Virus record (IMG/VR): IMGVR_UViG_3300032011_004028
Span: 10,896 to 74,895 of that record
Direction: 5' to 3' (one strand)
DNA from: a virus
Lineage: Duplodnaviria > Caudoviricetes
DNA length: 64,000 nt
Shown here piece by piece: positions 1 to 64,000 of the stretch (position 1 is the stretch's first letter; every line of letters starts with the position of its first letter). The notes beneath the pieces were generated by a model that saw only the letters and a list, made by a program, of their open reading frames with translations, had not been told where the DNA came from and made no database searches. A program made the position numbers and the translations under genes.

Positions 1-642
1 CCACTCGTCTTTGTATTCAAAGGTTCTGTCTCTCTTAGACCATTGAGGGGTTCCTAGAACAATATCTGCTCCAGATTGGTAAAGCTGTTTTTTGAAGTTA
101 AAGGGGGCTAATGATATTTTTTTACGAGATAAAGTATTGTCTATAACCTGATGAGGGTTTATTACGTTAAAGTTTACCCCTTCAGTAGAAAACATTTTCA
201 TTGCTACTTGAGGAGAGCATAAGGCAATGTTATCAAAAGTCCCCCACTCAAGCGACGGGGCGTAGTAAGTGTCTTGTTTTATTTCTTCTGGTATTTCAAT
301 TTCGAGCAGCTCGCAATCGATTCTATGTCTTAATACAACCTTATAATCTAAAAAATTATCTACGTGAGAGATAAGCAGTTCAATACTCTTAAACATTCGA
401 TAATTATTCCCGCTCTGACCCCCTTGCGCTGCAGTTATGGGATCGATTAGATAAAAACTAACATCTAGGGATGATCGGTTGAGCTGTTTTTCTAGCTCTT
501 CTGCTTCAGGACTGCGATATGTTAGAATGTATACATCACAATTAACCGCGCCAACAGTTTCGATAGTGTTTTTAATATTCTTAAAAACTCTGTCGGTGTC
601 GGGTCGCACAACTCCAGTTATCAGAACGCAGATGTTTTTCAT
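1..642 (-). CDS. Glycosyltransferase-like / WavE-like hypothetical protein; 3' end runs off the window (absent from the ORF track)
   Basis: Manual translation from ATG at 642 is open to position 1 (MKNICVLITGVVRP...YKVVLRHRIDC...). The YxxVxRxRxD-type motif is typical of glycan-cluster proteins. The start is 2 nt from the upstream stop at 644. Confidence 0.65.
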   Translation of the reverse strand, partial: MKNICVLITGVVRPDTDRVFKNIKNTIETVGAVNCDVYILTYRSPEAEELEKQLNRSSLDVSFYLIDPITAAQGGQSGNNYRMFKSIELLISHVDNFLDYKVVLRHRIDCELLEIEIPEEIKQDTYYAPSLEWGTFDNIALCSPQVAMKMFSTEGVNFNVINPHQVIDNTLSRKKISLAPFNFKKQLYQSGADIVLGTPQWSKRDRTFEYKDEW

Positions 643-643
643 T

Positions 644-1036
644 TTAGCCTGATTCATTTCTTAATATTTTGTAAAACTCCTCTTTATTTCTGATGTATTC
701 GTCTTCATTGAAGTTTTCGGAGCAAAAACATAATAAAATAGTATCTTCCTCTTCATAAGTCTGTTCCGACCAAACTAATTTATCTAGAAAAAAACATTCG
801 TTAGGCAGTAAGGTCTCTTTATTAAAAACTCCTTCCACGGCCTCATTGTTTAAAGTTATTTTTCCCTTAAGACATATAAGAACTTGACTTTCTTCGCGGT
901 GGGCGTGGTATCCCCGGGTTTCTCCTTTGCCTACGCCGCTTACCACAAAAAACCTTTTAGGGCTAAAGGGAAAGTTTTGAAATTCTTGAACAACGAGTTG
1001 TCCTTTTGGTGATTTATTAACTTTGAGGGGTTTCAT
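644..1036 (-). CDS. fdtA: dTDP-4-keto-6-deoxyhexose 3,4-ketoisomerase (FdtA/QdtA/WxcM-like cupin)
   Basis: RGYHAHREESQVLICLKG cupin motif and C-terminal FNEDEYIRN. The start is moved from 1174 to the ATG at 1036, which forms an ATGA overlap with the upstream stop. Confidence 0.85.
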   Translation of the reverse strand: MKPLKVNKSPKGQLVVQEFQNFPFSPKRFFVVSGVGKGETRGYHAHREESQVLICLKGKITLNNEAVEGVFNKETLLPNECFFLDKLVWSEQTYEEEDTILLCFCSENFNEDEYIRNKEEFYKILRNESG

Positions 1037-1929
1037 TTTTTTAAAGATGCTGGAGGGGGAGTTCCGTAAGATTTTTTTTGCTCTTCTATTAATTTGTTTA
1101 AGTGTTTTTTTGCGGGACCTTGTAGGTGTAACCCGTTGAAAAGGATGAAGTCGCCCAGAACTTGATGGTAGCAATAAGGTTTGCCGTCATAAAATTTTAC
1201 ATCTTTGTGCTCGCCAGTGTGGTTGTAGACACCATCGTCTACATTAAAGTTGTGATCGTAAGCCGTTCCTCCGATTACGTGCATCATTTCCCCAATACGA
1301 CATGGTCCTCCGCCATCATCCGCATTATAGTGAAAGGCTTCGAGCAGTGTCATGTCACACACCCCTCCATTAAGGCCAAAATTTAAACGGGTGAGGTAAA
1401 CGTTTTTCATTTTAGCGAATTCGTAAGAATTTTTGTTTTGATAATGATTAAATACGAAATCACAAAACTTTTTCAAAGATTTTTGGGTTATAAAAGAAGA
1501 GGCCCCACACGAACGATGGACTAACGTCATTTCAAATTGGCTGTATTTGCGTTTGTACTCTTCCGTCACGTCTGTATAAATCATAACGTCCGTATCCGAA
1601 TGAAAAACAATAGGGAGGTCATTCTTTTCCATAAAATCCAAAAGTATAAACCATCGAAGAAAACAGATTAGTTCTATCTGAGCGTCGTTTGTGCTTAAGT
1701 TTTCATAATTCTTTTGAAAGGCGTTTACTGTTTCGGGCCAATAGTCTTTCAGGTGAGCATAAGAAAAGTTTTTATCTTCGATTTGAAGCTCTTCGTTAGA
1801 AATGAGACGTACCTCGTTTCCCGTTCGGAGGGCCTGCTCGCTGGTCGCCTTGAATATACCGTCACGAAAAGGTTCCACATGATTAGAGGGGCGATTGAAA
1901 TGTATAAAAACAACAGGGATATTTTTCAT
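1033..1929 (-). CDS. Putative GT-A fold glycosyltransferase
   Basis: HSDTDVMIY DxD motif, ICFLRWF, CDMTLL; position in the glycan operon. Confidence 0.55.
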   Translation of the reverse strand: MKNIPVVFIHFNRPSNHVEPFRDGIFKATSEQALRTGNEVRLISNEELQIEDKNFSYAHLKDYWPETVNAFQKNYENLSTNDAQIELICFLRWFILLDFMEKNDLPIVFHSDTDVMIYTDVTEEYKRKYSQFEMTLVHRSCGASSFITQKSLKKFCDFVFNHYQNKNSYEFAKMKNVYLTRLNFGLNGGVCDMTLLEAFHYNADDGGGPCRIGEMMHVIGGTAYDHNFNVDDGVYNHTGEHKDVKFYDGKPYCYHQVLGDFILFNGLHLQGPAKKHLNKLIEEQKKSYGTPPPASLKK

Positions 1930-2672
1930 TTAAGTTTCATGTAACAAATCCAAGTATAACTGCCGATTTCAGAATCGGTTTCAAATAAGGGATAATCACC
2001 GGTTTCACTACAGATAGAAGGAGGGGTCTCGTAGTCAGCCCAAGGATTTCCCCATCGAGTTTTTTCTTTACTAAAAATAGGGGGGAATTCTACGTATTCC
2101 TCTACCGTCCTTTCAAAGAGCATTTCTTCTTCTGGCTGAACGGTGTGAAAACTTTTTTGACCATTTGCGTCTAAAACATAAGGTCCTCCAGCTCTTATTT
2201 TCTTGGGGGAGAGGCAGTCCCCTTGGTTAGACGGGTAGTTGTCCTCACATACGATATGTTTGAAGGGGGAGTTTTTCAGGAAGACGAGTCTCTCTGCGAA
2301 GTTTTGGTGGTCGTCCAGAAAAACTAGAGCATCTTCCGGTCTAATCTTAGGGTTATCATTAAATACGGTATCCCAATTTATGTTCTTAATATCGTTTTGA
2401 ACGTAATTCACCTCTGGGTCTTTATAGACTAAATTGCCAAAGTCTACATCAAAGGAAAGAATATTAACTTGAGGCAACGCTTGTTTCATTAGCCATGTAC
2501 CCTGTCCTTTCCATACGCCGCTCTCTACTATTAATAAGGGTTTAAGTTTTCTTAAAAGGTTAAAAGTGGCAAAAAGGTGGGGCGACTTCATTCCTCCTTC
2601 ATTGTCGTCTATAGGACGTCTCTCGTAAAGATCGTGAAACTCTTTTAGATATTTAGTATAATCTATCTCCAT
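1926..2672 (-). CDS. Putative class I SAM-dependent methyltransferase (glycan O-methyltransferase-like)
   Basis: LIVESGVWKGQGTW motif I, ILSFDVDF motif II, VFLDDH. Confidence 0.6.
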   Translation of the reverse strand: MEIDYTKYLKEFHDLYERRPIDDNEGGMKSPHLFATFNLLRKLKPLLIVESGVWKGQGTWLMKQALPQVNILSFDVDFGNLVYKDPEVNYVQNDIKNINWDTVFNDNPKIRPEDALVFLDDHQNFAERLVFLKNSPFKHIVCEDNYPSNQGDCLSPKKIRAGGPYVLDANGQKSFHTVQPEEEMLFERTVEEYVEFPPIFSKEKTRWGNPWADYETPPSICSETGDYPLFETDSEIGSYTWICYMKLK

Positions 2673-2674
2673 GA

Positions 2675-3814
2675 TTAAGATCTAAAGCTATTTATTGCAT
2701 TTATTATATGCTCTACTTGAGCGTTTGACAAAAAAGGATGCATAGGCAAGCTTAAAAGCTTGTCAGCAAACTCATCGGTATTGGTGGGTGGCCCCGAAAA
2801 ATACTCGGCACGATCTTTCAGGCCTTCAAAAGGGGCGCTTTTGTAGGGGGGAATGGGGTAATGAATCAGGGTTGGAACTTTACGTTCGTTTAAGTGATTT
2901 TGTATAGCTTCCCTTTCGTCAACTAGAAGGGGGTATATGTGGTAAGAATTACGCGTAACATGGGGAGCGTTTTTTGGAGTAACTACGTAGGATGAGTTGA
3001 TTCCTTCGGCGTATTTGTTGGCAATCTCCTTTCTTTTCAAATTCCATCTATCAAGGTGAGGAAGTTTATGTTTTAAAAAAACGGCCTGAATGGGATCTAA
3101 ACGATTATTCCATCCTATATCATTATTGTGGTATTTTTTAGGTGACCCATAATTTCTTAACTCACAAATCTTTTTGTAATAATCCGGGTTATCTGTTGTT
3201 ATGATTCCCGCGTCTCCCATCGCCCCTAGGTTCTTACCGGGATACAGGGAATAAACGCATAAATCAGCGTAAGACCCGACCATTTCGTCATCACTTAATG
3301 CTCCATGCGCTTGGGAAGCGTCTTCTACGATTTTACAATTATATTTATCAGCTAAACATTTGAGTTTTTGTATGTGAACGGGGTGCCCGTAAAGATGAAC
3401 CGCCAGTATAATACAATTATTATACTTTTTCCGCCACCGCTTCAAATGCTTTTCTACCTTATCTAAGTCGAGCTGAAAGAAATTATCACAATCGATTAAA
3501 GATATATCAAAGTTACCCTGCGTTTGGTGAGCCACTCCTAATACATCTGCAATGTAGCCGTTAGCTGGCATAATAACGTCAGTAGAATCCTTGTAAAATT
3601 CAAACGATTGGATTGCTAATTTAAGACCATCTGTACCGTTGGATACACCGGCCGCATATTTACGCCCAGTATAGCAAGCGAACGCCTCCTCGAACTCCTC
3701 AAGAGCCTCCCCTCCTATATACATTCCAGAGTCTAATAATTTTTCAAGCGAAGGAGCGCAGTTGTCCTTGATTTCTTTCCACTGACTGGCTAAATCATTA
3801 AATAGTATCTTCAT
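2675..3814 (-). CDS. fdtB: DegT/DnrJ/EryC1/StrS PLP-dependent sugar aminotransferase (FdtB/QdtB-like)
   Basis: VSNGTDGL, AVHLYGHP, IVEDASQAHGA, SLYPGKNLGAMGDAG (PLP lysine), NNRLDPIQA, LSLPMHP. Confidence 0.9.
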   Translation of the reverse strand: MKILFNDLASQWKEIKDNCAPSLEKLLDSGMYIGGEALEEFEEAFACYTGRKYAAGVSNGTDGLKLAIQSFEFYKDSTDVIMPANGYIADVLGVAHQTQGNFDISLIDCDNFFQLDLDKVEKHLKRWRKKYNNCIILAVHLYGHPVHIQKLKCLADKYNCKIVEDASQAHGALSDDEMVGSYADLCVYSLYPGKNLGAMGDAGIITTDNPDYYKKICELRNYGSPKKYHNNDIGWNNRLDPIQAVFLKHKLPHLDRWNLKRKEIANKYAEGINSSYVVTPKNAPHVTRNSYHIYPLLVDEREAIQNHLNERKVPTLIHYPIPPYKSAPFEGLKDRAEYFSGPPTNTDEFADKLLSLPMHPFLSNAQVEHIINAINSFRS

Positions 3815-3818
3815 TATA

Positions 3819-4637
3819 TTACCAATAGCATCCGTTTTCTACGAGAGATTGATTTTCTGGAGTTTCTTCTTTTGACGGGCGAATCCAGCTGTCATTAATA
3901 AACTTAGATATATCCTCGTGATCATCCCATCTGGCGCCCTTTATTCCGAATAAAATTTGCGTGCCTCCTCCCATGTGAATCCCCGAAATCCCCTTTGTTT
4001 TTAATTTATGAATAAGGGGCAGTGCAAAAGCCCCCGCTCCCACAATCACAATATCGGGATCAAAATCGACACATTTATTATATAGGTCGTCTAACGCCTC
4101 AAACCAATCACTATACTCACTCTTTCTCATGCTGTGAAAAGGAGATTTCACCACGGAAAGGTTGAAGGCGGGAAGAGTATTTTTACTTCCCCACACCTTA
4201 TCTCTTCGCTCGTACTGAGACAAGACGCTTTTATCAAATGGAGTCACAACAGTAACAGACTTGCCTTCTAGGGCCGTACTCCATCCTTCTTCAAAGTAGT
4301 AAGGTTCTAAAGACCTCATGGGACAAGTAGAAAAATTTGAATTGCCCAGCGAAACAAATTCTTCATCTCTGTCTATCCAGCTTGCGAGAATATCCAAGCT
4401 TGAAGTAGATTCAATGTAGAGATCCAAAAAAGAATTCAATACATCGGTTTGGTCGGGGAAAACTCCAGCATTCACGGTAAGTAGCTGTCGAATATGAGGG
4501 GGGAAAGGGACTTTCGCTAATTTAACCTGTACTCCGAGAAATTCTGACATTCCCAATTTCCCTGCCGAAAAAACTTCACCGGAAAGAATTTTATTTTTTA
4601 CAACAAGGTTTCCTTTTAGTTGTCCTGCGTCACTCAT
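3819..4637 (-). CDS. Conserved glycan-cluster protein, possible GT-D-like fold
   Basis: C-terminal IVIVGAGAFALPL...GIHMGGGTQILFGIKGARWD is recalled from polysaccharide-locus hypotheticals. The fold is an inference. Confidence 0.45.
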   Translation of the reverse strand: MSDAGQLKGNLVVKNKILSGEVFSAGKLGMSEFLGVQVKLAKVPFPPHIRQLLTVNAGVFPDQTDVLNSFLDLYIESTSSLDILASWIDRDEEFVSLGNSNFSTCPMRSLEPYYFEEGWSTALEGKSVTVVTPFDKSVLSQYERRDKVWGSKNTLPAFNLSVVKSPFHSMRKSEYSDWFEALDDLYNKCVDFDPDIVIVGAGAFALPLIHKLKTKGISGIHMGGGTQILFGIKGARWDDHEDISKFINDSWIRPSKEETPENQSLVENGCYW

Positions 4638-5517
4638 TATTTATTTGCTGCCGCTCTTTGTTGATTCTTTCTCTTAGAGGCTTGAGGTCCTCCTCTATAG
4701 CTTCTGGATGCTTCCCTTCGAAGGGTTTTGTAAAGCATTCCCCTCTTACTTCAGGCTTAAATTCGTGAACCCCGTGGTATACCTGTTCTATTATACTCCT
4801 TTCTTCCGGTAAATGAGCGTTTATCCAAGGTAAATAAATTTTTTCAAAATAATTGTCAATACAGTTTTCTTTACTGACTTTAGCTTTATAGTATTGTATT
4901 TTATTGTAAACCTGAAGAGGAAAAGTATAAGAGTAATGGTACATTTGCACCCCTGTCAAAGCTAAGAAAAATTCGCTATCTATATGCTTTTCTTCTATAG
5001 GGGTCGAGTGACCCATTGTCGGTGGGCGGTGGGTCAACCATTTACTGCCCGGGGTTACTTTAAAAATCCTCAAAAAGTTATCCTTATTAAGTTCAAACCC
5101 AGTTAAATAATCATCAAACCCTCCAAAAAAAGAACAGCTTCTTACTCCAACACTTGTAGGCTGTACCTCTTTAAGAAAGTTAATAGTGGATTCAATGTCA
5201 TCGGTTTTGTAAATCTCGTCACTGTCAACCATCCATAAAAAGTCAGTGTCAGGGGCCAAGTTCTGCATATAAGCGTTGCACTGCTCATCTTTCCCTGAGT
5301 ATTGACCATGGGTCACTATAATCTTATTATCGGGATCGGGAAAGTTCTTAAGAATAGAGTTAGTTTTATCCGTGGAGGTTGTTCTTCCTTGATCTTGCCA
5401 ATATTTTACCGGTCCTTCGGCAATTAAAATTTGAGAGGCAAAAGGATAGATTTGTTTTAAACATTGTTGAAGGACGAAATCGCCCTCAAAAACAATCATA
5501 GCAAAGGCAATCTTCAT
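4630..5517 (-). CDS. GT2-like glycosyltransferase
   Basis: N-terminal IAFAMIVFEGDFVLQQCLKQIYPFASQILIAEG, DFLWMVDSDEIY DxD motif, MYHYSY. Confidence 0.75.
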   Translation of the reverse strand: MKIAFAMIVFEGDFVLQQCLKQIYPFASQILIAEGPVKYWQDQGRTTSTDKTNSILKNFPDPDNKIIVTHGQYSGKDEQCNAYMQNLAPDTDFLWMVDSDEIYKTDDIESTINFLKEVQPTSVGVRSCSFFGGFDDYLTGFELNKDNFLRIFKVTPGSKWLTHRPPTMGHSTPIEEKHIDSEFFLALTGVQMYHYSYTFPLQVYNKIQYYKAKVSKENCIDNYFEKIYLPWINAHLPEERSIIEQVYHGVHEFKPEVRGECFTKPFEGKHPEAIEEDLKPLRERINKERQQINNE

Positions 5518-6383
5518 TTTTTATAATAAGGTTTAATTTTGGAGAGGTAGTCCATATAAAAATGCCTAACGACAGGCATTTTAAATATTTCAAAATTAAA
5601 AGTATGATCGGCGTACCATCCTGATGTAGGGCTTATATCACCTGTTTTTTCATCGATTGACAAACGGGAGAAATGGTTAAAAACTAAAGGCTGTTCTTTA
5701 TCGCCCCATATAATAGTACCTTTAGAGGGGTAAGTGTCATAACAATAAAGCCTAAAGTTCCAAGGGGCTCCGTGGGCAAAAGTTTTGTCTAGAATAGCTA
5801 CCGAGTCGCCATATATTTTAGGAAATTCTTCAAGATATTTTTGGTCACCAATAGTGGCTAAGTCGGGCCTCTTTTCTAATAACATTGTCTCATTCCACCA
5901 TCTAGCGCATGACTTACCGTCTTCATCATTGTTAAAATAAACTATGCCTACGTTAAACTCTCCATCAGGAGAAAGAGAAGTATTGTGACGGTGACGTATT
6001 ATTCCTATACTAGAATCTTTTATTTCATCATATACTATTTGGATGTCTTGATAAAAAAGAATATCCGAATCAATATAAAGAATATGCGATGTTTCTTCTT
6101 TTTCTAAAAGATGACGACAGAAAGTTGAAGCGAGGGACCAGCAGTACTCGTTATACGGTTTCTTTTTTTTATAGTTGACAGAGAGTGGGTTAAAATCTTC
6201 TACTTCAGAAAGTTTTATCCTTTGAACTGAAGCTTCATTTTCTAACGCATTAAAAGATTCGTCATCAAGGCATAAGAAAAATAGGGTGAATTCAGAAGAG
6301 GTGGTAGATCTTAGGGAGTCTAAAAGAGCTCTGCCGAAAGGTAAATATTTCTTATCAACTATAGTGCAAAAAAATTTATTCAT
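5514..6383 (-). CDS. GT-A fold glycosyltransferase (GT8-like)
   Basis: FCTIVDKKYL, ILYIDSDILFY, FNVGIVYF, GDQKYLEEFP, FNHFS. Confidence 0.75.
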   Translation of the reverse strand: MNKFFCTIVDKKYLPFGRALLDSLRSTTSSEFTLFFLCLDDESFNALENEASVQRIKLSEVEDFNPLSVNYKKKKPYNEYCWSLASTFCRHLLEKEETSHILYIDSDILFYQDIQIVYDEIKDSSIGIIRHRHNTSLSPDGEFNVGIVYFNNDEDGKSCARWWNETMLLEKRPDLATIGDQKYLEEFPKIYGDSVAILDKTFAHGAPWNFRLYCYDTYPSKGTIIWGDKEQPLVFNHFSRLSIDEKTGDISPTSGWYADHTFNFEIFKMPVVRHFYMDYLSKIKPYYKK

Positions 6384-7287
6384 TTGTAAAATTAAAAAGC
6401 TGCCCGGCTTTTGATGGCTCCCAGCTTAAAGTGTCTCTTATTTTTTTTGAAGAAATCTTGTAGCGTAAATCTTGACCAAGACGATTCTCAATAAACTGTA
6501 TATGGTTTTCGTAGTCAGATATATCAAACCATCCACAAACTTCTTTAACTACTTCTATGTTATTAAGATGGTGGTAGGCTGATATATTCCAAATATTATT
6601 AATCTGTTCAGAGAAGCAAACTTTGTAGATAGCCGCCGCATTATCCTCTACGTATAACCAGTCCCTATAGTATAGGCCATCTCCATGCATGGGTATCTTG
6701 GATTTTTCTGTAATAGATTTTATTATCCGGGGTATGAGTTTTTCAGGGTATTGTCGCGGCCCATAATTATTACTGCTTCTTGTTATTTGATAATCTATAC
6801 CATACGTTCTTCCCCAAGCTAGAACTAACATATCGGCCGCTGCTTTACTGGCCGCGTAAGGGTTGCTTGGTGTTAATACGTCATCTTCAGTTCTGCCTAA
6901 TACTTCTGAATCGTAATCTCCATAAACTTCATCCGTACTTACATGCACAAAAAGAGGCCTGTCATAAGGCTTCCCTCGGAGAAGATTTAGTAAGTTCAAT
7001 GTTCCCTTAACGTTTGTTTCTACGAAAACATTTGGCGACGCTATAGCGTTATCCACGTGGCTCTCGGCTGCAAAATTAACTATGATATCGCATAGAGGTA
7101 GATGATCTATGTCTTTTATATCTTTTTCAATAAAAGTATAATTAGGGTGGTCATCCCAAGGAAGAGATCTACTAGCCGCGTAAGTAAGTTTATCAACATC
7201 AATAACGCTGTGGCCGTTTTTGAGGCAGAGTTCGACAAAATAACTACCGATAAAACCTCTGCCACCTGTAACTAGAAAAGTTTTCAT
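6376..7287 (-). CDS. rmlB: dTDP-glucose 4,6-dehydratase
   Basis: LVTGGRGFIGS, DKLTYA, NFAAESHVD, VSTDEVYG, PSNPYAASKAA, SNNYGPRQYPEKLIP, RDWLYVED, RLGQDLRY. Confidence 0.93.
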   Translation of the reverse strand: MKTFLVTGGRGFIGSYFVELCLKNGHSVIDVDKLTYAASRSLPWDDHPNYTFIEKDIKDIDHLPLCDIIVNFAAESHVDNAIASPNVFVETNVKGTLNLLNLLRGKPYDRPLFVHVSTDEVYGDYDSEVLGRTEDDVLTPSNPYAASKAAADMLVLAWGRTYGIDYQITRSSNNYGPRQYPEKLIPRIIKSITEKSKIPMHGDGLYYRDWLYVEDNAAAIYKVCFSEQINNIWNISAYHHLNNIEVVKEVCGWFDISDYENHIQFIENRLGQDLRYKISSKKIRDTLSWEPSKAGQLFNFTNE

Positions 7288-7302
7288 TTGTAATAAATCT
7301 TT

Positions 7303-8031
7303 CTACATGTTCCTTTCATGAAACTTGCGCCTAACTTCTTCTTCTTCCTTAGCTTTCCATTCGTTGGTTTCTTTATTGGTAGACATACCAGCCGGGTTCA
7401 TGTAATAAAGACCTAGTGGAGCGTTAATTTTTCCAAATTTAGCTCCGTTCTCTAAAAAGCGCAACCACATATCTAGGTCTCCTGCTGATTTATACTTGTG
7501 GCTAAACATGCCACTCTTTTCGTGAAGACTTTTCTTCCAAAGGGGATTATTGTGGGGGGCTCCTCGGTTTAGAATTGCATCCAAAGAGGCATCAGGTGGA
7601 GAAGGGTATACTCCTATAGCTGTGTTATTTTCAAAGGTTTCGTTGGGCGACTGCGTAACTAAAATGTCTCCATATATTACATCAGCTTTAGAGTTGTCCT
7701 CCATTACTTTTAAATGTATCTCTAAGGACTTAACGCTCTTCCGGTCATCAACATTAGCATTAGTGAGAAACTGTCCTCGAGACATTTCTATCGCAGTGTT
7801 CCAGCAAGCGTAAATACCGGGGTCTTTATCTAATCTAGAATAAACAATATTCGGATATTTTTTTTGATATTCTAGAATAATATCCTTTTCATTATCTGGG
7901 GAATTAGCATCTACGATTATTAACTCACACTTTTCTTCAAAGATGGTTTGGTTGACTATGTCTTCCAAGAAGCCTTTAATATAAGCTCCCCCTTTGTAAA
8001 GGGAAGTTATTATAGAAATTTTAGGATTCAT
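7303..8031 (-). CDS. GT2 family glycosyltransferase
   Basis: ISIITSLYKG, ELIIVDANSPD, GIYACWN, FLTNANVDD, AGDLDMWLR. Confidence 0.85.
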   Translation of the reverse strand: MNPKISIITSLYKGGAYIKGFLEDIVNQTIFEEKCELIIVDANSPDNEKDIILEYQKKYPNIVYSRLDKDPGIYACWNTAIEMSRGQFLTNANVDDRKSVKSLEIHLKVMEDNSKADVIYGDILVTQSPNETFENNTAIGVYPSPPDASLDAILNRGAPHNNPLWKKSLHEKSGMFSHKYKSAGDLDMWLRFLENGAKFGKINAPLGLYYMNPAGMSTNKETNEWKAKEEEEVRRKFHERNM

Positions 8032-8875
8032 TTCTTCTTATTTCACTAATGAAATCAGCAAAAGTTTCTCTTTTGAGTCTCATTTTGTTTATCAAATCTT
8101 TTCCGCTAAGAGTGTACCAATCTTCATAAGAAGCCCCTATTAATTCATTTGTCACCACTTCCACGTTCATCATTTTAGCTTCAAGTACGAGCCTGCAGCA
8201 AGTTTCGGGCGTTGTAGGATGGAATACTAGCTTTGAGTAGCTGGACAACTTATTTAAAAAAGATTTATAATCGGGATCTTTAATAATGTCAAAGTTCCAC
8301 TGTTTATCTTTACAGAATTGAGCTGAAGCTTGGGTGCCTTTTTGGGGGTATGGAGATTCTATTACGACGGACCGATCATTTTTCTCCTTATCGCAATGGC
8401 TCTCTAGTAGGTCTAGACTCTCTTCAGACCAGAGATTGCCGGAAAAATTGACAGTTTTAAGTGGGCGCTCAAGATTTCTATCATAAATATCTTTTTGAAA
8501 TTGAGTCTGGCAGATAATCCTATGAGCGTTCCAGTGAAAATCTACATTAATCAATTCATTTGGGGAAACGTGAAAATTAGGATAAAGGGCTGGGTTAGTA
8601 TGCTGGACGAACTTGTAATCGTGACAGTAAAGAATATATTTGCAGTTTTTCTGTATCAGGTCTCTTAACTCGGGATTAACCCCGAAAAAGTTGGATATTA
8701 TAAAAAAAGAATCGAGGTTCTCTTGGATGAACCCCTCGTACAGATAGCGACTTTTTATTTTGTAAACATCAAAGCGTTTCGATAAGAGCTTGAATATCTC
8801 CTCGTCGTTTAAAGCTGCGCCACCTACGAAATCATCGATAAAAAAGTCACTAACTAATATAATCTTGTCATTCAA
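8021..8875 (-). CDS. GT-B/GT4-like glycosyltransferase (degenerate)
   Basis: GGAALND at the N terminus; LVFHPTTPETCCRLVLEAKMMNVEVVT resembles the GT4 ExFGxxxxEA motif. Confidence 0.6.
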   Translation of the reverse strand: MNDKIILVSDFFIDDFVGGAALNDEEIFKLLSKRFDVYKIKSRYLYEGFIQENLDSFFIISNFFGVNPELRDLIQKNCKYILYCHDYKFVQHTNPALYPNFHVSPNELINVDFHWNAHRIICQTQFQKDIYDRNLERPLKTVNFSGNLWSEESLDLLESHCDKEKNDRSVVIESPYPQKGTQASAQFCKDKQWNFDIIKDPDYKSFLNKLSSYSKLVFHPTTPETCCRLVLEAKMMNVEVVTNELIGASYEDWYTLSGKDLINKMRLKRETFADFISEIRRNES

Positions 8876-9212
8876 ATTTACTTGGGTCTTTAGGGTGTTT
8901 TTTTCCCTTTCGTCTTTCAGCGTAGTCTTTGAAGTATTGCTGTTGGACGGGGTCTCTCCCTTCTTTATCTTTCCTTTTCTCAGAAAGCTCTTTGGAGCGA
9001 TCCCACATTTCTCCTACGTTCTGGACTTTCGCTTTTTCCCTGAAATCTTTAGCTGAATAAGGGTCTATTTTGGTGTCTATGGAAGCCTGAGGGATAGTGT
9101 AAACACGATTATAAGTAATATCATCAACTTGGTAAACGTGCTCTTCATGAATACTCTGCCAAACAGTTATCTGTTCGCCACTGTCAGGATGTTCATAGAT
9201 GTATTCAGGCAT
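8868..9212 (-). CDS. FmdB-like small phage protein lacking the zinc-ribbon cysteines
   Basis: MPEYIYEHPDSGEQITVWQSIHE parallels the FmdB-type MPxYxYxCxxCG start; coupled 8-nt overlaps on both sides. Confidence 0.45.
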   Translation of the reverse strand: MPEYIYEHPDSGEQITVWQSIHEEHVYQVDDITYNRVYTIPQASIDTKIDPYSAKDFREKAKVQNVGEMWDRSKELSEKRKDKEGRDPVQQQYFKDYAERRKGKKHPKDPSKFE

Positions 9213-10293
9213 TAACTATCTTAGTTATTTGGTCGACGGTGTTGCTATAAGGGAACTGTTCTTGAAGGTTTAATCCTTCAGTGTTTACGGGAGATTCTTT
9301 GTATCTTTCCACGGCTTTCTCGCATCCTTCTATAAAAGCATCTTCGTTGAAATCATAAATCTGGCCTTGGTTGAAGGGGTTTCCTTTTTTAAAGAATATT
9401 CCGTCTTCAGAGTCTATTTTTCCACTAGGCTCCACCAAAATAGCATTTTCTGGCGTCGCCCAATCTTTATAAGAGGTGGTATTAAGTATTACGCCGTGCT
9501 TACCCAGCGCTATAGATTGAAATTCAGGCAGCCCCCATCCTTCGGCTCCCGACATTCCTAGAATTATATTTCCAGAATTTAAGAAGTCGTTGTAAAGGCT
9601 ATTTTTTTGCATCATTCCTAGAAAATTGATATTAAAGTAGTTTTTACCTTCCAGTATTTGACTTATGCGAGCTTTAAATTCGTCCTCTTTCATGAAGGGG
9701 TTAGCGATGGCACACTGGAGAACGTAATCTTTATTGTTTCCGTATTTTTTAAGCCAAGCCTTAATTACTTTAGCGTGATGCTTCCTTTTCTCGAGCTTGC
9801 CTGTAATGTTAAAAACTATCTTTCCTTCAAGATATTTTTCATTTTTTACATTAAAATTATATTTATCGAATCCGAGTGGCACGTAATGACAATTTTCTAA
9901 GCCGTGCTCTTCGAGAATGTTTTTGGCATAATTAGAACTAACAATTAAGTTCTTCTGGTTTCGCGCTATATTTATTTCGTAGCTGGTAGGGTGATCAAGT
10001 TCATAAAAGGTAAATAGTGTTTGATCTTTTCCGTAAGATGTTAAGCTTTCGTGGTTTAGATGCCACAGTTTAAAAATAGGAGTATCTCTATTGTACTCTT
10101 CAAAAGATTTTTTAATGCAAGACTCTATCCACTTGTTGAAGTCTTCATCTACTTCTTGAGAGCTTAAATCGGATTGACCTACTGTAAATAAAGAAGGCTG
10201 CACGCCCCTCTGGTGAAATTCACGCAGAAGGGCTGTGCTAACCTGACCAAAACTTACACCGTTAAGTGGTAGATGTAAGGCGAAGTCGGACAT
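9205..10293 (-). CDS. GT4 family glycosyltransferase
   Basis: YVPLGFD, GKLEKRKHH, GAEGWGLPEFQSIALGK. Confidence 0.8.
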   Translation of the reverse strand: MSDFALHLPLNGVSFGQVSTALLREFHQRGVQPSLFTVGQSDLSSQEVDEDFNKWIESCIKKSFEEYNRDTPIFKLWHLNHESLTSYGKDQTLFTFYELDHPTSYEINIARNQKNLIVSSNYAKNILEEHGLENCHYVPLGFDKYNFNVKNEKYLEGKIVFNITGKLEKRKHHAKVIKAWLKKYGNNKDYVLQCAIANPFMKEDEFKARISQILEGKNYFNINFLGMMQKNSLYNDFLNSGNIILGMSGAEGWGLPEFQSIALGKHGVILNTTSYKDWATPENAILVEPSGKIDSEDGIFFKKGNPFNQGQIYDFNEDAFIEGCEKAVERYKESPVNTEGLNLQEQFPYSNTVDQITKIVNA

Positions 10294-10598
10294 TAAAACT
10301 CCAGTGATTCGCTAGTGGCACTAGCCTGTGCGGCTGGTGCAGAAGCGTTAGTGTTTTGTTTGCCCTCTTCGCGGCCCTCGCTCATATACAAGCGAAAATC
10401 GGGAGCCTTGTCGTTAGCAACGCTTCCGTCTTCATTGTATTTGTGTTTGTTTTTGAAGACGACCAACTGAACCTTACCTGACGCGTCTTTTAATTCGACG
10501 TGACCTGTCATGTATTGAGTTCCAGTTAGGCTCTTCTTTACCCATAGAGCACCTAATTCGCGCTCCTTCCAGTCGTTGTTCTTTTGTTCTTCAGACAT
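10293..10598 (-). CDS. DUF736-like OB-fold / ssDNA-binding-like protein
   Basis: LGALWVKKSLTGTQYMTG...VFKNK...KAPDFRLY followed by a flexible tail ending in LEF. Confidence 0.55.
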   Translation of the reverse strand: MSEEQKNNDWKERELGALWVKKSLTGTQYMTGHVELKDASGKVQLVVFKNKHKYNEDGSVANDKAPDFRLYMSEGREEGKQNTNASAPAAQASATSESLEF

Positions 10599-10608
10599 AA
10601 GAGTCTTT

Positions 10609-10637
10609 ATATTATAGAGGGCGGGTCACGTTGTCAA
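10609..10637 (-). promoter_or_regulatory. sigma70-type promoter TTGACA-N17-TAATAT heading the DUF736 + glycan operon
   Basis: Minus strand reads TTGACA (10637-10632), 17 nt, then TAATAT (10614-10609). An overlapping TATAAT lies at 15-nt spacing. Confidence 0.75.
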
Positions 10638-10645
10638 CACTTTTT

Positions 10646-11248
10646 TTAAATAGAATCGAGAAATTTTTCGCTTCCTATTTTTTTTCTTAATACCGCTAGC
10701 CCTCTATTGTGCAGATTGATTGCGGTTTGAGTGCTGATCTCTAAGTTTTGAGCTATTTTAGCCCACGAGGGTTTTTTGGTGACATTCGAATACCTTAGAG
10801 AGAATATTTTTTTTATCCGAGTGTCTCTTAGTTGGGCAAGAATATTACCTGTGAATTCAAATAGGTCCTCAGTGGGGGCATCTCCTTCTTTTTCTTTTAA
10901 GGCGTCTAGTATTTCGTCCTCTGTGCTTACTAAACGGTCTTTAACTTTTTTATTTATGGAATTTAAGCAAAAATATTTAATTTGATTAGCTAGCCACGTC
11001 GAAAATTTTACGTTTTTATGAATACTGAAACTTTTTGCTGAATTCCAGATAATTAAATTTTTATCCATAGAAGTTTCGTTTATGTCGATGTTGTTGGCAT
11101 AAAAACTACTGGAATATTTTTTTAATATCTTAAAACAGAGGGGGGAGTGCCTCTTGATAAGCTCAGTGAGGCTTCTTTCGCAGTTATTTAAGCGAATTCT
11201 TTCTACTAAATAGTTGTCGCTTACCTTATCCCAGCAGCTTTCTTCCAT
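10646..11248 (-). CDS. Phage-encoded sigma70-family RNA polymerase sigma factor
   Basis: Region 2: LTELIKRHSPL...IWNSAKSF...KFSTWLANQIKYFCLN. Region 4 HTH: IFSLRY...SWAKIAQNLEISTQTAINLHNRGLAVLR. Confidence 0.82.
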   Translation of the reverse strand: MEESCWDKVSDNYLVERIRLNNCERSLTELIKRHSPLCFKILKKYSSSFYANNIDINETSMDKNLIIWNSAKSFSIHKNVKFSTWLANQIKYFCLNSINKKVKDRLVSTEDEILDALKEKEGDAPTEDLFEFTGNILAQLRDTRIKKIFSLRYSNVTKKPSWAKIAQNLEISTQTAINLHNRGLAVLRKKIGSEKFLDSI

Positions 11249-11664
11249 AATTCTATCTTAACCGTAAAGTCCTCGAAAGAACAGTCCTTATCTCTTTCTA
11301 AGTCAAGAACATAACGACGATGCCTCTTAAACATACGTGGTAAAATTATAAAGTATTCGATCATATCGTCAAAATTATTTTCTAAAAAAATATTTGCATC
11401 CCTAAAATCTGTCTCGTTAGGGTCGTCAGATTTAACGGAAGTTTGAATCAAGAAAGCATAATTAAGCTCCAAGTTATCAGAGAATAACATACTGTCAAAG
11501 CGACATATACTGACGTCATAAGCGTAAACTGCGTCTATTTTGCTGAATTTTAAATGATGAAATTGAGATAGATTTTCCGAAGTTAACAAAAGGTTAGCTC
11601 CTCTTCCTGAATAAGCTACCATGGGACGGCATTGCTTCTGCGCAATGGAAGAATCTTCAAACAT
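11221..11664 (-). CDS. Hypothetical protein
   Basis: 147-aa ORF overlapping both neighbours on the same strand. Confidence 0.55.
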   Translation of the reverse strand: MFEDSSIAQKQCRPMVAYSGRGANLLLTSENLSQFHHLKFSKIDAVYAYDVSICRFDSMLFSDNLELNYAFLIQTSVKSDDPNETDFRDANIFLENNFDDMIEYFIILPRMFKRHRRYVLDLERDKDCSFEDFTVKIELWKKAAGIR

Positions 11665-12250
11665 ATAACTTCTTTACCCATTTTAATAATTTTTGGGCTG
11701 AAATTATTTTTTTTACGTCTTCTTTCTCTGTTCTCCAGTTCAGTTTAAAGTCAGCGACCTCCTTTACTAAGGGGTCGTTAATCGTTTCCGTATCGTTTGC
11801 TGGGGGCATGTAAATACGCTTCCCTCCCACTTCATCATACCGAGAAACGTGAATCAAAACCCCGTTTATTTCTTCTTTTAACCAAAAAACTTCATCTTTC
11901 TCGTATTTGTTAAATCTGATGTCAGTTATAATATTTATTTTTTCGGGGGCTAATTCTTTAGATATTTGATCTATCCAGTGTCTACCGTTTGATAAATCTC
12001 TTTTTATTTCTCCATGAGATACGAGAAAAGGCCGTATCGTATTCTTTTCGTCCCGGGTACAGTCAGTAGAATCTATTCCATAAAGTTCACGGGAAACGCA
12101 TGATACTTCCTTTTTTAAGTTCTTAGCAATTGAAAGCTCCCTGTACGGGAGCTCCATTCTTTGCAATAATTTAATTATTATCTCAGCAACCGTATTCTTC
12201 CCACAACCGGCTACTCCCCCTATTCCTATGTTCTTAAACTTGTAGTTCAT
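11657..12250 (-). CDS. Deoxynucleoside monophosphate kinase (phage dNMP kinase)
   Basis: P-loop IGIGGVAGCGKNTVA, LSIAKNLKKE, RPFLVSHGE, IITDIRFNKYE. Confidence 0.8.
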   Translation of the reverse strand: MNYKFKNIGIGGVAGCGKNTVAEIIIKLLQRMELPYRELSIAKNLKKEVSCVSRELYGIDSTDCTRDEKNTIRPFLVSHGEIKRDLSNGRHWIDQISKELAPEKINIITDIRFNKYEKDEVFWLKEEINGVLIHVSRYDEVGGKRIYMPPANDTETINDPLVKEVADFKLNWRTEKEDVKKIISAQKLLKWVKKLYV

Positions 12251-12274
12251 TTAAATTAAATTTATTAATAAAAT

Positions 12275-12303
12275 ATTATATAAACTTTTCCCTAGAAAGT
12301 CGA
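12275..12303 (-). promoter_or_regulatory. sigma70-type promoter TCGACT-N17-TATAAT upstream of the dNMP kinase
   Basis: Minus strand reads TCGACT (12303-12298), 17 nt, then TATAAT (12280-12275). Confidence 0.55.
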
Positions 12304-12565
12304 AGTGAAACGGAGACTTTCCCCGTATTTGGAGGTTAACCAAAACATCGGCAATCTTTCTTCCTTTTCCCTGAGAATACTCCCCGGCTAGTCTTTTTCG
12401 GGTGTGTGGTAGTTTCCACCCATATGACATCACCTTTACTACCCGCCCAATAAATTTAGTTTATCGGTTCCCCCACTTGCAAGTCTCCGACAGCAGCGGT
12501 GGGCACAATAGATTGCGGACCTGTCTACCTTTTTTATGTAACAAGACAGAAATGCTACAAAAAGA

Positions 12566-12594
12566 GTTTTAAGTTCCGCGGGGCACGATGTCAA
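12566..12594 (-). promoter_or_regulatory. Possible sigma70 promoter TTGACA-N17-TAAAAC firing into the 430-bp intergenic region
   Basis: Perfect -35 at 12594-12589, 17-nt spacer, 4/6 match at -10. Confidence 0.4.
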
Positions 12595-12695
12595 CTTTTT
12601 TAATAAAGATTTTTGAAAAAAACAAAGAGGAACCCCTTTTCGGGAAAAAATCCGTTTTTTCTTGACTAGGTGCCCCTTTGATGAAAACTCAACGC

Positions 12696-13106
12696 ATGCG
12701 CCTTTCATGGGAAGAGTACGCCTTGAACATCGCCGCCACAGCAGCGGAGAGAAGTGAGGATATCTACCAAAAGGTAGGGGCGTGTGCCTTGAACGAAAAG
12801 AACATGGTTATAGCTATTGGCTATAACGGACTTGCGCCGGGAAAAAATGTCTCCTACGGTTTCATGAAAAACCGAAATCACCGCCGCCCATTTATGATTC
12901 ACGCAGAGGTTAACTGTTTAAGCTTAATAAAACGAGGAGAAGCTAAAATGCTTGCCTCCACCCTGCTGCCATGTTCTTCTTGCGCCACTGCGATAGCCGC
13001 CTACGGAATCGAGAAGGTGATTTACAAAGAAATCTACAAAAGAGATAAAAGCGCTTTAGAAATTTTTGAATTCTACCAAATAAAATGCATCCAGTATGGA
13101 AATTAA
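12696..13106 (+). CDS. dCMP deaminase (ComEB-like)
   Basis: HAEVNCL and PCSSCA zinc motifs, AERSED, VGACAL, GYNG. Likely start MRLSWEEYAL at 12696 (alternatives 12678 and 12681). Confidence 0.9.
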   Translation: MRLSWEEYALNIAATAAERSEDIYQKVGACALNEKNMVIAIGYNGLAPGKNVSYGFMKNRNHRRPFMIHAEVNCLSLIKRGEAKMLASTLLPCSSCATAIAAYGIEKVIYKEIYKRDKSALEIFEFYQIKCIQYGN

Positions 13107-13569
13107 ATACAGCAAACTACACCCTGACGGAAAAGAGCCTTTCAGGGCTAACCCCGCTGACGCCGGTTACGATTTGTTTTCAACCCAATACGAAACGCTG
13201 GAGCCCTTTCAGAGGAAACTCATTTCTACAGGTATAAATATAAAAATACCTGAAGGTTTTTATGGCCGCATCGCCCCAAGAAGCGGTTTAGCGTGTAAAA
13301 AAGGAATAGATGTAATGGCGGGAGTAATAGATTCTGGCTATCGCGGAGAAATAAAAGTTTTATTGATAAACTTGAACTTCGAGAGTTATAATCTAAAACC
13401 TAACGCTTTTGAAGCAATGTTTGGATCAGCAAACAAAATAGATATAAAACCGGGCGACAGAATAGCTCAATTAATTATTGAGAAATGTCACAGCGCCGAC
13501 TGGAAAGTCGTTAGTTCTCTCGATGAATCGAAAAGGGGAGAAAAAGGCTTCGGAAGCTCCGGAAACTAA
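13096..13569 (+). CDS. dut: Trimeric dUTPase with an insertion between motifs III and IV
   Basis: AGYDL, GRIAPRSGLA, GVIDSGYRGEI, GDRIAQL, RGEKGFGSSG. Confidence 0.95.
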   Translation: MEIKYSKLHPDGKEPFRANPADAGYDLFSTQYETLEPFQRKLISTGINIKIPEGFYGRIAPRSGLACKKGIDVMAGVIDSGYRGEIKVLLINLNFESYNLKPNAFEAMFGSANKIDIKPGDRIAQLIIEKCHSADWKVVSSLDESKRGEKGFGSSGN

Positions 13570-13575
13570 CACCCC

Positions 13576-13800
13576 ATGCAAAACACTAATTCTTCCCCCG
13601 CGGAAATGATATCATACAACTCCAAAATGGTCGGCACCGACGTGCAAGTAGTACGTTCTCAAGGCGGTGCCACATGGAGAGGAAAAGTAGAGAAAGTAGT
13701 AGATGAGGAATATTTTGAAATATCCAAATTCGAAAACCCACTGGAAACCGAAGTGGTGTCAATGTATGATATCCGCTCCCTATCGTACGATACCATCTGA
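13576..13800 (+). CDS. Small hypothetical protein (SH3/Sm-like beta barrel possible)
   Basis: 74 aa with alternating beta-strand pattern, directly after dut. Confidence 0.5.
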   Translation: MQNTNSSPAEMISYNSKMVGTDVQVVRSQGGATWRGKVEKVVDEEYFEISKFENPLETEVVSMYDIRSLSYDTI

Positions 13801-13865
13801 CCCACTTGTCCCATTTTTTTTTGGGTAAAATTGAGTTTTCCCTAAGAAACAGGCCCGTGTCCCAC

Positions 13866-13885
13866 TTTGGCACAACCCTTGCTAT
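13866..13885 (+). promoter_or_regulatory. sigma54 (RpoN) -24/-12 promoter upstream of Hsp20
   Basis: TGGCAC (13868-13873), AACCC, TTGCT (13879-13883) is an exact match to TGGCAC-N5-TTGCW. Confidence 0.8.
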
Positions 13886-13894
13886 AAAGAAGGC

Positions 13895-14263
13895 ATGTAC
13901 GCACCAACAACGTTTGGAAGGGGCTTGCTAGATTTTGCAACGCCGTTATTCGCTGAAATAGACCGCTCGCTATACAAAGACTATCAGAACTCTTTCCTTG
14001 AGGAAGATAGTTCTTATATTTTTGAGGTAGAAATGCCCGGATTCACAAAAGATGATGTAAAAGTCCACGTGGATTCTTCCGGACACCTCAACTTACAAGG
14101 AAAGACAACAAGACGAGGGAAAGAAGTTAAGTTTGGAGAAACTTATCCCATCCCTGAAAAAGCCGATCCAGCAACCGCTGAAGCTACCCTGAAAGACGGG
14201 ATATTTAGGCTACTGTTTAAAAAGAAAAATAAACACAAACCCAAAGAAATCACAATTAAGTAA
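13895..14263 (+). CDS. hsp20: Small heat-shock protein (Hsp20/alpha-crystallin)
   Basis: YIFEVEMPGFTKDDVKV, YPIPEKADP, EATLKDGIFRLLFKK, C-terminal IxI (EITIK). Confidence 0.9.
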   Translation: MYAPTTFGRGLLDFATPLFAEIDRSLYKDYQNSFLEEDSSYIFEVEMPGFTKDDVKVHVDSSGHLNLQGKTTRRGKEVKFGETYPIPEKADPATAEATLKDGIFRLLFKKKNKHKPKEITIK

Positions 14264-14275
14264 AGGGTTTTAAAG

Positions 14276-14300
14276 AACCGGGCTTCGGCCCGGTTTTTTT
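14276..14300 (+). terminator. Rho-independent terminator after hsp20
   Basis: AACCGGGC-TTCG-GCCCGGTT: 8-bp stem, cUUCGg loop, then a T run. Confidence 0.9.
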
Positions 14301-14307
14301 GTGTAAT
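14301..14307 (+). promoter_or_regulatory. GTGTAA motif (candidate phage late promoter)
   Basis: GTGTAAT starts 15 nt before the ATG at 14316, immediately after a terminator. Confidence 0.6.
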
Positions 14308-14315
14308 TATATTAT

Positions 14316-14510
14316 ATGCCTCTTCCAACGCCAAAAAAGGGCCAGCAAAAAGAAGACTTTATTAATTCTTGCATGGCTAGCCCAACAATGACCAGCGAAT
14401 ACAAAGACCCAAAACAACGGATGGCTGTGTGCCACTCCCAACATCGAAGGTCTTCAGCATCAGCAACTTGGAGAGAAATTGAATTTGACAAATTCTTACT
14501 TTTAAAATAG
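14316..14510 (+). CDS. Small phage protein with MPLPxPK...F...CM...RxAVC motif
   Basis: 64 aa. The pattern is recalled from small phage proteins/domains of unknown function; preceded by the GTGTAA motif. Confidence 0.6.
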   Translation: MPLPTPKKGQQKEDFINSCMASPTMTSEYKDPKQRMAVCHSQHRRSSASATWREIEFDKFLLLK

Positions 14511-14513
14511 AAT
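14485..14513 (+). promoter_or_regulatory. sigma70-type promoter TTGACA-N17-TAGAAT
   Basis: TTGACA at 14485-14490 and TAGAAT at 14508-14513. The ATG at 14522 is at about the expected +1. Confidence 0.75.
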
Positions 14514-14521
14514 TTTCTTAA

Positions 14522-14713
14522 ATGAGCGAAGATAAAACTATTTCGCATACTTCTTACCAGCAGGTACTTACGCTACTGAATCAGGTGATAGAAGCTTCTA
14601 TTTGGGAAGACGCAAAGCTTAAAAGCAAGGACCCTATTAAAAATCCGGGAGAAAGCTTCACGACAAATAAATTAAAACTAATAAGAGAGACCTTGGAAAA
14701 TGAGTCTAAATAA
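14522..14713 (+). CDS. Hypothetical protein
   Basis: 63-aa ORF directly behind a sigma70 promoter, overlapping the next gene. Confidence 0.6.
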   Translation: MSEDKTISHTSYQQVLTLLNQVIEASIWEDAKLKSKDPIKNPGESFTTNKLKLIRETLENESK

Positions 14714-15029
14714 AACCCTAAAAAAACTTCTCGCTGAAAAAGAAGAACTTGTTGCCTCCATTACTTTATGCTGTAAAAGCGTTGAGTTTTGGGAAAAAAG
14801 AGCAGATATAATCTTTGAAAAGATAGATGAGGCCGATGAAGAGTTTGGGTTTGAGGATGATTTTGATACGGAGAAGAAAAATACTCGCCTTATGCAGGAG
14901 TCTGCCCGACTTGTGAGCCGTATAGCTTTTGAAAATAATCAGCTAGATATGCTAGAGGTTCAAATTTTAGATCTAGAAGAAAAAATAGTAAAATCTTTAG
15001 CCCAGTATGCCAAGAAACAAAAAAAATAA
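14700..15029 (+). CDS. Acidic coiled-coil hypothetical protein
   Basis: 109 aa, heptad-like and E/D-rich. Confidence 0.6.
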   Translation: MSLNKTLKKLLAEKEELVASITLCCKSVEFWEKRADIIFEKIDEADEEFGFEDDFDTEKKNTRLMQESARLVSRIAFENNQLDMLEVQILDLEEKIVKSLAQYAKKQKK

Positions 15030-15174
15030 AAAATACTATTTGATAGAGTCTAAAAAAAGAAGGTGGTCATATGGAGCTTTCCCCCACACAGAAGAAGGGC
15101 TGCAGCAAGCAAAAAAGTATTTAGGGGCGCTTCAAAAAAAAACGGATGAGAAACTAGAGATAGTTGAAAAATAA
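15007..15174 (+). CDS. Small basic hypothetical protein, 55 aa (absent from the ORF track)
   Basis: Manual translation MPRNKKNKKYYLIESKKRRWSYGAFPHTEEGLQQAKKYLGALQKKTDEKLEIVEK* fills the gap on the coding strand. Confidence 0.55.
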   Translation: MPRNKKNKKYYLIESKKRRWSYGAFPHTEEGLQQAKKYLGALQKKTDEKLEIVEK

Positions 15175-15175
15175 C

Positions 15176-15204
15176 TTGACGGCTCACCCCGTCTAACATA
15201 AAGT
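15176..15204 (+). promoter_or_regulatory. Possible sigma70 promoter TTGACG-N17-TAAAGT upstream of nrdA
   Basis: TTGACG at 15176-15181 and TAAAGT at 15199-15204. A GTGTAT variant also lies at 15226-15231. Confidence 0.5.
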
Positions 15205-15245
15205 AAATCACACACCTGATTAAGGGTGTATTTTTTTCTACCAAG

Positions 15246-17660
15246 ATGGAAATAAAAGTAAAAAAAAGAAACGGAAAACTAGAACAATTCGACGTAGAAA
15301 AGATAAATAAATGCGTTTATCGTGCTTGCGCAGGTATTGACGGAAACAACGTGTCAGCCAGCGAGGTCATTCTCGACGCTCAATTACAACTTTACGACAA
15401 AATCACAACTAAGGAGATTGATGAAGCTCTGATTCTGTCAGCTCGCGCTAAGATAGAAAAAGAGCCCAACTACAGCAATGTCGCGTCAGCTTTGGCGGTA
15501 AACGCTCTTTACAAGGAAGTTTTTAGAGAAAGCGTCGACTCCGACACCTTCGACCTGCAATACAAAAAATCTTTTGTTCAAGGTGTCAAGAAGCTAGTAA
15601 AGAACGAGATCTTAAATGAAAAACTTTTAGATTACGACCTTAAGAAACTATCTGAAGCTATTGCGCCAGAAAGAGATAAGAAATTTAAATATCTTGGATT
15701 ACAAATTTTAATAGATAGATATTTCATCCGCACTAATAATAAAATAATTGAATCGCCTCAAGCGTTCTGGATGAGAATAGCAATGGGGTTAGCTTTAAAT
15801 GAAGAAAACAAAGAAGAAAGAGCAATTGAGTTCTACAACCTATTTAGCAATCTGCTATACACTCCTTCCACTCCTACATTATTCAATAGCGGAACTACTC
15901 ACTCACAACTAAGTTCATGTTACCTAAATACATTTGATGACAGCATTGACGGAATATTCGAAGGGGTCTGGCAAGAAGCCAGAAAAAGTAAGTACGCTGG
16001 AGGTCTTGGCTTTGACGTTACTAATTTTCGTGCTTCTGGGGCTTATATCAAAGGCACAAACGGGATTTCTGGAGGCCTTGTGCCATGGCTCAAAATCCTC
16101 AACGACACACTTGTCGCGGTAAACCAAGGCGGAAAAAGGCCCGGAGCTGGATGCGCCTATCTGGAGCCTTGGCATTTAGACTTTGAAGACTTTTTAAACC
16201 TCCGGAGGAACACTGGGGACGAAAGGTTACGTTGCCATGACATGAATACCGCATCATGGGTTCCTGACCTTTTTATGAAAAGGGTTCAAGAAGATGGAGA
16301 TTGGTACATGTTTTGCCCATCAGACTCTAGAGATTTGCATGAAGCTTTCGGCGATTGCTTTACGGCCGTCTATGAACAAATGGTAGATAGAGCTGAAGCA
16401 GGAGAACTTAAAAATTTCCGTAAGGTAAAAGCAAAAGACCTGTGGAAGAAGATGTTGAAAGTTTTATTTGAAACGTCGCATCCTTGGGTGACCTTTAAAG
16501 ACCCCTCTAATATTAGATACAGTAATCAACACCAAGGAACAGTCCACTCAAGTAATCTGTGCACTGAAATTCTTTTGCATACTAAACCGTCCAAATATAA
16601 AGACGGGGAAAAAGTAGAAATAGGAGAAACTGCTGTCTGTAATCTTGGTAGCGTCAATTTGAAAAACCACCTTACTGATGATGGCTTAAATAGGGATTTA
16701 TTAGCGTCTACAATTAAGACTGCTATTAGACTTCTGGATAATGTAATTGATTTAAATTTTTACCCAACCAAGGAAGCCGAAAACGCTAACCTCCAACATC
16801 GACCAATCGGACTAGGTATGATGGCGACTCATGACGTTCTACAAATTCTGGATATACAGTACGATTCAGATAAAGCTGTAAAATTTATTGATGAGCTAAC
16901 TGAATTCTTTTCTTATAACGCGATCCTGTCTTCTAGTGAATTAGCGAAGGAAAGAGGAAGTTATAAAACTTACGCAGGTTCTTTGTGGGAAAAAGGGCAA
17001 TTGCCAATCGATACCTACAATGCCCTCTTAGATTTTAGAAAAAAAACTCCAAAGACACCCGTGCGGGGAAAACTTGATTGGAAAAAAGTAAGAGAACACA
17101 TTTTAAAATATGGAATCAGAAATAGTAACACTATGGCAATTGCTCCTACTGCCACTATTGGTTATATTAACGGTGTGGAGCAGAGCATCGAACCGAACTT
17201 CTCGGTGATGTTCGTGTACGAATGTAAGAGTGGAAACTTTTACGTTGTTAATGAGCAGTTTGTAAACGATATGAAGAAGGAAGGGTTATGGAGCCCTCAA
17301 CTTGCAGAAGCGGTTAAGGAAGTTGACGGTGATGTCATGCTTCTTGATATTCCGGAAAAGTATCGTGAAAAATATAAGACTGCTTTTGATCGCGATATGT
17401 TTAAGCTAATTGAATGTAATGCGGCTCGCCAGAAATGGATTGACCAAGGCATATCTTTTAACCTGTACAACAAGGGGACGAGTCTTAAATACTTGAACGA
17501 TATTTATATGGCCGCGTGGGAAGCCGGATTAAAAACTACCTATTACTTACGTAACAGGGGGGCATCTAAGGTTGAGAAATCAACTAAAAAAGAATATACC
17601 GAAGAAGAACAAATAGCATGCTCTATCGCCAACCCTGAAGCGTGTGAGGCTTGTCAGTAA
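15246..17660 (+). CDS. nrdA: Ribonucleoside-diphosphate reductase class I alpha subunit with N-terminal ATP cone
   Basis: ATP cone VKKRNGKLEQFD, LSSCYL, SSNLCTEI, AVCNLGS, IAPTATI, KTTYYLR, C-terminal CSIANPEACEACQ. Confidence 0.96.
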   Translation: MEIKVKKRNGKLEQFDVEKINKCVYRACAGIDGNNVSASEVILDAQLQLYDKITTKEIDEALILSARAKIEKEPNYSNVASALAVNALYKEVFRESVDSDTFDLQYKKSFVQGVKKLVKNEILNEKLLDYDLKKLSEAIAPERDKKFKYLGLQILIDRYFIRTNNKIIESPQAFWMRIAMGLALNEENKEERAIEFYNLFSNLLYTPSTPTLFNSGTTHSQLSSCYLNTFDDSIDGIFEGVWQEARKSKYAGGLGFDVTNFRASGAYIKGTNGISGGLVPWLKILNDTLVAVNQGGKRPGAGCAYLEPWHLDFEDFLNLRRNTGDERLRCHDMNTASWVPDLFMKRVQEDGDWYMFCPSDSRDLHEAFGDCFTAVYEQMVDRAEAGELKNFRKVKAKDLWKKMLKVLFETSHPWVTFKDPSNIRYSNQHQGTVHSSNLCTEILLHTKPSKYKDGEKVEIGETAVCNLGSVNLKNHLTDDGLNRDLLASTIKTAIRLLDNVIDLNFYPTKEAENANLQHRPIGLGMMATHDVLQILDIQYDSDKAVKFIDELTEFFSYNAILSSSELAKERGSYKTYAGSLWEKGQLPIDTYNALLDFRKKTPKTPVRGKLDWKKVREHILKYGIRNSNTMAIAPTATIGYINGVEQSIEPNFSVMFVYECKSGNFYVVNEQFVNDMKKEGLWSPQLAEAVKEVDGDVMLLDIPEKYREKYKTAFDRDMFKLIECNAARQKWIDQGISFNLYNKGTSLKYLNDIYMAAWEAGLKTTYYLRNRGASKVEKSTKKEYTEEEQIACSIANPEACEACQ

Positions 17661-18427
17661 TGGATTATTCTAAAGTAAATATATTCTACCCGGTTATTGG
17701 TTATACGGGAATGGTTCATTCGGACTATATGATGAGCACTATCGATCTAATGTCCGTGTGCCGACAGCAAGGAGTAAAGATAGGACTGCGCTCTATATGG
17801 TTTGAAAGCTTAATAAGCAGGGCGCGAAACGCCTCGGTAGCTTTTATGCTAAACAAGGACTACTCTCATTTATTATTTATAGATACGGATACCCAGTTTT
17901 CTGCGTTTGACGTAATGAAGCTTATCGATGCGGACCAAGACGTAACAGTGGGGGTTTATCCGAAGAAGTACTTTAATGGCCAAAAAATAGAAGCAATGGC
18001 TTCTACAGGTAAAATGCCCGAACACTGGAGACATTTAGCCACGGATTTTTCGACGGAGATAGAAAATGAAGAGTTAAAGAAAGCTAAAAAGCAAGATATA
18101 GTGCAAGCCAACTACGCAGCCACGGGCTTTATGTTAATAAAACGTGAATGCATAGAAAAAATAATCGCTGCTAAGCCGGAAATAAAATACGTCAATGATA
18201 TTGATGGCTATATGCAAGCTGGGGATAATTTTTATGATATCTTTCGCTGCGAAGTGAACCCCAAAACAAAGAAGTACGAAAGTGAAGATTATGGTTTCTG
18301 CAAGCTGTGGAAATCTTTAGGTGGAGAAATAAATGTCGTGACCGACATAAGTCTAGGTCACAGAGGGTTCAACACTTATATGGGAAATTTAAAACTACAA
18401 TCACATTACTATACGTCAAATGAGTGA
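17660..18427 (+). CDS. GT-A fold glycosyltransferase-like phage protein between nrdA and nrdB
   Basis: SLISRARN, SHLLFIDTDTQF, AATGFMLIKR, ESEDYGFCKLWKSLGG. Start moved to the ATG at 17660 (TAATG overlap with the nrdA stop). Confidence 0.7.
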   Translation: MDYSKVNIFYPVIGYTGMVHSDYMMSTIDLMSVCRQQGVKIGLRSIWFESLISRARNASVAFMLNKDYSHLLFIDTDTQFSAFDVMKLIDADQDVTVGVYPKKYFNGQKIEAMASTGKMPEHWRHLATDFSTEIENEELKKAKKQDIVQANYAATGFMLIKRECIEKIIAAKPEIKYVNDIDGYMQAGDNFYDIFRCEVNPKTKKYESEDYGFCKLWKSLGGEINVVTDISLGHRGFNTYMGNLKLQSHYYTSNE

Positions 18428-19436
18428 CTCAAAGACTGGACAAATACTAGGGAAAGATATAGCTGGGGTTAATTGTATTCTACCCCACAAACACAAAACA
18501 GCTTGGGATTTATTCCTCAAAGGGTGTGCTAACAATTGGATGCCTACAGAGATTTCTATGGCTGAAGATATTAAGCAGTGGAAGAATGGAGACATTACAG
18601 ATGATGAAAAACTTTTGGTTAAACGTTCGCTTGGCTTTTTTGCTGGGAGCGAATCTCTTGTTGGGAATAATCTTTTGCTTAGTGGTTTTCGTTACATTAC
18701 TGATGCTGAGTGTCGCCAGTATATTTTACGACAAGCGTTTGAGGAGAGCCTTCATAACCTTACTATTGTTTATGTTTGCGATTCTTTGGATCTTAAAATA
18801 GATGAAGTTTATCGTGCTTACGAAAACATCCCTTCTATAAAAGCTAAAGATGATTTCTTAATGGAAATTACTACCGACTTGAGCAGAAAGGATTTTAACC
18901 CGCATACTCAAGAAGGAAAAAAGGAAATTTTACGAAATTTTATTACTTACTGGATTGTATGTGAAGGCATATTTTTCTTTAGTGGTTTTGCTATGCTACT
19001 AGCTTTGGGGCGGCAAAATAAAATGCAAGGTATCGCGGATCAGATTAAATATACCCTACGCGACGAAAGCTCCCATATCCAGTTTGGTACCTATGCCATT
19101 AATCAAATTATAGAACAAAATCCTAAGCTTTGGTCCAAGACCTTCCAAGAAGAAATTACGGAGTGGATTAAGAAAGCAGTGGAACTAGAGATAACTTACG
19201 CCAAAGACGTGCTCCCGAGAGGAATCCTTGGACTTAATGCTGATATGTTTGTAGACTATATGCATTATATCGGCAACCGTAGGCTAGAAGGAATCGGGCT
19301 AGACTACCGCTTCCCCAGTGACAAAAATCCCTTCCCTTGGCTTGGTGAAGTCGTTGATGTTCAAGCTATGGGGAACTTTTTTGAGCGCCGAGTGAGGGAA
19401 TATCAACAATCGGGTTCCCTTGAAGACGACTTTTGA
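18420..19436 (+). CDS. nrdB: Ribonucleotide reductase beta subunit, class Ic (R2c, Mn/Fe)-like
   Basis: NNWMPTEI, FFAGSE(78)SLV, QAFEE(109)SLH(112)NLTI(116), CEGIFFFSGF, RDESSH, NFFERRVREY. Glu replaces Asp as first metal ligand and Ile replaces the radical Tyr. Confidence 0.93.
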   Translation: MSDSKTGQILGKDIAGVNCILPHKHKTAWDLFLKGCANNWMPTEISMAEDIKQWKNGDITDDEKLLVKRSLGFFAGSESLVGNNLLLSGFRYITDAECRQYILRQAFEESLHNLTIVYVCDSLDLKIDEVYRAYENIPSIKAKDDFLMEITTDLSRKDFNPHTQEGKKEILRNFITYWIVCEGIFFFSGFAMLLALGRQNKMQGIADQIKYTLRDESSHIQFGTYAINQIIEQNPKLWSKTFQEEITEWIKKAVELEITYAKDVLPRGILGLNADMFVDYMHYIGNRRLEGIGLDYRFPSDKNPFPWLGEVVDVQAMGNFFERRVREYQQSGSLEDDF

Positions 19437-19457
19437 TGTAACATCTTATGAACGACT

Positions 19458-19649
19458 ATGTCACAATCCAAATTCTCCACAGCGGCGTTTATGTTGGGTC
19501 AAATATCTTGCGAAATGATAGCCCTATCTCAGGAACTGAGTCAAAACCGAGGCAAAAAACTCAATGGAGAATTAACTGATTTAGACAAAATAATAAACCG
19601 CGTTGATCGCGTTAAAAAACTAATACTTAAAAAAGATGAACTTATCTGA
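19458..19649 (+). CDS. Hypothetical protein
   Basis: 63-aa helical ORF in the operon. Confidence 0.5.
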   Translation: MSQSKFSTAAFMLGQISCEMIALSQELSQNRGKKLNGELTDLDKIINRVDRVKKLILKKDELI

Positions 19650-19830
19650 ATTTGAAAGGACTAAACCCACGGAAACTTACAAAGCTATCATAAAGGCAAA
19701 GGATAAGTATGAGACTTTACTTAAAGAAACCGTGATTATGGAAGATACAGATGCCGTCCGAGTGGAGATGGCTAGAGTTTTCTTAAGAGATTTAAAAGAA
19801 ATTTTTCTAAAATTCAAATCTGGCAAATAA
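19636..19830 (+). CDS. Hypothetical protein
   Basis: 64-aa helical ORF overlapping the previous gene. Confidence 0.55.
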   Translation: MNLSEFERTKPTETYKAIIKAKDKYETLLKETVIMEDTDAVRVEMARVFLRDLKEIFLKFKSGK

Positions 19831-19834
19831 TATT

Positions 19835-19840
19835 GTGTAA
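19835..19840 (+). promoter_or_regulatory. GTGTAA motif inside a 7-bp inverted repeat, upstream of the DUF2589-like pair
   Basis: ATATTGT-GTA-ACAATAT (19830-19846); ATG at 19849. Confidence 0.6.
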
Positions 19841-19848
19841 CAATATAC

Positions 19849-20463
19849 ATGGCTAGTATAGCAGATCAATTCAAAGGACTCCCTATTGGGACACTCATCG
19901 CGGAACCATTGCTTGGAGCGGCAAAAGCACAGGGTCAACTCGCTCACACGACAGAAAATTTTATAAAAGATATCGGGCTGCAAGACGACGGCAAAGGTAA
20001 TCTTAGCGCACGTACCGTAGAATTTGATTATGATGCCCCAGTTGAATCTAAAGATGCAAAAGGAGCCTTAACGACAACAATCGAAAACCGTAAACTCAAA
20101 GTCCCCCTTCTCTCTATTATACAAACGCCTAACCTAGGTGTTAAAAAAGCCACCGTTGACTTCGACATGGAGGTTAAATCCAGCACTCAGGACACTAGCT
20201 CTGTTGATACTAAAACCGACCTTAGTGTCAAATATGACAACTGGTGGTCTCCTGTTAAAGTAGATTTAACCGCTTCCGTATCCACGAAAAGCGAAAACAT
20301 TCGCAAGACTGATAACTCCGCCAAATATACAGTTCACGTAGAAGCGCGGGATGACGGGGCTCCAGAGGGGCTTATGAAAGTTCTTGACATTCTTGGAGCA
20401 GCTATTCAGCCTGTTCCTGCTGGCGGAGGAAGCAACACTCCCGCCACGCCGCCTAGTAATTAA
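19849..20463 (+). CDS. DUF2589-like protein (paralogue 1)
   Basis: QFKGLPIGTLIAEPLLGAAKAQGQLA...FI..IGL, KLKVPLLSIIQTPNLGVKKATVDFDMEV, YTVHVEA...PEGLMKVLDIL. Confidence 0.7.
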   Translation: MASIADQFKGLPIGTLIAEPLLGAAKAQGQLAHTTENFIKDIGLQDDGKGNLSARTVEFDYDAPVESKDAKGALTTTIENRKLKVPLLSIIQTPNLGVKKATVDFDMEVKSSTQDTSSVDTKTDLSVKYDNWWSPVKVDLTASVSTKSENIRKTDNSAKYTVHVEARDDGAPEGLMKVLDILGAAIQPVPAGGGSNTPATPPSN

Positions 20464-20939
20464 TGGCTGACGATAAACTACCTTATTCAAAATCTGGATC
20501 ATTTAGAGGTGCTCCGGCGCTAAAGACGTTCGATCACCTTATCCAATGTCTCTATAACTCTGTAGTTTATGCTCAACGTTATGTGGAAACTGAGCATTTA
20601 AAGCGGGTTATAGGGACGTATTTTGACGACCACGGACGTCCAGTAACCAAAAAGATAATCTTACCCACTACAGAGGGGGAACAGGAGGTGGAAATACCCA
20701 TCATGACCCTTGCTGGGCACAACCACTTAAAGATAGATAGTTTAGATATGGAGTTTGAAGTGGATTTGGGTCAATTTGAGAACTCAGATAACCATCAAAA
20801 AAGAAGAATGATAGCTATGATAGGGAGAAAAGACCCAAAAAATACCCTCGCTAAAGTTAAGCTTACAATTAAAAACGGCGACACCCCTGAAGGGATAGCT
20901 CGAATAAACGATAAAATTGTAAAAACCATCCCTAGTTAA
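20463..20939 (+). CDS. DUF2589-like protein (paralogue 2)
   Basis: LIQCLYNSVVYAQ, VEIPIMTLAGHNHLKIDSLDMEFEVDL, PEGIARINDKI. Same motif order as paralogue 1; TAATG coupling. Confidence 0.65.
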   Translation: MADDKLPYSKSGSFRGAPALKTFDHLIQCLYNSVVYAQRYVETEHLKRVIGTYFDDHGRPVTKKIILPTTEGEQEVEIPIMTLAGHNHLKIDSLDMEFEVDLGQFENSDNHQKRRMIAMIGRKDPKNTLAKVKLTIKNGDTPEGIARINDKIVKTIPS

Positions 20940-20951
20940 TATAATAAAAAT

Positions 20952-21188
20952 ATGGCCAGTGGTTATTTAAGATTAATGTTGGATTCAGCTCGTCGTTGCG
21001 CCTCGGCTACTCAAGACGCAGCAGAAGATGCTCGAAAAGCCTCGGAAGAAGCTAGGCACGAAGCTCAGGAGATTGATCAAATGGCTCAAGATGCAGCGTC
21101 TAAAGCTGTAGAAGCCAGTGAAAGAGTCAAAGTCCTTGAGGCTAAAGTGCTTAAACATGACAATATGGGCGATGAACCCAACACCTAA
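20952..21188 (+). CDS. Ala/Glu-rich helical small protein
   Basis: 78 aa with repetitive AxxAxE pattern. Confidence 0.55.
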   Translation: MASGYLRLMLDSARRCASATQDAAEDARKASEEARHEAQEIDQMAQDAASKAVEASERVKVLEAKVLKHDNMGDEPNT

Positions 21189-21747
21189 TCTCGTTAACGA
21201 CATCCCAATTACTTGCGATGGGTTTGCCCACGTTAGCTGTATAGTAGAAATCCCGAAAGGGACAAATACCAAATACGAATACAACGAGGAATATAATATT
21301 TTTGAATTAAATAGATGCCTTGTATCATCTTTGCAGTATCCCATCAATTACGGCTTTATAAGCCAAACTTTCGCATTAGATAGGGACCCTCTAGACGTGC
21401 TTATTTTTAACCACGATCCTATAGACAGGGGAAGTTTGGTTAGGTGTAGAGTTTTGGGGGTGTTAGATTTTGTTGACAATGATGAAATAGATTATAAAGT
21501 CATAGCGGTTCCTCACTGGACGCCTAAAAGTCGCTACCCTCGCTTAAACTCTATTGAAGCGGAGCACCTTAAGATATTTAAACAGTTCTTTAGGATTTAC
21601 AAAATAGATCGCTCTGACAGCGTGAAAGTAGGAGAATGGAAGAACGGCCGGGCTGCAAGCAAGGTAGTCTCCGAGGCTCACAATCGGTGGTCTTTAAAAA
21701 AATACGAAGAAACAAGAAAGGAAACGGAAAGACATGGGAATGTTTGA
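21172..21747 (+). CDS. ppa: Family I soluble inorganic pyrophosphatase
   Basis: VEIPKGTNTKYE, YPINYGFI, DRDPLDVL, DYKVIAVP, FFRIYK. Start moved to the ATG at 21172. Confidence 0.9.
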   Translation: MNPTPNLVNDIPITCDGFAHVSCIVEIPKGTNTKYEYNEEYNIFELNRCLVSSLQYPINYGFISQTFALDRDPLDVLIFNHDPIDRGSLVRCRVLGVLDFVDNDEIDYKVIAVPHWTPKSRYPRLNSIEAEHLKIFKQFFRIYKIDRSDSVKVGEWKNGRAASKVVSEAHNRWSLKKYEETRKETERHGNV

Positions 21748-22243
21748 CAATATAAAAGTACCTAAAGCTTATTTAAAAAGCTTATTAACTAAAGAGCAGG
21801 AAAAGTTAGTCGACAGGACTGATTTTCAAACAAAGAGTCTAGATAATTCTCTTTTTGACTATAAAGTATATAAGCAGCATCTTTTCCTAAAGAGTTCAAA
21901 AAAGAACAGTCCTAAAGAAAAGTGGGATAAAGTTTATCATACAGGAGAAGTAACTTTCTACAACCTCCTCAAGGAAGAGGGCGACGTCTCTTATTGGGTT
22001 GTATTCCGCTTTACTTTTGAGCACGGAAAGGTAGATAAAAAAGAACTGATCACTTTGGAACTTCACCAATCACCAAAAAATTCTGACCGCGTAGTCCCAG
22101 AAGAGGAACAAGAATGGCTGTCAGAAAGAGACGCTTTTAATAAGACTTTCAAATATAAATTTTTTTTAAGGCTACTTAGAACTTTTACTCGTATCCACAA
22201 CTGGATAGCCAACAAAACTATCCCTATTCACAAGAAAAAATAA
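21734..22243 (+). CDS. Conserved phage hypothetical protein (MGMFD... family)
   Basis: MGMFDNIKVP...FQTKSLDNSLFDYKV pattern recalled from phage hypotheticals. Confidence 0.6.
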   Translation: MGMFDNIKVPKAYLKSLLTKEQEKLVDRTDFQTKSLDNSLFDYKVYKQHLFLKSSKKNSPKEKWDKVYHTGEVTFYNLLKEEGDVSYWVVFRFTFEHGKVDKKELITLELHQSPKNSDRVVPEEEQEWLSERDAFNKTFKYKFFLRLLRTFTRIHNWIANKTIPIHKKK

Positions 22244-22244
22244 A

Positions 22245-22251
22245 GTGTAAT
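22245..22251 (+). promoter_or_regulatory. GTGTAA motif (candidate late promoter)
   Basis: AAAGTGTAAT right after the stop at 22243; GGAG RBS and ATG at 22282 follow. Confidence 0.55.
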
Positions 22252-22281
22252 AACCCTTGTAAACTAGCAGGAGCTTTAGTT

Positions 22282-22965
22282 ATGAAAAAAATAATTGTAT
22301 TCTTCTTTATAGTAACGGCCGTCGGCGGCCAAAATGAATATAACTCAATTAACGAAAGAAACGCCTTTTCCCTAACCGAAGGAATTCTACCTCCCATCGA
22401 CACAATCCTCGCGCCCCCAAAACCCTCAGCAAAACTTTACTTAACCGGTATAATGAGATACCAAGGACTTACCAACGTCTTCCTCTACTCCAAAGATACT
22501 CCTAAAAGATTCCTCACCCTCAACCACCAACAACGGAGTGACAGCGGGATTCAGCTTCTCAGCGTAAAGAAAGGAACAGTTGAAGTCCTTAATAACGGAG
22601 TGGTGGAAAAACTCTCCTTTGCTACTCATAAAATGCCTACGACTATAGGCCCTGCCCCGGTCTTCAACCGGCCCACCGTGATAAAAAAGAGTGAGAAGGA
22701 CGATAAAAATAAAAATAAAGAGAAAAAAAGTGCCCCTTCTTCTCCGCGACCTTCTGTTATTAAGGTTCCCTCTCGCCAACCCAAGGTAGACCCAAGTATA
22801 ATTCAGAAGAGTCTGGAGTACTTGAGCAAAACAGAAGATAAAGAAAAAAGAGAATACCTCATCCAAAGACTGGAACTGCTTCAAAGTAGCCAAAACAATC
22901 TCGATAGAAAAATTGACACTAATGAAAGACGTCGCCAATACGATGAGCGTCGGCGCGACAAATGA
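22282..22965 (+). CDS. Exported protein, possible GspC-HR/PilP-like domain
   Basis: Signal peptide MKKIIVFFFIVTAVGG, ERNAFSL, Pro-rich linker, beta-rich LYLTGIM...IQLLSVKKGTVEVLNNG...KLSF, then a K/P-rich tail. Confidence 0.45.
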   Translation: MKKIIVFFFIVTAVGGQNEYNSINERNAFSLTEGILPPIDTILAPPKPSAKLYLTGIMRYQGLTNVFLYSKDTPKRFLTLNHQQRSDSGIQLLSVKKGTVEVLNNGVVEKLSFATHKMPTTIGPAPVFNRPTVIKKSEKDDKNKNKEKKSAPSSPRPSVIKVPSRQPKVDPSIIQKSLEYLSKTEDKEKREYLIQRLELLQSSQNNLDRKIDTNERRRQYDERRRDK

Positions 22966-23174
22966 ATATCCCCAAAGAAGGACTAATAGAGTTTGTTAAT
23001 TTTGTTAATGAGTGTTGCGCTGTTATGGAGGATAGTTATGTGGCTGAATGGCTCAATAAGCCTCATCCAGATTTGAACATGGACAGTCCTATGGATCTAG
23101 TTAATGATGAAGCCGGTAGAGAGAAACTTTATCGCCTCCTTTATTTTATTGATATAAACGAAGCTGACCTTTAA
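22962..23174 (+). CDS. Stand-alone Xre/MbcA/ParS antitoxin C-terminal (DUF2384-like) domain
   Basis: AEWLNKPHPDLNMDSPMDLVNDEAGREKLYRLLYFI matches the WLxxPxxxLxxxxPxxLLxxxxGxxxVxxxL pattern. Confidence 0.7.
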   Translation: MNIPKEGLIEFVNFVNECCAVMEDSYVAEWLNKPHPDLNMDSPMDLVNDEAGREKLYRLLYFIDINEADL

Positions 23175-26100
23175 GACTTAGGGATACTGCTGACTAACAT
23201 TGTGGTTCCGTCTGGGAACTTAGTTCTGGTGACTAAAAAGATAATTCCACCTACATTTTCTTCCATAGTGTAATTTGTCGTGCTGCCTTGAGGTGGAGCA
23301 GGGGCCATTGCGCCTGTGGAGATGATATTGTAGTTTATTCCTTCTGTTCCTACTCTTACTCCAACATGTATAAGAGCAGGTTCACTATCACTGTTTCGTA
23401 CCCCGGATGAAGTCATCCCAAGATGAGACGCGTAAGTACTTACCCCATCGCCTACCAGTTCGAGAAAATTCTCTCCTACAAACTCCAGATCATAAGGGAG
23501 AGCAACCTGAGCTTCATTCGAATTCCCCGACACATATTGTGAAGGCTCCCTATTTTGACCATTTATTAAATTGTACCCTGTCACCCTGTCTAAGTACTGC
23601 CCACTTAAATTAATAAGCCCTCCTTGCTGAACCGTGACGGGGTGAAATCCGGTGACACAAAAAGAGTCCCCTGTGATAGCAAGCGAGCCGCCGTTTCCTG
23701 TTCCATAAAAGCTTAACTTTTTATCGACTATACTATAAGCATGCGAGGGAGCGCCCAGATCGCTATCTCCTAGTACGGCTCCTGTTATAGTGGGAGAAGG
23801 AAGCTGAAAATCAGCGTAAGAAGTGTTTAAGGTATACTCGCTTGGAGTATAAAGAAGATCCCCGGTCCCTACAGAAGGCGCAGTTGAGATGTACGACTGA
23901 GTCCACCATGGATCAATTATAAAAGGGGTGCCTGTCTCTATGGCTTCCCTCGGAAACTCCACCTCTATCTTTGTATAAAAGGTATTAGCGACTCCCCCTA
24001 TAGTAGCTGTTCCCGTGGAATAACTTTTTATACCGAAAGGCTCTTCGTAACCGGGCGCGGGCGGTGCCATCACTACTCCGACATGGGGGTACACGGGATT
24101 TCTCCACCCACTAAATCCCACAATCTTCACACCACTTCCACTTTCCGAAATGGATGAAACAGAGCCGATATTAGGGTCAAATGAATTAATACCTGTGATA
24201 GAGACGACGGTGTTAGGGGAAACTTGCCTATGCAAGTTCAACCCTTCCATGCCTGTGACGACCCCCACGGGGTAAAAAGGATTACTATCTATCGCATTGG
24301 ACCTTCCTGTCACTCTTATATCCCCTTCTATTATTCCTGTTGGAACTTGAGTTTCTAGGGCGTAGGCGCCATCACTTAAAAGGGTTGTTGAGTGAGCCGT
24401 CGTCTTAATGTATCCTCCAGTTGGAGAAACGAATAGAAAGTCCATGCCACTAATGTTATAGCCCGTCATTTTCATCGTTTCGGCAGGAGCTAAATAATTA
24501 TCAAAGCCTGAAACACTAATTAAATTGATCCCGGTAGGGTTACTGTCAGTGACCCTACCTAAAGAATCTAAAAGTTGGAACTTACCACTTGCCCCATTGA
24601 TGGCATTGGGCACTTCTAACCCTAAAACAGAATAATTCTGCTCAACAAAATTACTGAAATCTAAAGAACCAGACTGCCCAGAGAATCTTACACCTGTGAC
24701 AAGGTTCATACGTGCTCCCGAAATAGTTAGCCGGTCTCCTTCCGCGAAGACCTGTTCGTAATCAATTATATTAGGAGCCCTAACTCCACTGTAATAACCG
24801 CTTATATCTGGCGCACTTGGGGTGACACTTAGGAATCCCGTCGACTCAACAAATCCGCCGCTAGTAGCTATTGATATGAGGTCGCTTTGAGTATTTGGTG
24901 GGATGGTAAAACGAAACCCAGTGGTGCCAGTTTGGGTGAAGTCGCTAACGGTAGAAAGACCCACCGACAAACCACTCTCCACAATATTTTCTAAATGGCC
25001 CGAAACCGTTATGACTTCTCCAAATTCTCCACTTAAGGGCTCAAACCCACTGATAAAAGGAGTACTTAATACGGTTATGTGAGAATCAGCGTCTGTATGC
25101 GGAGATGCACTCCTCCTGTTACGTGCTCTTAGTCGATATTCAATTCCTGTCTCGAAACTGGCGGGGTATTGGAATTTCAATACGTCGTGATTGGTTAAAT
25201 CATACCCGCTCACAGGCAGGTTCGAGTAATACTTAAAGGTCGACGTAGGACCTGTACCTGTCCATAATTCTAGAGTAGTACCACTATATAGACACGTTCC
25301 CTCAAACAATCCAGTGACACCGGGCACGACTTCGATAGACGGGGTTACGGAAGAGACTGTAGGATTTCCGAATACAAAAAAGATATTTTCCCCAGTAACC
25401 GATCCATAAAAACCAGAGAGAACCATATCGAAAGATTCTCCGTAGCTACTCCCCAAACTAGCGGCGCTTCCTATCTCAAAAGCTAGCTCAAAACCGGGGG
25501 AAATCTCGGCTATCGACCCAGCATCATATGTCCCAATACCCACGTTTGAGTATGGGGTAAAATTTACGCCGGTTATTCCATAAAGGTCATTTCCCTTTAT
25601 AGTTACGGTGTCCCCCTGTATACCGGAAGATGGTGTGATGCTTGTAATTTTAGGTAAACCTATAGTTGGCGTAAAATAAGACTCCGATGGATAGCTTTCG
25701 GGATAATTGTCAGAAAATAACGTGACTAACCCAGATGATACCTCAGGGCTTATCCCCACATTCCCTCCAGAGGTGGCAATAGGGATACCTGTAGGGATTA
25801 GACCGGAAACAAGAGTGTCGCTAATTAATTTAAACTCACCCGTTTGACCCATTATTGAGCCGAGATAGTTACTCCCTGTTTTATACAAGATGCCCGTAGT
25901 AAAATTTTCTCCTGATACTAACAACAAGGTTCCCGTACTTCCTGCCGGTTTAGAAGCGTTAACCCCTACGGTTGAATATGCTGTTCCCGTAATTCGAGCC
26001 AATGGAGATAAAGGGAAATCGTCTATTGGGGAAACCTGACCGCTCTGCAAAAGCAAATCAGCTTTACCACGAATATTCCCAGAAGGAACAATGGCTGTAA

Positions 26101-26740
26101 CGGTATTAGGCGAAAGAGTTGTAGCGGCAATTAAATTATTATTTTGAGCAAAGCGAATCCCGGTAACCCCACTCAAGGAGAACCCTGTAATAAATAACGA
26201 TTCTCCCGAAGCTAACTGATAAGAGTTAAGGCCTGAAATTGCAGGGATAGGAACGAATTCATCCACGCTAAGACCACTAGCCAACGTTTGATTACCATTT
26301 AACCCGGTCCGTAAGGAAGAAAAGACGGTGACCCCCCTATAGTCTGCGTCTTGAGGAACCACTGACTCGATAGTATTAGGGTCTACTAACTGAAAACTAC
26401 TTTCTACATCTCCAAATTTTACATTAGTTATTTGATAAAAATTTTCTCCTGAAATTGTAAAGATATTACCAGCTGCCCCGCTTATCGAAGGAAGAGTTCC
26501 GACTAAAACCTGATCATCTGTTGTCAAAATAATATCCTGCACTCCTAATGAAAAGGTCCCATGAGAAGTTAAGGCTAAAATCTCTTGAGTGTAAGCGTCT
26601 AAAGGGACTGTGCCGGATATTCCTGTTGCGCCTATGAGCTCAAGATCCGTAACGAAACTCTCTCCAAACTTAACGTCACGGATGAAGTTGAGGTTACTTC
26701 CGCTTATCGAGAATGGGGTATTTGGACTTAAATACGACAT
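23171..26740 (-). CDS. IPT/TIG (Ig-like) repeat protein, probably virion-associated
   Basis: About 10-11 repeats of PxIxxxxPxxGxxGxxIxIxGxNFxxVTxVxF. Last gene of the tube-paralogue operon. Confidence 0.7.
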   Translation of the reverse strand: MSYLSPNTPFSISGSNLNFIRDVKFGESFVTDLELIGATGISGTVPLDAYTQEILALTSHGTFSLGVQDIILTTDDQVLVGTLPSISGAAGNIFTISGENFYQITNVKFGDVESSFQLVDPNTIESVVPQDADYRGVTVFSSLRTGLNGNQTLASGLSVDEFVPIPAISGLNSYQLASGESLFITGFSLSGVTGIRFAQNNNLIAATTLSPNTVTAIVPSGNIRGKADLLLQSGQVSPIDDFPLSPLARITGTAYSTVGVNASKPAGSTGTLLLVSGENFTTGILYKTGSNYLGSIMGQTGEFKLISDTLVSGLIPTGIPIATSGGNVGISPEVSSGLVTLFSDNYPESYPSESYFTPTIGLPKITSITPSSGIQGDTVTIKGNDLYGITGVNFTPYSNVGIGTYDAGSIAEISPGFELAFEIGSAASLGSSYGESFDMVLSGFYGSVTGENIFFVFGNPTVSSVTPSIEVVPGVTGLFEGTCLYSGTTLELWTGTGPTSTFKYYSNLPVSGYDLTNHDVLKFQYPASFETGIEYRLRARNRRSASPHTDADSHITVLSTPFISGFEPLSGEFGEVITVSGHLENIVESGLSVGLSTVSDFTQTGTTGFRFTIPPNTQSDLISIATSGGFVESTGFLSVTPSAPDISGYYSGVRAPNIIDYEQVFAEGDRLTISGARMNLVTGVRFSGQSGSLDFSNFVEQNYSVLGLEVPNAINGASGKFQLLDSLGRVTDSNPTGINLISVSGFDNYLAPAETMKMTGYNISGMDFLFVSPTGGYIKTTAHSTTLLSDGAYALETQVPTGIIEGDIRVTGRSNAIDSNPFYPVGVVTGMEGLNLHRQVSPNTVVSITGINSFDPNIGSVSSISESGSGVKIVGFSGWRNPVYPHVGVVMAPPAPGYEEPFGIKSYSTGTATIGGVANTFYTKIEVEFPREAIETGTPFIIDPWWTQSYISTAPSVGTGDLLYTPSEYTLNTSYADFQLPSPTITGAVLGDSDLGAPSHAYSIVDKKLSFYGTGNGGSLAITGDSFCVTGFHPVTVQQGGLINLSGQYLDRVTGYNLINGQNREPSQYVSGNSNEAQVALPYDLEFVGENFLELVGDGVSTYASHLGMTSSGVRNSDSEPALIHVGVRVGTEGINYNIISTGAMAPAPPQGSTTNYTMEENVGGIIFLVTRTKFPDGTTMLVSSIPKS

Positions 26741-26743
26741 TTT

Positions 26744-27610
26744 TTATCCTTGGAACGTAGTGCTCCCCATTCCGACATTCCCTCCCGCTGAATTAAACAG
26801 GATCACCGGATTTACTATTTTTATTTGACTATCATTTTGGATAACGTTAATGCTTTGCTTAATATAAGCTCCCGCAGCAGAAGCTAAATTGCGAGATTGC
26901 ATAACTCCCGAACATGAAAAAACATCTAAATTGGTAAAGTCATTGACCGCTCCTCCTCTTAATTTAACTTCTATTTTAGCCTCACTTCCGTCAACGGGGA
27001 GATTCCCAGTCGGGTTATCTACTTCAAAATTCATGCTTGTAGTTTTTTTACCAAAGCTAATACTACTAGGTTTAGTTTCCCCCATTAAATAAACAGGAGC
27101 TACTTCCGAACTATAATTATACCCCCCCGCAATAAAATTGTTTATTATGTCTGTCTCAAAGTCTGAAGTTACCGCAATTCTGGAAGTGTTCAATACGGTA
27201 GCCGCTTGGGCTTGCTCCTCTGTGGGCGTAAACGTTCCTTGGAGATCGTCAAAAAAAGCAATAGACACACTCGCTGTGACCGGGGAATTAGGCGAAAAGT
27301 CGACGTTATAGGAAGTCAAATATCCACTATCAAAATTCAACCCCCCAAAGTTTCCAGAGATGGTTTGGCTGGCGCTTTGAGGAATTTCCCCTTGCCCAGT
27401 GATAAAAGATTTAAAATAATCATTCCCCGTTAAAAAATAATTGAACTGCAGTGACCCCGCAATACCGTTAGACGCTGCATAAAAGTTAGTGTTTCTATCC
27501 CCTATTACATAATTAGCCTCAAGAGAAGCACTTAAAGAAAGAGAAGCATTAGAGGCTAGTATTTCTGTCCCATTGATTTTAAGAGTGGCGTTGTTTGCGG
27601 AATATAGCAC
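26744..27610 (-). CDS. Tail-tube-like protein, paralogue P1 (duplicated tube domain, T5 p140-like size)
   Basis: Two repeats (LASNASLSLSASLEANYVIG and NYSSEVAPVYLMG); GYLTSYNVDFSPNSPVTASVS resembles the major tube GFITSYSTEASVGGLPTASVS. Confidence 0.6.
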   Translation of the reverse strand: MLYSANNATLKINGTEILASNASLSLSASLEANYVIGDRNTNFYAASNGIAGSLQFNYFLTGNDYFKSFITGQGEIPQSASQTISGNFGGLNFDSGYLTSYNVDFSPNSPVTASVSIAFFDDLQGTFTPTEEQAQAATVLNTSRIAVTSDFETDIINNFIAGGYNYSSEVAPVYLMGETKPSSISFGKKTTSMNFEVDNPTGNLPVDGSEAKIEVKLRGGAVNDFTNLDVFSCSGVMQSRNLASAAGAYIKQSINVIQNDSQIKIVNPVILFNSAGGNVGMGSTTFQG

Positions 27611-27611
27611 A

Positions 27612-28508
27612 TTAATAAGCTGCTGTTAAAGTTTTTTGGCTTCGGATTATATCGTCCAGCCCCGCCGTAGCTGATGTAGAAACCTGTACGCCACTTATCA
27701 TCTTGACCTCCATTTGTTGAAGAGCGTTACCGTCCACACTTCTTAACTCTATTAAATAATCTGCGGGAACTCCTGTGTATGCCAGCCCCGAATTAAATAT
27801 ATCCTCCGCAACGTTTACAGATTCGGAAGCGTTGGTATAAAGAGTTAACTCTGGAAATTCTTGCCCTACCCTGTATATAGGATTGTGACTAAAAGAGATA
27901 GAATAGTCGGCAGAATAAACTACCCCTGCTTGATTCCCCCCTCCTGCAGCTGGCGCGTTAATAGTGGTTTGAAGTCCCTCCACATTTATATATCTACCAT
28001 GGGCAACTCCGGTTGCTACCGCGACCCCTCCGGGATTTGATAAGTTCACAGTGTCCCCGCTAAGCCGACCACTGATAGGAAGACCCTGATGACCATCCCC
28101 GTCTATACCTCCAAAAAAACTAAATGAAGCGCTAGAAGTAGATACGGAATTACTTGCCGTGTTAAAAGCATAAGAGTTTAAAAATCCAATACCGCTTACC
28201 CCCGCGCATTTGACAATAATACCGGAACCCGTAGACCCAATAGAATGCTTTAGACCACTTGCAAGATAGTTTATGACGTTACCTGCATGACCATGTGTAG
28301 AGCCTGTTATACTAGTGAGGAAATTAAAAGATATATCACCCGCTCGTGGTCCTGCTGGCACGTGGCCTAGGCTCCCTTTATTTCCTATCACATAGAGAGG
28401 TTGCAGAGAATTATTGAAGTTTATACTACAATCCGACGCTAAAAGGGTTTCACTCACCCCCGCAACCGTGACTTCTACCGCCGCCTTATCATAAAATACC
28501 TGTGCCAT
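27612..28508 (-). CDS. Tail-tube-like protein, paralogue P2
   Basis: LASDCSINFNNSLQPLYVIG, GFLNSYAFN, YSISFSHNPIYRVG; same two-repeat layout as P1 and P3. Confidence 0.6.
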   Translation of the reverse strand: MAQVFYDKAAVEVTVAGVSETLLASDCSINFNNSLQPLYVIGNKGSLGHVPAGPRAGDISFNFLTSITGSTHGHAGNVINYLASGLKHSIGSTGSGIIVKCAGVSGIGFLNSYAFNTASNSVSTSSASFSFFGGIDGDGHQGLPISGRLSGDTVNLSNPGGVAVATGVAHGRYINVEGLQTTINAPAAGGGNQAGVVYSADYSISFSHNPIYRVGQEFPELTLYTNASESVNVAEDIFNSGLAYTGVPADYLIELRSVDGNALQQMEVKMISGVQVSTSATAGLDDIIRSQKTLTAAY

Positions 28509-28527
28509 ATCCTTTAGTAGTTAGTTA

Positions 28528-28533
28528 TTACAC
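28528..28533 (-). promoter_or_regulatory. GTGTAA motif (candidate late promoter)
   Basis: AAAAGAGTGTAAT, then AAAGGA RBS and ATG at 28508. Confidence 0.6.
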
Positions 28534-28538
28534 TCTTT

Positions 28539-29381
28539 TCACCTCAAAATGAAAGATCTTAAGTTAAAATTAACCCCCGCATTGCCTTGGTCGCTAGCTT
28601 GGAAAGACTCCGAGGTTAAAAGCATATCATCAAAAGAGTACTCTAATAATTTAGTCTGAGAGTTGTTTTTATTCAAAGTTATTTTAGTATTCTTGAAAAC
28701 TGTTTCTTCAGGAACAAACCTCATATTTTTAATCTCGTAGTCATCTACATCTAATACGAAATTCACATTTACCTCCACAGGAGTGCCCGCTATCACTCCC
28801 GTCGGGACATCCAAGCCCACAGCATAGAGAGGAACCCGAGGGGTAGCTATTTCAATACTGAAAGAAAGCATCCTATTAGTATTGAATTCACCCAAATTCA
28901 CTTCCATTGAATTGTAACTGGGGATACTCAGGACCGGCTCCGTTGGACTTCCCTGCTCCCAAGACGAAACGTAATTTCCTGTACCCATTTGTCCATAAAT
29001 AACGGAGGTGGTTGATGTACTCGGTACCTCCCCGATACCGCATGACATAGTGTAGGTCTCCAAATAAGCTTCCGTAAAGTCGATTCTCTCACTTCCATAC
29101 CTTACTATTCCACTAAAAGATAAATCTCCGGTAAAATTCAGTAGCGGGTCAGAGGCCGTTATGTCACTATAATTTTCTGGATAATAGTGAGTAAGAAGCG
29201 TATTCAGCTGCAAACTTGCCGTCTGGGGGCCTTGAGGAGCGTATTTTATGCTATTTATACCTAAATTAGAGAGCGGAGATCCAGCTACTGAGTCATAACT
29301 TAACTGAGCAGAGGTTAAACTCTGTATCCCCGTGCCGTTAATAGTAACGTTCTCCGCATTTCGCCTAATTCTTCCTAACAT
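28539..29381 (-). CDS. Tail-tube-like protein, paralogue P3
   Basis: RMLSFSIEIATPRVPLYAVG...PVEV and LLTSESFQAS align with the major tube IQSYNVSFDLSRTPIERLG...PITS and LKLDSESFTSS. Confidence 0.65.
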   Translation of the reverse strand: MLGRIRRNAENVTINGTGIQSLTSAQLSYDSVAGSPLSNLGINSIKYAPQGPQTASLQLNTLLTHYYPENYSDITASDPLLNFTGDLSFSGIVRYGSERIDFTEAYLETYTMSCGIGEVPSTSTTSVIYGQMGTGNYVSSWEQGSPTEPVLSIPSYNSMEVNLGEFNTNRMLSFSIEIATPRVPLYAVGLDVPTGVIAGTPVEVNVNFVLDVDDYEIKNMRFVPEETVFKNTKITLNKNNSQTKLLEYSFDDMLLTSESFQASDQGNAGVNFNLRSFILR

Positions 29382-29396
29382 TGCCTTATCTTTATT

Positions 29397-29418
29397 TTAC
29401 ACTTCTTTTTACGTGTAA
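29397..29418. promoter_or_regulatory. Back-to-back divergent GTGTAA motifs (TTACAC-N10-GTGTAA)
   Basis: TTACAC at 29397-29402 and GTGTAA at 29413-29418. Each is followed by an A-rich leader with TAAGG before an ATG (29381 on -, 29443 on +). Confidence 0.7.
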
Positions 29419-29442
29419 TATAATAAAAAGGAATAAGGAAGT

Positions 29443-30030
29443 ATGGCATTTGACAATAGCGTTTATAATGTGGAGAAGTGGATCTCGGGTAAATCGTATT
29501 CAAAAAACGATATCGTCGCTCGCATAGAGTACGTAGGAGGCACTGCAAGCCTTAACCGTGTCCCTCGAAACATTAAGTATTATTACAATTTAACCGGTGC
29601 TAATACCTCCACAGCTCCCGAAAATGACGCGACGAACTGGGGAGGATACACCTCTGTTAATAACAAAGAAATCCCCTTTTTCCTTTGGAAACCTTCTTAT
29701 AATATCTCCACAAGGCACAACCCCCGGGTTAATGTAGTTCAATTTGGTAATGGCTACGAGCAACGTAATCCAAATGGCCTCTTTAGCCAATTAATAACTT
29801 TAGATATAAATTTCGAGAAAAGAACTGAAGACGAGGCTCGGGCTATTATCCATTTTTTAAAGGCCCGGAAGGCTGTGGAAAGCTTTGCAATAAAAGAACT
29901 ACCTAATTTATACGCCGATAATACGGCTGGAGGATGGAAAAAAAGGTTCGTATGCCCTACTTTTAATAGTAATTATATTTTTTATAACAACTACAGCGTC
30001 ACAGCAACCTTTAATCAAGAAAATAACTAA
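29443..30030 (+). CDS. Lambda gpM-like distal tail protein with N-terminal CBM5/12-like module
   Basis: FLWKPSY...VVQFGNGYEQRNPNGL...ARAIIHFLKARKAVESF (gpM family); N-terminal WISGKSYSKNDIV...TAPENDATNW. Confidence 0.8.
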   Translation: MAFDNSVYNVEKWISGKSYSKNDIVARIEYVGGTASLNRVPRNIKYYYNLTGANTSTAPENDATNWGGYTSVNNKEIPFFLWKPSYNISTRHNPRVNVVQFGNGYEQRNPNGLFSQLITLDINFEKRTEDEARAIIHFLKARKAVESFAIKELPNLYADNTAGGWKKRFVCPTFNSNYIFYNNYSVTATFNQENN

Positions 30031-30038
30031 AAATTTTC

Positions 30039-31289
30039 ATGAATAAAAGCCAAGCACACTCTTCGATTAAATCTCTCGCTCATGAAATGAGCAATTTGAC
30101 GCCTTCTGCAATGGTGACCCTGTTTGAAATAGATCTTAGCGATATTTTAGATGCCGCGTCTCAACCGTCCCTTCAGGCTGAAGCGGCGAACATGGGTTTC
30201 CCCGGCGCTGTAGATAAGATCTTACGCTTTCATAATAATATTAAGGTCTTTAATTCCAAAATTATATGGAATGGCGAAGACTACTGGCCAGTACCGATCC
30301 AAGGGAGTGGTTTTGAAACTTCCAGCAAGGGAGCGCTTCCCACCCCTACTCTTACTATAGCCAGTCAAAGTAGTGAAGCTGTCACTCTTTTAACGCTGTT
30401 GAAGCATTCTATTCTAAAGTTTGGGGATATCATCGGGGCAAAAGTGACCAGAAGACGTACCTTCGCCAAATATTTAGATTGGGAGAATTTTGATTTCAAT
30501 ACAATTATAAGATCCAATCCTCGTGACAGAGTTTTCTCACCCAGAATGCAAGAACTTCCCGAGGGGTATGAACCAGATCCTAACGCCGAGCTCCCTCAGG
30601 ACATTTACTATATCGAAAGAAAGACTTCGGAGAACAAGAATACTCTTCAATACCAACTTTCCTCTAGTCTGGATCTTGAAGGGGTAAAAATCCCCCGCCG
30701 CGTCATTATCTCGGATAGATGCAATTGGGAATACCGAGGCCCGGGATGTTGGTATGAATGTGTAAATAAAAGTGAAATTGAAGATGGGAAACAAGGTGTT
30801 CCCGTCTTACAGAAAGCCCAGCTTTCAACCCACCAAATAACATTACCAGACCATGCTCCCCCTGTAGCAACCGACAATGACGAACTAATAAAATCTATTA
30901 CAGGAAATACGGCTGGTTACAAAGGGTCAGTGCTGGATGAATGGGACCGCGACCAACAAGCAACAAATTCAACAGGAGGGATCATAAAAGATGTTAGCTA
31001 CTCGAAGGATGAAGTAGTATATATAATTAAAGACAAGATCAAATACTATTTCGTGGCTAAAGGAGATGTCCCCCTTGCTACCCCTCCCCCTAATAGCGAT
31101 TATTGGATCGCGGACGAGTGCTCCAAAACGTTACGTGGCTGCAGATTAAGATGGGGGGTCAATGGGCAGGCGGCCACGGGAGGTGGCTGCCTTATTGGAG
31201 GGGACGCTGGAAGAGATGAAAATTCTAAAGCTGGAGGCCTCCCTTTTGGAGGGTTCCCTGCTGCGCGGAAAGTAGCCCGAGGAGGATAA
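30039..31289 (+). CDS. Lambda gpL-like tail-tip protein (4Fe-4S cysteine set)
   Basis: YWPVPIQGSGFETSSKGALPTPTL, VTRRRTFAKYLD, DRCNWEYRGPGC, DECSKTLRGCRLRW, LPFGGFP. Confidence 0.9.
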   Translation: MNKSQAHSSIKSLAHEMSNLTPSAMVTLFEIDLSDILDAASQPSLQAEAANMGFPGAVDKILRFHNNIKVFNSKIIWNGEDYWPVPIQGSGFETSSKGALPTPTLTIASQSSEAVTLLTLLKHSILKFGDIIGAKVTRRRTFAKYLDWENFDFNTIIRSNPRDRVFSPRMQELPEGYEPDPNAELPQDIYYIERKTSENKNTLQYQLSSSLDLEGVKIPRRVIISDRCNWEYRGPGCWYECVNKSEIEDGKQGVPVLQKAQLSTHQITLPDHAPPVATDNDELIKSITGNTAGYKGSVLDEWDRDQQATNSTGGIIKDVSYSKDEVVYIIKDKIKYYFVAKGDVPLATPPPNSDYWIADECSKTLRGCRLRWGVNGQAATGGGCLIGGDAGRDENSKAGGLPFGGFPAARKVARGG

Positions 31290-32089
31290 TGATGATCGCT
31301 GACTATATTAAAAAACAAATAAGGACCCATGCTCAAGAAAATTCAGAACAGGAATGCTGCGGCTTCGTCTTCGAAAAAGAAGCGTTACAATGTTACAATA
31401 GGTCCGAAAATCCCAGTGCTCACTTCAGTATTTCCCCGCGAGACTATCTCCAAGCGTCTCGCAAAGGGGAGATAAGAGGGGTCTATCATTCTCATATCGG
31501 GAATAATAAAGAATTTTCCATGGAGGATAAACAAATGAGTCATGGACATAACGTACCTTACTTCCTTTACCATTTACCCACAGACAACTTTTTATGCTAC
31601 GATCCTAAAAAAGAAAAAGTCGTAGATATTGATAAAAAATTCGAATTAGGAAAAAGAGATTGCTACACCTTAGTAAAAGATTATTACAAAGACTTAGGGG
31701 TAGAAGTTTCAGGAAACAACGATCTTGGTACTGACTGGTTAGAAAGGAATCCGGACTTAATAGAAAATCTTTTTGATCTTAATAAAATGGACACTGAAAC
31801 GTTGGAGGCTTTAAAAGATAAAGACGACGACCTAACAGGACTGCCCATCTCAAGAATAGAATGGTGCGACTGCCCCTCTTGCGGCCTTAAGCTTCTCAAA
31901 AAACATGACGTATTAGTTTTTGAGTTAATTAAGGGTGCTGGCCCATGTCACGTAGGAGTTTATATAGGAGAAGGAATGATGTACCATCATCCTCGCAAAC
32001 GGTTTCCCACTACTGAAAAGCTTTCGGGGCTCATAAGAAAAAAAATCTTTAAAATATACAGATACAACAATTTAAATGAACAGAGTTAA
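31289..32089 (+). CDS. Lambda gpK-like tail assembly protein (JAB/MPN + NlpC/P60)
   Basis: ECCGFV, YHSH...FSMED (JAMM); GKRDCYTLVKDYY and HVGVYIGEGMMYHH (NlpC/P60). Confidence 0.9.
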   Translation: MMIADYIKKQIRTHAQENSEQECCGFVFEKEALQCYNRSENPSAHFSISPRDYLQASRKGEIRGVYHSHIGNNKEFSMEDKQMSHGHNVPYFLYHLPTDNFLCYDPKKEKVVDIDKKFELGKRDCYTLVKDYYKDLGVEVSGNNDLGTDWLERNPDLIENLFDLNKMDTETLEALKDKDDDLTGLPISRIEWCDCPSCGLKLLKKHDVLVFELIKGAGPCHVGVYIGEGMMYHHPRKRFPTTEKLSGLIRKKIFKIYRYNNLNEQS

Positions 32090-32870
32090 AGTTACATTGC
32101 ATGGAATTCTTGCTGAGCAAGTCGGTGAAAAAGAATGGAATCTTAAAGCGGCGAATGTGCGAGACGCGATAAGGGGGGTCCAGTCTAGTTGTAAAAAATT
32201 CTATACGTGCCTTCTAAATAATGACAAAAAGAATATTAAATATCGCGTTCTAATCAATGAGCAAGATTTCCTTATTGAGGAAGGTAAAGATCCGAGCACT
32301 CCCGAAGGACTGAAATCTTCCCAACTTTGTTTAGAAAAAATCTCAAATTTGAAATCTATTGATATAGTGCCCGTCATAGAAGGCTCTGAGGATTGGTTTG
32401 ATTGGTTCACTATCATCTTGGGGGTAGCCTTAATTTGGATTGGTGCTCCAATGGCTATGGGAGCAGCTGGATGGGGTAGTATGTATGGGGCGGCAGTAGT
32501 AGCAGGTATAGGTCTTGTTGCTGCGGGGGTAGCAAACCTTCTGACTCCTGATCCAGAATTTGATGATTTTAGAGAGATAGAAGGAGGAGGGAGGCCTTCC
32601 TATACTTTTTCGGGACCTCAAAACGTAACTAATGAAGGTGGGCCAGTTTTTGTAGGCTATGGAAGGCTCCTTGTAGGGAGCCAAGTAATACAAGCTTCTA
32701 ACGATATTGCTGATGCTTCAGCCGGAGTTCCTTTTACAAAAAACCCTAATAAAGGTAACAATAATATCGTATGGGGCCGCACAGATTACGGCTTAAGATA
32801 TAATATAAGAGGAACCGACCAAAGGCTCTATAAGAGGATTCTCCAAATCAACAAACCTTTTGCAACATGA
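32076..32870 (+). CDS. Lambda gpI-like tail assembly protein
   Basis: VTLHGILAEQVG, IDIVPVIEGS, hydrophobic Gly-rich segment, SYTFSGPQNVTNEGGPVFVGYGRLLVGSQVI. Confidence 0.85.
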   Translation: MNRVKVTLHGILAEQVGEKEWNLKAANVRDAIRGVQSSCKKFYTCLLNNDKKNIKYRVLINEQDFLIEEGKDPSTPEGLKSSQLCLEKISNLKSIDIVPVIEGSEDWFDWFTIILGVALIWIGAPMAMGAAGWGSMYGAAVVAGIGLVAAGVANLLTPDPEFDDFREIEGGGRPSYTFSGPQNVTNEGGPVFVGYGRLLVGSQVIQASNDIADASAGVPFTKNPNKGNNNIVWGRTDYGLRYNIRGTDQRLYKRILQINKPFAT

Positions 32871-35800
32871 TAAGTGACATAGATATAATTATTGCGGCTA
32901 TATGTTTCGTTTATGAAATACCTTTAATCTTATTGGATAACGCCGTGGATGTGATATGGGACTCTCTGACCATGGGGAGCCCTGCTTTGTTGGCGAATTT
33001 TTTTGGAGGAGGGTCGGTTCCCACTAATAGATCGCCGGTTACAGACCAACGAGGAGTGGTGTCCGGCAAAATTTCCTCGGACGAAAGCAAGGGGCAATTA
33101 GTAGTAGTAGATTCTGATGCAGAAGTTGTAGATTTAATAGGAGAAGGTTCTATAGAAGGCCTCGTCTCCGGGACATGGAGCTTCGAAGGAGCAAAGGGGG
33201 CCACTGGCTACACTACAACAACGCCTTGGATGGGGTCCAACGGGTTTACTCATTATATCGCGACGGGGACCCTCGTTGACTCAGACAGTGAGGAGGCCAA
33301 ACAACAGCGCAAGGACTTGGGCTTCTTGCAGTCTATATACTGGAACAACACTCCTGTAGCAGATAGAAACGGATTCTATAATTTCTCCAATATCAACGTT
33401 GAATATACTAAGGGGCTACCAGAGGGCAATTTAGCAGCTTTAAATCCAGACCTCCCTTTTCAGGAATCGATGGATTTGACAGTTGAAAGACCTATTGGGG
33501 AAAGATTGTACGGCCTTTCCCTCCAAGGGGGCAGTATCCCCAGCGCCACAAAAGACAGTACACCATCCCAGAGCGAATTGGCGGAAAGCGCCGCTATAGA
33601 TACTGTTGCTAAAACTTATTCAATAATCAACAAAGAATGCGGCAAAGTTCAATTACGCGTGAGAGTGTCTCAGTTGTTCGAACAAATAAGAGACGATGAT
33701 GCCCCTAGGAGTTATGATGAAGACGATGACATCCCAGCAGTGGGGTATGGAGACATTAAAGCTCGCTCTATTAGATACAATATTTATTACCGCCCTTTAT
33801 TTGACACTTACTCAGACACTACCGACGGTACACCCCCAGAAATCCCTAAATGGGAATTTTACAAAACGGAAACTATACAAGGTCATGTAGATCAAGTATA
33901 TGTGCGTTCTACAACTATAGACTTCCCTTCTGAATATTTTGATCAACCCGGCTTCAATGGATGGGAAATTAAAATCATCAGGACAACCCCAGAGTCTCTT
34001 ACTGCTTATTTAAAAAACCAAAGCTTTGTAGATTCTATTGTAGAAATTTATGGCACTAAGCTGCGTTACCCTTATAGCAGCATGGTATACTCTAAATTTG
34101 ATGCCGAATTTTTTAGCAGAATTCCTTCGCGCTCGTACGACACGAAGCTTTTAAAAGTTAAGATCCCTAACAATTACAACCCCATAAAGAAAACGTACGG
34201 CAGAAGTGATGCGCTAACCATACTAGACGCGGGATGGGGGCTAGGAGGCGGTACAATTAACTGTAAGGTTACTACTAAACTGAAAGAAGATCAATTAGTC
34301 TACTTTCAAAACGGGGCCATTATGAAAGTTGGGACCGAAACTCTCCCTACTGCTAGTACGTCTATACCCGCCGGGTCAACATGGGTAAGAGGAGGGTCAC
34401 ATGGAGCTCTCTATGGAAACTATCAATACCCCACTCTTGGAGACCAAGCAGCGACTACCGAAGGATACTCCGGAGGAACTGATAGCGATAATTTTTGGGA
34501 TGGAGGCTTTAAGCAGATAGATCAGTGGCCCGCAGGGATGGCGGTTCCTTTTCCGACCCCTGCTCTTGTGGAAAAAGAATGGACCGATAATCCGGCGTGG
34601 TGTTTTTATGATTTATTAACTAATCCTAGATACGGTTTAGGAGACTTTTTGGAAGAATCCCAAGTGGATAAATGGGCCTTGTATGAAATTTCCCAATACT
34701 GTGATGTTATAGTTCCTGATGGAAATGGGGGGTTAGAGCCCCGTTTTACCATGAACCATATAATCACTTCGCGCGAAGAAGCTTACAAGGTTGTCAATGA
34801 CCTCTCTTCTATTTTTCGGGGAATTGTCTACTACTCTAATGGCCTCATACATGCAGTTCAAGACGCTTTCAAGCAACCCCTTTATCAATTTAACAATTCT
34901 AACGTGGTGGAGGGTAGTTTTAATTATTCCTCCTCCTCAAAGAAGTCTCGTCACAGCGTAGCAGTGGTAAGATATATAGATAAAACTAACCTATATCAAC
35001 CCGCGGTAGAGTATGTAGAAGATCCAGAATCTATAAAAAGATATGGCTTACGTCAGATAGAAACTACCGCGCTGGGGTGTACTAGTCGCGGTCAAGCTCG
35101 AAGATTTGGTCAATGGCTCCTAGCGAGCGAGTCTCAGGAGACCGAAAGTGTTTCATTTGACGTAGGTCAAGATGGAGCTTATTTGAAACCGGGCGATATA
35201 GTTCAAATATATGATCAATACCGCACCCCTTTGAAGTTTGGCGGAAGGACTAATATAGTTCAAGGAGTCGAATCTTCTCCGGCGGGACCGATAACCTACC
35301 CCGAGCCTGTAATAGTTGACGGCGAATATACTCTCGGCCCAGACCAAGGACCCGTAACGGGGAATAGTATTATAATTGATAATGCCGTAGCTTTTACCCC
35401 GGATACTATTTATAAGTTCTCGCTTTTAACTCCTACTTACAATTATGAGTCTACGGAAATTAGCGACCTAGCCTCCACGGATGAAGTAAGAAGGTCCCAA
35501 ATTCAAAATTTATATTTCGATGGAAGCCATACCCAGACGATCACAGGATCTTATGGCGATAACCTATTACGGTCCGACTATGAAGAAGGAGGAAGCGGGA
35601 TTGCTACTCAAATTTATTTCCATACCGGGCTTATGCTCACAGATGGAACCCCTATAGGAACAGGGAATCAGTTGGATTTCGACAATTATGTTATTACTGG
35701 CTACACCAATGATTATGTCAAAGGGGACGTGGATGGAACCACAGATGTCCCCGCTTCTTATTCGGGGGGATGCTTTTCTGGAGAAAATCTAGTGTGGAGC

Positions 35801-38800
35801 GCTGAGGTAAACAACCCCACGGGAAGTGAATATATTAGTGGGCATTTTGCTAACTATCGTATTATAAACGTTGCTGAGAGTGACCAAGATAATAGCTACG
35901 GAGTATCCGCTTTAGCCTATTCTACAGGAAAATATGACTACGTAGAGAATCGCTTAGCTTTTGAGGACGTGCAAGTAGATAAAAGACCGATTTGGCCTTA
36001 TCTTCATTATAACAGAACTATTCCACAGTCGGGTATTCAAGACTGGGCAACTATAGAGGCCGGGCACCCTAATGATAATACCGCTGGGTTTCCTGAAGCT
36101 CGGTACGACGACTATTCAACGTTTGAAGTCACTTTCCCTCAAGCCTCCACCGCTCTCGAAGCTGGTATGGCAGCGGGCGTTAACACCCGGTATGACATAC
36201 AGTCAGCAAGTAAATTTTCATTGCCCCAACGGATGAATTATCACATTTACGTAATGGAGCAGGATACATTGGGGAATGGTTTCAATGATGCTAGTCTTAC
36301 AAAGAACAGTTTTACTATCCCCATCAACGATGGCGGCGCTACTGAAAATGTAGGAGCCATCCTTCATGAAGTAACCGACGAGGAATATAATAAGAACTTT
36401 TTAATGACCGATTCGGATAACCTTCCCCCTGAGCGGCCGGTTCTTTATTACTTAGACGGGGACCCTACAAAAAGCGCCTCCCAAAAAGGCTTTGCTATTG
36501 GGGCGACAACAGTAGAAGATGGTAAGACACCCAAGGCGGTTCAGTTTTTCTTAGAAAAATTAATTACGAAAGACACTAATTATTGGTTTGCTATATTTGC
36601 ATTCAATAATCGAACCCGTTCCCGTGAAGCTATTGTCGGATTGATCCCTTCTACGACAGCGGTAGTCTCGAACGGTCTAATCTCCTCTAAAAGAATTAAA
36701 TCTAATCAAACTTTTTCTCTCGTTAAAGGGCTTAATATAGATGGGTTGTCGACTCAAAGCCTGATTGGTCCCTCCACTACGCGAAATGCCTTAAATGTAT
36801 TAAATTCCACTCAGCCTTCTTTTAACTGGGACCTTTCAAATATTTACGATGAAGATAACGTAGGTTTAATAGATTTTTATGACGATTACGGAAAGAGAAT
36901 GGCTCTCTCAAGTACGCAGTTATACCGTATTACTATAAGAAAATATAACAAACGCTTCGAAACTAATAGCGCGGTTAATGACTGGACCCCTTCTTCCGAT
37001 ATATATTTAGAAATAACGGGATATGAACAGCCAATATTTAACGCTTCTTTTGTCTTCTTACGAGACTATAACAGTCCCCATATAGTTTCCAGTCTTCATG
37101 AGAATAGTGACGCCACCAAATATGACGCCCAAGGAAAAGCAGACGCTTCTCTCTCTCAAGAAGATACCGCATGGTATAAAGTAGATGAAAGTGGGGTTAT
37201 ATTCAAAAATAACCCTAATGCTTTCCCTCTAAGGCAGTTTGATGTTGTTGTAGAAGCTCATGACAGAGATGGGGCCACTAGCGCGGGCAACTTCGTTTGG
37301 AACGGAACAATTAACCCCGTGCTTACAGTGGGAGAGGAAACAACCAATACTTACCAAGAGATGAACGGGTATAACTTCTTGCCATGTTCTCTGGGAACAC
37401 CTAGCGGTTTAGTGTTTGCTCAGTATGATGAAGACCCTAAGGATAGGTTGGATGATTATTCCTTCTTGACGCAAGGCCAAGCCCATACGAGAGAATACCC
37501 TTACTTGGCTCATGCAGCGGTTTATACAAATGGAGAACTTCACCTAAATTTGGATCTCTCCCAAGATCTGGCAGGCAATACTATTTTAGATCCCGCACAA
37601 CTAAAGAATAGTTTTCCTGATGTAAGAGGTTTGGTTTATTATTATAGCACGGGAGACAACTCAAGTATTGACAGTGAAGTAGAAGGATTGAACGGGAAGA
37701 GTCAAATAGTCTTCAACCCAAATAATAAGGCTCCCTTCTTTGACCTCCAGCCGGAAAACATAGCGAGCTCTTTTAATTTTGGGCGCCAAGGAAATGTTAA
37801 ATATATAAAAAGCAATGGCGATTACGGCGACTACGGAAAAAAGAATTCTCCAGCCGCGACTGAAGGTCAGCTGGCAGAAAATATAGCGGAGGAAGGGCAA
37901 CCTCCGGTTTATCGCGACACAGGAAAAAATGTATTAGTTTATAGATATTTTCATCTTTTTGATAGTTCTACCGATCCCCGTAATATAATCATTAAGTTCC
38001 CTAAAATTGCGGCAAGTAATGTACAAAATCTTTATTTGACCGTGGCTCTTTTTGATAGTCTATCTTTCTTAGAACATTTTGATGAACGGGGATTTCCTAA
38101 AACTAAAGCGTTAGATTTAAACGGCGCTGCTTCCGAGACAAGTAAAACACCAGTTCCGGGCGTAATAATAAAACCTAACGGAGATCCCGAGGTTGTAGCT
38201 CAAACAGTTGAGACTATTCTTCTCGACGACACCCTGAATTTCTCTACCATTCCATATGACAGCCATGACGCTGCGGGCCAACCTGTTGACTGGAAGGATG
38301 AGCTTAGGAATGAAACAGTGAATCCCCCAGTAGGGTTCATGCTCCCTCCGGGATCCCCTATTTTCCTTAAAGAAAGGAGCTTACAGACCAAAGGTCAGTC
38401 GGCTCTAGCTTACAGGGCATGGTGGGATATAACCCTAGATCCGGGAGAGCAATATTTTGAAATGGATTTTGATCAGCCACTAGTAACTACAGAGGGAGAC
38501 ACGACCCCATTCTACAGGGGGCCATATAAACTAAATCGAGCAGAGCTCCCTGAGAGCGAAGCTGCCATAGAGAAGATTTCTGGTCCTTTTGTGAAATATG
38601 CCGAGAGCGTCACGGCTGCCCTTAATAAAAATAAGTTTAAAGGAATATCCTCTATCGATTTTGAGGTGACACCCTCGAGTCTTCTTGAATATGGCACCCC
38701 GGGAGACCGAAGGCATTTTCCTTTCGAGGGATACCTCACTATTAATTTTGAGACCGAGCAGGACCCGTCTAAATATACGGTGGATTTAGAATTCAAAGGA

Positions 38801-39640
38801 ATGACGGCGGCCTCCTCCCAGCAACAAGTAGTAAAAATAACAGATGGCCCCAATGAAACCAATCAAAATTCTAATTTAAGGGATTACGTCCCTAATGATT
38901 ACCCCCTTGGAGACTGCCGCCTTGAAGAAAAGTCTAAAAAATATATTAAACTCTTTCTCTCCCCCTTCTATATAGGCAGCGTCTCACAAGGGGGAATGTC
39001 TGCGGAAGAAAAGGTGCAGTCAGGTGAATGGTGGTGGTGGAGAAAGTGGTGGGTGGCGAGCCCCGGGAGGGTCGATTACGGCACATATAGGAATCAGTGG
39101 AAAAGTGGTGGTTATCCTGCAAATGGCGCACGAACCAAGGTACAGTTAAGAGCGGGAGTTACCCTGAAGGCGCAGCCCTACGGAGCAAGGTACCTACAGT
39201 TTGACTCTAGGGTTACTGCTGGTGTTACTACGAATGTGAGGTACTTTAGCACCTTCGGGTTTCAAGACTACCTGAAAAACGCCACAACCAACGAGATAAT
39301 AAAAGGCTGGGTTCCTAACAATAAGACGTGGTACCCCAACTTTAATGGAGGAGGAGACGACCTTAATAACAATGGAAGATTTTACATGATGACAAACCTA
39401 AACTCTGAGGGATCCCTTGATTACATTCAAGAAGGTAAGTGGTCCATTGATACTTGGGTTACGGGTATGGAGGGCTCGGTGGAAGCAGAGGCTCTTTCTA
39501 AACAGCAGCAAAAGGTAAATACTTTTATCGCCAATGCTTACGGGAAATCCGGTTTGGCTAACTGGAACTTTTTAGGTCAACAAATCAAGATTAAAGGTGG
39601 TATATTGCAGACGGATACTTTTGACGTCGTACCCCTTTAA
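32867..39640 (+). CDS. Lambda gpJ-like central tail fibre / host-specificity protein (2257 aa)
   Basis: VVDLIGEGSIEGL, YPYSSMV...FDAEFF, WTDNPAWCFYDLLTNPRYGLG, VDKWALYEISQYCD, EPRFT, GCTSRGQARRFGQWLL, LKPGDIVQI. Confidence 0.9.
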   Translation: MISDIDIIIAAICFVYEIPLILLDNAVDVIWDSLTMGSPALLANFFGGGSVPTNRSPVTDQRGVVSGKISSDESKGQLVVVDSDAEVVDLIGEGSIEGLVSGTWSFEGAKGATGYTTTTPWMGSNGFTHYIATGTLVDSDSEEAKQQRKDLGFLQSIYWNNTPVADRNGFYNFSNINVEYTKGLPEGNLAALNPDLPFQESMDLTVERPIGERLYGLSLQGGSIPSATKDSTPSQSELAESAAIDTVAKTYSIINKECGKVQLRVRVSQLFEQIRDDDAPRSYDEDDDIPAVGYGDIKARSIRYNIYYRPLFDTYSDTTDGTPPEIPKWEFYKTETIQGHVDQVYVRSTTIDFPSEYFDQPGFNGWEIKIIRTTPESLTAYLKNQSFVDSIVEIYGTKLRYPYSSMVYSKFDAEFFSRIPSRSYDTKLLKVKIPNNYNPIKKTYGRSDALTILDAGWGLGGGTINCKVTTKLKEDQLVYFQNGAIMKVGTETLPTASTSIPAGSTWVRGGSHGALYGNYQYPTLGDQAATTEGYSGGTDSDNFWDGGFKQIDQWPAGMAVPFPTPALVEKEWTDNPAWCFYDLLTNPRYGLGDFLEESQVDKWALYEISQYCDVIVPDGNGGLEPRFTMNHIITSREEAYKVVNDLSSIFRGIVYYSNGLIHAVQDAFKQPLYQFNNSNVVEGSFNYSSSSKKSRHSVAVVRYIDKTNLYQPAVEYVEDPESIKRYGLRQIETTALGCTSRGQARRFGQWLLASESQETESVSFDVGQDGAYLKPGDIVQIYDQYRTPLKFGGRTNIVQGVESSPAGPITYPEPVIVDGEYTLGPDQGPVTGNSIIIDNAVAFTPDTIYKFSLLTPTYNYESTEISDLASTDEVRRSQIQNLYFDGSHTQTITGSYGDNLLRSDYEEGGSGIATQIYFHTGLMLTDGTPIGTGNQLDFDNYVITGYTNDYVKGDVDGTTDVPASYSGGCFSGENLVWSAEVNNPTGSEYISGHFANYRIINVAESDQDNSYGVSALAYSTGKYDYVENRLAFEDVQVDKRPIWPYLHYNRTIPQSGIQDWATIEAGHPNDNTAGFPEARYDDYSTFEVTFPQASTALEAGMAAGVNTRYDIQSASKFSLPQRMNYHIYVMEQDTLGNGFNDASLTKNSFTIPINDGGATENVGAILHEVTDEEYNKNFLMTDSDNLPPERPVLYYLDGDPTKSASQKGFAIGATTVEDGKTPKAVQFFLEKLITKDTNYWFAIFAFNNRTRSREAIVGLIPSTTAVVSNGLISSKRIKSNQTFSLVKGLNIDGLSTQSLIGPSTTRNALNVLNSTQPSFNWDLSNIYDEDNVGLIDFYDDYGKRMALSSTQLYRITIRKYNKRFETNSAVNDWTPSSDIYLEITGYEQPIFNASFVFLRDYNSPHIVSSLHENSDATKYDAQGKADASLSQEDTAWYKVDESGVIFKNNPNAFPLRQFDVVVEAHDRDGATSAGNFVWNGTINPVLTVGEETTNTYQEMNGYNFLPCSLGTPSGLVFAQYDEDPKDRLDDYSFLTQGQAHTREYPYLAHAAVYTNGELHLNLDLSQDLAGNTILDPAQLKNSFPDVRGLVYYYSTGDNSSIDSEVEGLNGKSQIVFNPNNKAPFFDLQPENIASSFNFGRQGNVKYIKSNGDYGDYGKKNSPAATEGQLAENIAEEGQPPVYRDTGKNVLVYRYFHLFDSSTDPRNIIIKFPKIAASNVQNLYLTVALFDSLSFLEHFDERGFPKTKALDLNGAASETSKTPVPGVIIKPNGDPEVVAQTVETILLDDTLNFSTIPYDSHDAAGQPVDWKDELRNETVNPPVGFMLPPGSPIFLKERSLQTKGQSALAYRAWWDITLDPGEQYFEMDFDQPLVTTEGDTTPFYRGPYKLNRAELPESEAAIEKISGPFVKYAESVTAALNKNKFKGISSIDFEVTPSSLLEYGTPGDRRHFPFEGYLTINFETEQDPSKYTVDLEFKGMTAASSQQQVVKITDGPNETNQNSNLRDYVPNDYPLGDCRLEEKSKKYIKLFLSPFYIGSVSQGGMSAEEKVQSGEWWWWRKWWVASPGRVDYGTYRNQWKSGGYPANGARTKVQLRAGVTLKAQPYGARYLQFDSRVTAGVTTNVRYFSTFGFQDYLKNATTNEIIKGWVPNNKTWYPNFNGGGDDLNNNGRFYMMTNLNSEGSLDYIQEGKWSIDTWVTGMEGSVEAEALSKQQQKVNTFIANAYGKSGLANWNFLGQQIKIKGGILQTDTFDVVPL

Positions 39641-39655
39641 AATTATAATTAATTG

Positions 39656-40522
39656 ATGGAATCGGCAGCTTTCTCAGCAAGTATAAAAAAAGATAGCAAG
39701 AATCTATATCTTTCTACTAATTATTTAGTTTCCACTCCTAACGGGACTTACGTTAAAGTTGGTAAAAATGAAATATTTTATCAGGTAGAATCCTCCCGTA
39801 CCCTTCAACTAAAGAAGAAGTTCGTATGCCATGGGGATTATATCACAATAAAAGGAGATTATACCTCCCAGATAAGCCGAGGAGACTCTGCTAAGCTTTA
39901 TTTCGCCGAAAAAGAGGCAGTTTCCATAGGTGAAGTAGTTAAAGGAGCGCCTAAAAGAGCTTTTGGAGAAATTTTTGCTGCTCAAGGTGGTCATCAATCT
40001 AGTTCTCGGGATAACCTTACAGGCTTTCCCGCTTCTATTAGGATAGGGTCGGTAGATAAAAAAGGCTTTCCTCAGGAATGCTTCATAAACGAGGGAGGTC
40101 GTTATCTTACGCCGCCTTCTAATCCTGTGGAAGTTACCCATGAAGATGGCACTACCCTTGAATTAAATATTGAATTTGATGACGCATCAGAGACTTCGGT
40201 ATTTGAAAGGGATTTTCAACACGTTGAGTTCCGTGGTGGACTAACAAAACTCCACATGAGCTACCCTTTTCCTACGGATATACAAGAGGGAGAGATGATC
40301 CTTTCTAAAACAGTTTTCTCTTTATCCCAACCTTATTCCGCTGAAGGTGTTGATAACGTACCTTGCCAGACTAGCTCCGACTTTTCCCCTATTAATAAAA
40401 TCCCCCTCATGCCGCCTAGCTGCATAGCTCCCCATTCGATATATAATAAAGCGATGGAAACTATTGATATAAGGCTCATGGAGCTTGAGCGGGAAATAAC
40501 CCGCTTAAAAGCAAAGAATTAA
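39656..40522 (+). CDS. Putative tail-associated protein with C-terminal coiled coil
   Basis: Last gene of the M-L-K-I-J block; beta-rich body ending in IDIRLMELEREITRLK. ATG at 39656 preferred to TTG at 39653. Confidence 0.55.
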   Translation: MESAAFSASIKKDSKNLYLSTNYLVSTPNGTYVKVGKNEIFYQVESSRTLQLKKKFVCHGDYITIKGDYTSQISRGDSAKLYFAEKEAVSIGEVVKGAPKRAFGEIFAAQGGHQSSSRDNLTGFPASIRIGSVDKKGFPQECFINEGGRYLTPPSNPVEVTHEDGTTLELNIEFDDASETSVFERDFQHVEFRGGLTKLHMSYPFPTDIQEGEMILSKTVFSLSQPYSAEGVDNVPCQTSSDFSPINKIPLMPPSCIAPHSIYNKAMETIDIRLMELEREITRLKAKN

Positions 40523-43500
40523 ACTGACCCAAACTTGGTAGTATTTTGGAGAAGCCCCCCGGGTCGCTGCTGCTTTATAATTTCCTGAACGACGACAGTC
40601 TGTAAAGCGGCACCCAGTTGTTTGTTTTTCTCAGCCTCTTTCACTGACCCCTCGGAAGATGCATTGCTACTGTCCTGAGAGGCATCTACGCTAGCATTTC
40701 CTCGTTTATCAACATTGACGTTGATGCTAACGTTATTGTTAATGCCAGCTCCTACTGTACCTGCCGAACCAACATACCCTCCATTGGCGTAACCGGGAAC
40801 ATTACCACGATTGAGCTCGTTCATAAAACCCAATCCGTGAGTACGGACGGTATCAGGACTCATTACGTATTCACCACCCATTAACATAGCTGGAGAACGT
40901 TTAGCCGATCCACCTTGCGCCATATCAGGTAAGCCGCTATCGTTTATACCCACTCCCGCATCCAAATAATCACGAGCGCTCATGCCGCCCCGTTGTGAAG
41001 CGCTCAAGGCATTAAAGTTTTTCCTGCCTCCTCCGCTTACACTGGCACCCGTTAATTCGGATGTCAGTGGTCCGGTTTTCCCCATCATATAACTTCCGCC
41101 GATTAACATGGCTGCATTAGCGTAGGCGCTTATGAGCCTTCCCCTTTTTTTAGCCTCATGAGCTCTCACTACTTCTTTGCGACGACGAGTCTCATCAGTT
41201 AAATAGTCCTGATAACCCCCCATAGCCTCTTCCCTACTAAACATTCTAGCGGTTTGAGGGTCATCGGCTCCTAACCTTCCTGCTAATGATAAACCGCTAC
41301 TTACATCGTAGGCACCTTCAGTGGGGCGAGACCTCTCACTTACCAAACGTCCAGTCGCGGGATCTCTACGGTAAAAATTGAACCCCTTACTCAAGGAAAT
41401 AGCAGCGCTCTGAGATGAACCACCCGCAAAGCTAGCCCCTGTAGCGTTAACATCCGGCCCTCCGTAATAACCGTAAGCCCCTCGACCATGACCGTAATCC
41501 TGCCCCCTCCAAGGGGAGGCCTGCTTTTGATTACTTTGATTAATTAATCCTGACACAGCGCTTGCTCCAGCCGAAACCGCAAACATCCCCCCCATACTGT
41601 ACCCCGGCGCTCCACCATTAATTGCATTTAAAGCACTATAGCCAATCTTTTGAGCTGCAGATTTTTTAATAACAAACTCCCCGCCATTCATCATGGCTGG
41701 AACATCATCTTTGTAACCAGAACCACCAGTTACTATCCCCCCTCTATTATACCCCGGAACCGAACCCCCCCGTGAAAAACCCATTTGAGAGAACAGCATG
41801 TTAGTTCCGATACGTGCTGTGATGTCTGAAATTGTATTTAATATACTATCGGCAAACTGAGCTATTGCGCTACGGGCATCTGTAGCTCCGCTTGTTATAC
41901 TCTTAAACGCGTCGGCAAAAGAAGACTTCATGGATGCAGCGGCATCGGCTCCTCCTGACTTTAAATCATCGAATAAAGCGTAGTCGTCATAAGTCATTCC
42001 ACCACGGAAACCTCGGCCAAAAGCGCCCCCTATATCACTCTGGTTAATGCCTTCTGTACGCATTCTATTTCTTTGCGTGATATCTTGTTGCGACAAAACA
42101 TCAGCAGCACTCATTTTCCCGGCCGCTCTAAGATCCTCGTAATATACTAGTTTCTTCTGGTCTACTATTTGCTTAGTTATGGCGAGCTCATTAGCTTTAT
42201 CTTTATTGAACTGGCGAGAGATTTCAAGCATCTTCTTATCAATAGCATTCTGTTTTTCTGCTAAAGTTTTTGCGTTGCTATTCTGTATACCGAGCTCTTT
42301 CATTTTTTGATCGAGCTCCTCGCTTCTTGTGAGCAGCTTATCTAAAACTTTTGGTCCAAATTCTTTTACTATCTGCTCTTCAATAGTGAGGGTACCTTTT
42401 TTTCTCTCTTTTTCTTGAACAGCTAAAATTCTCTCTTGCAATGCGTCAGTACCACCTCGGCCCAAACTTTGGAAAGTGCTACGAGCGATATCTATATTAG
42501 GAACGTCTACACCGCCGCCGAATGGCAGACCGAAGGCACCCTTAGGTAAAGCCCTTCCGGTCTTAGGGTCGAAAGCTGTCCCTGTGCGACCCCAAGTCCC
42601 TTTGTCGAATTTTGAGGCAAAAGTTTCAAATTCTTTAGCAAATCCTGCCACATCAGAGGCCATTTGAGAGTCAAAAGTCTCTCTGGCCACGCGGCTCGCA
42701 TTTTCAAAATTCTTAGCAGCTTCGTTAAGGGATTGCGCTAGCTTTGCGTCGGCTACCCCGAAAGTATCCTTAGTAGCTTTCGCTAAAGCCATGTCATAAT
42801 TATTTTGAACTTTTCTTAATTCAGTACTTTGTTTTATTTCAAGTTGAGTTTCTTTAACTCGATTTTTACTGGCTACTGAAGCTTGCCTGAGCCCCTCAAC
42901 AAAAGACCGAGTCTCTCTAGCTCCGATTCTTGCGGCTGCCTTCTGCTCTTCTGGGGCTAGTTTGGATGCTGATTCTGCGAGTCCTATATCTTGTTTTATG
43001 GATTGCGGGCTAAATTGACTAGCAAAGGGCTTAGCCTTCCTACCCTTAACGTCAGTGGAAATCCAGCCACTACCCGCTCCCGGGATGCCCCTTCCTGACA
43101 GCATGTTTATAAAAGCTATCCTAGCTTCCGGTGTATTTACAGTTTTCTTAAAAGCGGTGCGCGCGTCCGAAGCTATACCAGCTACGTCCATAGCTTTATC
43201 CATTCTCTTTTCAAAACCTCCTCCGGCAGCCATCAGCGGACTGGATCTAAATATATCATAATTTCGACCCCCAGATGGGCCTAACCTCGAGGTTTGGGCG
43301 GTCAACCCCTGAATAATGCTTAACGCTTCTGGGTTATTCCTTAAGACGGTTCCTATGTCCCCTTTCTGATCCAGAGCCTTTGTTCCCATAAACTTACTAT
43401 AAAAATCCGGAGTGGCACGAGCGGCTCTAGCTTTTCGCGCTGAACCAATCTCCCTTTGAAATTCCTCCATCATACCCTCGCCAGCAAGGTGCTTTAGCAC

Positions 43501-46500
43501 CGGAACGTCGAAATCTTTTGCTACACGAAACGGCAGGTGAAGCGCTTCTAGTAGCGGCCACCCCGTTCCGGGCGCCAACATTTCCAGCCCTCTTCCGGTA
43601 TTGCCTTGAGCAAATTCTTGCTGTATCGGGGCCGGGAGATACTGCTGAAACCCTCCTGCGTTGGCTGCCTCTTTTTCGGTTATAGAGGCAAGTTTTGAAC
43701 CCATAACCTCAAACTTCTTAGATCTTAAACCTTTTTGATATTCTCTGTTAGCGTCTGTTTGTATTTGTTCAAGCTCCTGATATGAAGTGAAGCCTCCCCC
43801 TCCCGTTATCCTATCCAACATACCTTGAACATTTTTTTGCGCGGTAGGGGAGCCTTCTAATTTAGAGATCAAACCTCTTATATTACTAGTGACTTCGCGT
43901 CCTTTAGCTAGTCTTTTTTCAGGAGTAGTTTCTACCCTTAATTGCGCCAAGTTAGATCCAAGGTTCGCTATAGCCTCCGAAACCTGCGATCCTTTCTTTT
44001 CCATCTCGGCTAATTCAGCAGATAAAACCTCAAAAGATCGAGTAGCTGCATAAGTATGCTGGGTCACTAAATCCATCCCTAAACTGGCGGCCCCAAGGGC
44101 TCCTCCGGCAGCTGCTCCCCACGGACCACCCATCATCATTCCCATTCCGGCAAAACCCGCTATACCACCGCCACCCCGAGTAAGTGTCTGCTCTATACTC
44201 CCCTCTTCCATTTTTGAGGCTGCAGCCCCGGCGGCCATCTGTACCAGCATGCCACCCATTGCAGCACCCATTCTTCGGGTTTGCGAAGTGGCCGCTTTAC
44301 TAGCTTTGGCTGAATCTTTGGCAGCTTTGCCTGCATCTTTCAATCCTTTATCAAGGTCTTTGTAACGGTCTACATCAACGCTCCCTGTGTGTGGCCTACC
44401 CGCGCCGGTAGTTTCATCAAAAAAGTTTGGAACTCCATGAGATTTAGGATTAATACCGCGAGACCGTGCTCTCGAAATACCTTGACCTAATCCTGCGGGT
44501 TCATGTATAGTATTATATACTCCCAATCCTCCCGGGTTACCCCCCGAAACCAAAGAATTACTGCTACCTACCCTTATAGCTGAAGAAGGAACTCCGGCTG
44601 AGAGTTCTCTACCTATTGCATTAGTTAGTGGAGAGACAGCAAAGTTGGGGATATGGCCCAAAGCCTTGTTCATACCTCGAGTAGGAGCTTTCCCAGTAGT
44701 GTTCAAAACCCCTACTGTTCCTCCAGCTGTGGCTTCATACTTCGTTGCTATGGCTTTTACTATATTATTTATATTTGGCCCTACGTTCATTCCGGCTGCG
44801 AGAGCATCGTTAACAACTTTCTTAGGTATGTTTCCGCTCATCGCCGCCTCTGTTCCAATTTTAGCTTCGATTTTGCTTCTTGTAGGCTTTAACCTTCCCC
44901 CTTTTTTATTAATGAAAGCTATTAAGTCTTTATTGGCATAGTTAGGCCCGTTGTAATCAAAAGCCGCTGATCTATCAGCTAAAGATTGTTCGTCTACGGC
45001 CGCCCTCATCCCTTCTTCAAATATGTCCCCTTCGGTTCCTTTACTCAAGGCTTTCATGTTGAATTTACGAGCCTTAGAATTCGGAAAAAGTTGACGAGAT
45101 AAATCTTTTGCGTATTTAGTGAAAGACCTTTGGAGTGAGGGAAATTCGCCAACAGTATTCGAGAAAGTATCTGTACCTTGGCTAAACGGGAATATAGGAA
45201 CCGCTGGAAGTGGAGACATCCTTAACATTAGACTCTGAAGAATCTTCCCATCTTTTCCATCAAACATCTTTCTAGGCAACATCTTCTGAAGAGCTGGGAT
45301 ACCTTTCGGCCCGAGGGCTTGCTGGCTGAACATTATAGGGGTAGTAGCGGTGCCTTCTTCTGTGATAATCCCTATATCTTTCATTTTAGAGATATCAACA
45401 GCAACATCTAAATTAACGGGAGCTGGTTTACCTTGTTTTCTGGCCAACTCCGCTTGTATACCTAAAGTTCTTGCGCCTTTATTCCTATTAAGGGTGCTAG
45501 CGATAGCTGACCCTGCCGCGAAGTTGGGGACAAACCCTTCAGCTGCATAAGGATTAAATCCGTGAGCCGCACTAAAAGCGGATTTGTAATTGGCCCCTGC
45601 GAGGCTACGCCTAGGAGGCATTATGGCTGACTGAGACATACCGGGGAACCGTTTAACGGTTTCCGCCGAATTATACATAACCCTACTACCTCCCGGTTGG
45701 GTCATAGTCCTAATAGCTCCCGCTTTATATCCTCCTGCGGCCGCTCCTGCTCTTTCTGCTCCCGCACTGGCGAAGTTAGGTATAAAACCCGCCGACCCCA
45801 TATAGAGGCCTCCGCTACGACCAATTCTTGCACCTTTAGCGGCAACACTTGCAGCGATGGGAGCAGCTATAGTTGTCATAGCGGCCCGTGCTAAAGTCTG
45901 AGCTTGAAGGGTTTTTAGTATTTGCTGCTCTAGACTTAAAATGCTAGTGTCTTTCCTTAAGACCGATTGGAGGAGTAGTGGTTCTTTAGCTAAAGTCTCC
46001 ACGATAGCCGTCTGAATACCCTGCCTCTGTTGAGAGGCTTTATTGATATTCATTATATCCGCAAAAGCTTTTCCCGTGAATTTTGTTAAATTGTAGAAAA
46101 GTTTACTAACAGTAGCGGTTATAACAACAAGGCCGGGACCAGCGATGAAGTCTCCCAACCCCTGCATTATCCCCTTGCCCCAATTCTTGCCGAAATCTGC
46201 CAAAGCCCCTCCCTCTCCGAAACTCTCTAAAACTCCATTTACAACCCCCAAGGTCCTCCTGATGGCTGGCTCAATTGTAGCCCCTCCTAAACCTGCTCCG
46301 GCTTGAGTCAGGTTCGACATAGTCCGGTTCACTAAGGCGTCTAAACTTTGATTTAACTGTTCGTTTCTTCTATAGGCTTCGTCAGTGGCACTACTGGCCG
46401 TTCTTAACGCCCTTCCATAGTTGGAGGTAGTTGACGATAAGTCGGCCATTGCAGCTTTAAGTATATTAACTTGAAAAACTCCAGCTACCTGCTCCGCAGT

Positions 46501-47454
46501 TTGAGCTTGGGTCGCTTTAGATAACGTACTAAAACCACCTGCTAAATTCTGCAAGACTTGTATCCCACTCAGCGCCTCCCCATTAAAATCGGTAACAGCA
46601 ATACCTAAATTTCTTAAATTCTGTAAAACGTCTTTACGCTGCAACCTTGTAAAAATAGTTTTGAAGGCGTTACCAATAACAGCTCCGCCTCGAGCAGTTC
46701 TTTGTTGCACGGCGGTAGTTATAGCTAACAACTCGTCCATACTGACCCCCGCAGAAACTGCAGAAGCGCCTACACGAGATATAGATTTAGCCAAGTCATC
46801 GGAACTAACAGCAAAAGCTGCATCAACTTTTGCCATTTTGTTGATTACTTGAGCAGAAGTCACCCCTTCTTTATTGAAAGAGTTAACGGCGGCAGTGAGA
46901 GATTTAACGGCTTCTGCCGCATCCATGCCGGTTAATCGAGTAAGAATCAATGCGTCTTTTGTACGCATTAATGTTTTTTCCATCCCTAAACCTTGACGGG
47001 CTAACTCTGTAGCGGCTTCCGCCACCGTATCAAACCCTTGAGCAGTTTGTTTACCCACTTGAAACATCCCTTGCCCAAATTTTTTGAGGCTCTTCTGGGA
47101 GGCGTTCATCACCACGTTGACATCAAGGAGGGCTTTTTCTACCTTGAGAGTGCTAGAGACCATACCTTTAAAGGCGCGGTCAATTTGCATGATGATTCCG
47201 GCTGAAGCGCCGAAAGCTACAACACGTGCGTTAGAGGCTTCGAGGGACTTGGTAAACTCATCGGCTTTAACCGTAGCCTTAGAGAGGCCGGAGCCTAATG
47301 CACGGACTTTCTCCCCTCCTGTGCCTCCAAACCCTTTGAGAGCTTTACCGCTAGCGACCCCAAGCCTCTCCATTTCCTTTCGGATACGGGCTAAATCTCT
47401 GTCTGCATCTCGGGTATTGAGTAAGAAATCAATTGTTACGCTATCTTTTGCCAT
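40519..47454 (-). CDS. Tape measure protein (TP901-like core) with internal cargo modules, 2311 aa
   Basis: VAEAATELARQG, ALILTRLTGMDAAEAVKSLTAAVNSF, RGGAVIGNAFKTIFTRL; C-terminal GGIVTGGSGYKDDVPAMMNGGEFVI module present twice. Confidence 0.92.
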   Translation of the reverse strand: MAKDSVTIDFLLNTRDADRDLARIRKEMERLGVASGKALKGFGGTGGEKVRALGSGLSKATVKADEFTKSLEASNARVVAFGASAGIIMQIDRAFKGMVSSTLKVEKALLDVNVVMNASQKSLKKFGQGMFQVGKQTAQGFDTVAEAATELARQGLGMEKTLMRTKDALILTRLTGMDAAEAVKSLTAAVNSFNKEGVTSAQVINKMAKVDAAFAVSSDDLAKSISRVGASAVSAGVSMDELLAITTAVQQRTARGGAVIGNAFKTIFTRLQRKDVLQNLRNLGIAVTDFNGEALSGIQVLQNLAGGFSTLSKATQAQTAEQVAGVFQVNILKAAMADLSSTTSNYGRALRTASSATDEAYRRNEQLNQSLDALVNRTMSNLTQAGAGLGGATIEPAIRRTLGVVNGVLESFGEGGALADFGKNWGKGIMQGLGDFIAGPGLVVITATVSKLFYNLTKFTGKAFADIMNINKASQQRQGIQTAIVETLAKEPLLLQSVLRKDTSILSLEQQILKTLQAQTLARAAMTTIAAPIAASVAAKGARIGRSGGLYMGSAGFIPNFASAGAERAGAAAGGYKAGAIRTMTQPGGSRVMYNSAETVKRFPGMSQSAIMPPRRSLAGANYKSAFSAAHGFNPYAAEGFVPNFAAGSAIASTLNRNKGARTLGIQAELARKQGKPAPVNLDVAVDISKMKDIGIITEEGTATTPIMFSQQALGPKGIPALQKMLPRKMFDGKDGKILQSLMLRMSPLPAVPIFPFSQGTDTFSNTVGEFPSLQRSFTKYAKDLSRQLFPNSKARKFNMKALSKGTEGDIFEEGMRAAVDEQSLADRSAAFDYNGPNYANKDLIAFINKKGGRLKPTRSKIEAKIGTEAAMSGNIPKKVVNDALAAGMNVGPNINNIVKAIATKYEATAGGTVGVLNTTGKAPTRGMNKALGHIPNFAVSPLTNAIGRELSAGVPSSAIRVGSSNSLVSGGNPGGLGVYNTIHEPAGLGQGISRARSRGINPKSHGVPNFFDETTGAGRPHTGSVDVDRYKDLDKGLKDAGKAAKDSAKASKAATSQTRRMGAAMGGMLVQMAAGAAASKMEEGSIEQTLTRGGGGIAGFAGMGMMMGGPWGAAAGGALGAASLGMDLVTQHTYAATRSFEVLSAELAEMEKKGSQVSEAIANLGSNLAQLRVETTPEKRLAKGREVTSNIRGLISKLEGSPTAQKNVQGMLDRITGGGGFTSYQELEQIQTDANREYQKGLRSKKFEVMGSKLASITEKEAANAGGFQQYLPAPIQQEFAQGNTGRGLEMLAPGTGWPLLEALHLPFRVAKDFDVPVLKHLAGEGMMEEFQREIGSARKARAARATPDFYSKFMGTKALDQKGDIGTVLRNNPEALSIIQGLTAQTSRLGPSGGRNYDIFRSSPLMAAGGGFEKRMDKAMDVAGIASDARTAFKKTVNTPEARIAFINMLSGRGIPGAGSGWISTDVKGRKAKPFASQFSPQSIKQDIGLAESASKLAPEEQKAAARIGARETRSFVEGLRQASVASKNRVKETQLEIKQSTELRKVQNNYDMALAKATKDTFGVADAKLAQSLNEAAKNFENASRVARETFDSQMASDVAGFAKEFETFASKFDKGTWGRTGTAFDPKTGRALPKGAFGLPFGGGVDVPNIDIARSTFQSLGRGGTDALQERILAVQEKERKKGTLTIEEQIVKEFGPKVLDKLLTRSEELDQKMKELGIQNSNAKTLAEKQNAIDKKMLEISRQFNKDKANELAITKQIVDQKKLVYYEDLRAAGKMSAADVLSQQDITQRNRMRTEGINQSDIGGAFGRGFRGGMTYDDYALFDDLKSGGADAAASMKSSFADAFKSITSGATDARSAIAQFADSILNTISDITARIGTNMLFSQMGFSRGGSVPGYNRGGIVTGGSGYKDDVPAMMNGGEFVIKKSAAQKIGYSALNAINGGAPGYSMGGMFAVSAGASAVSGLINQSNQKQASPWRGQDYGHGRGAYGYYGGPDVNATGASFAGGSSQSAAISLSKGFNFYRRDPATGRLVSERSRPTEGAYDVSSGLSLAGRLGADDPQTARMFSREEAMGGYQDYLTDETRRRKEVVRAHEAKKRGRLISAYANAAMLIGGSYMMGKTGPLTSELTGASVSGGGRKNFNALSASQRGGMSARDYLDAGVGINDSGLPDMAQGGSAKRSPAMLMGGEYVMSPDTVRTHGLGFMNELNRGNVPGYANGGYVGSAGTVGAGINNNVSINVNVDKRGNASVDASQDSSNASSEGSVKEAEKNKQLGAALQTVVVQEIIKQQRPGGLLQNTTKFGSV

Positions 47455-47459
47455 ATTCC

Positions 47460-47477
47460 TAGTGTATTATTACACTA
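47460..47477 (-). promoter_or_regulatory. GTGTAA motif in the 5' arm of a 7-bp hairpin abutting the TMP ribosome-binding site
   Basis: Minus strand reads TAGTGTA-ATAA-TACACTA-GGAAT-ATG. Confidence 0.6.
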
Positions 47478-47485
47478 TTTTTGGC

Positions 47486-48481
47486 TTACGTTCCGTGAAT
47501 TTTCATCATATCATCCATACTAAGCCTTCCTCCCTTTTCTGCGGCTTTCTTAGCGAGACTTATAGTTTCCCCCGGATTATCTAAACCTAAACGTTTAAGA
47601 TCGTCTTTTGTTGCTCCAACAAGCGATGTAGCTCCGTGCTCTCCCGCTTTAGCTTCAGATTTTTCAAGAGTTTCAGCGGCGCTTTTTGTCGACTCAAACC
47701 ACTCTACAAGCTTTTCTGGGTGTTCGGCGATATGATCTGGCGGCTTCTTCTCTGAATTCTGGATCATGCTCTTGTAATAACGCCCATAACCGAATAATTC
47801 AAGCTGGTAAAAACTCAAATTGACTAAAGGTTTCCCAAAAAATACATGAGCATTGTCTTCGCATAAATAAAAGATGTTAGTAAAGAACGCGGAGACGGAA
47901 ATCCTCTTTAAAAGAGGGGATTTAAATTTTTCTACCGACTTATTATATAACCCGATTAAACTTACAAGTTTTTGTTCCTCTAAATCCTCATATTCCTCAG
48001 CCGTAAACAAGCTCTCCCCTCCTTCAGTTTTCAAGGCATTGTAAATGTAATGTTCATTGATCCTACGTGAAGCATAGGCTTCGGCAGTAAATCCTATTAA
48101 CTCTTCTTTCTCGTGCTCTAGTTCTATTAGCTTGGTTCGTTGAATTTTAAGCTCCTCATTAGCTTGATTTACGTGGGCCTGAAGAAAAACTTTCTTTTTT
48201 GTATTTTCCAATCCTGCTATGTGTGATTTAGTATTTAAAACCTCTTTATTTTTTTCTTCGGTCCAAATTTCCTGTTCCAGAAGGTCGTCGATTCGTTGTT
48301 TTCTGGAGGGGAGACCTTCGTCAATAGCTTTTTTATAGAAGGCGCGATTTTTAATATCTAATTCAGCAGAATCAAAATTAGTAAAATGTTTAATCCTAAC
48401 TGTTTTATAATATTCAGACTGAACTAGGGAAAAACCCCTAAGTATTTCGGAAAAAGTAACCTTTAAGTCTATAGGGTCCAT
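47486..48481 (-). CDS. Putative tail assembly chaperone (pre-TMP)
   Basis: Helical and charged; directly upstream of TMP; TGATG coupling with the upstream ORF (GTG at 48484 is an alternative start). Confidence 0.55.
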   Translation of the reverse strand: MDPIDLKVTFSEILRGFSLVQSEYYKTVRIKHFTNFDSAELDIKNRAFYKKAIDEGLPSRKQRIDDLLEQEIWTEEKNKEVLNTKSHIAGLENTKKKVFLQAHVNQANEELKIQRTKLIELEHEKEELIGFTAEAYASRRINEHYIYNALKTEGGESLFTAEEYEDLEEQKLVSLIGLYNKSVEKFKSPLLKRISVSAFFTNIFYLCEDNAHVFFGKPLVNLSFYQLELFGYGRYYKSMIQNSEKKPPDHIAEHPEKLVEWFESTKSAAETLEKSEAKAGEHGATSLVGATKDDLKRLGLDNPGETISLAKKAAEKGGRLSMDDMMKIHGT

Positions 48482-49257
48482 CACCCATCTGTCTTTTCTT
48501 CCTCTTCGGCTTCTTCATCTAACTTAAGGGCTAGATCTACCATTTCTTGGAATTCTTTTTGAGTATTAGGCCTTCCCACGAACCAAAAGCTGACATAATA
48601 GGCGAACTTACGAGCTACGACAATCTCAAAGATATCGTCTCCCTCGTCTATGTCGTCATAGGTCTTTAATTTACTCTCAAGGTCGCCAGAACCAAAAAAT
48701 TCTACGTCTTTTCCGTCTTGTTCTGAGTGAGCCAAGTGAAGCATCCACCACAATATAACCTTGTTGCGAGCACGACTTTCCGCGGTTTCTTCATAAAGGC
48801 TGTCTTCCTCTAATTGGAGATCTCGCAGTTCCTTACGCGCAGGACGGACCTCTTTTTCGAGCTCTTTAAGCCTTTTCTTTTGGGAAGTGGTTCTTTTTTT
48901 CTCGGTGATGTCTAGGATTTTAGACTGCTCTTCATAGAAGTTTTTAAGCCTATCTGTAATAGCTTTATATTTCTTAGTATCTTGTTCGCTCCGGGTTCCC
49001 CCGTCGTTTTCAAAGCGTTTTTCAAGCAATGCTCGCGTTAAGAGCCCAGCTTTAATTCCTTCAGCTAGTTTTACTCCATAATATAACTCGGCCTCATCAG
49101 TCATAGCGCGAGTAGGTCGTCTTAAAAAGAATTTATGAGGGACCTCTTTTACTACATCTTTAGAAGTGGTTACTTCGCTACCGTCTTTTTTCTTTTCAAC
49201 GGACTTTTCTTGAACGGTCTCTTCCTTATTTACGGTGAACTCGTATATGCGCTTCAT
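48481..49257 (-). CDS. Putative tail assembly chaperone
   Basis: Coiled-coil-rich and acidic; lies between tube and TMP genes. Confidence 0.55.
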   Translation of the reverse strand: MKRIYEFTVNKEETVQEKSVEKKKDGSEVTTSKDVVKEVPHKFFLRRPTRAMTDEAELYYGVKLAEGIKAGLLTRALLEKRFENDGGTRSEQDTKKYKAITDRLKNFYEEQSKILDITEKKRTTSQKKRLKELEKEVRPARKELRDLQLEEDSLYEETAESRARNKVILWWMLHLAHSEQDGKDVEFFGSGDLESKLKTYDDIDEGDDIFEIVVARKFAYYVSFWFVGRPNTQKEFQEMVDLALKLDEEAEEEEKTDG

Positions 49258-49508
49258 TTTGGTTTATTATTGTTGTATTCGACGAATTTTTCAAAATATT
49301 CCTCCAAATCGCGAATTGTATCATTTCCTAAATCTAGGATTCTTTTACGGATTCTTTGGTGGGTTTCTTCGGGAATTTTGAGTCCATCGACCTGAAGATC
49401 TTCGAGGATAAAAAAGAATTGTTTATAGAGATTTGTTATTTTCCGCTTTGTTTGAAAAGCAAAAAAATTATTGATTATGTCCCTATCCTTTCCTTCTTCC
49501 TTAGACAT
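49254..49508 (-). CDS. Small hypothetical protein in the tail chaperone region
   Basis: 84 aa with its own GTGTAA motif and RBS; ATGA overlap with the next gene. Confidence 0.6.
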   Translation of the reverse strand: MSKEEGKDRDIINNFFAFQTKRKITNLYKQFFFILEDLQVDGLKIPEETHQRIRKRILDLGNDTIRDLEEYFEKFVEYNNNKPK

Positions 49509-49535
49509 GCCTTCTACCTTATATCCTACTATAAA

Positions 49536-49541
49536 TTACAC
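49536..49541 (-). promoter_or_regulatory. GTGTAA motif (candidate late promoter)
   Basis: CAAATAGTGTAATTT immediately downstream of the tube-gene terminator. Confidence 0.65.
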
Positions 49542-49550
49542 TATTTGAAC

Positions 49551-49579
49551 AAAAAAAATCCCCCAAAAGGGGGATTTTT
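49551..49579 (-). terminator. Rho-independent terminator after the major tail tube gene
   Basis: Minus strand reads AAAAATCCCCC-TTTT-GGGGGATTTTT followed by a T run. Confidence 0.85.
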
Positions 49580-49599
49580 GCAAAATATAAAACGGGACA

Positions 49600-50949
49600 T
49601 TAGAACCCTCTATTTGTAGTGATATTATTAAATCCACTCATAAAAATACCAACATCAGTCTGCTCAGGTCCACCAATCTGGTTACTGAAATCAAGAGTTA
49701 CTGATTTGTTATCACCGATAGAAGACGTAAACGATTCACTGTCAAGTTTCAGCTTACGCATTAAGATAGCCGCTACAACCGGTTTGTCGGCGGGAACATT
49801 GCAATTTCCTGCAGTCTTCATCTTGATTACAGCATCGTAAGATTCGTCACAATTAATATAGTCCGCTATACTGCCACTCGTCAAATCTGCCAACACGGCA
49901 TCGACGCTTAAACTTGAAGTAATTGGGAAGTCAACCACACGAGCGAAAGCGAATCGTGAGCCAAGTCTTTCAATTGGTGTACGACTAAGATCGAAACTTA
50001 CGTTATAGCTCTGGATATGAGCATCAGCAATGTCTGCACCATTAATAAGGTCTTCCGAGGTAGCACCTCCGTTCATCAAGGCTTCGTCAATATTAGCTGA
50101 CGCATCGTGAGCATAGAGACTTAGAGTAATGTCACCCGGACGAAGAGAGCTAATGTCAGAGCCAGCATCCATCGTAGCGTTTCCGCTATAAACCGGTAGA
50201 GCGACGTTCTCACTTACCTTCGTTCCATCGGTAGCGTTAACCGCTGGGCTTATTCCTGAGATATATTGAAGCTGCTCATGCACCCCATTTACAGTCCCGG
50301 TCCGGAAACCCGGATTTAGCGGAGACGCCCCAACTTGATTAACATTGTCACCACTTTTAATAGGAAGGTTTACAAAATTCATGTTTTGGCCTTCCACAGA
50401 AACACTTGCGGTTGGCAGGCCTCCTACAGAAGCTTCTGTGCTGTAAGAAGTAATAAACCCATTACCAATACCAATAATACTCTCGTAATTACCAGTCACC
50501 ATAAGATCGGCTGCATCTGCGCCTTCTTTAGTAGTTAGGACAAAGTAATCTTTTTGGTTTGCCGTAGTGGCTGAGTTAATAATACCTGAAATACAAGAGG
50601 TCATTTCCGGACCTATATTTGGCTCAGCGCCCGCCGTTCCTTGTGTAGCGCTCCCTGACATAGGAACTCCACTTGGGGTTATCTCAAATCCAAGGGCCTC
50701 CTCGTTACCAAAACCATTCACATAATAGCTCGTATCAAAACTGACAGTAGGAGTATCGATAATGATACGGTCAATAGCAGCTAGCTCACCGAACTGGTTA
50801 ACGTCCTGACGAGCAACGCTAAAACTATAGTTTGCGCTTTGAACACGTTGTAGAGCGACTACGTCTCCGGACTGGGTAAGGTCGCTGTCGTATGCAGCTT
50901 GACTGGCGTATACAGCCTGACTTTGGTAAATTACTCGATTTCTTGCCAT
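49600..50949 (-). CDS. Major tail tube protein with duplicated tube domain (T5 pb6-like architecture)
   Basis: 449 aa; two repeats RVQSANYSFSVARQDVNQFG...PTVSF and HIQSYNVSFDLSRTPIERLG...PITSSL. Canonical position after the neck genes, with its own promoter motif and terminator. Confidence 0.8.
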   Translation of the reverse strand: MARNRVIYQSQAVYASQAAYDSDLTQSGDVVALQRVQSANYSFSVARQDVNQFGELAAIDRIIIDTPTVSFDTSYYVNGFGNEEALGFEITPSGVPMSGSATQGTAGAEPNIGPEMTSCISGIINSATTANQKDYFVLTTKEGADAADLMVTGNYESIIGIGNGFITSYSTEASVGGLPTASVSVEGQNMNFVNLPIKSGDNVNQVGASPLNPGFRTGTVNGVHEQLQYISGISPAVNATDGTKVSENVALPVYSGNATMDAGSDISSLRPGDITLSLYAHDASANIDEALMNGGATSEDLINGADIADAHIQSYNVSFDLSRTPIERLGSRFAFARVVDFPITSSLSVDAVLADLTSGSIADYINCDESYDAVIKMKTAGNCNVPADKPVVAAILMRKLKLDSESFTSSIGDNKSVTLDFSNQIGGPEQTDVGIFMSGFNNITTNRGF

Positions 50950-50977
50950 GTTAAAAATTCCTTATTGTTATTTTAAT

Positions 50978-50983
50978 TTACAG
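50978..50983 (-). promoter_or_regulatory. CTGTAA variant of the late motif upstream of the tube gene
   Basis: TTAACTGTAAATT, then TAAGGA RBS and ATG at 50949. Confidence 0.45.
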
Positions 50984-51012
50984 TTAATATGTCTAAAAGT
51001 GAAATTATTTTG

Positions 51013-51885
51013 TTATTCTCGGGGTAATCTGACGTTACTAAGCTCAAAATCAATTAAAGTAGAATAAACATTGGGGTTAAACTTCCTTACTTCATTCTCT
51101 AAAACCCTGTCAAAACGGGACACGTTTACCTCTTCGATAAACATTCTATCCGCATAACCTTTGGTGCCTGCTATTCCTGTATAATTAAATTCATTATTTG
51201 TCCTAAAGTAACCAAAAGCATTAAAAGGCATATCAGACTCTTCAAATAAAGCTATTTCAGTTTTAACCTGATCGCGGAAAAGGCTACCTATAGCATCAAT
51301 ATCAAATTGGCTATCGGCAATCACTATGGCTCGAGCCTTAACCCATGTGGTATCTTGGCCGCCAAGAGCGAAAGGCTCATTGTAAGTTCCGTTAGCCTTC
51401 AGATAAACTACGGGGTAAGTTTTTGTATCTGGCTCTAATCCCGTGGGGACCACACTAGAAATTTGATTACGGTTAGTATATTGAGTTTGAAATAATAACT
51501 CGTCCTCTGTCCTACTAGTAAGAAAGGTATTGAAATCCTTTATGGCAAAACTTCCTGTGATCGGGTCCGTATTATCTCCGGACCAGTAGGTTCTTCCATT
51601 ATTGTAATCAATGGCATATAAACCAGTGGCTCCGCCTTCTCCCACGTTAACTAAATTGTCATTACTCCCAACGTACAATCCTGTGGGGATAGTGGCGCCA
51701 TCAATGGAGGAATCCGCAACAATTTGAGAGTAAGAACTGGCATAAGTTTCATATCCTGCAAAATCCTCAGAGACACTATAAAAACGACCAGTAGTATTCT
51801 GGTAAGCATCGCCTTTATCTAAGAGTTTGTTATCAAACCATAGAAGCAGGCTGGACATTACTTTATTATCAAATTGGGGCTTCAT
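51013..51885 (-). CDS. Putative tail terminator / tail completion protein
   Basis: Directly upstream of the tube gene; C-terminal YPVVYLK...EPFALGG...RAIVIADS...LIDFELS alpha/beta pattern. Confidence 0.5.
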   Translation of the reverse strand: MKPQFDNKVMSSLLLWFDNKLLDKGDAYQNTTGRFYSVSEDFAGYETYASSYSQIVADSSIDGATIPTGLYVGSNDNLVNVGEGGATGLYAIDYNNGRTYWSGDNTDPITGSFAIKDFNTFLTSRTEDELLFQTQYTNRNQISSVVPTGLEPDTKTYPVVYLKANGTYNEPFALGGQDTTWVKARAIVIADSQFDIDAIGSLFRDQVKTEIALFEESDMPFNAFGYFRTNNEFNYTGIAGTKGYADRMFIEEVNVSRFDRVLENEVRKFNPNVYSTLIDFELSNVRLPRE

Positions 51886-52481
51886 TTCAGTCGACGTTTA
51901 AATTTCATTAACATTGGGGTAATGTAGGGAGTAGGTGAAAAGTTGACGTAAGTAGAGCTAGATTTTCCCCCTTGAATAGCAAACCCAGACCTACTGTCTT
52001 CGCTTCTACCGAAAATGGTATTTGTAAAGTTTCCAATTCCTTTTTCTACCCCTTTAACCCAGCTCTGGCTTGTCCAAGGCAACGGCGTAACCCCATATAT
52101 TTCGGTCATAGAAGGGTAGCTTATAGGGAAATCCCATTGCAAAATATTCGCAGTTGATTTCCTTAACCTAGGTTGTTTTTGCACCTGAATAAAATCTTCA
52201 AACCCTTGACGAATTATTTCTACCGGTTTGGCAGATTGCCGGAAGCCTAAAAAAGCGAAAAAGTTTCCATACCCCCCCATAAGAGGACTATTCATTCCAG
52301 AAACCCCCTGTTCTATCTCTTTTGTAACAGGGTGACTATTTAATTCTGCAAGAAGTTCTTTCTTTAATTTATTTACTTTCTTTAACGCAGCTCCGTAAGC
52401 TATATTTTGCAGAGTCTTAGAGTTGGCAATTTTTTTCTTTAAAACCTGCTTTACTGTTAAGTTTTTAGGTTTGAGCTTCAT
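51882..52481 (-). CDS. Putative neck / tail completion protein (HK97 gp10-like position)
   Basis: Basic 199-aa protein in the head-tail joining block. Confidence 0.45.
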   Translation of the reverse strand: MKLKPKNLTVKQVLKKKIANSKTLQNIAYGAALKKVNKLKKELLAELNSHPVTKEIEQGVSGMNSPLMGGYGNFFAFLGFRQSAKPVEIIRQGFEDFIQVQKQPRLRKSTANILQWDFPISYPSMTEIYGVTPLPWTSQSWVKGVEKGIGNFTNTIFGRSEDSRSGFAIQGGKSSSTYVNFSPTPYITPMLMKFKRRLK

Positions 52482-52918
52482 TAAGTGGTAGCCTCCAAGT
52501 AATAAACATAATAAGTTTGACCTATAAAAAATCGCGCTCCATCAGAACTAACAACGTTAAATAAGCTGCCATTGATTCCTATAGAGTTAGTTTTACCTTT
52601 CTCAATGTAATTTTTACAATCTAGTTCAACTTTAATTCTTACGTCGCCCTTTTCTATCATAACTTTAAGTTCGTCTTGATACTCTAAGGGTTGATTTTCT
52701 TTGTAATTAATTATAGCTGTAAAGTCCTGACTAACAGGGGTATAGGTCACGGTCTCTTTCGGCGCGCTGTAGCCTGCGTAAATATTTTGATCAGCGGCCA
52801 AAGTTATTGTTTTCTTGGGATCTTTATTAACCGTGATCGTAGCCTTAAACGTGTCAAAATGATCGGCAAGAGCCGCCTTGAACGTTGTCTGAGCTGATGT
52901 TGGTATAAGCGAAGGCAT
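52481..52918 (-). CDS. Putative head-closure protein (beta barrel)
   Basis: 145 aa, beta-rich; position between adaptor and neck genes. Confidence 0.45.
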   Translation of the reverse strand: MPSLIPTSAQTTFKAALADHFDTFKATITVNKDPKKTITLAADQNIYAGYSAPKETVTYTPVSQDFTAIINYKENQPLEYQDELKVMIEKGDVRIKVELDCKNYIEKGKTNSIGINGSLFNVVSSDGARFFIGQTYYVYYLEATT

Positions 52919-53538
52919 TAATAAAAGTTAGGGGTTGTTCGGTTATAAGGGTACCCGTCGTAATCGTTTGAATAGAATCCAGCAACGGTATCATCTCCAG
53001 CTACCTGAACCGGTGAGGCCTTTCTTAGCTTGTAAGCGTTTATAAGATCAGTTAGTTCCATATATTCCTCCTTCTTTAAGGAGATGTAAGTCTTACTAAG
53101 TTCATTTTTGTTGATTTTCCTGACTCGTGATCCATCCGAAGCTACTTCTACAACGGGGTCGCTAGATGCGGCGCCGACAGTAGTTCTAATTTGCTGATCA
53201 TAATAATGAACTATATACATTTTTTTCAAAATAGAAGCTTCTTCTGGCTGAATAGCGGTAATATAAGGTTCGGCCACTCTCCCGCTGTCACTATCCGCAG
53301 ATAAACCTAAAGCTCCGGTCCCCTCATTGAAGGCTTGAGGCTCATAGTAAGGGCTAGCAAAAGATCCAGAAAACTCATAGGCATCCGGGCCATACTCAAC
53401 AATTTTGAAAGTAGTATTTATCCTGTTATTAAGCTCTCCCACATTACTTCTTATCCAAAAGGCAATAGCTGGAATAGAAATCGTCGACGGCTCTCCGAGT
53501 TCTCTGTAAATTTCATCTGCTATATCGACAATTTTCAT
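52918..53538 (-). CDS. Putative head-tail adaptor protein
   Basis: Helical N terminus IVDIADEIYRELGEP...; first gene of the joining block. Confidence 0.45.
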   Translation of the reverse strand: MKIVDIADEIYRELGEPSTISIPAIAFWIRSNVGELNNRINTTFKIVEYGPDAYEFSGSFASPYYEPQAFNEGTGALGLSADSDSGRVAEPYITAIQPEEASILKKMYIVHYYDQQIRTTVGAASSDPVVEVASDGSRVRKINKNELSKTYISLKKEEYMELTDLINAYKLRKASPVQVAGDDTVAGFYSNDYDGYPYNRTTPNFY

Positions 53539-53542
53539 CTTT

Positions 53543-53564
53543 TCTAAAATTACACTATTTTAGA
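53543..53564 (-). promoter_or_regulatory. GTGTAA motif in the loop of an 8-bp inverted repeat
   Basis: Minus strand reads TCTAAAAT-AGTGTA-ATTTTAGA; ATG at 53538. Confidence 0.65.
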
Positions 53565-53595
53565 GGCTAACAACCATTCTTTACTAGTTTTCTTT

Positions 53596-56500
53596 TTAGG
53601 CTTTGCCTTCATTCCTAGCTGATTTGCGTTTCTGAAAACGTTCCCATGCGGCTGTGTCTTCTACCACTAAAGGATCTACATCAGCTCTTTCTCCATAAAT
53701 TACATAATAACAATCGATTGTTTCGCCATCAGCAGCGCCGATTTTGATTTCACTTAAGGAGGTACTCACCACATATAAATGCTGGAAGGAGCCATTTGGT
53801 GTTAATTGAACCGTGATTGTACCCTCTCTTACTAAGCCGCTCCAGTAGTCGGGCATTGTAATAGTATCTGACTGAACTCGTCCTCTATGATAAACTCCAG
53901 CTTCAGGCCCTTCCAAGGAAGAGTGGACAAGCATCATGTTTTCCTTGGTGGGATGCTCTATTTCAAAATTCTTATAACCAGTGACATTAAGATTTACCGC
54001 ATAAATATATCTACCGGTACCTGCGGATGTGATATCTCCATCGACGTAAAGGTTGTGATTTCCACTTCCCTGTTGGTTAAAATAGGTTGTATAAGCGTTA
54101 TCACTGGACGATCCATTAAATCTAAATTGTCGATCATTGGTTCCAACAGGTTGATAGTCCATGTAGTAGGCTGTGCCGCTGTTACCATAGAGCCGAATCT
54201 TCCCGGCGTTTCCGTTTGTAGTGCCAATTTGTAGAGTCTGATCATTAGAAAGTGTAAGTCCGCCATTTATGGAGGTGTCCTCAAAATAGCAATTCTTCCA
54301 ATAATTACCTGAGCCGCCAAGATTGTAGGTTCCATTAGCAACTGGAAGAAAATGCGTATAAGAGTGTATGTATGTACCACTGCCATCAATTGCGAGCCTA
54401 GTGGTTTCATTCGTCATCAATCTTAAATGCCTACCACTAGAATTGTGTCCAAAATATGCCGCAGTTCCATCCATTGCCAGAAAAGTGGTATACCCATTTC
54501 CTAGAACAGCAAATTGACCAGCTCCTGAACCCGTAGGGGATATGTCGGTTGCGTCTTTAACCTGAAGTTTATTAGCTGGATCAGTTGTTCCTATGCCGAT
54601 ATTACCAACAGAATTAATAACCATGTGTGCTCCCATTACCGCACTTCCATTAGTTCTAGTCCTGAAGATCATGCTTGCGCCATATTGCCCGCTAGTCGCA
54701 TTATCTCTTGATCCCTCAATAGAGGCTAAATAGGTTCCGTTAGTATTATCTTGTGTCGCACCAAATGTAATTGCGCCACCAATACCAGCAGCTAAAGCCG
54801 AGTCATCTGCAACGTGGAGCTGTCCTTGCCACAACCCTTTATTTCCAGAGCCTGCAAATGCAGTTTTAGTCCCGCTAAAATATCCAGCTTGATTTTGTAC
54901 TGCCGCTCCTGCATTTCGAGTACCAGCGCCAACCATCAGATGAGCTAATGGATTATTTGTCCCGATGCCGACATTGCCGTCAGAAGCAATACGCATTCTC
55001 TCATCGGTAGCACCTAACCCGTCTGTCTTGAAACGAATATAGGTTTTTGCTCCTATGGTAGCACCGTATCCATCTACAACCGCATTAATTTCAAACTGAT
55101 CAGTACGGTCAGTACCTCCACCAGCCGCTCCCCACCAGTTAATATAACCCGTCTTGGGGTTATTTGACATAGTAATAGTTGGCCCTGTGGTATCGTATTG
55201 TCTGAGATGCAACAAAGTGCCCGGATTATTTGTCCCTATACCAACATTGCCTCCGCTAAGTATGGTCATCTTAACTGTACCCCCACCAAAACTCGAACCT
55301 GTCCAAAATTCTATACCCCCTTGACCATGGACTTTTAATCCAGCTGTACTGTACTTGACAGCTAAACCAGCACGGTTCCCGCCGGTGTCCGCGCAAATTA
55401 AATAAGGTTGCCAAGTATCCGCTGTTGTTGAAGCGTTTCTAATGTAAACAGTACCAGTACTATCTGAAGAATTCTTAAAGCATGAATGACCAGTGCTTGA
55501 CGAATAAACCGCTAGTCGCTCACTGCTAGAAGCTAAGGCAGCAGTAGTTCCTATCCCGACAACACCGGTAGAGGTAATGCATAAATGGTCATCAGCAGGG
55601 TTGTTGCCCCCCCACATTTTCATAATGGCATCGGAAGATGCATAACCGACCCCACCTTTCTGAACTCCAGCATTATAGAAAGTAACGTGAGCGTTTCTCG
55701 TACTGTTCGCGCTATCTAGCATCAATTGAACATCAGCAGAAGTGTTATCACTTTCTAACTTCAAGTATGCATTACCACTAGCTGGCTTTATATGCAAATT
55801 ACCGGTTGGCGCATCAGTCCCGATACCGACTGAGCCTCCTCCCGGTTGCAGAATTAAGTTCTTTGCGCCAACTCCATCTTGATACGAGTGGATATATGCG
55901 TTGTTTCCGTCCGTGTCTCTTGAGATAGCTAGCTTGTGTGTTGTACTGCCAACTAGGCCAATAACTAACTGAGAATTTCCCGTGTAACTGGCGGTTGGAT
56001 CGGTGCTTGCAGAAGCTATATTAAGCCCAAGTGAGTCGGGCGCATCAGTGCCTATACCAACTATACCCCCTTTAACCACTACATCTGGTGCGGTGCTCCC
56101 CGAGTTACCAGCAGTTACCAGATATATTTTTGACGGGTTATTCCCTAAGTTTGCTGCGTAAGCGTTCGCTTTTAAATAAAGATTCCCGCCGCTTCCATAA
56201 ATATTTGCATAGGTATAAGCGCTCCCCATTGCTATACCGCTCAGATCAGGGAAGGTCATCTTGTAGTTTGTGTTTGCACTATCAACTAATGTTTGATTAG
56301 CCACTCGAATTTCACCATCCCCCATTATAGCAAATAAATCACTACTGGCTTGGTTGCGAATCAATAACGAATAATCAGCGCTATCCCCGCCGCCCTCTAT
56401 GTAGGCTCCCCATCCCACCGTACTCGTATTTACAAATCGCCCAATAAAATTGTGAGTTTTTGATGATTTTACATCAAACAAAATTGCTGGATCATTAGTA

Positions 56501-57858
56501 CCTATACCGACATTGCCGTTGCTCAACATTGATACTTTTTGCGCAGTGCCGTAACCGAAACGTAATGCCGCATTACCGTCCGCCCATATATTAAAATAAT
56601 CTCCCCCAGATAAATCTCCATTAACTCCATCCAGCCAAATGACTGCTCCATTAGAATACTCTCCAAGAGAAACTGAGCTAGATCCTTCCCATACCATTAA
56701 CTGCTGTGATGGCGCAGTAGTCCCGATGCCGACATCGCCGCCGGAGAGAATTGTAATGTGATTCGTGTTGTTCGTCCCGATGTACATCTTACCAGCTTCA
56801 CGATTCCTGATGTAGGTGTCACTCTCATATGCAATAATATCTGTTCCGTCCCCCGAACCTGAACCAGTGGTGGTATTCGTTATATGAACATTTGCATGAC
56901 CTGACGCATTTGCATGCAAGTGCAACACTCTCCCATAAGAACTAGTTGGCGTAGCAGTCCCGATGCCAACATTGCCGTCTCTTGTAAGGGACATTATATC
57001 AGATTTAGTACCACCAAAATTACGCCTAAAAGTTAAACCATCTACCCCAGATATACCTATATAATAACCTTTGTCTTCTGCTGACCTCTCTATGTAAATT
57101 CCGTTTTCAGCGGAAGTACTGGTTTGTTTTATTGCTAGGGCTGCGGTTCCCAAGTCATTAGCAGCGTCACCAAATGAGCCTCCAATATGCAACTTTGCTT
57201 TAGGATCAGTTTGGTCTATGCCAACGTTACCCTCTTGGTCAATATGCAACCTTGTGCCATAACCCGTAGCTCCCCGTGTCCAAAATTGTAGATCACCATA
57301 ATTATTAGTATGATCGGTGCATTTTGCGGCAATCAAGGCTGTCGAACTTCCACCAACCGCATCAGCGAAGTTTATTCTAATATAATTACCAGCTGTAGTG
57401 TTAGAATTAGACAACCAGAGAGAAGAGGCTCCAGAGGTTATATCGGTATAAGAATCTTGAACGTCAAAAGACCCTCCACTGGTCGTTGTTGATCTTACAT
57501 CTAATAGAACCGCTCCCGGCGAAGCAGTACCGATACCGACTTTTCCGACAGAAGTAATTGTCATGTGATCTGTACCCTGCTTATCAAAATGCAAGGTAGC
57601 ATTAGTGTACAATCTAGTTATATAAGCGTGTTCAGCATTTTCGGAATCGTACTTAATTTCTAATGCTGAATTACTCGCCTTACCTCTTCCTAATTTTAAA
57701 GCCGCTACATAGTTGTTTCCACTCGGGGAAGTCCCCCCATAAAAATCTAATTGCCTTTGGGAGGCGACGTATGCGTTAAAGAGAGATCCCGGTAAAGTGG
57801 TTCCCACGCCGATGTTACCTCTTAAAATTTTAAATGCTGGTATAGTTCTATCTGCCAT
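53596..57858 (-). CDS. Tail fibre / adhesin with about 12 GxVGIGTxxP repeats and a C-terminal chaperone-like domain
   Basis: Repeated GNVGIGTxxP; C-terminal KNFEIEHPTK...LVHSSLEGPEAGVYHRG...TVQLTP typical of phage fibre C termini. Confidence 0.8.
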   Translation of the reverse strand: MADRTIPAFKILRGNIGVGTTLPGSLFNAYVASQRQLDFYGGTSPSGNNYVAALKLGRGKASNSALEIKYDSENAEHAYITRLYTNATLHFDKQGTDHMTITSVGKVGIGTASPGAVLLDVRSTTTSGGSFDVQDSYTDITSGASSLWLSNSNTTAGNYIRINFADAVGGSSTALIAAKCTDHTNNYGDLQFWTRGATGYGTRLHIDQEGNVGIDQTDPKAKLHIGGSFGDAANDLGTAALAIKQTSTSAENGIYIERSAEDKGYYIGISGVDGLTFRRNFGGTKSDIMSLTRDGNVGIGTATPTSSYGRVLHLHANASGHANVHITNTTTGSGSGDGTDIIAYESDTYIRNREAGKMYIGTNNTNHITILSGGDVGIGTTAPSQQLMVWEGSSSVSLGEYSNGAVIWLDGVNGDLSGGDYFNIWADGNAALRFGYGTAQKVSMLSNGNVGIGTNDPAILFDVKSSKTHNFIGRFVNTSTVGWGAYIEGGGDSADYSLLIRNQASSDLFAIMGDGEIRVANQTLVDSANTNYKMTFPDLSGIAMGSAYTYANIYGSGGNLYLKANAYAANLGNNPSKIYLVTAGNSGSTAPDVVVKGGIVGIGTDAPDSLGLNIASASTDPTASYTGNSQLVIGLVGSTTHKLAISRDTDGNNAYIHSYQDGVGAKNLILQPGGGSVGIGTDAPTGNLHIKPASGNAYLKLESDNTSADVQLMLDSANSTRNAHVTFYNAGVQKGGVGYASSDAIMKMWGGNNPADDHLCITSTGVVGIGTTAALASSSERLAVYSSSTGHSCFKNSSDSTGTVYIRNASTTADTWQPYLICADTGGNRAGLAVKYSTAGLKVHGQGGIEFWTGSSFGGGTVKMTILSGGNVGIGTNNPGTLLHLRQYDTTGPTITMSNNPKTGYINWWGAAGGGTDRTDQFEINAVVDGYGATIGAKTYIRFKTDGLGATDERMRIASDGNVGIGTNNPLAHLMVGAGTRNAGAAVQNQAGYFSGTKTAFAGSGNKGLWQGQLHVADDSALAAGIGGAITFGATQDNTNGTYLASIEGSRDNATSGQYGASMIFRTRTNGSAVMGAHMVINSVGNIGIGTTDPANKLQVKDATDISPTGSGAGQFAVLGNGYTTFLAMDGTAAYFGHNSSGRHLRLMTNETTRLAIDGSGTYIHSYTHFLPVANGTYNLGGSGNYWKNCYFEDTSINGGLTLSNDQTLQIGTTNGNAGKIRLYGNSGTAYYMDYQPVGTNDRQFRFNGSSSDNAYTTYFNQQGSGNHNLYVDGDITSAGTGRYIYAVNLNVTGYKNFEIEHPTKENMMLVHSSLEGPEAGVYHRGRVQSDTITMPDYWSGLVREGTITVQLTPNGSFQHLYVVSTSLSEIKIGAADGETIDCYYVIYGERADVDPLVVEDTAAWERFQKRKSARNEGKA

Positions 57859-60800
57859 TATAAATCCTTATGATACTGCTGTTGCCATTCCCATTACGTG
57901 GTAACTTAGGCTACCGGTGAAACTTCCGTTAGCAGTTGTGCTTAATTTTAATTGTATCGTAAATGTATCGGTACTTGGGTCTACTATCTTCGACATAATT
58001 AAATCTGTATTAGTATTATCAAATTCACTAATTATTAGCCCCGGTTCTTGGTATCCATCGCCTCCATTTTGTACAAAGTATTCTCCGACAAAAGCTACAG
58101 CGCTATGACTACTCCAGTCTCCGGTTATAAATAATTTTACATGACATGCACGGTGATTGGCTAAATTAATTGTAAGTGCCGTGGTATAACTTGACCCATT
58201 CATCGCTACATCTTTGTATCCCATCCAGTTACCGTTGCTGGCACTTCCAACTCTAAGGTCGCCGTCGACGTGAAGTTTAGCAAGTGGAGCATTAGTGGAA
58301 ACACCCATTCGATCAGCGCCGCCATCAGTAAATAGAAGGTAATCGTCATTATTACTTTCCACCCTGAAATCTACGTCGCCGCTGGCGTCATTAATAACGA
58401 CGGCGCTCCCATTATCCTGTATAGAAGAATTCCCAATCGTATCACCATCAGTCCACTTAGTGATATAGTTAGCGCTACCAGAGCCATCTACCGCTCCAGA
58501 ACCGATTGATGTCTCTATAACATTACCACTAGAATCAACGGAAAGTTTGTAAGCAGCGGTTCCTGTATGAGTTCCCGAGCCGTAACTACCCAATGTTAAC
58601 TTTCTACTAGTGGTATTTATTGAGAGGGCAGTAGAAGGACTGCTTCCAACTGCTATAGAAAAAGTTGCATCTCCTCCGCGAATACGCCCTTGCATGGTGC
58701 CCCCACCATAAAACATAATAGCTGGTAGCTTGCTTCCTCCAGTAGAATCTTCATCGTTGATCGCTAATGCACAAGCGTTATCGCCATCATCTGAATTGCC
58801 ACTAATAGTAAGCAGACTCCCCGGGCTATCTGTTCCTATGCCTACATAACCAGTAGTCTTCTTAATAACAAGACAATTAGCTACGCCGCTCTGTCTAATA
58901 TTGAAATCTCCAGCGGCAGGATAACCACTGTATAAAATCCAGCCTACGTCCCCAGCTGCTCCAGCATTTAACTGAAGCCCAACACGACCCGTAGTACTCT
59001 GGAAATTAGGCTCCAACACTCCGGCTTTCCAGACATGAAGCAGTTGTCCCGGAGAAGCTGTCCCTATTCCAACGTTCCCATTTCCCTTTATGTCAAAAAG
59101 GTTATTATTGCTTGATCTAAAGGTGGCCACATAATCTGAGGCAGAAGTACTTCCTATATTAACATATAAACCATCCCCGTTTGAAGTGTTGCTTTGGGTT
59201 ATCTCTGCCGCGTATACAGTTGAACTAGCAGGGGTAACTACATCAAGCATAGCAGATGGCGCAGTTGTCCCGATGCCGACATGACTATTTGAAAAATAAA
59301 CGGAGTCTACATCAGCCCCACCCTCTATTCTAAATCTTTCTACCGAGGAGTTACTAGCGTTATCTGTATACCAAATCTGGTCTTGAGCATCGTCTGATAC
59401 GTAGGTGATATTTCCACCCGCACCTTGGTTGGTGATATTAAAGAAAAAAGCATTACTTTGAAGTTTGAGTTGGGTGTCATCAGAATTATTCGCGCTTTTT
59501 ACTTGTAAAGTTGTCGCTCCGGAACCCCTTACGTCCAATTGATAAGCTGGCGCAGTAGTCCCGATGCCGACCTTGCCGTCACCCCTAATAATCATTTTTA
59601 GTGTTGGGCTAGAAGTCCCAACAGCATTATTTGTATCAAAGCGTAAATCAGTATTGGCTGCACTCGTGGGTTGTGCGTAAACTTGAGCTCCCCTTGCCGA
59701 TACAGTATTACCAGATGTGGTAGAAGTCCAAATTATACCAGAATATTTGCTTGTTTGCTGATTACCAAAATACAAAGATGCATAACTAGCGTTTTGTGTA
59801 GTTATTTCTAAACCTCTATGCCAGCCGCCATCTCTTACTACATCACCTTCAAAATACCCGCCACCATCGACATGCAAAAGTTCAGAAGGGGCCGTTATTC
59901 CTATACCGACATTGCCGCCTGAAGCTATACGCATTCTTTCGGCCGGAACTCCCGCCTCGGGCTTTGTCCAAAACTGAAGATCACCACCACTGTCATCACC
60001 AGCGTTTGAATCAGATGTAACTACCGTTGAAATAATTTGAGCTATCCTGCTTCCAATCGTTGAGTTGGGGTTTACGTGGTTTGCATTGGCCGTATTGATA
60101 AAAGCAAGCTGACCCACTCTATGGGCATTCGTGTCTGAAGAAGCGCTAAGATTCGTTATGCCACCATCAAAGTCCCCTGTTCCCGCTGTGCCCCTTACCT
60201 CTAAAACTTGTCTATTAGACGCATAACTAGTTAGATTCGTAGCATTAATTACAACTCCGTAAGCGTGATTGTATACAATCGAGTTCCCAATCGTATCACT
60301 ATCAGTCCATTTCGAAATGTAATTGGCAGTACCACTGCCATCTACCCCAGAAATCTCACTTAAAGTTTTCCAATCCAAACCGGAGCCGGTAGTGGTTAAA
60401 ACTTGTCCATTAGTCCCAGCGCTATTATTAGTGTCTAAAATTGTTGTAGCTTTTAAACTACTGTTGATAGTTGTTGGATAACCAATAGCTACATCCCCAT
60501 CGCCCTGTATTTGGATTACGCTCTGGACGCTTTGACTGCCTAAGTAGCCGTTGTCAGTAACCCTAATATTAGATGAACGTATATAGTTGTTATAAATGTA
60601 GGAGTTACCAACAGCTACCGCAGTGCTGAATGTGGCTGTCCCTCCATCCAACTGAAACTCTTCTGTAGAACCGTTCGTGCCATAAATAGCAAACCGACTT
60701 GTCCCGTCCACCAACCCAAACCAACGGCTTTTGGCTCCACCACCAGCATCAGCATCGGTGACTTGAAACAACGGCGAAGCAGAAGAACGGCTTACTTGAA

Positions 60801-63800
60801 TTGTTGAATTGGCCGTCAGCGCACCGCTGAATGTGGCTGCCCCTGTTGGGGCTATCGTCAGCAAGTGGTTTGACCCCCAATGACCAAGCGTTAACAAGTT
60901 GGCGTCAGACCCATCTCCATTCCACTTATACCCAATGTACCCACAGTTCTTATTATTCCCCTCCTTGCCAACTACTAATATATTAGTCTGCCCGCTGGTA
61001 ATGTTTGCCGTGTACGCCTCCAGAGAATGAACGTATGTACCTGATGAACTATTATCTATTGCAAGTGTTGGGGCATTGGCTAACCCTGTTCCTGCTAATG
61101 TAGCCGTAGTACCCGTCAGCGCACCACCGAACGTGGCTGCCCCTGTTGGTGAAAGCGTTAACGGGTAATTCCAAGAAATTGTATCATCCGCACTCCCCCC
61201 TGTTACGGCTGTCCTTAAATAAATTGTGCCATCATCTTGCCAGACATTTGATGCACCGCCAGCACCTACCTTTTTCCATAACCCACTTGCGTTCAGGTAA
61301 GAGTTTTCCTGTACCCCTATGTAAGAGCTATTACCCACTACGGCTGATTGGTTAGCCCCTATTGCGAGTTGGGTTATGCCACTATACCAAGTGTTCAACC
61401 CACCCGTAAACCCAATCTGTGCATCACCACTAAACTTAGCAGTAGTCCCCGTCAGCGGACCATTGACGGTCACGGCGCCCGCGAATGTGGCTACGCCAGC
61501 CGCCGATATAGTCAGCCTAGTCGCCGCTGATGTACCAAATATTATATCTCCCGCTTCATAATTATATATATATCCAGTTGAACCAGACAGTTGCATCTGA
61601 AACCCGTCGCCAGTCGCTGCACCTGTTGTTGAATTACAAAGCTGTAAACAAGCTAATGAATTATTGTATATAGATAGGGGTCTACTAGGCGCAGTTGTCC
61701 CGATGCCGACATTTCCTGCAGAAGTAATCCGCATTCTTTCTGTCGGAGCCACATTAGTCGTGCCATCTTTGGTAGCAAAATATAAATCTCCTGTCTCAAA
61801 AGAAGTCCTTGAGGTAACAATCTGGCCGATAACCGAATGCGAATAAGTGGAACCGTAAAATTGGTCAAAACCAATCTCCATTCTTCTTCCAACCGCGTTA
61901 GAACTAACCGCTGCTAATTTAAGAGTATTAGAGCCTCCTATTTGAGTTCCCGGTGGAATCGCTTCTGAAACCATTAACTGAGCTACGGGCGCAGTAGTCC
62001 CGATACCGACTTTGCCTGATGCATCAATACGCATACGTTCAGTCGGGGTATAAACCGTATTCACAGTTTCCCCTGTGTCTCCATAGAAAACGTGCGCCCC
62101 GTTCAACTGACGGTAGACGGCAGGAGTTGTAGAATTGAGTGTCTTATAAGCACTTGTAGTGTTGGTGTTGTTAACAACCCTAGCTCCCGACGTAATGATA
62201 ATGTTGCTACCGCTATTTGCCACACCTATACAAGCCGATGCGTAGTCTGCGTTGTTTACATCTGCGTTATTGAGGTAGAATGCTAATCCCTGTGTCCAAG
62301 CAGTATCTTCCTCTATATTAACAGTTGCCCCCGCATCAGTTAACGAGGCTGAAGTTGTTCGTATATCCAGTTTACAAAGCGGCGCAGTAGTGCCGATGCC
62401 GACATTTTGTAAAAAATAATTACTATTAACTGCCGAAATTCTAGCTTGAGCTACCCCGCTATTAGCCCGCACATAAATACTACCGTGACTTGACTCTTGG
62501 CCGAGGGAGACAAGTTTAACCGTGTTACCAGAGTGAACCAAAGAGATTTCATCGACGTTACTGCCAGTAGATTTGACGGATAGTTTAGTAGTGGGCGCAT
62601 CAGTCCCGATTCCGACATTGCCGTCGCTTTTAAAATAAGCCGCAAGAGTAGAGCTGTTAACGTATATCGAAAGATGAGAAGTTGCTTTTAATACGGCATA
62701 CGACGAATCATTGCCATAAATATCCAACCATGTAGTTCCTGCTTTTTGAAACCTTAGTTCTCCACCAGAAACTCCGTCAATATCTACAACTCCCCAACCA
62801 ACCGATGCATAGACATCAAGGTGAACACTTGGCGCAGTAGTCCCAATGCCGACTCCAGTACCATTTTTAATATATAGATCATTACCTGCTGAGCTATCAG
62901 TGCCTGTTGTAAATCCTATATCTCCCGTGGACTTACTATAAATTTGCCCTCTTAGCGCGCTACCCGCATTATTAAAAAATTGAATAAAGGAATAATCATC
63001 AGCAGACCTTGCCCTAAGAGCAAAAGCATTTGCGCCAGAATCTGCTGTAACAGTTAGAGGGGCGGCTGGATTAGTATTTCCGATACCAACTTTGCCGTCA
63101 GCGGCTATACGCATATATTCCGTACCGCCACCCGTCAGAAATGTTATAAATCCTGTAGTATTTGCAGCTTTAAGTCTTAATTCGTTCCCTGTTTCTCTTG
63201 TTACTTGATGGCTACTACCCCCGAATCTAATTCCTTTACCCTCATCTACAAATATATAGTCGCCTCTTACGTCAAGTTTATAAGCGGGATTTTCAGAGCC
63301 AATACCCACTTTATCATTACTAATAGTTAAAACAGAGCTGTTGTTATCCCAGAATTGAGTTCTTAGATTTGTGGTATCGGAAACGATACGACCCACTATA
63401 GTTTTATCGAGCCGTCTCCAAATTAGCGCGGATGAATTTCCCGTGTTAGTTGGAGCATCAATATAAGTAGTATTGGCTACATGAAGTATTCCATCTGGCG
63501 CAGTAGTCCCGATGCCGACACTTCCTGTAGTCGGAGCAATTACCAGTCTTTCACTTGCGGCAACATCACTTCCTTCACTTATGGCGAAATAATTATTGGG
63601 AGCCGTAGAATGTCCTATCACCCACCTAGCCGCAGCAGTTTCAAAAAATTCTAATTGCGGTTTATCATCAGTGCTGGAAATGCGTATGTTACCACCGTAT
63701 ACGTGAAGTTTAGCTCCCGGCGCGGTTGTCCCGATGCCGAGTTTAGAACCCTTCAGCACCATATTGTTCACACCGCCATTATCACTTCTGAAATAAACAT

Positions 63801-63912
63801 CATCTGCATCAAAATAAACATCAGATGTTCCAGCATACCCAAACCTGTAGGAACTACCGTTAGCGTTTGCTATTTGCAATAGTGAATCTGGCGCATTAGT
63901 CCCTATGCCGAC
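55808..63912. repeat. Dispersed 23-bp repeat GGCGCAGTAGTCCCGATGCCGAC (coding strand GTC GGC ATC GGG ACT ACT GCG CC = VGIGTTAP)
   Basis: Exact copies at 56711, 59549, 63497. One mismatch at 59258, 61688, 61988, 62381, 62831. Two to four mismatches at 63890, 55808, 56948, 62594, 63719, 57518. Confidence 0.9.
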
Positions 63913-64000
63913 TTTACCGGCAGGGTCAATACGCATTCTTTCGACTGGTGCGGTAGCTGTAGCCCCACCTAGTGCTTTAGTGGCAAAAGCAAGTTCCCCG
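57868..64000 (-). CDS. Giant tail fibre / adhesin with at least 15 GxVGIGTxxP repeats; 5' end beyond the window
   Basis: The frame stays open from 63936 to the window edge (...GELAFATKALGGATATAPVERMRI). Repeated ERMRI/GIGTTAP units and a beta-sandwich-like C-terminal tip. Confidence 0.85.
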   Translation of the reverse strand, partial: GELAFATKALGGATATAPVERMRIDPAGKVGIGTNAPDSLLQIANANGSSYRFGYAGTSDVYFDADDVYFRSDNGGVNNMVLKGSKLGIGTTAPGAKLHVYGGNIRISSTDDKPQLEFFETAAARWVIGHSTAPNNYFAISEGSDVAASERLVIAPTTGSVGIGTTAPDGILHVANTTYIDAPTNTGNSSALIWRRLDKTIVGRIVSDTTNLRTQFWDNNSSVLTISNDKVGIGSENPAYKLDVRGDYIFVDEGKGIRFGGSSHQVTRETGNELRLKAANTTGFITFLTGGGTEYMRIAADGKVGIGNTNPAAPLTVTADSGANAFALRARSADDYSFIQFFNNAGSALRGQIYSKSTGDIGFTTGTDSSAGNDLYIKNGTGVGIGTTAPSVHLDVYASVGWGVVDIDGVSGGELRFQKAGTTWLDIYGNDSSYAVLKATSHLSIYVNSSTLAAYFKSDGNVGIGTDAPTTKLSVKSTGSNVDEISLVHSGNTVKLVSLGQESSHGSIYVRANSGVAQARISAVNSNYFLQNVGIGTTAPLCKLDIRTTSASLTDAGATVNIEEDTAWTQGLAFYLNNADVNNADYASACIGVANSGSNIIITSGARVVNNTNTTSAYKTLNSTTPAVYRQLNGAHVFYGDTGETVNTVYTPTERMRIDASGKVGIGTTAPVAQLMVSEAIPPGTQIGGSNTLKLAAVSSNAVGRRMEIGFDQFYGSTYSHSVIGQIVTSRTSFETGDLYFATKDGTTNVAPTERMRITSAGNVGIGTTAPSRPLSIYNNSLACLQLCNSTTGAATGDGFQMQLSGSTGYIYNYEAGDIIFGTSAATRLTISAAGVATFAGAVTVNGPLTGTTAKFSGDAQIGFTGGLNTWYSGITQLAIGANQSAVVGNSSYIGVQENSYLNASGLWKKVGAGGASNVWQDDGTIYLRTAVTGGSADDTISWNYPLTLSPTGAATFGGALTGTTATLAGTGLANAPTLAIDNSSSGTYVHSLEAYTANITSGQTNILVVGKEGNNKNCGYIGYKWNGDGSDANLLTLGHWGSNHLLTIAPTGAATFSGALTANSTIQVSRSSASPLFQVTDADAGGGAKSRWFGLVDGTSRFAIYGTNGSTEEFQLDGGTATFSTAVAVGNSYIYNNYIRSSNIRVTDNGYLGSQSVQSVIQIQGDGDVAIGYPTTINSSLKATTILDTNNSAGTNGQVLTTTGSGLDWKTLSEISGVDGSGTANYISKWTDSDTIGNSIVYNHAYGVVINATNLTSYASNRQVLEVRGTAGTGDFDGGITNLSASSDTNAHRVGQLAFINTANANHVNPNSTIGSRIAQIISTVVTSDSNAGDDSGGDLQFWTKPEAGVPAERMRIASGGNVGIGITAPSELLHVDGGGYFEGDVVRDGGWHRGLEITTQNASYASLYFGNQQTSKYSGIIWTSTTSGNTVSARGAQVYAQPTSAANTDLRFDTNNAVGTSSPTLKMIIRGDGKVGIGTTAPAYQLDVRGSGATTLQVKSANNSDDTQLKLQSNAFFFNITNQGAGGNITYVSDDAQDQIWYTDNASNSSVERFRIEGGADVDSVYFSNSHVGIGTTAPSAMLDVVTPASSTVYAAEITQSNTSNGDGLYVNIGSTSASDYVATFRSSNNNLFDIKGNGNVGIGTASPGQLLHVWKAGVLEPNFQSTTGRVGLQLNAGAAGDVGWILYSGYPAAGDFNIRQSGVANCLVIKKTTGYVGIGTDSPGSLLTISGNSDDGDNACALAINDEDSTGGSKLPAIMFYGGGTMQGRIRGGDATFSIAVGSSPSTALSINTTSRKLTLGSYGSGTHTGTAAYKLSVDSSGNVIETSIGSGAVDGSGSANYITKWTDGDTIGNSSIQDNGSAVVINDASGDVDFRVESNNDDYLLFTDGGADRMGVSTNAPLAKLHVDGDLRVGSASNGNWMGYKDVAMNGSSYTTALTINLANHRACHVKLFITGDWSSHSAVAFVGEYFVQNGGDGYQEPGLIISEFDNTNTDLIMSKIVDPSTDTFTIQLKLSTTANGSFTGSLSYHVMGMATAVS
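60813..61149. repeat. 37-bp direct repeat pair (PTGAATFxGALT), 300 bp apart
   Basis: 60813-60849 versus 61113-61149 match at 34/37 positions; a degenerate third copy lies near 61450-61500. Confidence 0.85.

Follow-up and report, generated by a model that had tools for sequence, protein, structure and literature searches.

Why should two giant tail-fibre genes carry the same short DNA sequence many times over, down to its synonymous codon positions? This question is raised by a 64-kb stretch of DNA from an uncultured marine phage (hereafter the window), whose fibre genes A and B, like all features located below, lie on the minus strand. Gene A (53596..57858; 1420 codons, from the ORF and its translation) contains 13 copies of the element, which we call the box, and a C-terminal tip domain at residues about 1267-1400. 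It matches the PHROG profiles 18345, 9942, 17490 and 28536 and, by tblastn, fibres of cyanophage, pelagiphage and Flavobacterium-phage. Gene B (57868..63999, likewise an ORF with its translation) continues past the window end, which truncates it at the 5′ side, and has more than 2043 codons; it contains 15 boxes and a 600-codon centre without boxes, and matches the PHROG tail-fibre families 9942 and 18345. The fibre segments, or modules, are 60-150 residues long, and each starts with the capping-loop peptide G-N/K-V-G-I-G-T-x-x-P.

Translation of the two genes gives 28 [VLI]G[IV][GDS] motifs, 26 of them of the VGIGTxxP type, in agreement with the repeat number of about 27 in an earlier, sequence-only reading of this DNA. 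The 23-mer GTCGGCATCGGGACTACTGCGCC is present in three exact copies, one in gene A (56711..56733) and two in gene B (59549..59571 and 63497..63519), and in five copies with one mismatch (at 59258, 61688, 61988, 62381 and 62831), the same counts as reported before. Allowing up to three mismatches, we found 13 copies, against none in 100 shuffles. All 13 are on the minus strand, the boxes being direct repeats only, and the box is not palindromic. The box at 56711 has 113 partner boxes elsewhere with at least 23 nt of exact identity; the box at 59549 also has 113 partners, and exact tracts of 34-36 nt are common to it and contigs L005 and L016. A second frequent allele, which encodes VGIGTNNP (GTCGGCATCGGGACAAATAATCC; 54950..54972), has at least 23 nt of exact identity with 45 boxes in other contigs, although it was not the search pattern. 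Decayed boxes with ordinary A/T wobble, to which the earlier reading had pointed, are real as well (58823..58845, 59051-59073 and 59888-59910).

The peptide encoded by the box has a counterpart of known structure. In the crystal structures of the Bdellovibrio mosaic adhesive trimer (MAT) fibres, which were described with S74-type phage fibres (Caulton et al. 2024, PMC10769870; PDB 8OND, 8OML), the repeat motif forms the capping loop of trimeric β-helix segments. Gene B matches the Bd2133 fibre 8OND by phmmer (P0002 against 8OND_A, E=1.4e-9, two stretches), and P0001 matches 8OML_A (E=0.0017). The window boxes align to VGINTAAPLQKL and VGIGATAPTAKL of Bd2133 and contain the capping-loop motif V-G-(x)-G/N-small-x-x-P-x-x-x-L described for trimeric β-helix fibres (PMC10769870). 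These alignments indicate that the box most probably encodes the capping loop of trimeric β-helix segments. The modules, which had been called unrelated, are paralogues with 27-40% amino acid identity and are, to judge from these comparisons, divergent copies of one such segment. The Peptidase_S74 chaperone domain had no Pfam match in the window's genes, and genes A and B would be fibres of a non-S74 type. The single-sequence AlphaFold2 model had a pLDDT of 34.

The DNA of the box is kept identical beyond the needs of the protein, which confirms the conservation first noticed. In the boxes, Val is encoded by GTC (16/24), Ile at the third motif position by ATC (14/25), the second Gly by GGG (15/26) and Ala at the seventh motif position by GCG (13/15), against 13%, 12%, 20% and 17% in the rest of genes A and B. 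Overall, these codons make up 55-87% in boxes and 12-20% elsewhere in the same genes, and the binomial P per box codon ranges from 1e-3 to 2e-6 with the stricter motif set. The wobble bases are enriched (52-72% in the window) and not, as had been stated, fixed. The rise in wobble identity is limited to the box, and the conserved flanking Leu (+33), Val (+39) and Ile (-18) have ordinary codons. In the wider gene pool, which comprises at least 70 other contigs, the box spans 23-32 nt and is always in the same codon phase; the conserved DNA reaches about 32 nt, namely GAC GGC AAT followed by the 23-mer. Among 370 distinct non-seed boxes of this pool, the codons of the zone from -9 to +20 (GAC, GGC, AAT, GTC, GGC, ATC, GGG, ACT, ACT and GCG) account for 62-86% of their amino acid, and Val +39, Ile -18 and Leu +33 again have ordinary codons.

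Comparison of the window with other contigs reveals similarity of module length (70-97% nt) that begins and ends at boxes. Individual modules of the window are closely related (74-87% aa) to modules of different contigs, where the neighbours are unrelated and the transitions at the boxes are sharp. Module B_08 with its flanking boxes (61988..62406; boxes 61988-62010 and 62381-62403) is found at 86% nt in contig L003/L187 only, with HSP ends 0 and 3 nt from the boxes. Module B_03 (63299..63519) is 84-85% identical in nucleotides (87% aa) to L005 and L164 between unrelated neighbours. At its left junction, the exact box at 63497, similarity is absent from the 60 nt upstream, complete in the box (23/23) and about 90% in the downstream sequence. 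Module A_06 (56072..56519) is 84% identical (80% aa) to L012, and module A_02 (57230..57546) is 75% identical in nucleotides and amino acids to L015, the homology stopping at both boxes. Within 12 nt of a box lie 23 of 50 HSP ends, against 6.3 expected (P<1e-4); about half of the ends are away from boxes, some at other motifs and some inside modules.

Exchange between the two genes is seen in contig L177, in which a gene-A-like module is joined to a gene-B-like module exactly at a box. The 90 nt upstream are 77% identical to gene A at its partly decayed box 56039..56061 and 28% to gene B; the 90 nt downstream are 97% identical to gene B at its one-mismatch box 61688..61710 and 24% to gene A. 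This three-way junction recurs in three assemblies. The first pool, with 523 modules, contains 49 independent context switches, across which identity runs from 0.25-0.35 before, through 0.92, to 0.8-0.9 after, with the step inside the box. A second pool with another DNA form of the box, or dialect, serves as an independent replicate and shows the same step in 97 switches among 672 modules. The HSP ends, L177 and the 49 switches bear out the proposal of the sequence-only reading that modules are exchanged at boxes within and between fibres and phages. Conserved module order and identity extending into the flanks, which it had named as observations that would speak against exchange, were not seen: module order differs in relatives, and the flanks are not identical.

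The exact 23-mer is present in 74 other marine stretches (19 from IMG/VR and 55 from metagenomes), while none of 140 VGIGTTAP sites in an IMG/VR sample had the window's wobble set. The peptide does not have this DNA form everywhere; other lineages have homogenised forms of their own. Two dialects were characterised, one G/C-ending, against the genome's codon usage, and the other A/T-ending. Module matches number 183 and 1284 within the two dialect pools and 5 between them, and module-length matches to 117 loci of other dialects were absent. Among the module sharers, only L016 is a genomic relative; the others have tail-tube proteins 26-29% identical or lack similarity in those adjacent genes that were compared.

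We consider that the boxes are in-phase homology linkers for ordinary homologous recombination between fibre genes, and we put the probability of this reading at roughly 0.78. Two fibre genes would meet in co-infection or within one genome, and homologous recombination or strand annealing at a box would give an in-frame chimera, whose box junction would be a structurally neutral boundary. Exchange of this kind could therefore replace, add, duplicate or delete segments, whether inside one fibre, from one of the two fibres to the other, or from one phage to an unrelated one. Since only boxes with long exact identity would exchange, the canonical sequence would be continually re-spread, and unused boxes would decay to the A/T-ending codons of the genome. 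The enzymology would be that of general, not site-specific, recombination, and the exchange may affect host range. The locus would be a clear, many-copy case of a known route by which phages reshuffle host-recognition fibres. The boxes are also structural segment boundaries, and selection for foldable chimeras alone could place the surviving breakpoints there.

Taken to its full extent, this last point becomes an explanation without a role for box homology: joining would be illegitimate or random, selection would keep chimeras joined at the capping loop, and the DNA identity of the box would be a passive by-product of hitch-hiking or short gene-conversion tracts. It would fit the capping loop encoded by the box, which bounds the β-helix segments, the negative recombinase search described below, and the weak link between box canonicity and evidence of exchange (3.26 vs 3.07 canonical wobbles of 4, P=0.03). 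However, random joining is not expected to keep exact tracts of 23-41 nt with position-specific synonymous codons across otherwise unrelated phages. In the 49 and 97 cases the modules meet seamlessly and in register at the box, and module sharing is nearly limited to contigs of the same dialect. We regard this explanation as unlikely.

Synonymous sites with no role in recombination could also be conserved through selection acting on mRNA or translation, for instance to provide a rare-codon pause at each segment boundary that aids co-translational folding and trimerisation. In the window's pool, the box codons do rank last or last but one in use for the amino acids concerned. However, codon identity depends on position: GGC is kept at one Gly site (231/370 boxes) and GGG at the other (276/370; chi-square P=7.5e-100), although the two codons are equally rare. 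Homogenisation is also seen in the second pool, where the box consists of the commonest codons (L036), and selection of this kind would not account for the breakpoints at boxes. Such selection is thus a very improbable cause.

The many copies of a short site inside variable surface-protein genes recall a dedicated site-specific system (shufflon-, integron- or invertase-like) that would recombine at the box. Searches of the window's ORFs against PHROGs and Pfam gave no tyrosine or serine recombinase, integrase or invertase, and no ORF matched a reverse transcriptase. RecA, RecT, ERF and a convincing Sak4 were not found in four box-sharing viral records, and the recombinase or annealase that the sequence-only reading had suggested looking for was found neither among the window's ORFs nor in these records. 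The R64 shufflon, in which inverted sfx repeats and the Rci tyrosine recombinase bring about switching within a clone, resembles the window in its multiple short repeats, which lie in the gene for a surface fibre tip and generate variants. In the window, by contrast, the 13 copies are all direct, non-palindromic repeats on the minus strand, no tyrosine recombinase is present, and no switching or alternative arrangement was seen in four metagenomes; the box sequence also differs between lineages. The label integron/shufflon-like given earlier is not sustained, and a dedicated system is highly improbable. An integron was rejected on the lack of an integrase among the window's ORFs and on the box itself, which lies in-frame inside a continuous ORF and is no hairpin-forming palindrome. 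A diversity-generating retroelement was rejected since no reverse transcriptase was found among the window's ORFs and the fibre genes have no repeats longer than the box (14-mer scan).

The mosaic might also be an artefact of assemblers that jump between co-occurring fibres at a common box. The box is a repeat common to many co-occurring contigs, and in four runs many contigs part from one another precisely where a box begins or ends (loose ends, short-sided joints). However, at 23-41 nt the box does not reach the length of the reads or of the final k-mers in common assemblers, several arrangements of junctions were found again in other, independent samples and assemblies, and the common modules are not identical but have diverged (70-97%), which fits evolved recombinants. 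Error-free k=31 contigs of four runs, all from different studies, keep the module order of the window across many boxes. An artefact is scarcely credible for the mosaic as a whole; of the junctions involved in switches, 14/87 are present in at least two samples, and some could be chimeric because all relatives are metagenome assemblies. The contigs of the four metagenomes that hold the phage support no rearranged alleles, which the earlier reading had proposed to look for: the window allele is unchanged, and every apparent joint rests on at most 36 nt, i.e. the box alone. Because no recombinant of the window phage was found in these four, exchange may be rare on ecological time scales. Recent tandem duplication, with very fast divergence of the module bodies and box identity as a residue, can be set aside: although all modules are paralogous (27-40% aa) and L015 holds one old intragenic duplicate (74% nt), conserved residues 6-13 codons from the box lack synonymous conservation, module bodies are at random nucleotide identity (0.25-0.35), and the same box is found in otherwise unrelated phages.

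Box-mediated exchange would belong to a known kind of fibre recombination. In T-even phages, recombination takes place between conserved motifs, the His boxes of gp37 and the glycine-rich motifs of gp38 (Tetart et al. 1996, 1998, as summarised in Trojet et al. 2011, PMC3157838). As summarised there, short motifs recur in fibre and adhesin genes and bound variable segments, and exchange within or near them yields chimeric fibres with no site-specific enzyme. The window likewise has a recurring motif that is shared between phages and has breakpoints at it. The window differs in having its motif about 27 times in two genes instead of a few times, a different peptide (the β-helix capping loop), synonymous sites homogenised against codon usage and lineage-specific DNA forms, and its evidence is comparative. 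In E. coli tailspike phages, conserved DNA motifs of 20, 44 and 95 bp flank receptor-binding domains and have been put forward as hotspots of recombination (Pas et al. 2023, PMC10408124); the same motifs were used again in bioRxiv 10.64898/2026.05.12.724579. These too are DNA islands conserved across phage genera at the edges of exchangeable parts, but they flank one exchangeable domain near the N-terminal anchor, whereas the window linker is iterated along the whole shaft and would therefore make any segment exchangeable.

MAT fibres resemble the window in their homologous sequence (E=1.4e-9 to Bd2133), their ERMRI...GNVGIGTxAPxxxL repeat and their chimeric architecture; unlike it, they are bacterial surface fibres, and DNA conservation of the loop and box-to-box exchange are not described for them (PMC10769870). 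Mosaicism arises through relaxed homologous recombination by phage single-strand-annealing proteins (De Paepe et al. 2014, PMC3945230). Such recombination, which joins co-resident phage genomes where their homology is short or diverged, would be a plausible enzymology for the boxes, but in contrast to that case the window and the four box-sharing records yielded no Rad52-like, RecT, ERF or Sak4 gene.

We tentatively suggest a further possibility, that the DNA form of the box may be a heritable compatibility code. Phages with one dialect, though unrelated in other respects, would then form a community whose members can exchange fibre segments among themselves and hardly with other dialects, and the upkeep of the dialect would reflect second-order selection or a selfish dynamic of mobile segments, not protein need. 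If so, a 23-32-nt synonymous signature would predict the environmental phages that draw on one host-range gene pool, and the box would be a ready-made in-frame connector for fibre engineering.

Gene B contains other conserved motifs. A DNA island that differs from the box and encodes the peptide ATFGGALTGTTATL lies in the box-free centre (61097..61137) and has matches of 30-41 nt at 90-97% identity in L003, L011, L012 and L016; HSP ends also cluster at non-box motifs of this kind. A third recurrent motif, DGSGxANYIxKWTDxDTIGNS, is located at 60281..60375 with a second copy at 58409-58500. The two copies have 14-mers in common (at 58430 and 60284), and HSP ends fall at 60275-60281 and 58409.

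The two adjacent giant fibre genes on the minus strand of the window, gene A (53596-57858, 1420 codons) and gene B (57868 to beyond 63999, more than 2043 codons and cut by the window end), encode 28 [VLI]G[IV][GDS] motifs, 26 of which are of the VGIGTxxP type. The 23-nt DNA box coding for this peptide, GTCGGCATCGGGACTACTGCGCC, is found in three exact copies and in five with one mismatch, and 13 copies lie within three mismatches, against a chance expectation of 0; all copies are on the minus strand. GTC, GGC, ATC, GGG, and GCG dominate inside the motif and are rare choices in the rest of the same two genes. Inside versus outside the motif, the usage is 16/24 versus 13% for GTC, 14/25 versus 12% for ATC, 15/26 versus 20% for GGG at the second Gly, and 13/15 versus 17% for GCG, and the rise in third-position identity is confined to the motif. 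These counts and codon frequencies bear out the claim of the sequence-only reading that a synonymously conserved 23-mer recurs in both fibre genes, and the copies of the same peptide with ordinary A/T-ending codons that it described are present at 58823-58845, 59051-59073, and 59888-59910. The wobble bases, taken there as fixed, are instead enriched (52-72%). An overlapping antisense gene was considered and rejected, since the sole antisense ORFs (53887-54234 and 53994-54266) sit away from the boxes.

The fibre genes belong to an uncultured marine siphovirus-type phage with a G+C content of 37-47% in the window. PHROGs/Pfam searches of nearly all ORFs identified a ribonucleotide reductase, a dUTPase, a dCMP deaminase, a sigma-like factor, and glycosyltransferases; the tail genes of the window include a tape measure of 2311 residues and lambda-like tail-tip genes, among them a J-like one of 2257 residues, and there is also a glycosylation operon. 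Seven successive ORFs between the tape measure and the fibres (47486-53538), including a 449-residue putative tail tube, have no PHROG/Pfam match. In Megablast, the fibre region matched none of 50,697 phage records, and no cultured phage is close in DNA. Both fibres match PHROG tail-fibre families and show distant similarity (24-32% aa) to the fibres of the cyanophages S-TIM5, S-PRM1, and S-CRES, of pelagiphages, and of a roseophage. No Pfam family covers the C-terminal tip domain of gene A (53596-54600, residues ~1087-1420); its PHROG matches are 17490 and 28536. Flavobacterium phages and the Synechococcus phages S-H68 and S-B05 encode proteins, unannotated or labelled 'tail fiber-like', that are 43-49% identical to it, and its counterpart in the genomic relative L016 is 75% identical. 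The block formed by the last part of gene B, the first part of gene A, and the 9 nt between them (57800-58188) is conserved in another compared stretch, L002 (72% nt), and the two-gene layout is therefore shared also by fibres whose inner segments are different.

Gene B is homologous to Bdellovibrio Bd2133, of which a fibre fragment has been solved (8OND; E=1.4e-9), and the ERMRI...GxVGIGTTAPxxxLHV units of the window align to the same units of Bd2133; the match of gene A to 8OML is weak. In the crystal structures, the motif forms capping loops that edge intertwined trimeric beta-helix segments (PMC10769870). Judged from this alignment, the box is a predicted structural boundary of beta-helix segments, and since it is a segment boundary, box-to-box chimeras should fold. 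For residues 454-866 of gene B, single-sequence AlphaFold2 modelling reached a pLDDT of 34, too low to use. The box-to-box modules, described in the sequence-only reading as unrelated, are 27-40% identical to each other and are better regarded as divergent paralogous beta-helix segments.

The box belongs to a gene pool and does not simply come with the peptide. When IMG/VR was scanned with a degenerate pattern covering all DNA that codes for VGIGTTAP, 140 sites with diverse wobble bases were found, and the window's combination occurred in 0 of the 140. Each many-motif locus has its own homogenised form of the box (hereafter dialect), and several loci homogenise codons that are rare in their own genes, as with GTC in L114 (9/11 versus 6%) and L096 (8/9 versus 3%). 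Exact GTCGGCATCGGGACTACTGCGCC is present in 19 IMG/VR and 55 metagenome stretches (pool 1), and the window sequence itself was found in runs from marine or viral metagenomes. A survey of 370 distinct boxes from the box-sharing stretches, with the exact seed pattern left out, places the homogenised zone at -9 to +20 nt around the Val codon (GAC GGC AAT GTC GGC ATC GGG ACT ACT GCG), where each codon makes up 62-86% of its amino acid; the conserved Ile, Leu, and Val residues 6-13 codons from the box use ordinary codons. The Gly codons are position-specific, with GGC in 231/370 boxes at one position and GGG in 276/370 at the other (chi-square P=7.5e-100), which rules out codon bias, an effect of rare codons as a class, and identity left over from a recent duplication. 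A second dialect, GTTGGTATAGGTACAACAAGTCC, encodes the same peptide by a different 23-mer and is exact in more than 120 viral stretches from IMG/VR (L036 and L193-L311; pool 2). In one phage type, found in many samples, GTTGGTATAGGTACAACAAGTCC occurs in four copies at fixed spacing (219, 525, and 261 nt). Since dialects differ between lineages, a universal DNA or RNA signal is ruled out, and since the pool 2 box is A/T-ending, so is GC-biased conversion as a general rule.

Blastn matches between the window and the 74 box-sharing stretches are of two kinds: islands of 25-55 nt on the boxes, and module-length matches of 70-97% identity whose ends fall on boxes. Among matches of at least 90 nt, 23 of 50 ends lie within 12 nt of a box versus 6.3 expected (P<1e-4). 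Individual modules of the window are closely matched in different contigs, whereas their neighbours are not; the matches are to L005 for B_03 (87% aa), L013 for B_04 (74%), L003 for B_08 (81%), L015 for A_02 (75%), and L012 for A_06 (80%). Base-by-base alignments pass from unrelated sequence through an identical box into ~90% identity, or the reverse. The clearest case is L177: identity over the 90 nt upstream of a box is 77% with gene A and 28% with gene B, against 24% and 97%, respectively, over the 90 nt downstream; this junction is present in three assemblies. When the pool 1 fibres were cut box-to-box and the resulting 523 modules were grouped at 70% nt identity, the 105 families included 49 independent cases of a family with different neighbours. 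Across these cases, mean identity climbs from 0.25-0.35 on the side that is not shared to 0.92 over the first half of the box, and then stands at 0.8-0.9 within the shared module; the independent pool 2 repeats this step over 97 switches. The match ends, the L177 junction, and the identity steps in both pools uphold the proposal that boxes are sites of module exchange, and by these alignments hundreds of segments in public data appear visibly exchanged at the box. Module-length matches between loci number 183 and 1284 within the two pools and 5 between them, and the window has no module in common with any of 117 loci of other dialects. L015 contains an old intragenic duplicate bounded by boxes.

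Among the phages sharing the box, L016 is the sole genomic relative of the window's phage, with adjacent genes 77-85% identical in amino acids; the tail-tube proteins of the others are 26-29% identical, or nothing recognisable lies nearby. Two complete sharers differ considerably in size (47.5 kb, estimated 100% complete, versus 64.8 kb, 92%). Since CheckV estimates 48-49% completeness for the 77.7-kb (49%) and 61.9-kb contigs of G001 and G002, the records holding L003 and L012, some box-sharing phage genomes seem to reach ~130-160 kb.

The box may be kept for exchange, through second-order selection, or may be kept merely by exchange; the expected link between canonical boxes and exchanged modules is only a weak trend (P=0.03). 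Selection for foldable junctions surely contributes to the placement of the surviving breakpoints; such selection leaves unexplained both the position-specific synonymous identity and the near-restriction of sharing to one DNA dialect. Assembly chimerism is an unlikely source of the mosaic junctions, several of which recur in independent samples, and the shared modules are diverged, not identical. Recent duplication as the cause of box identity is contradicted by the unconserved flanking synonymous sites, and retention of the box codons by translational pausing is contradicted by the position specificity of GGC and GGG and by the homogenisation of common codons in pool 2.

The boxes are all direct repeats and keep one phase, so that a crossover between any two of them would give an in-frame product. 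An equal crossover would swap the distal part of the fibre, two crossovers would swap one segment, and an unequal crossover would delete or duplicate segments. Exact tracts between boxes of different contigs are 23-41 nt long, within the range usable by RecA-dependent and annealase-dependent pathways, and each of the three canonical window boxes has 111-113 exact-tract partners, versus 45 for the TNNP allele at 54950-54972. Phage annealases are documented to cause mosaicism through relaxed homologous recombination (PMC3945230). No type of recombinase turned up in PHROGs/Pfam searches covering nearly all ORFs of the window; RecA, RecT, and ERF are absent from four viral records that share the box (two of which are 92-100% complete), and AAA_24 gave a sub-threshold match only in these records.

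The window fibre allele is unchanged in four marine metagenomes from different studies, and error-free contigs cross many boxes. No rearranged allele was supported by the reads and contigs of these four runs, of which the contigs would miss rare variants, and thus nothing suggests programmed or rapid switching. Apparent joints in these runs were rejected as rearrangements because their shorter side is at most 36 nt, that is, a box mapping to several places. The shufflon- or integron-like system envisaged in the sequence-only reading therefore fails on site orientation (direct repeats), enzyme (none found among the ORFs of the window), and behaviour (no switching seen), in all of which the window boxes differ from shufflons and integrons. 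The window phage is a widespread, stable population. Its fibre region (53500-63999) recurs without a difference in contig pieces as long as 1.5 kb from four or more marine metagenome runs, which belong to different studies, and eight runs contain half or more of the sampled words of this region.

Phage host range is set by tail fibres, and their natural diversification has mostly been inferred from a few cultured coliphages. In coliphage tailspikes, conserved DNA motifs of 20-95 bp flank receptor-binding domains and have been proposed as recombination hotspots (PMC10408124). The principle of conserved-motif recombination in fibres and spikes is already known, and the present finding, though solid and useful, adds no new category to it. 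A full-text literature search for the VGIGT/GNVGIGT peptide motif found no phage paper. The use of a beta-helix capping loop as the linker and its iteration ~27 times along the fibre shaft appear to be undescribed, as do the degree to which synonymous sites are homogenised against codon usage, the sharp limits of this homogenisation, and dialects that are specific to lineages and follow which phages share segments. Uncultured marine phages provide a simple, countable case of one loop, one DNA word, and ~27 in-phase repeats. The box is a defined sequence that can be recoded with the protein unchanged; it is also a bioinformatic marker by which communities exchanging fibre segments can be recognised in viromes, and it offers a natural rule for designing chimeric fibres in frame. 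For annotation, it cautions that intragenic synonymous conservation can mark a recombination substrate and not an RNA element or overlapping gene.

The box-free centre of gene B contains islands of a second DNA-conserved type (61097-61150, 60826-60850, and 60625-60640) encoding the peptide (P)TGAATF(G/S)GALTG. L003, L011, L012, and L016 match this type over 30-41 nt at 90-97% identity, and the ends of homology are clustered at these islands, which may represent a second class of linker. Another motif, DGSGxANYIxKWTDxDTIGNS, occurs in gene B in two copies (60281-60375 and 58409-58500) that share 14-16-mers, and module-length matches to L012, L151, L184, and L002 begin or end at it.
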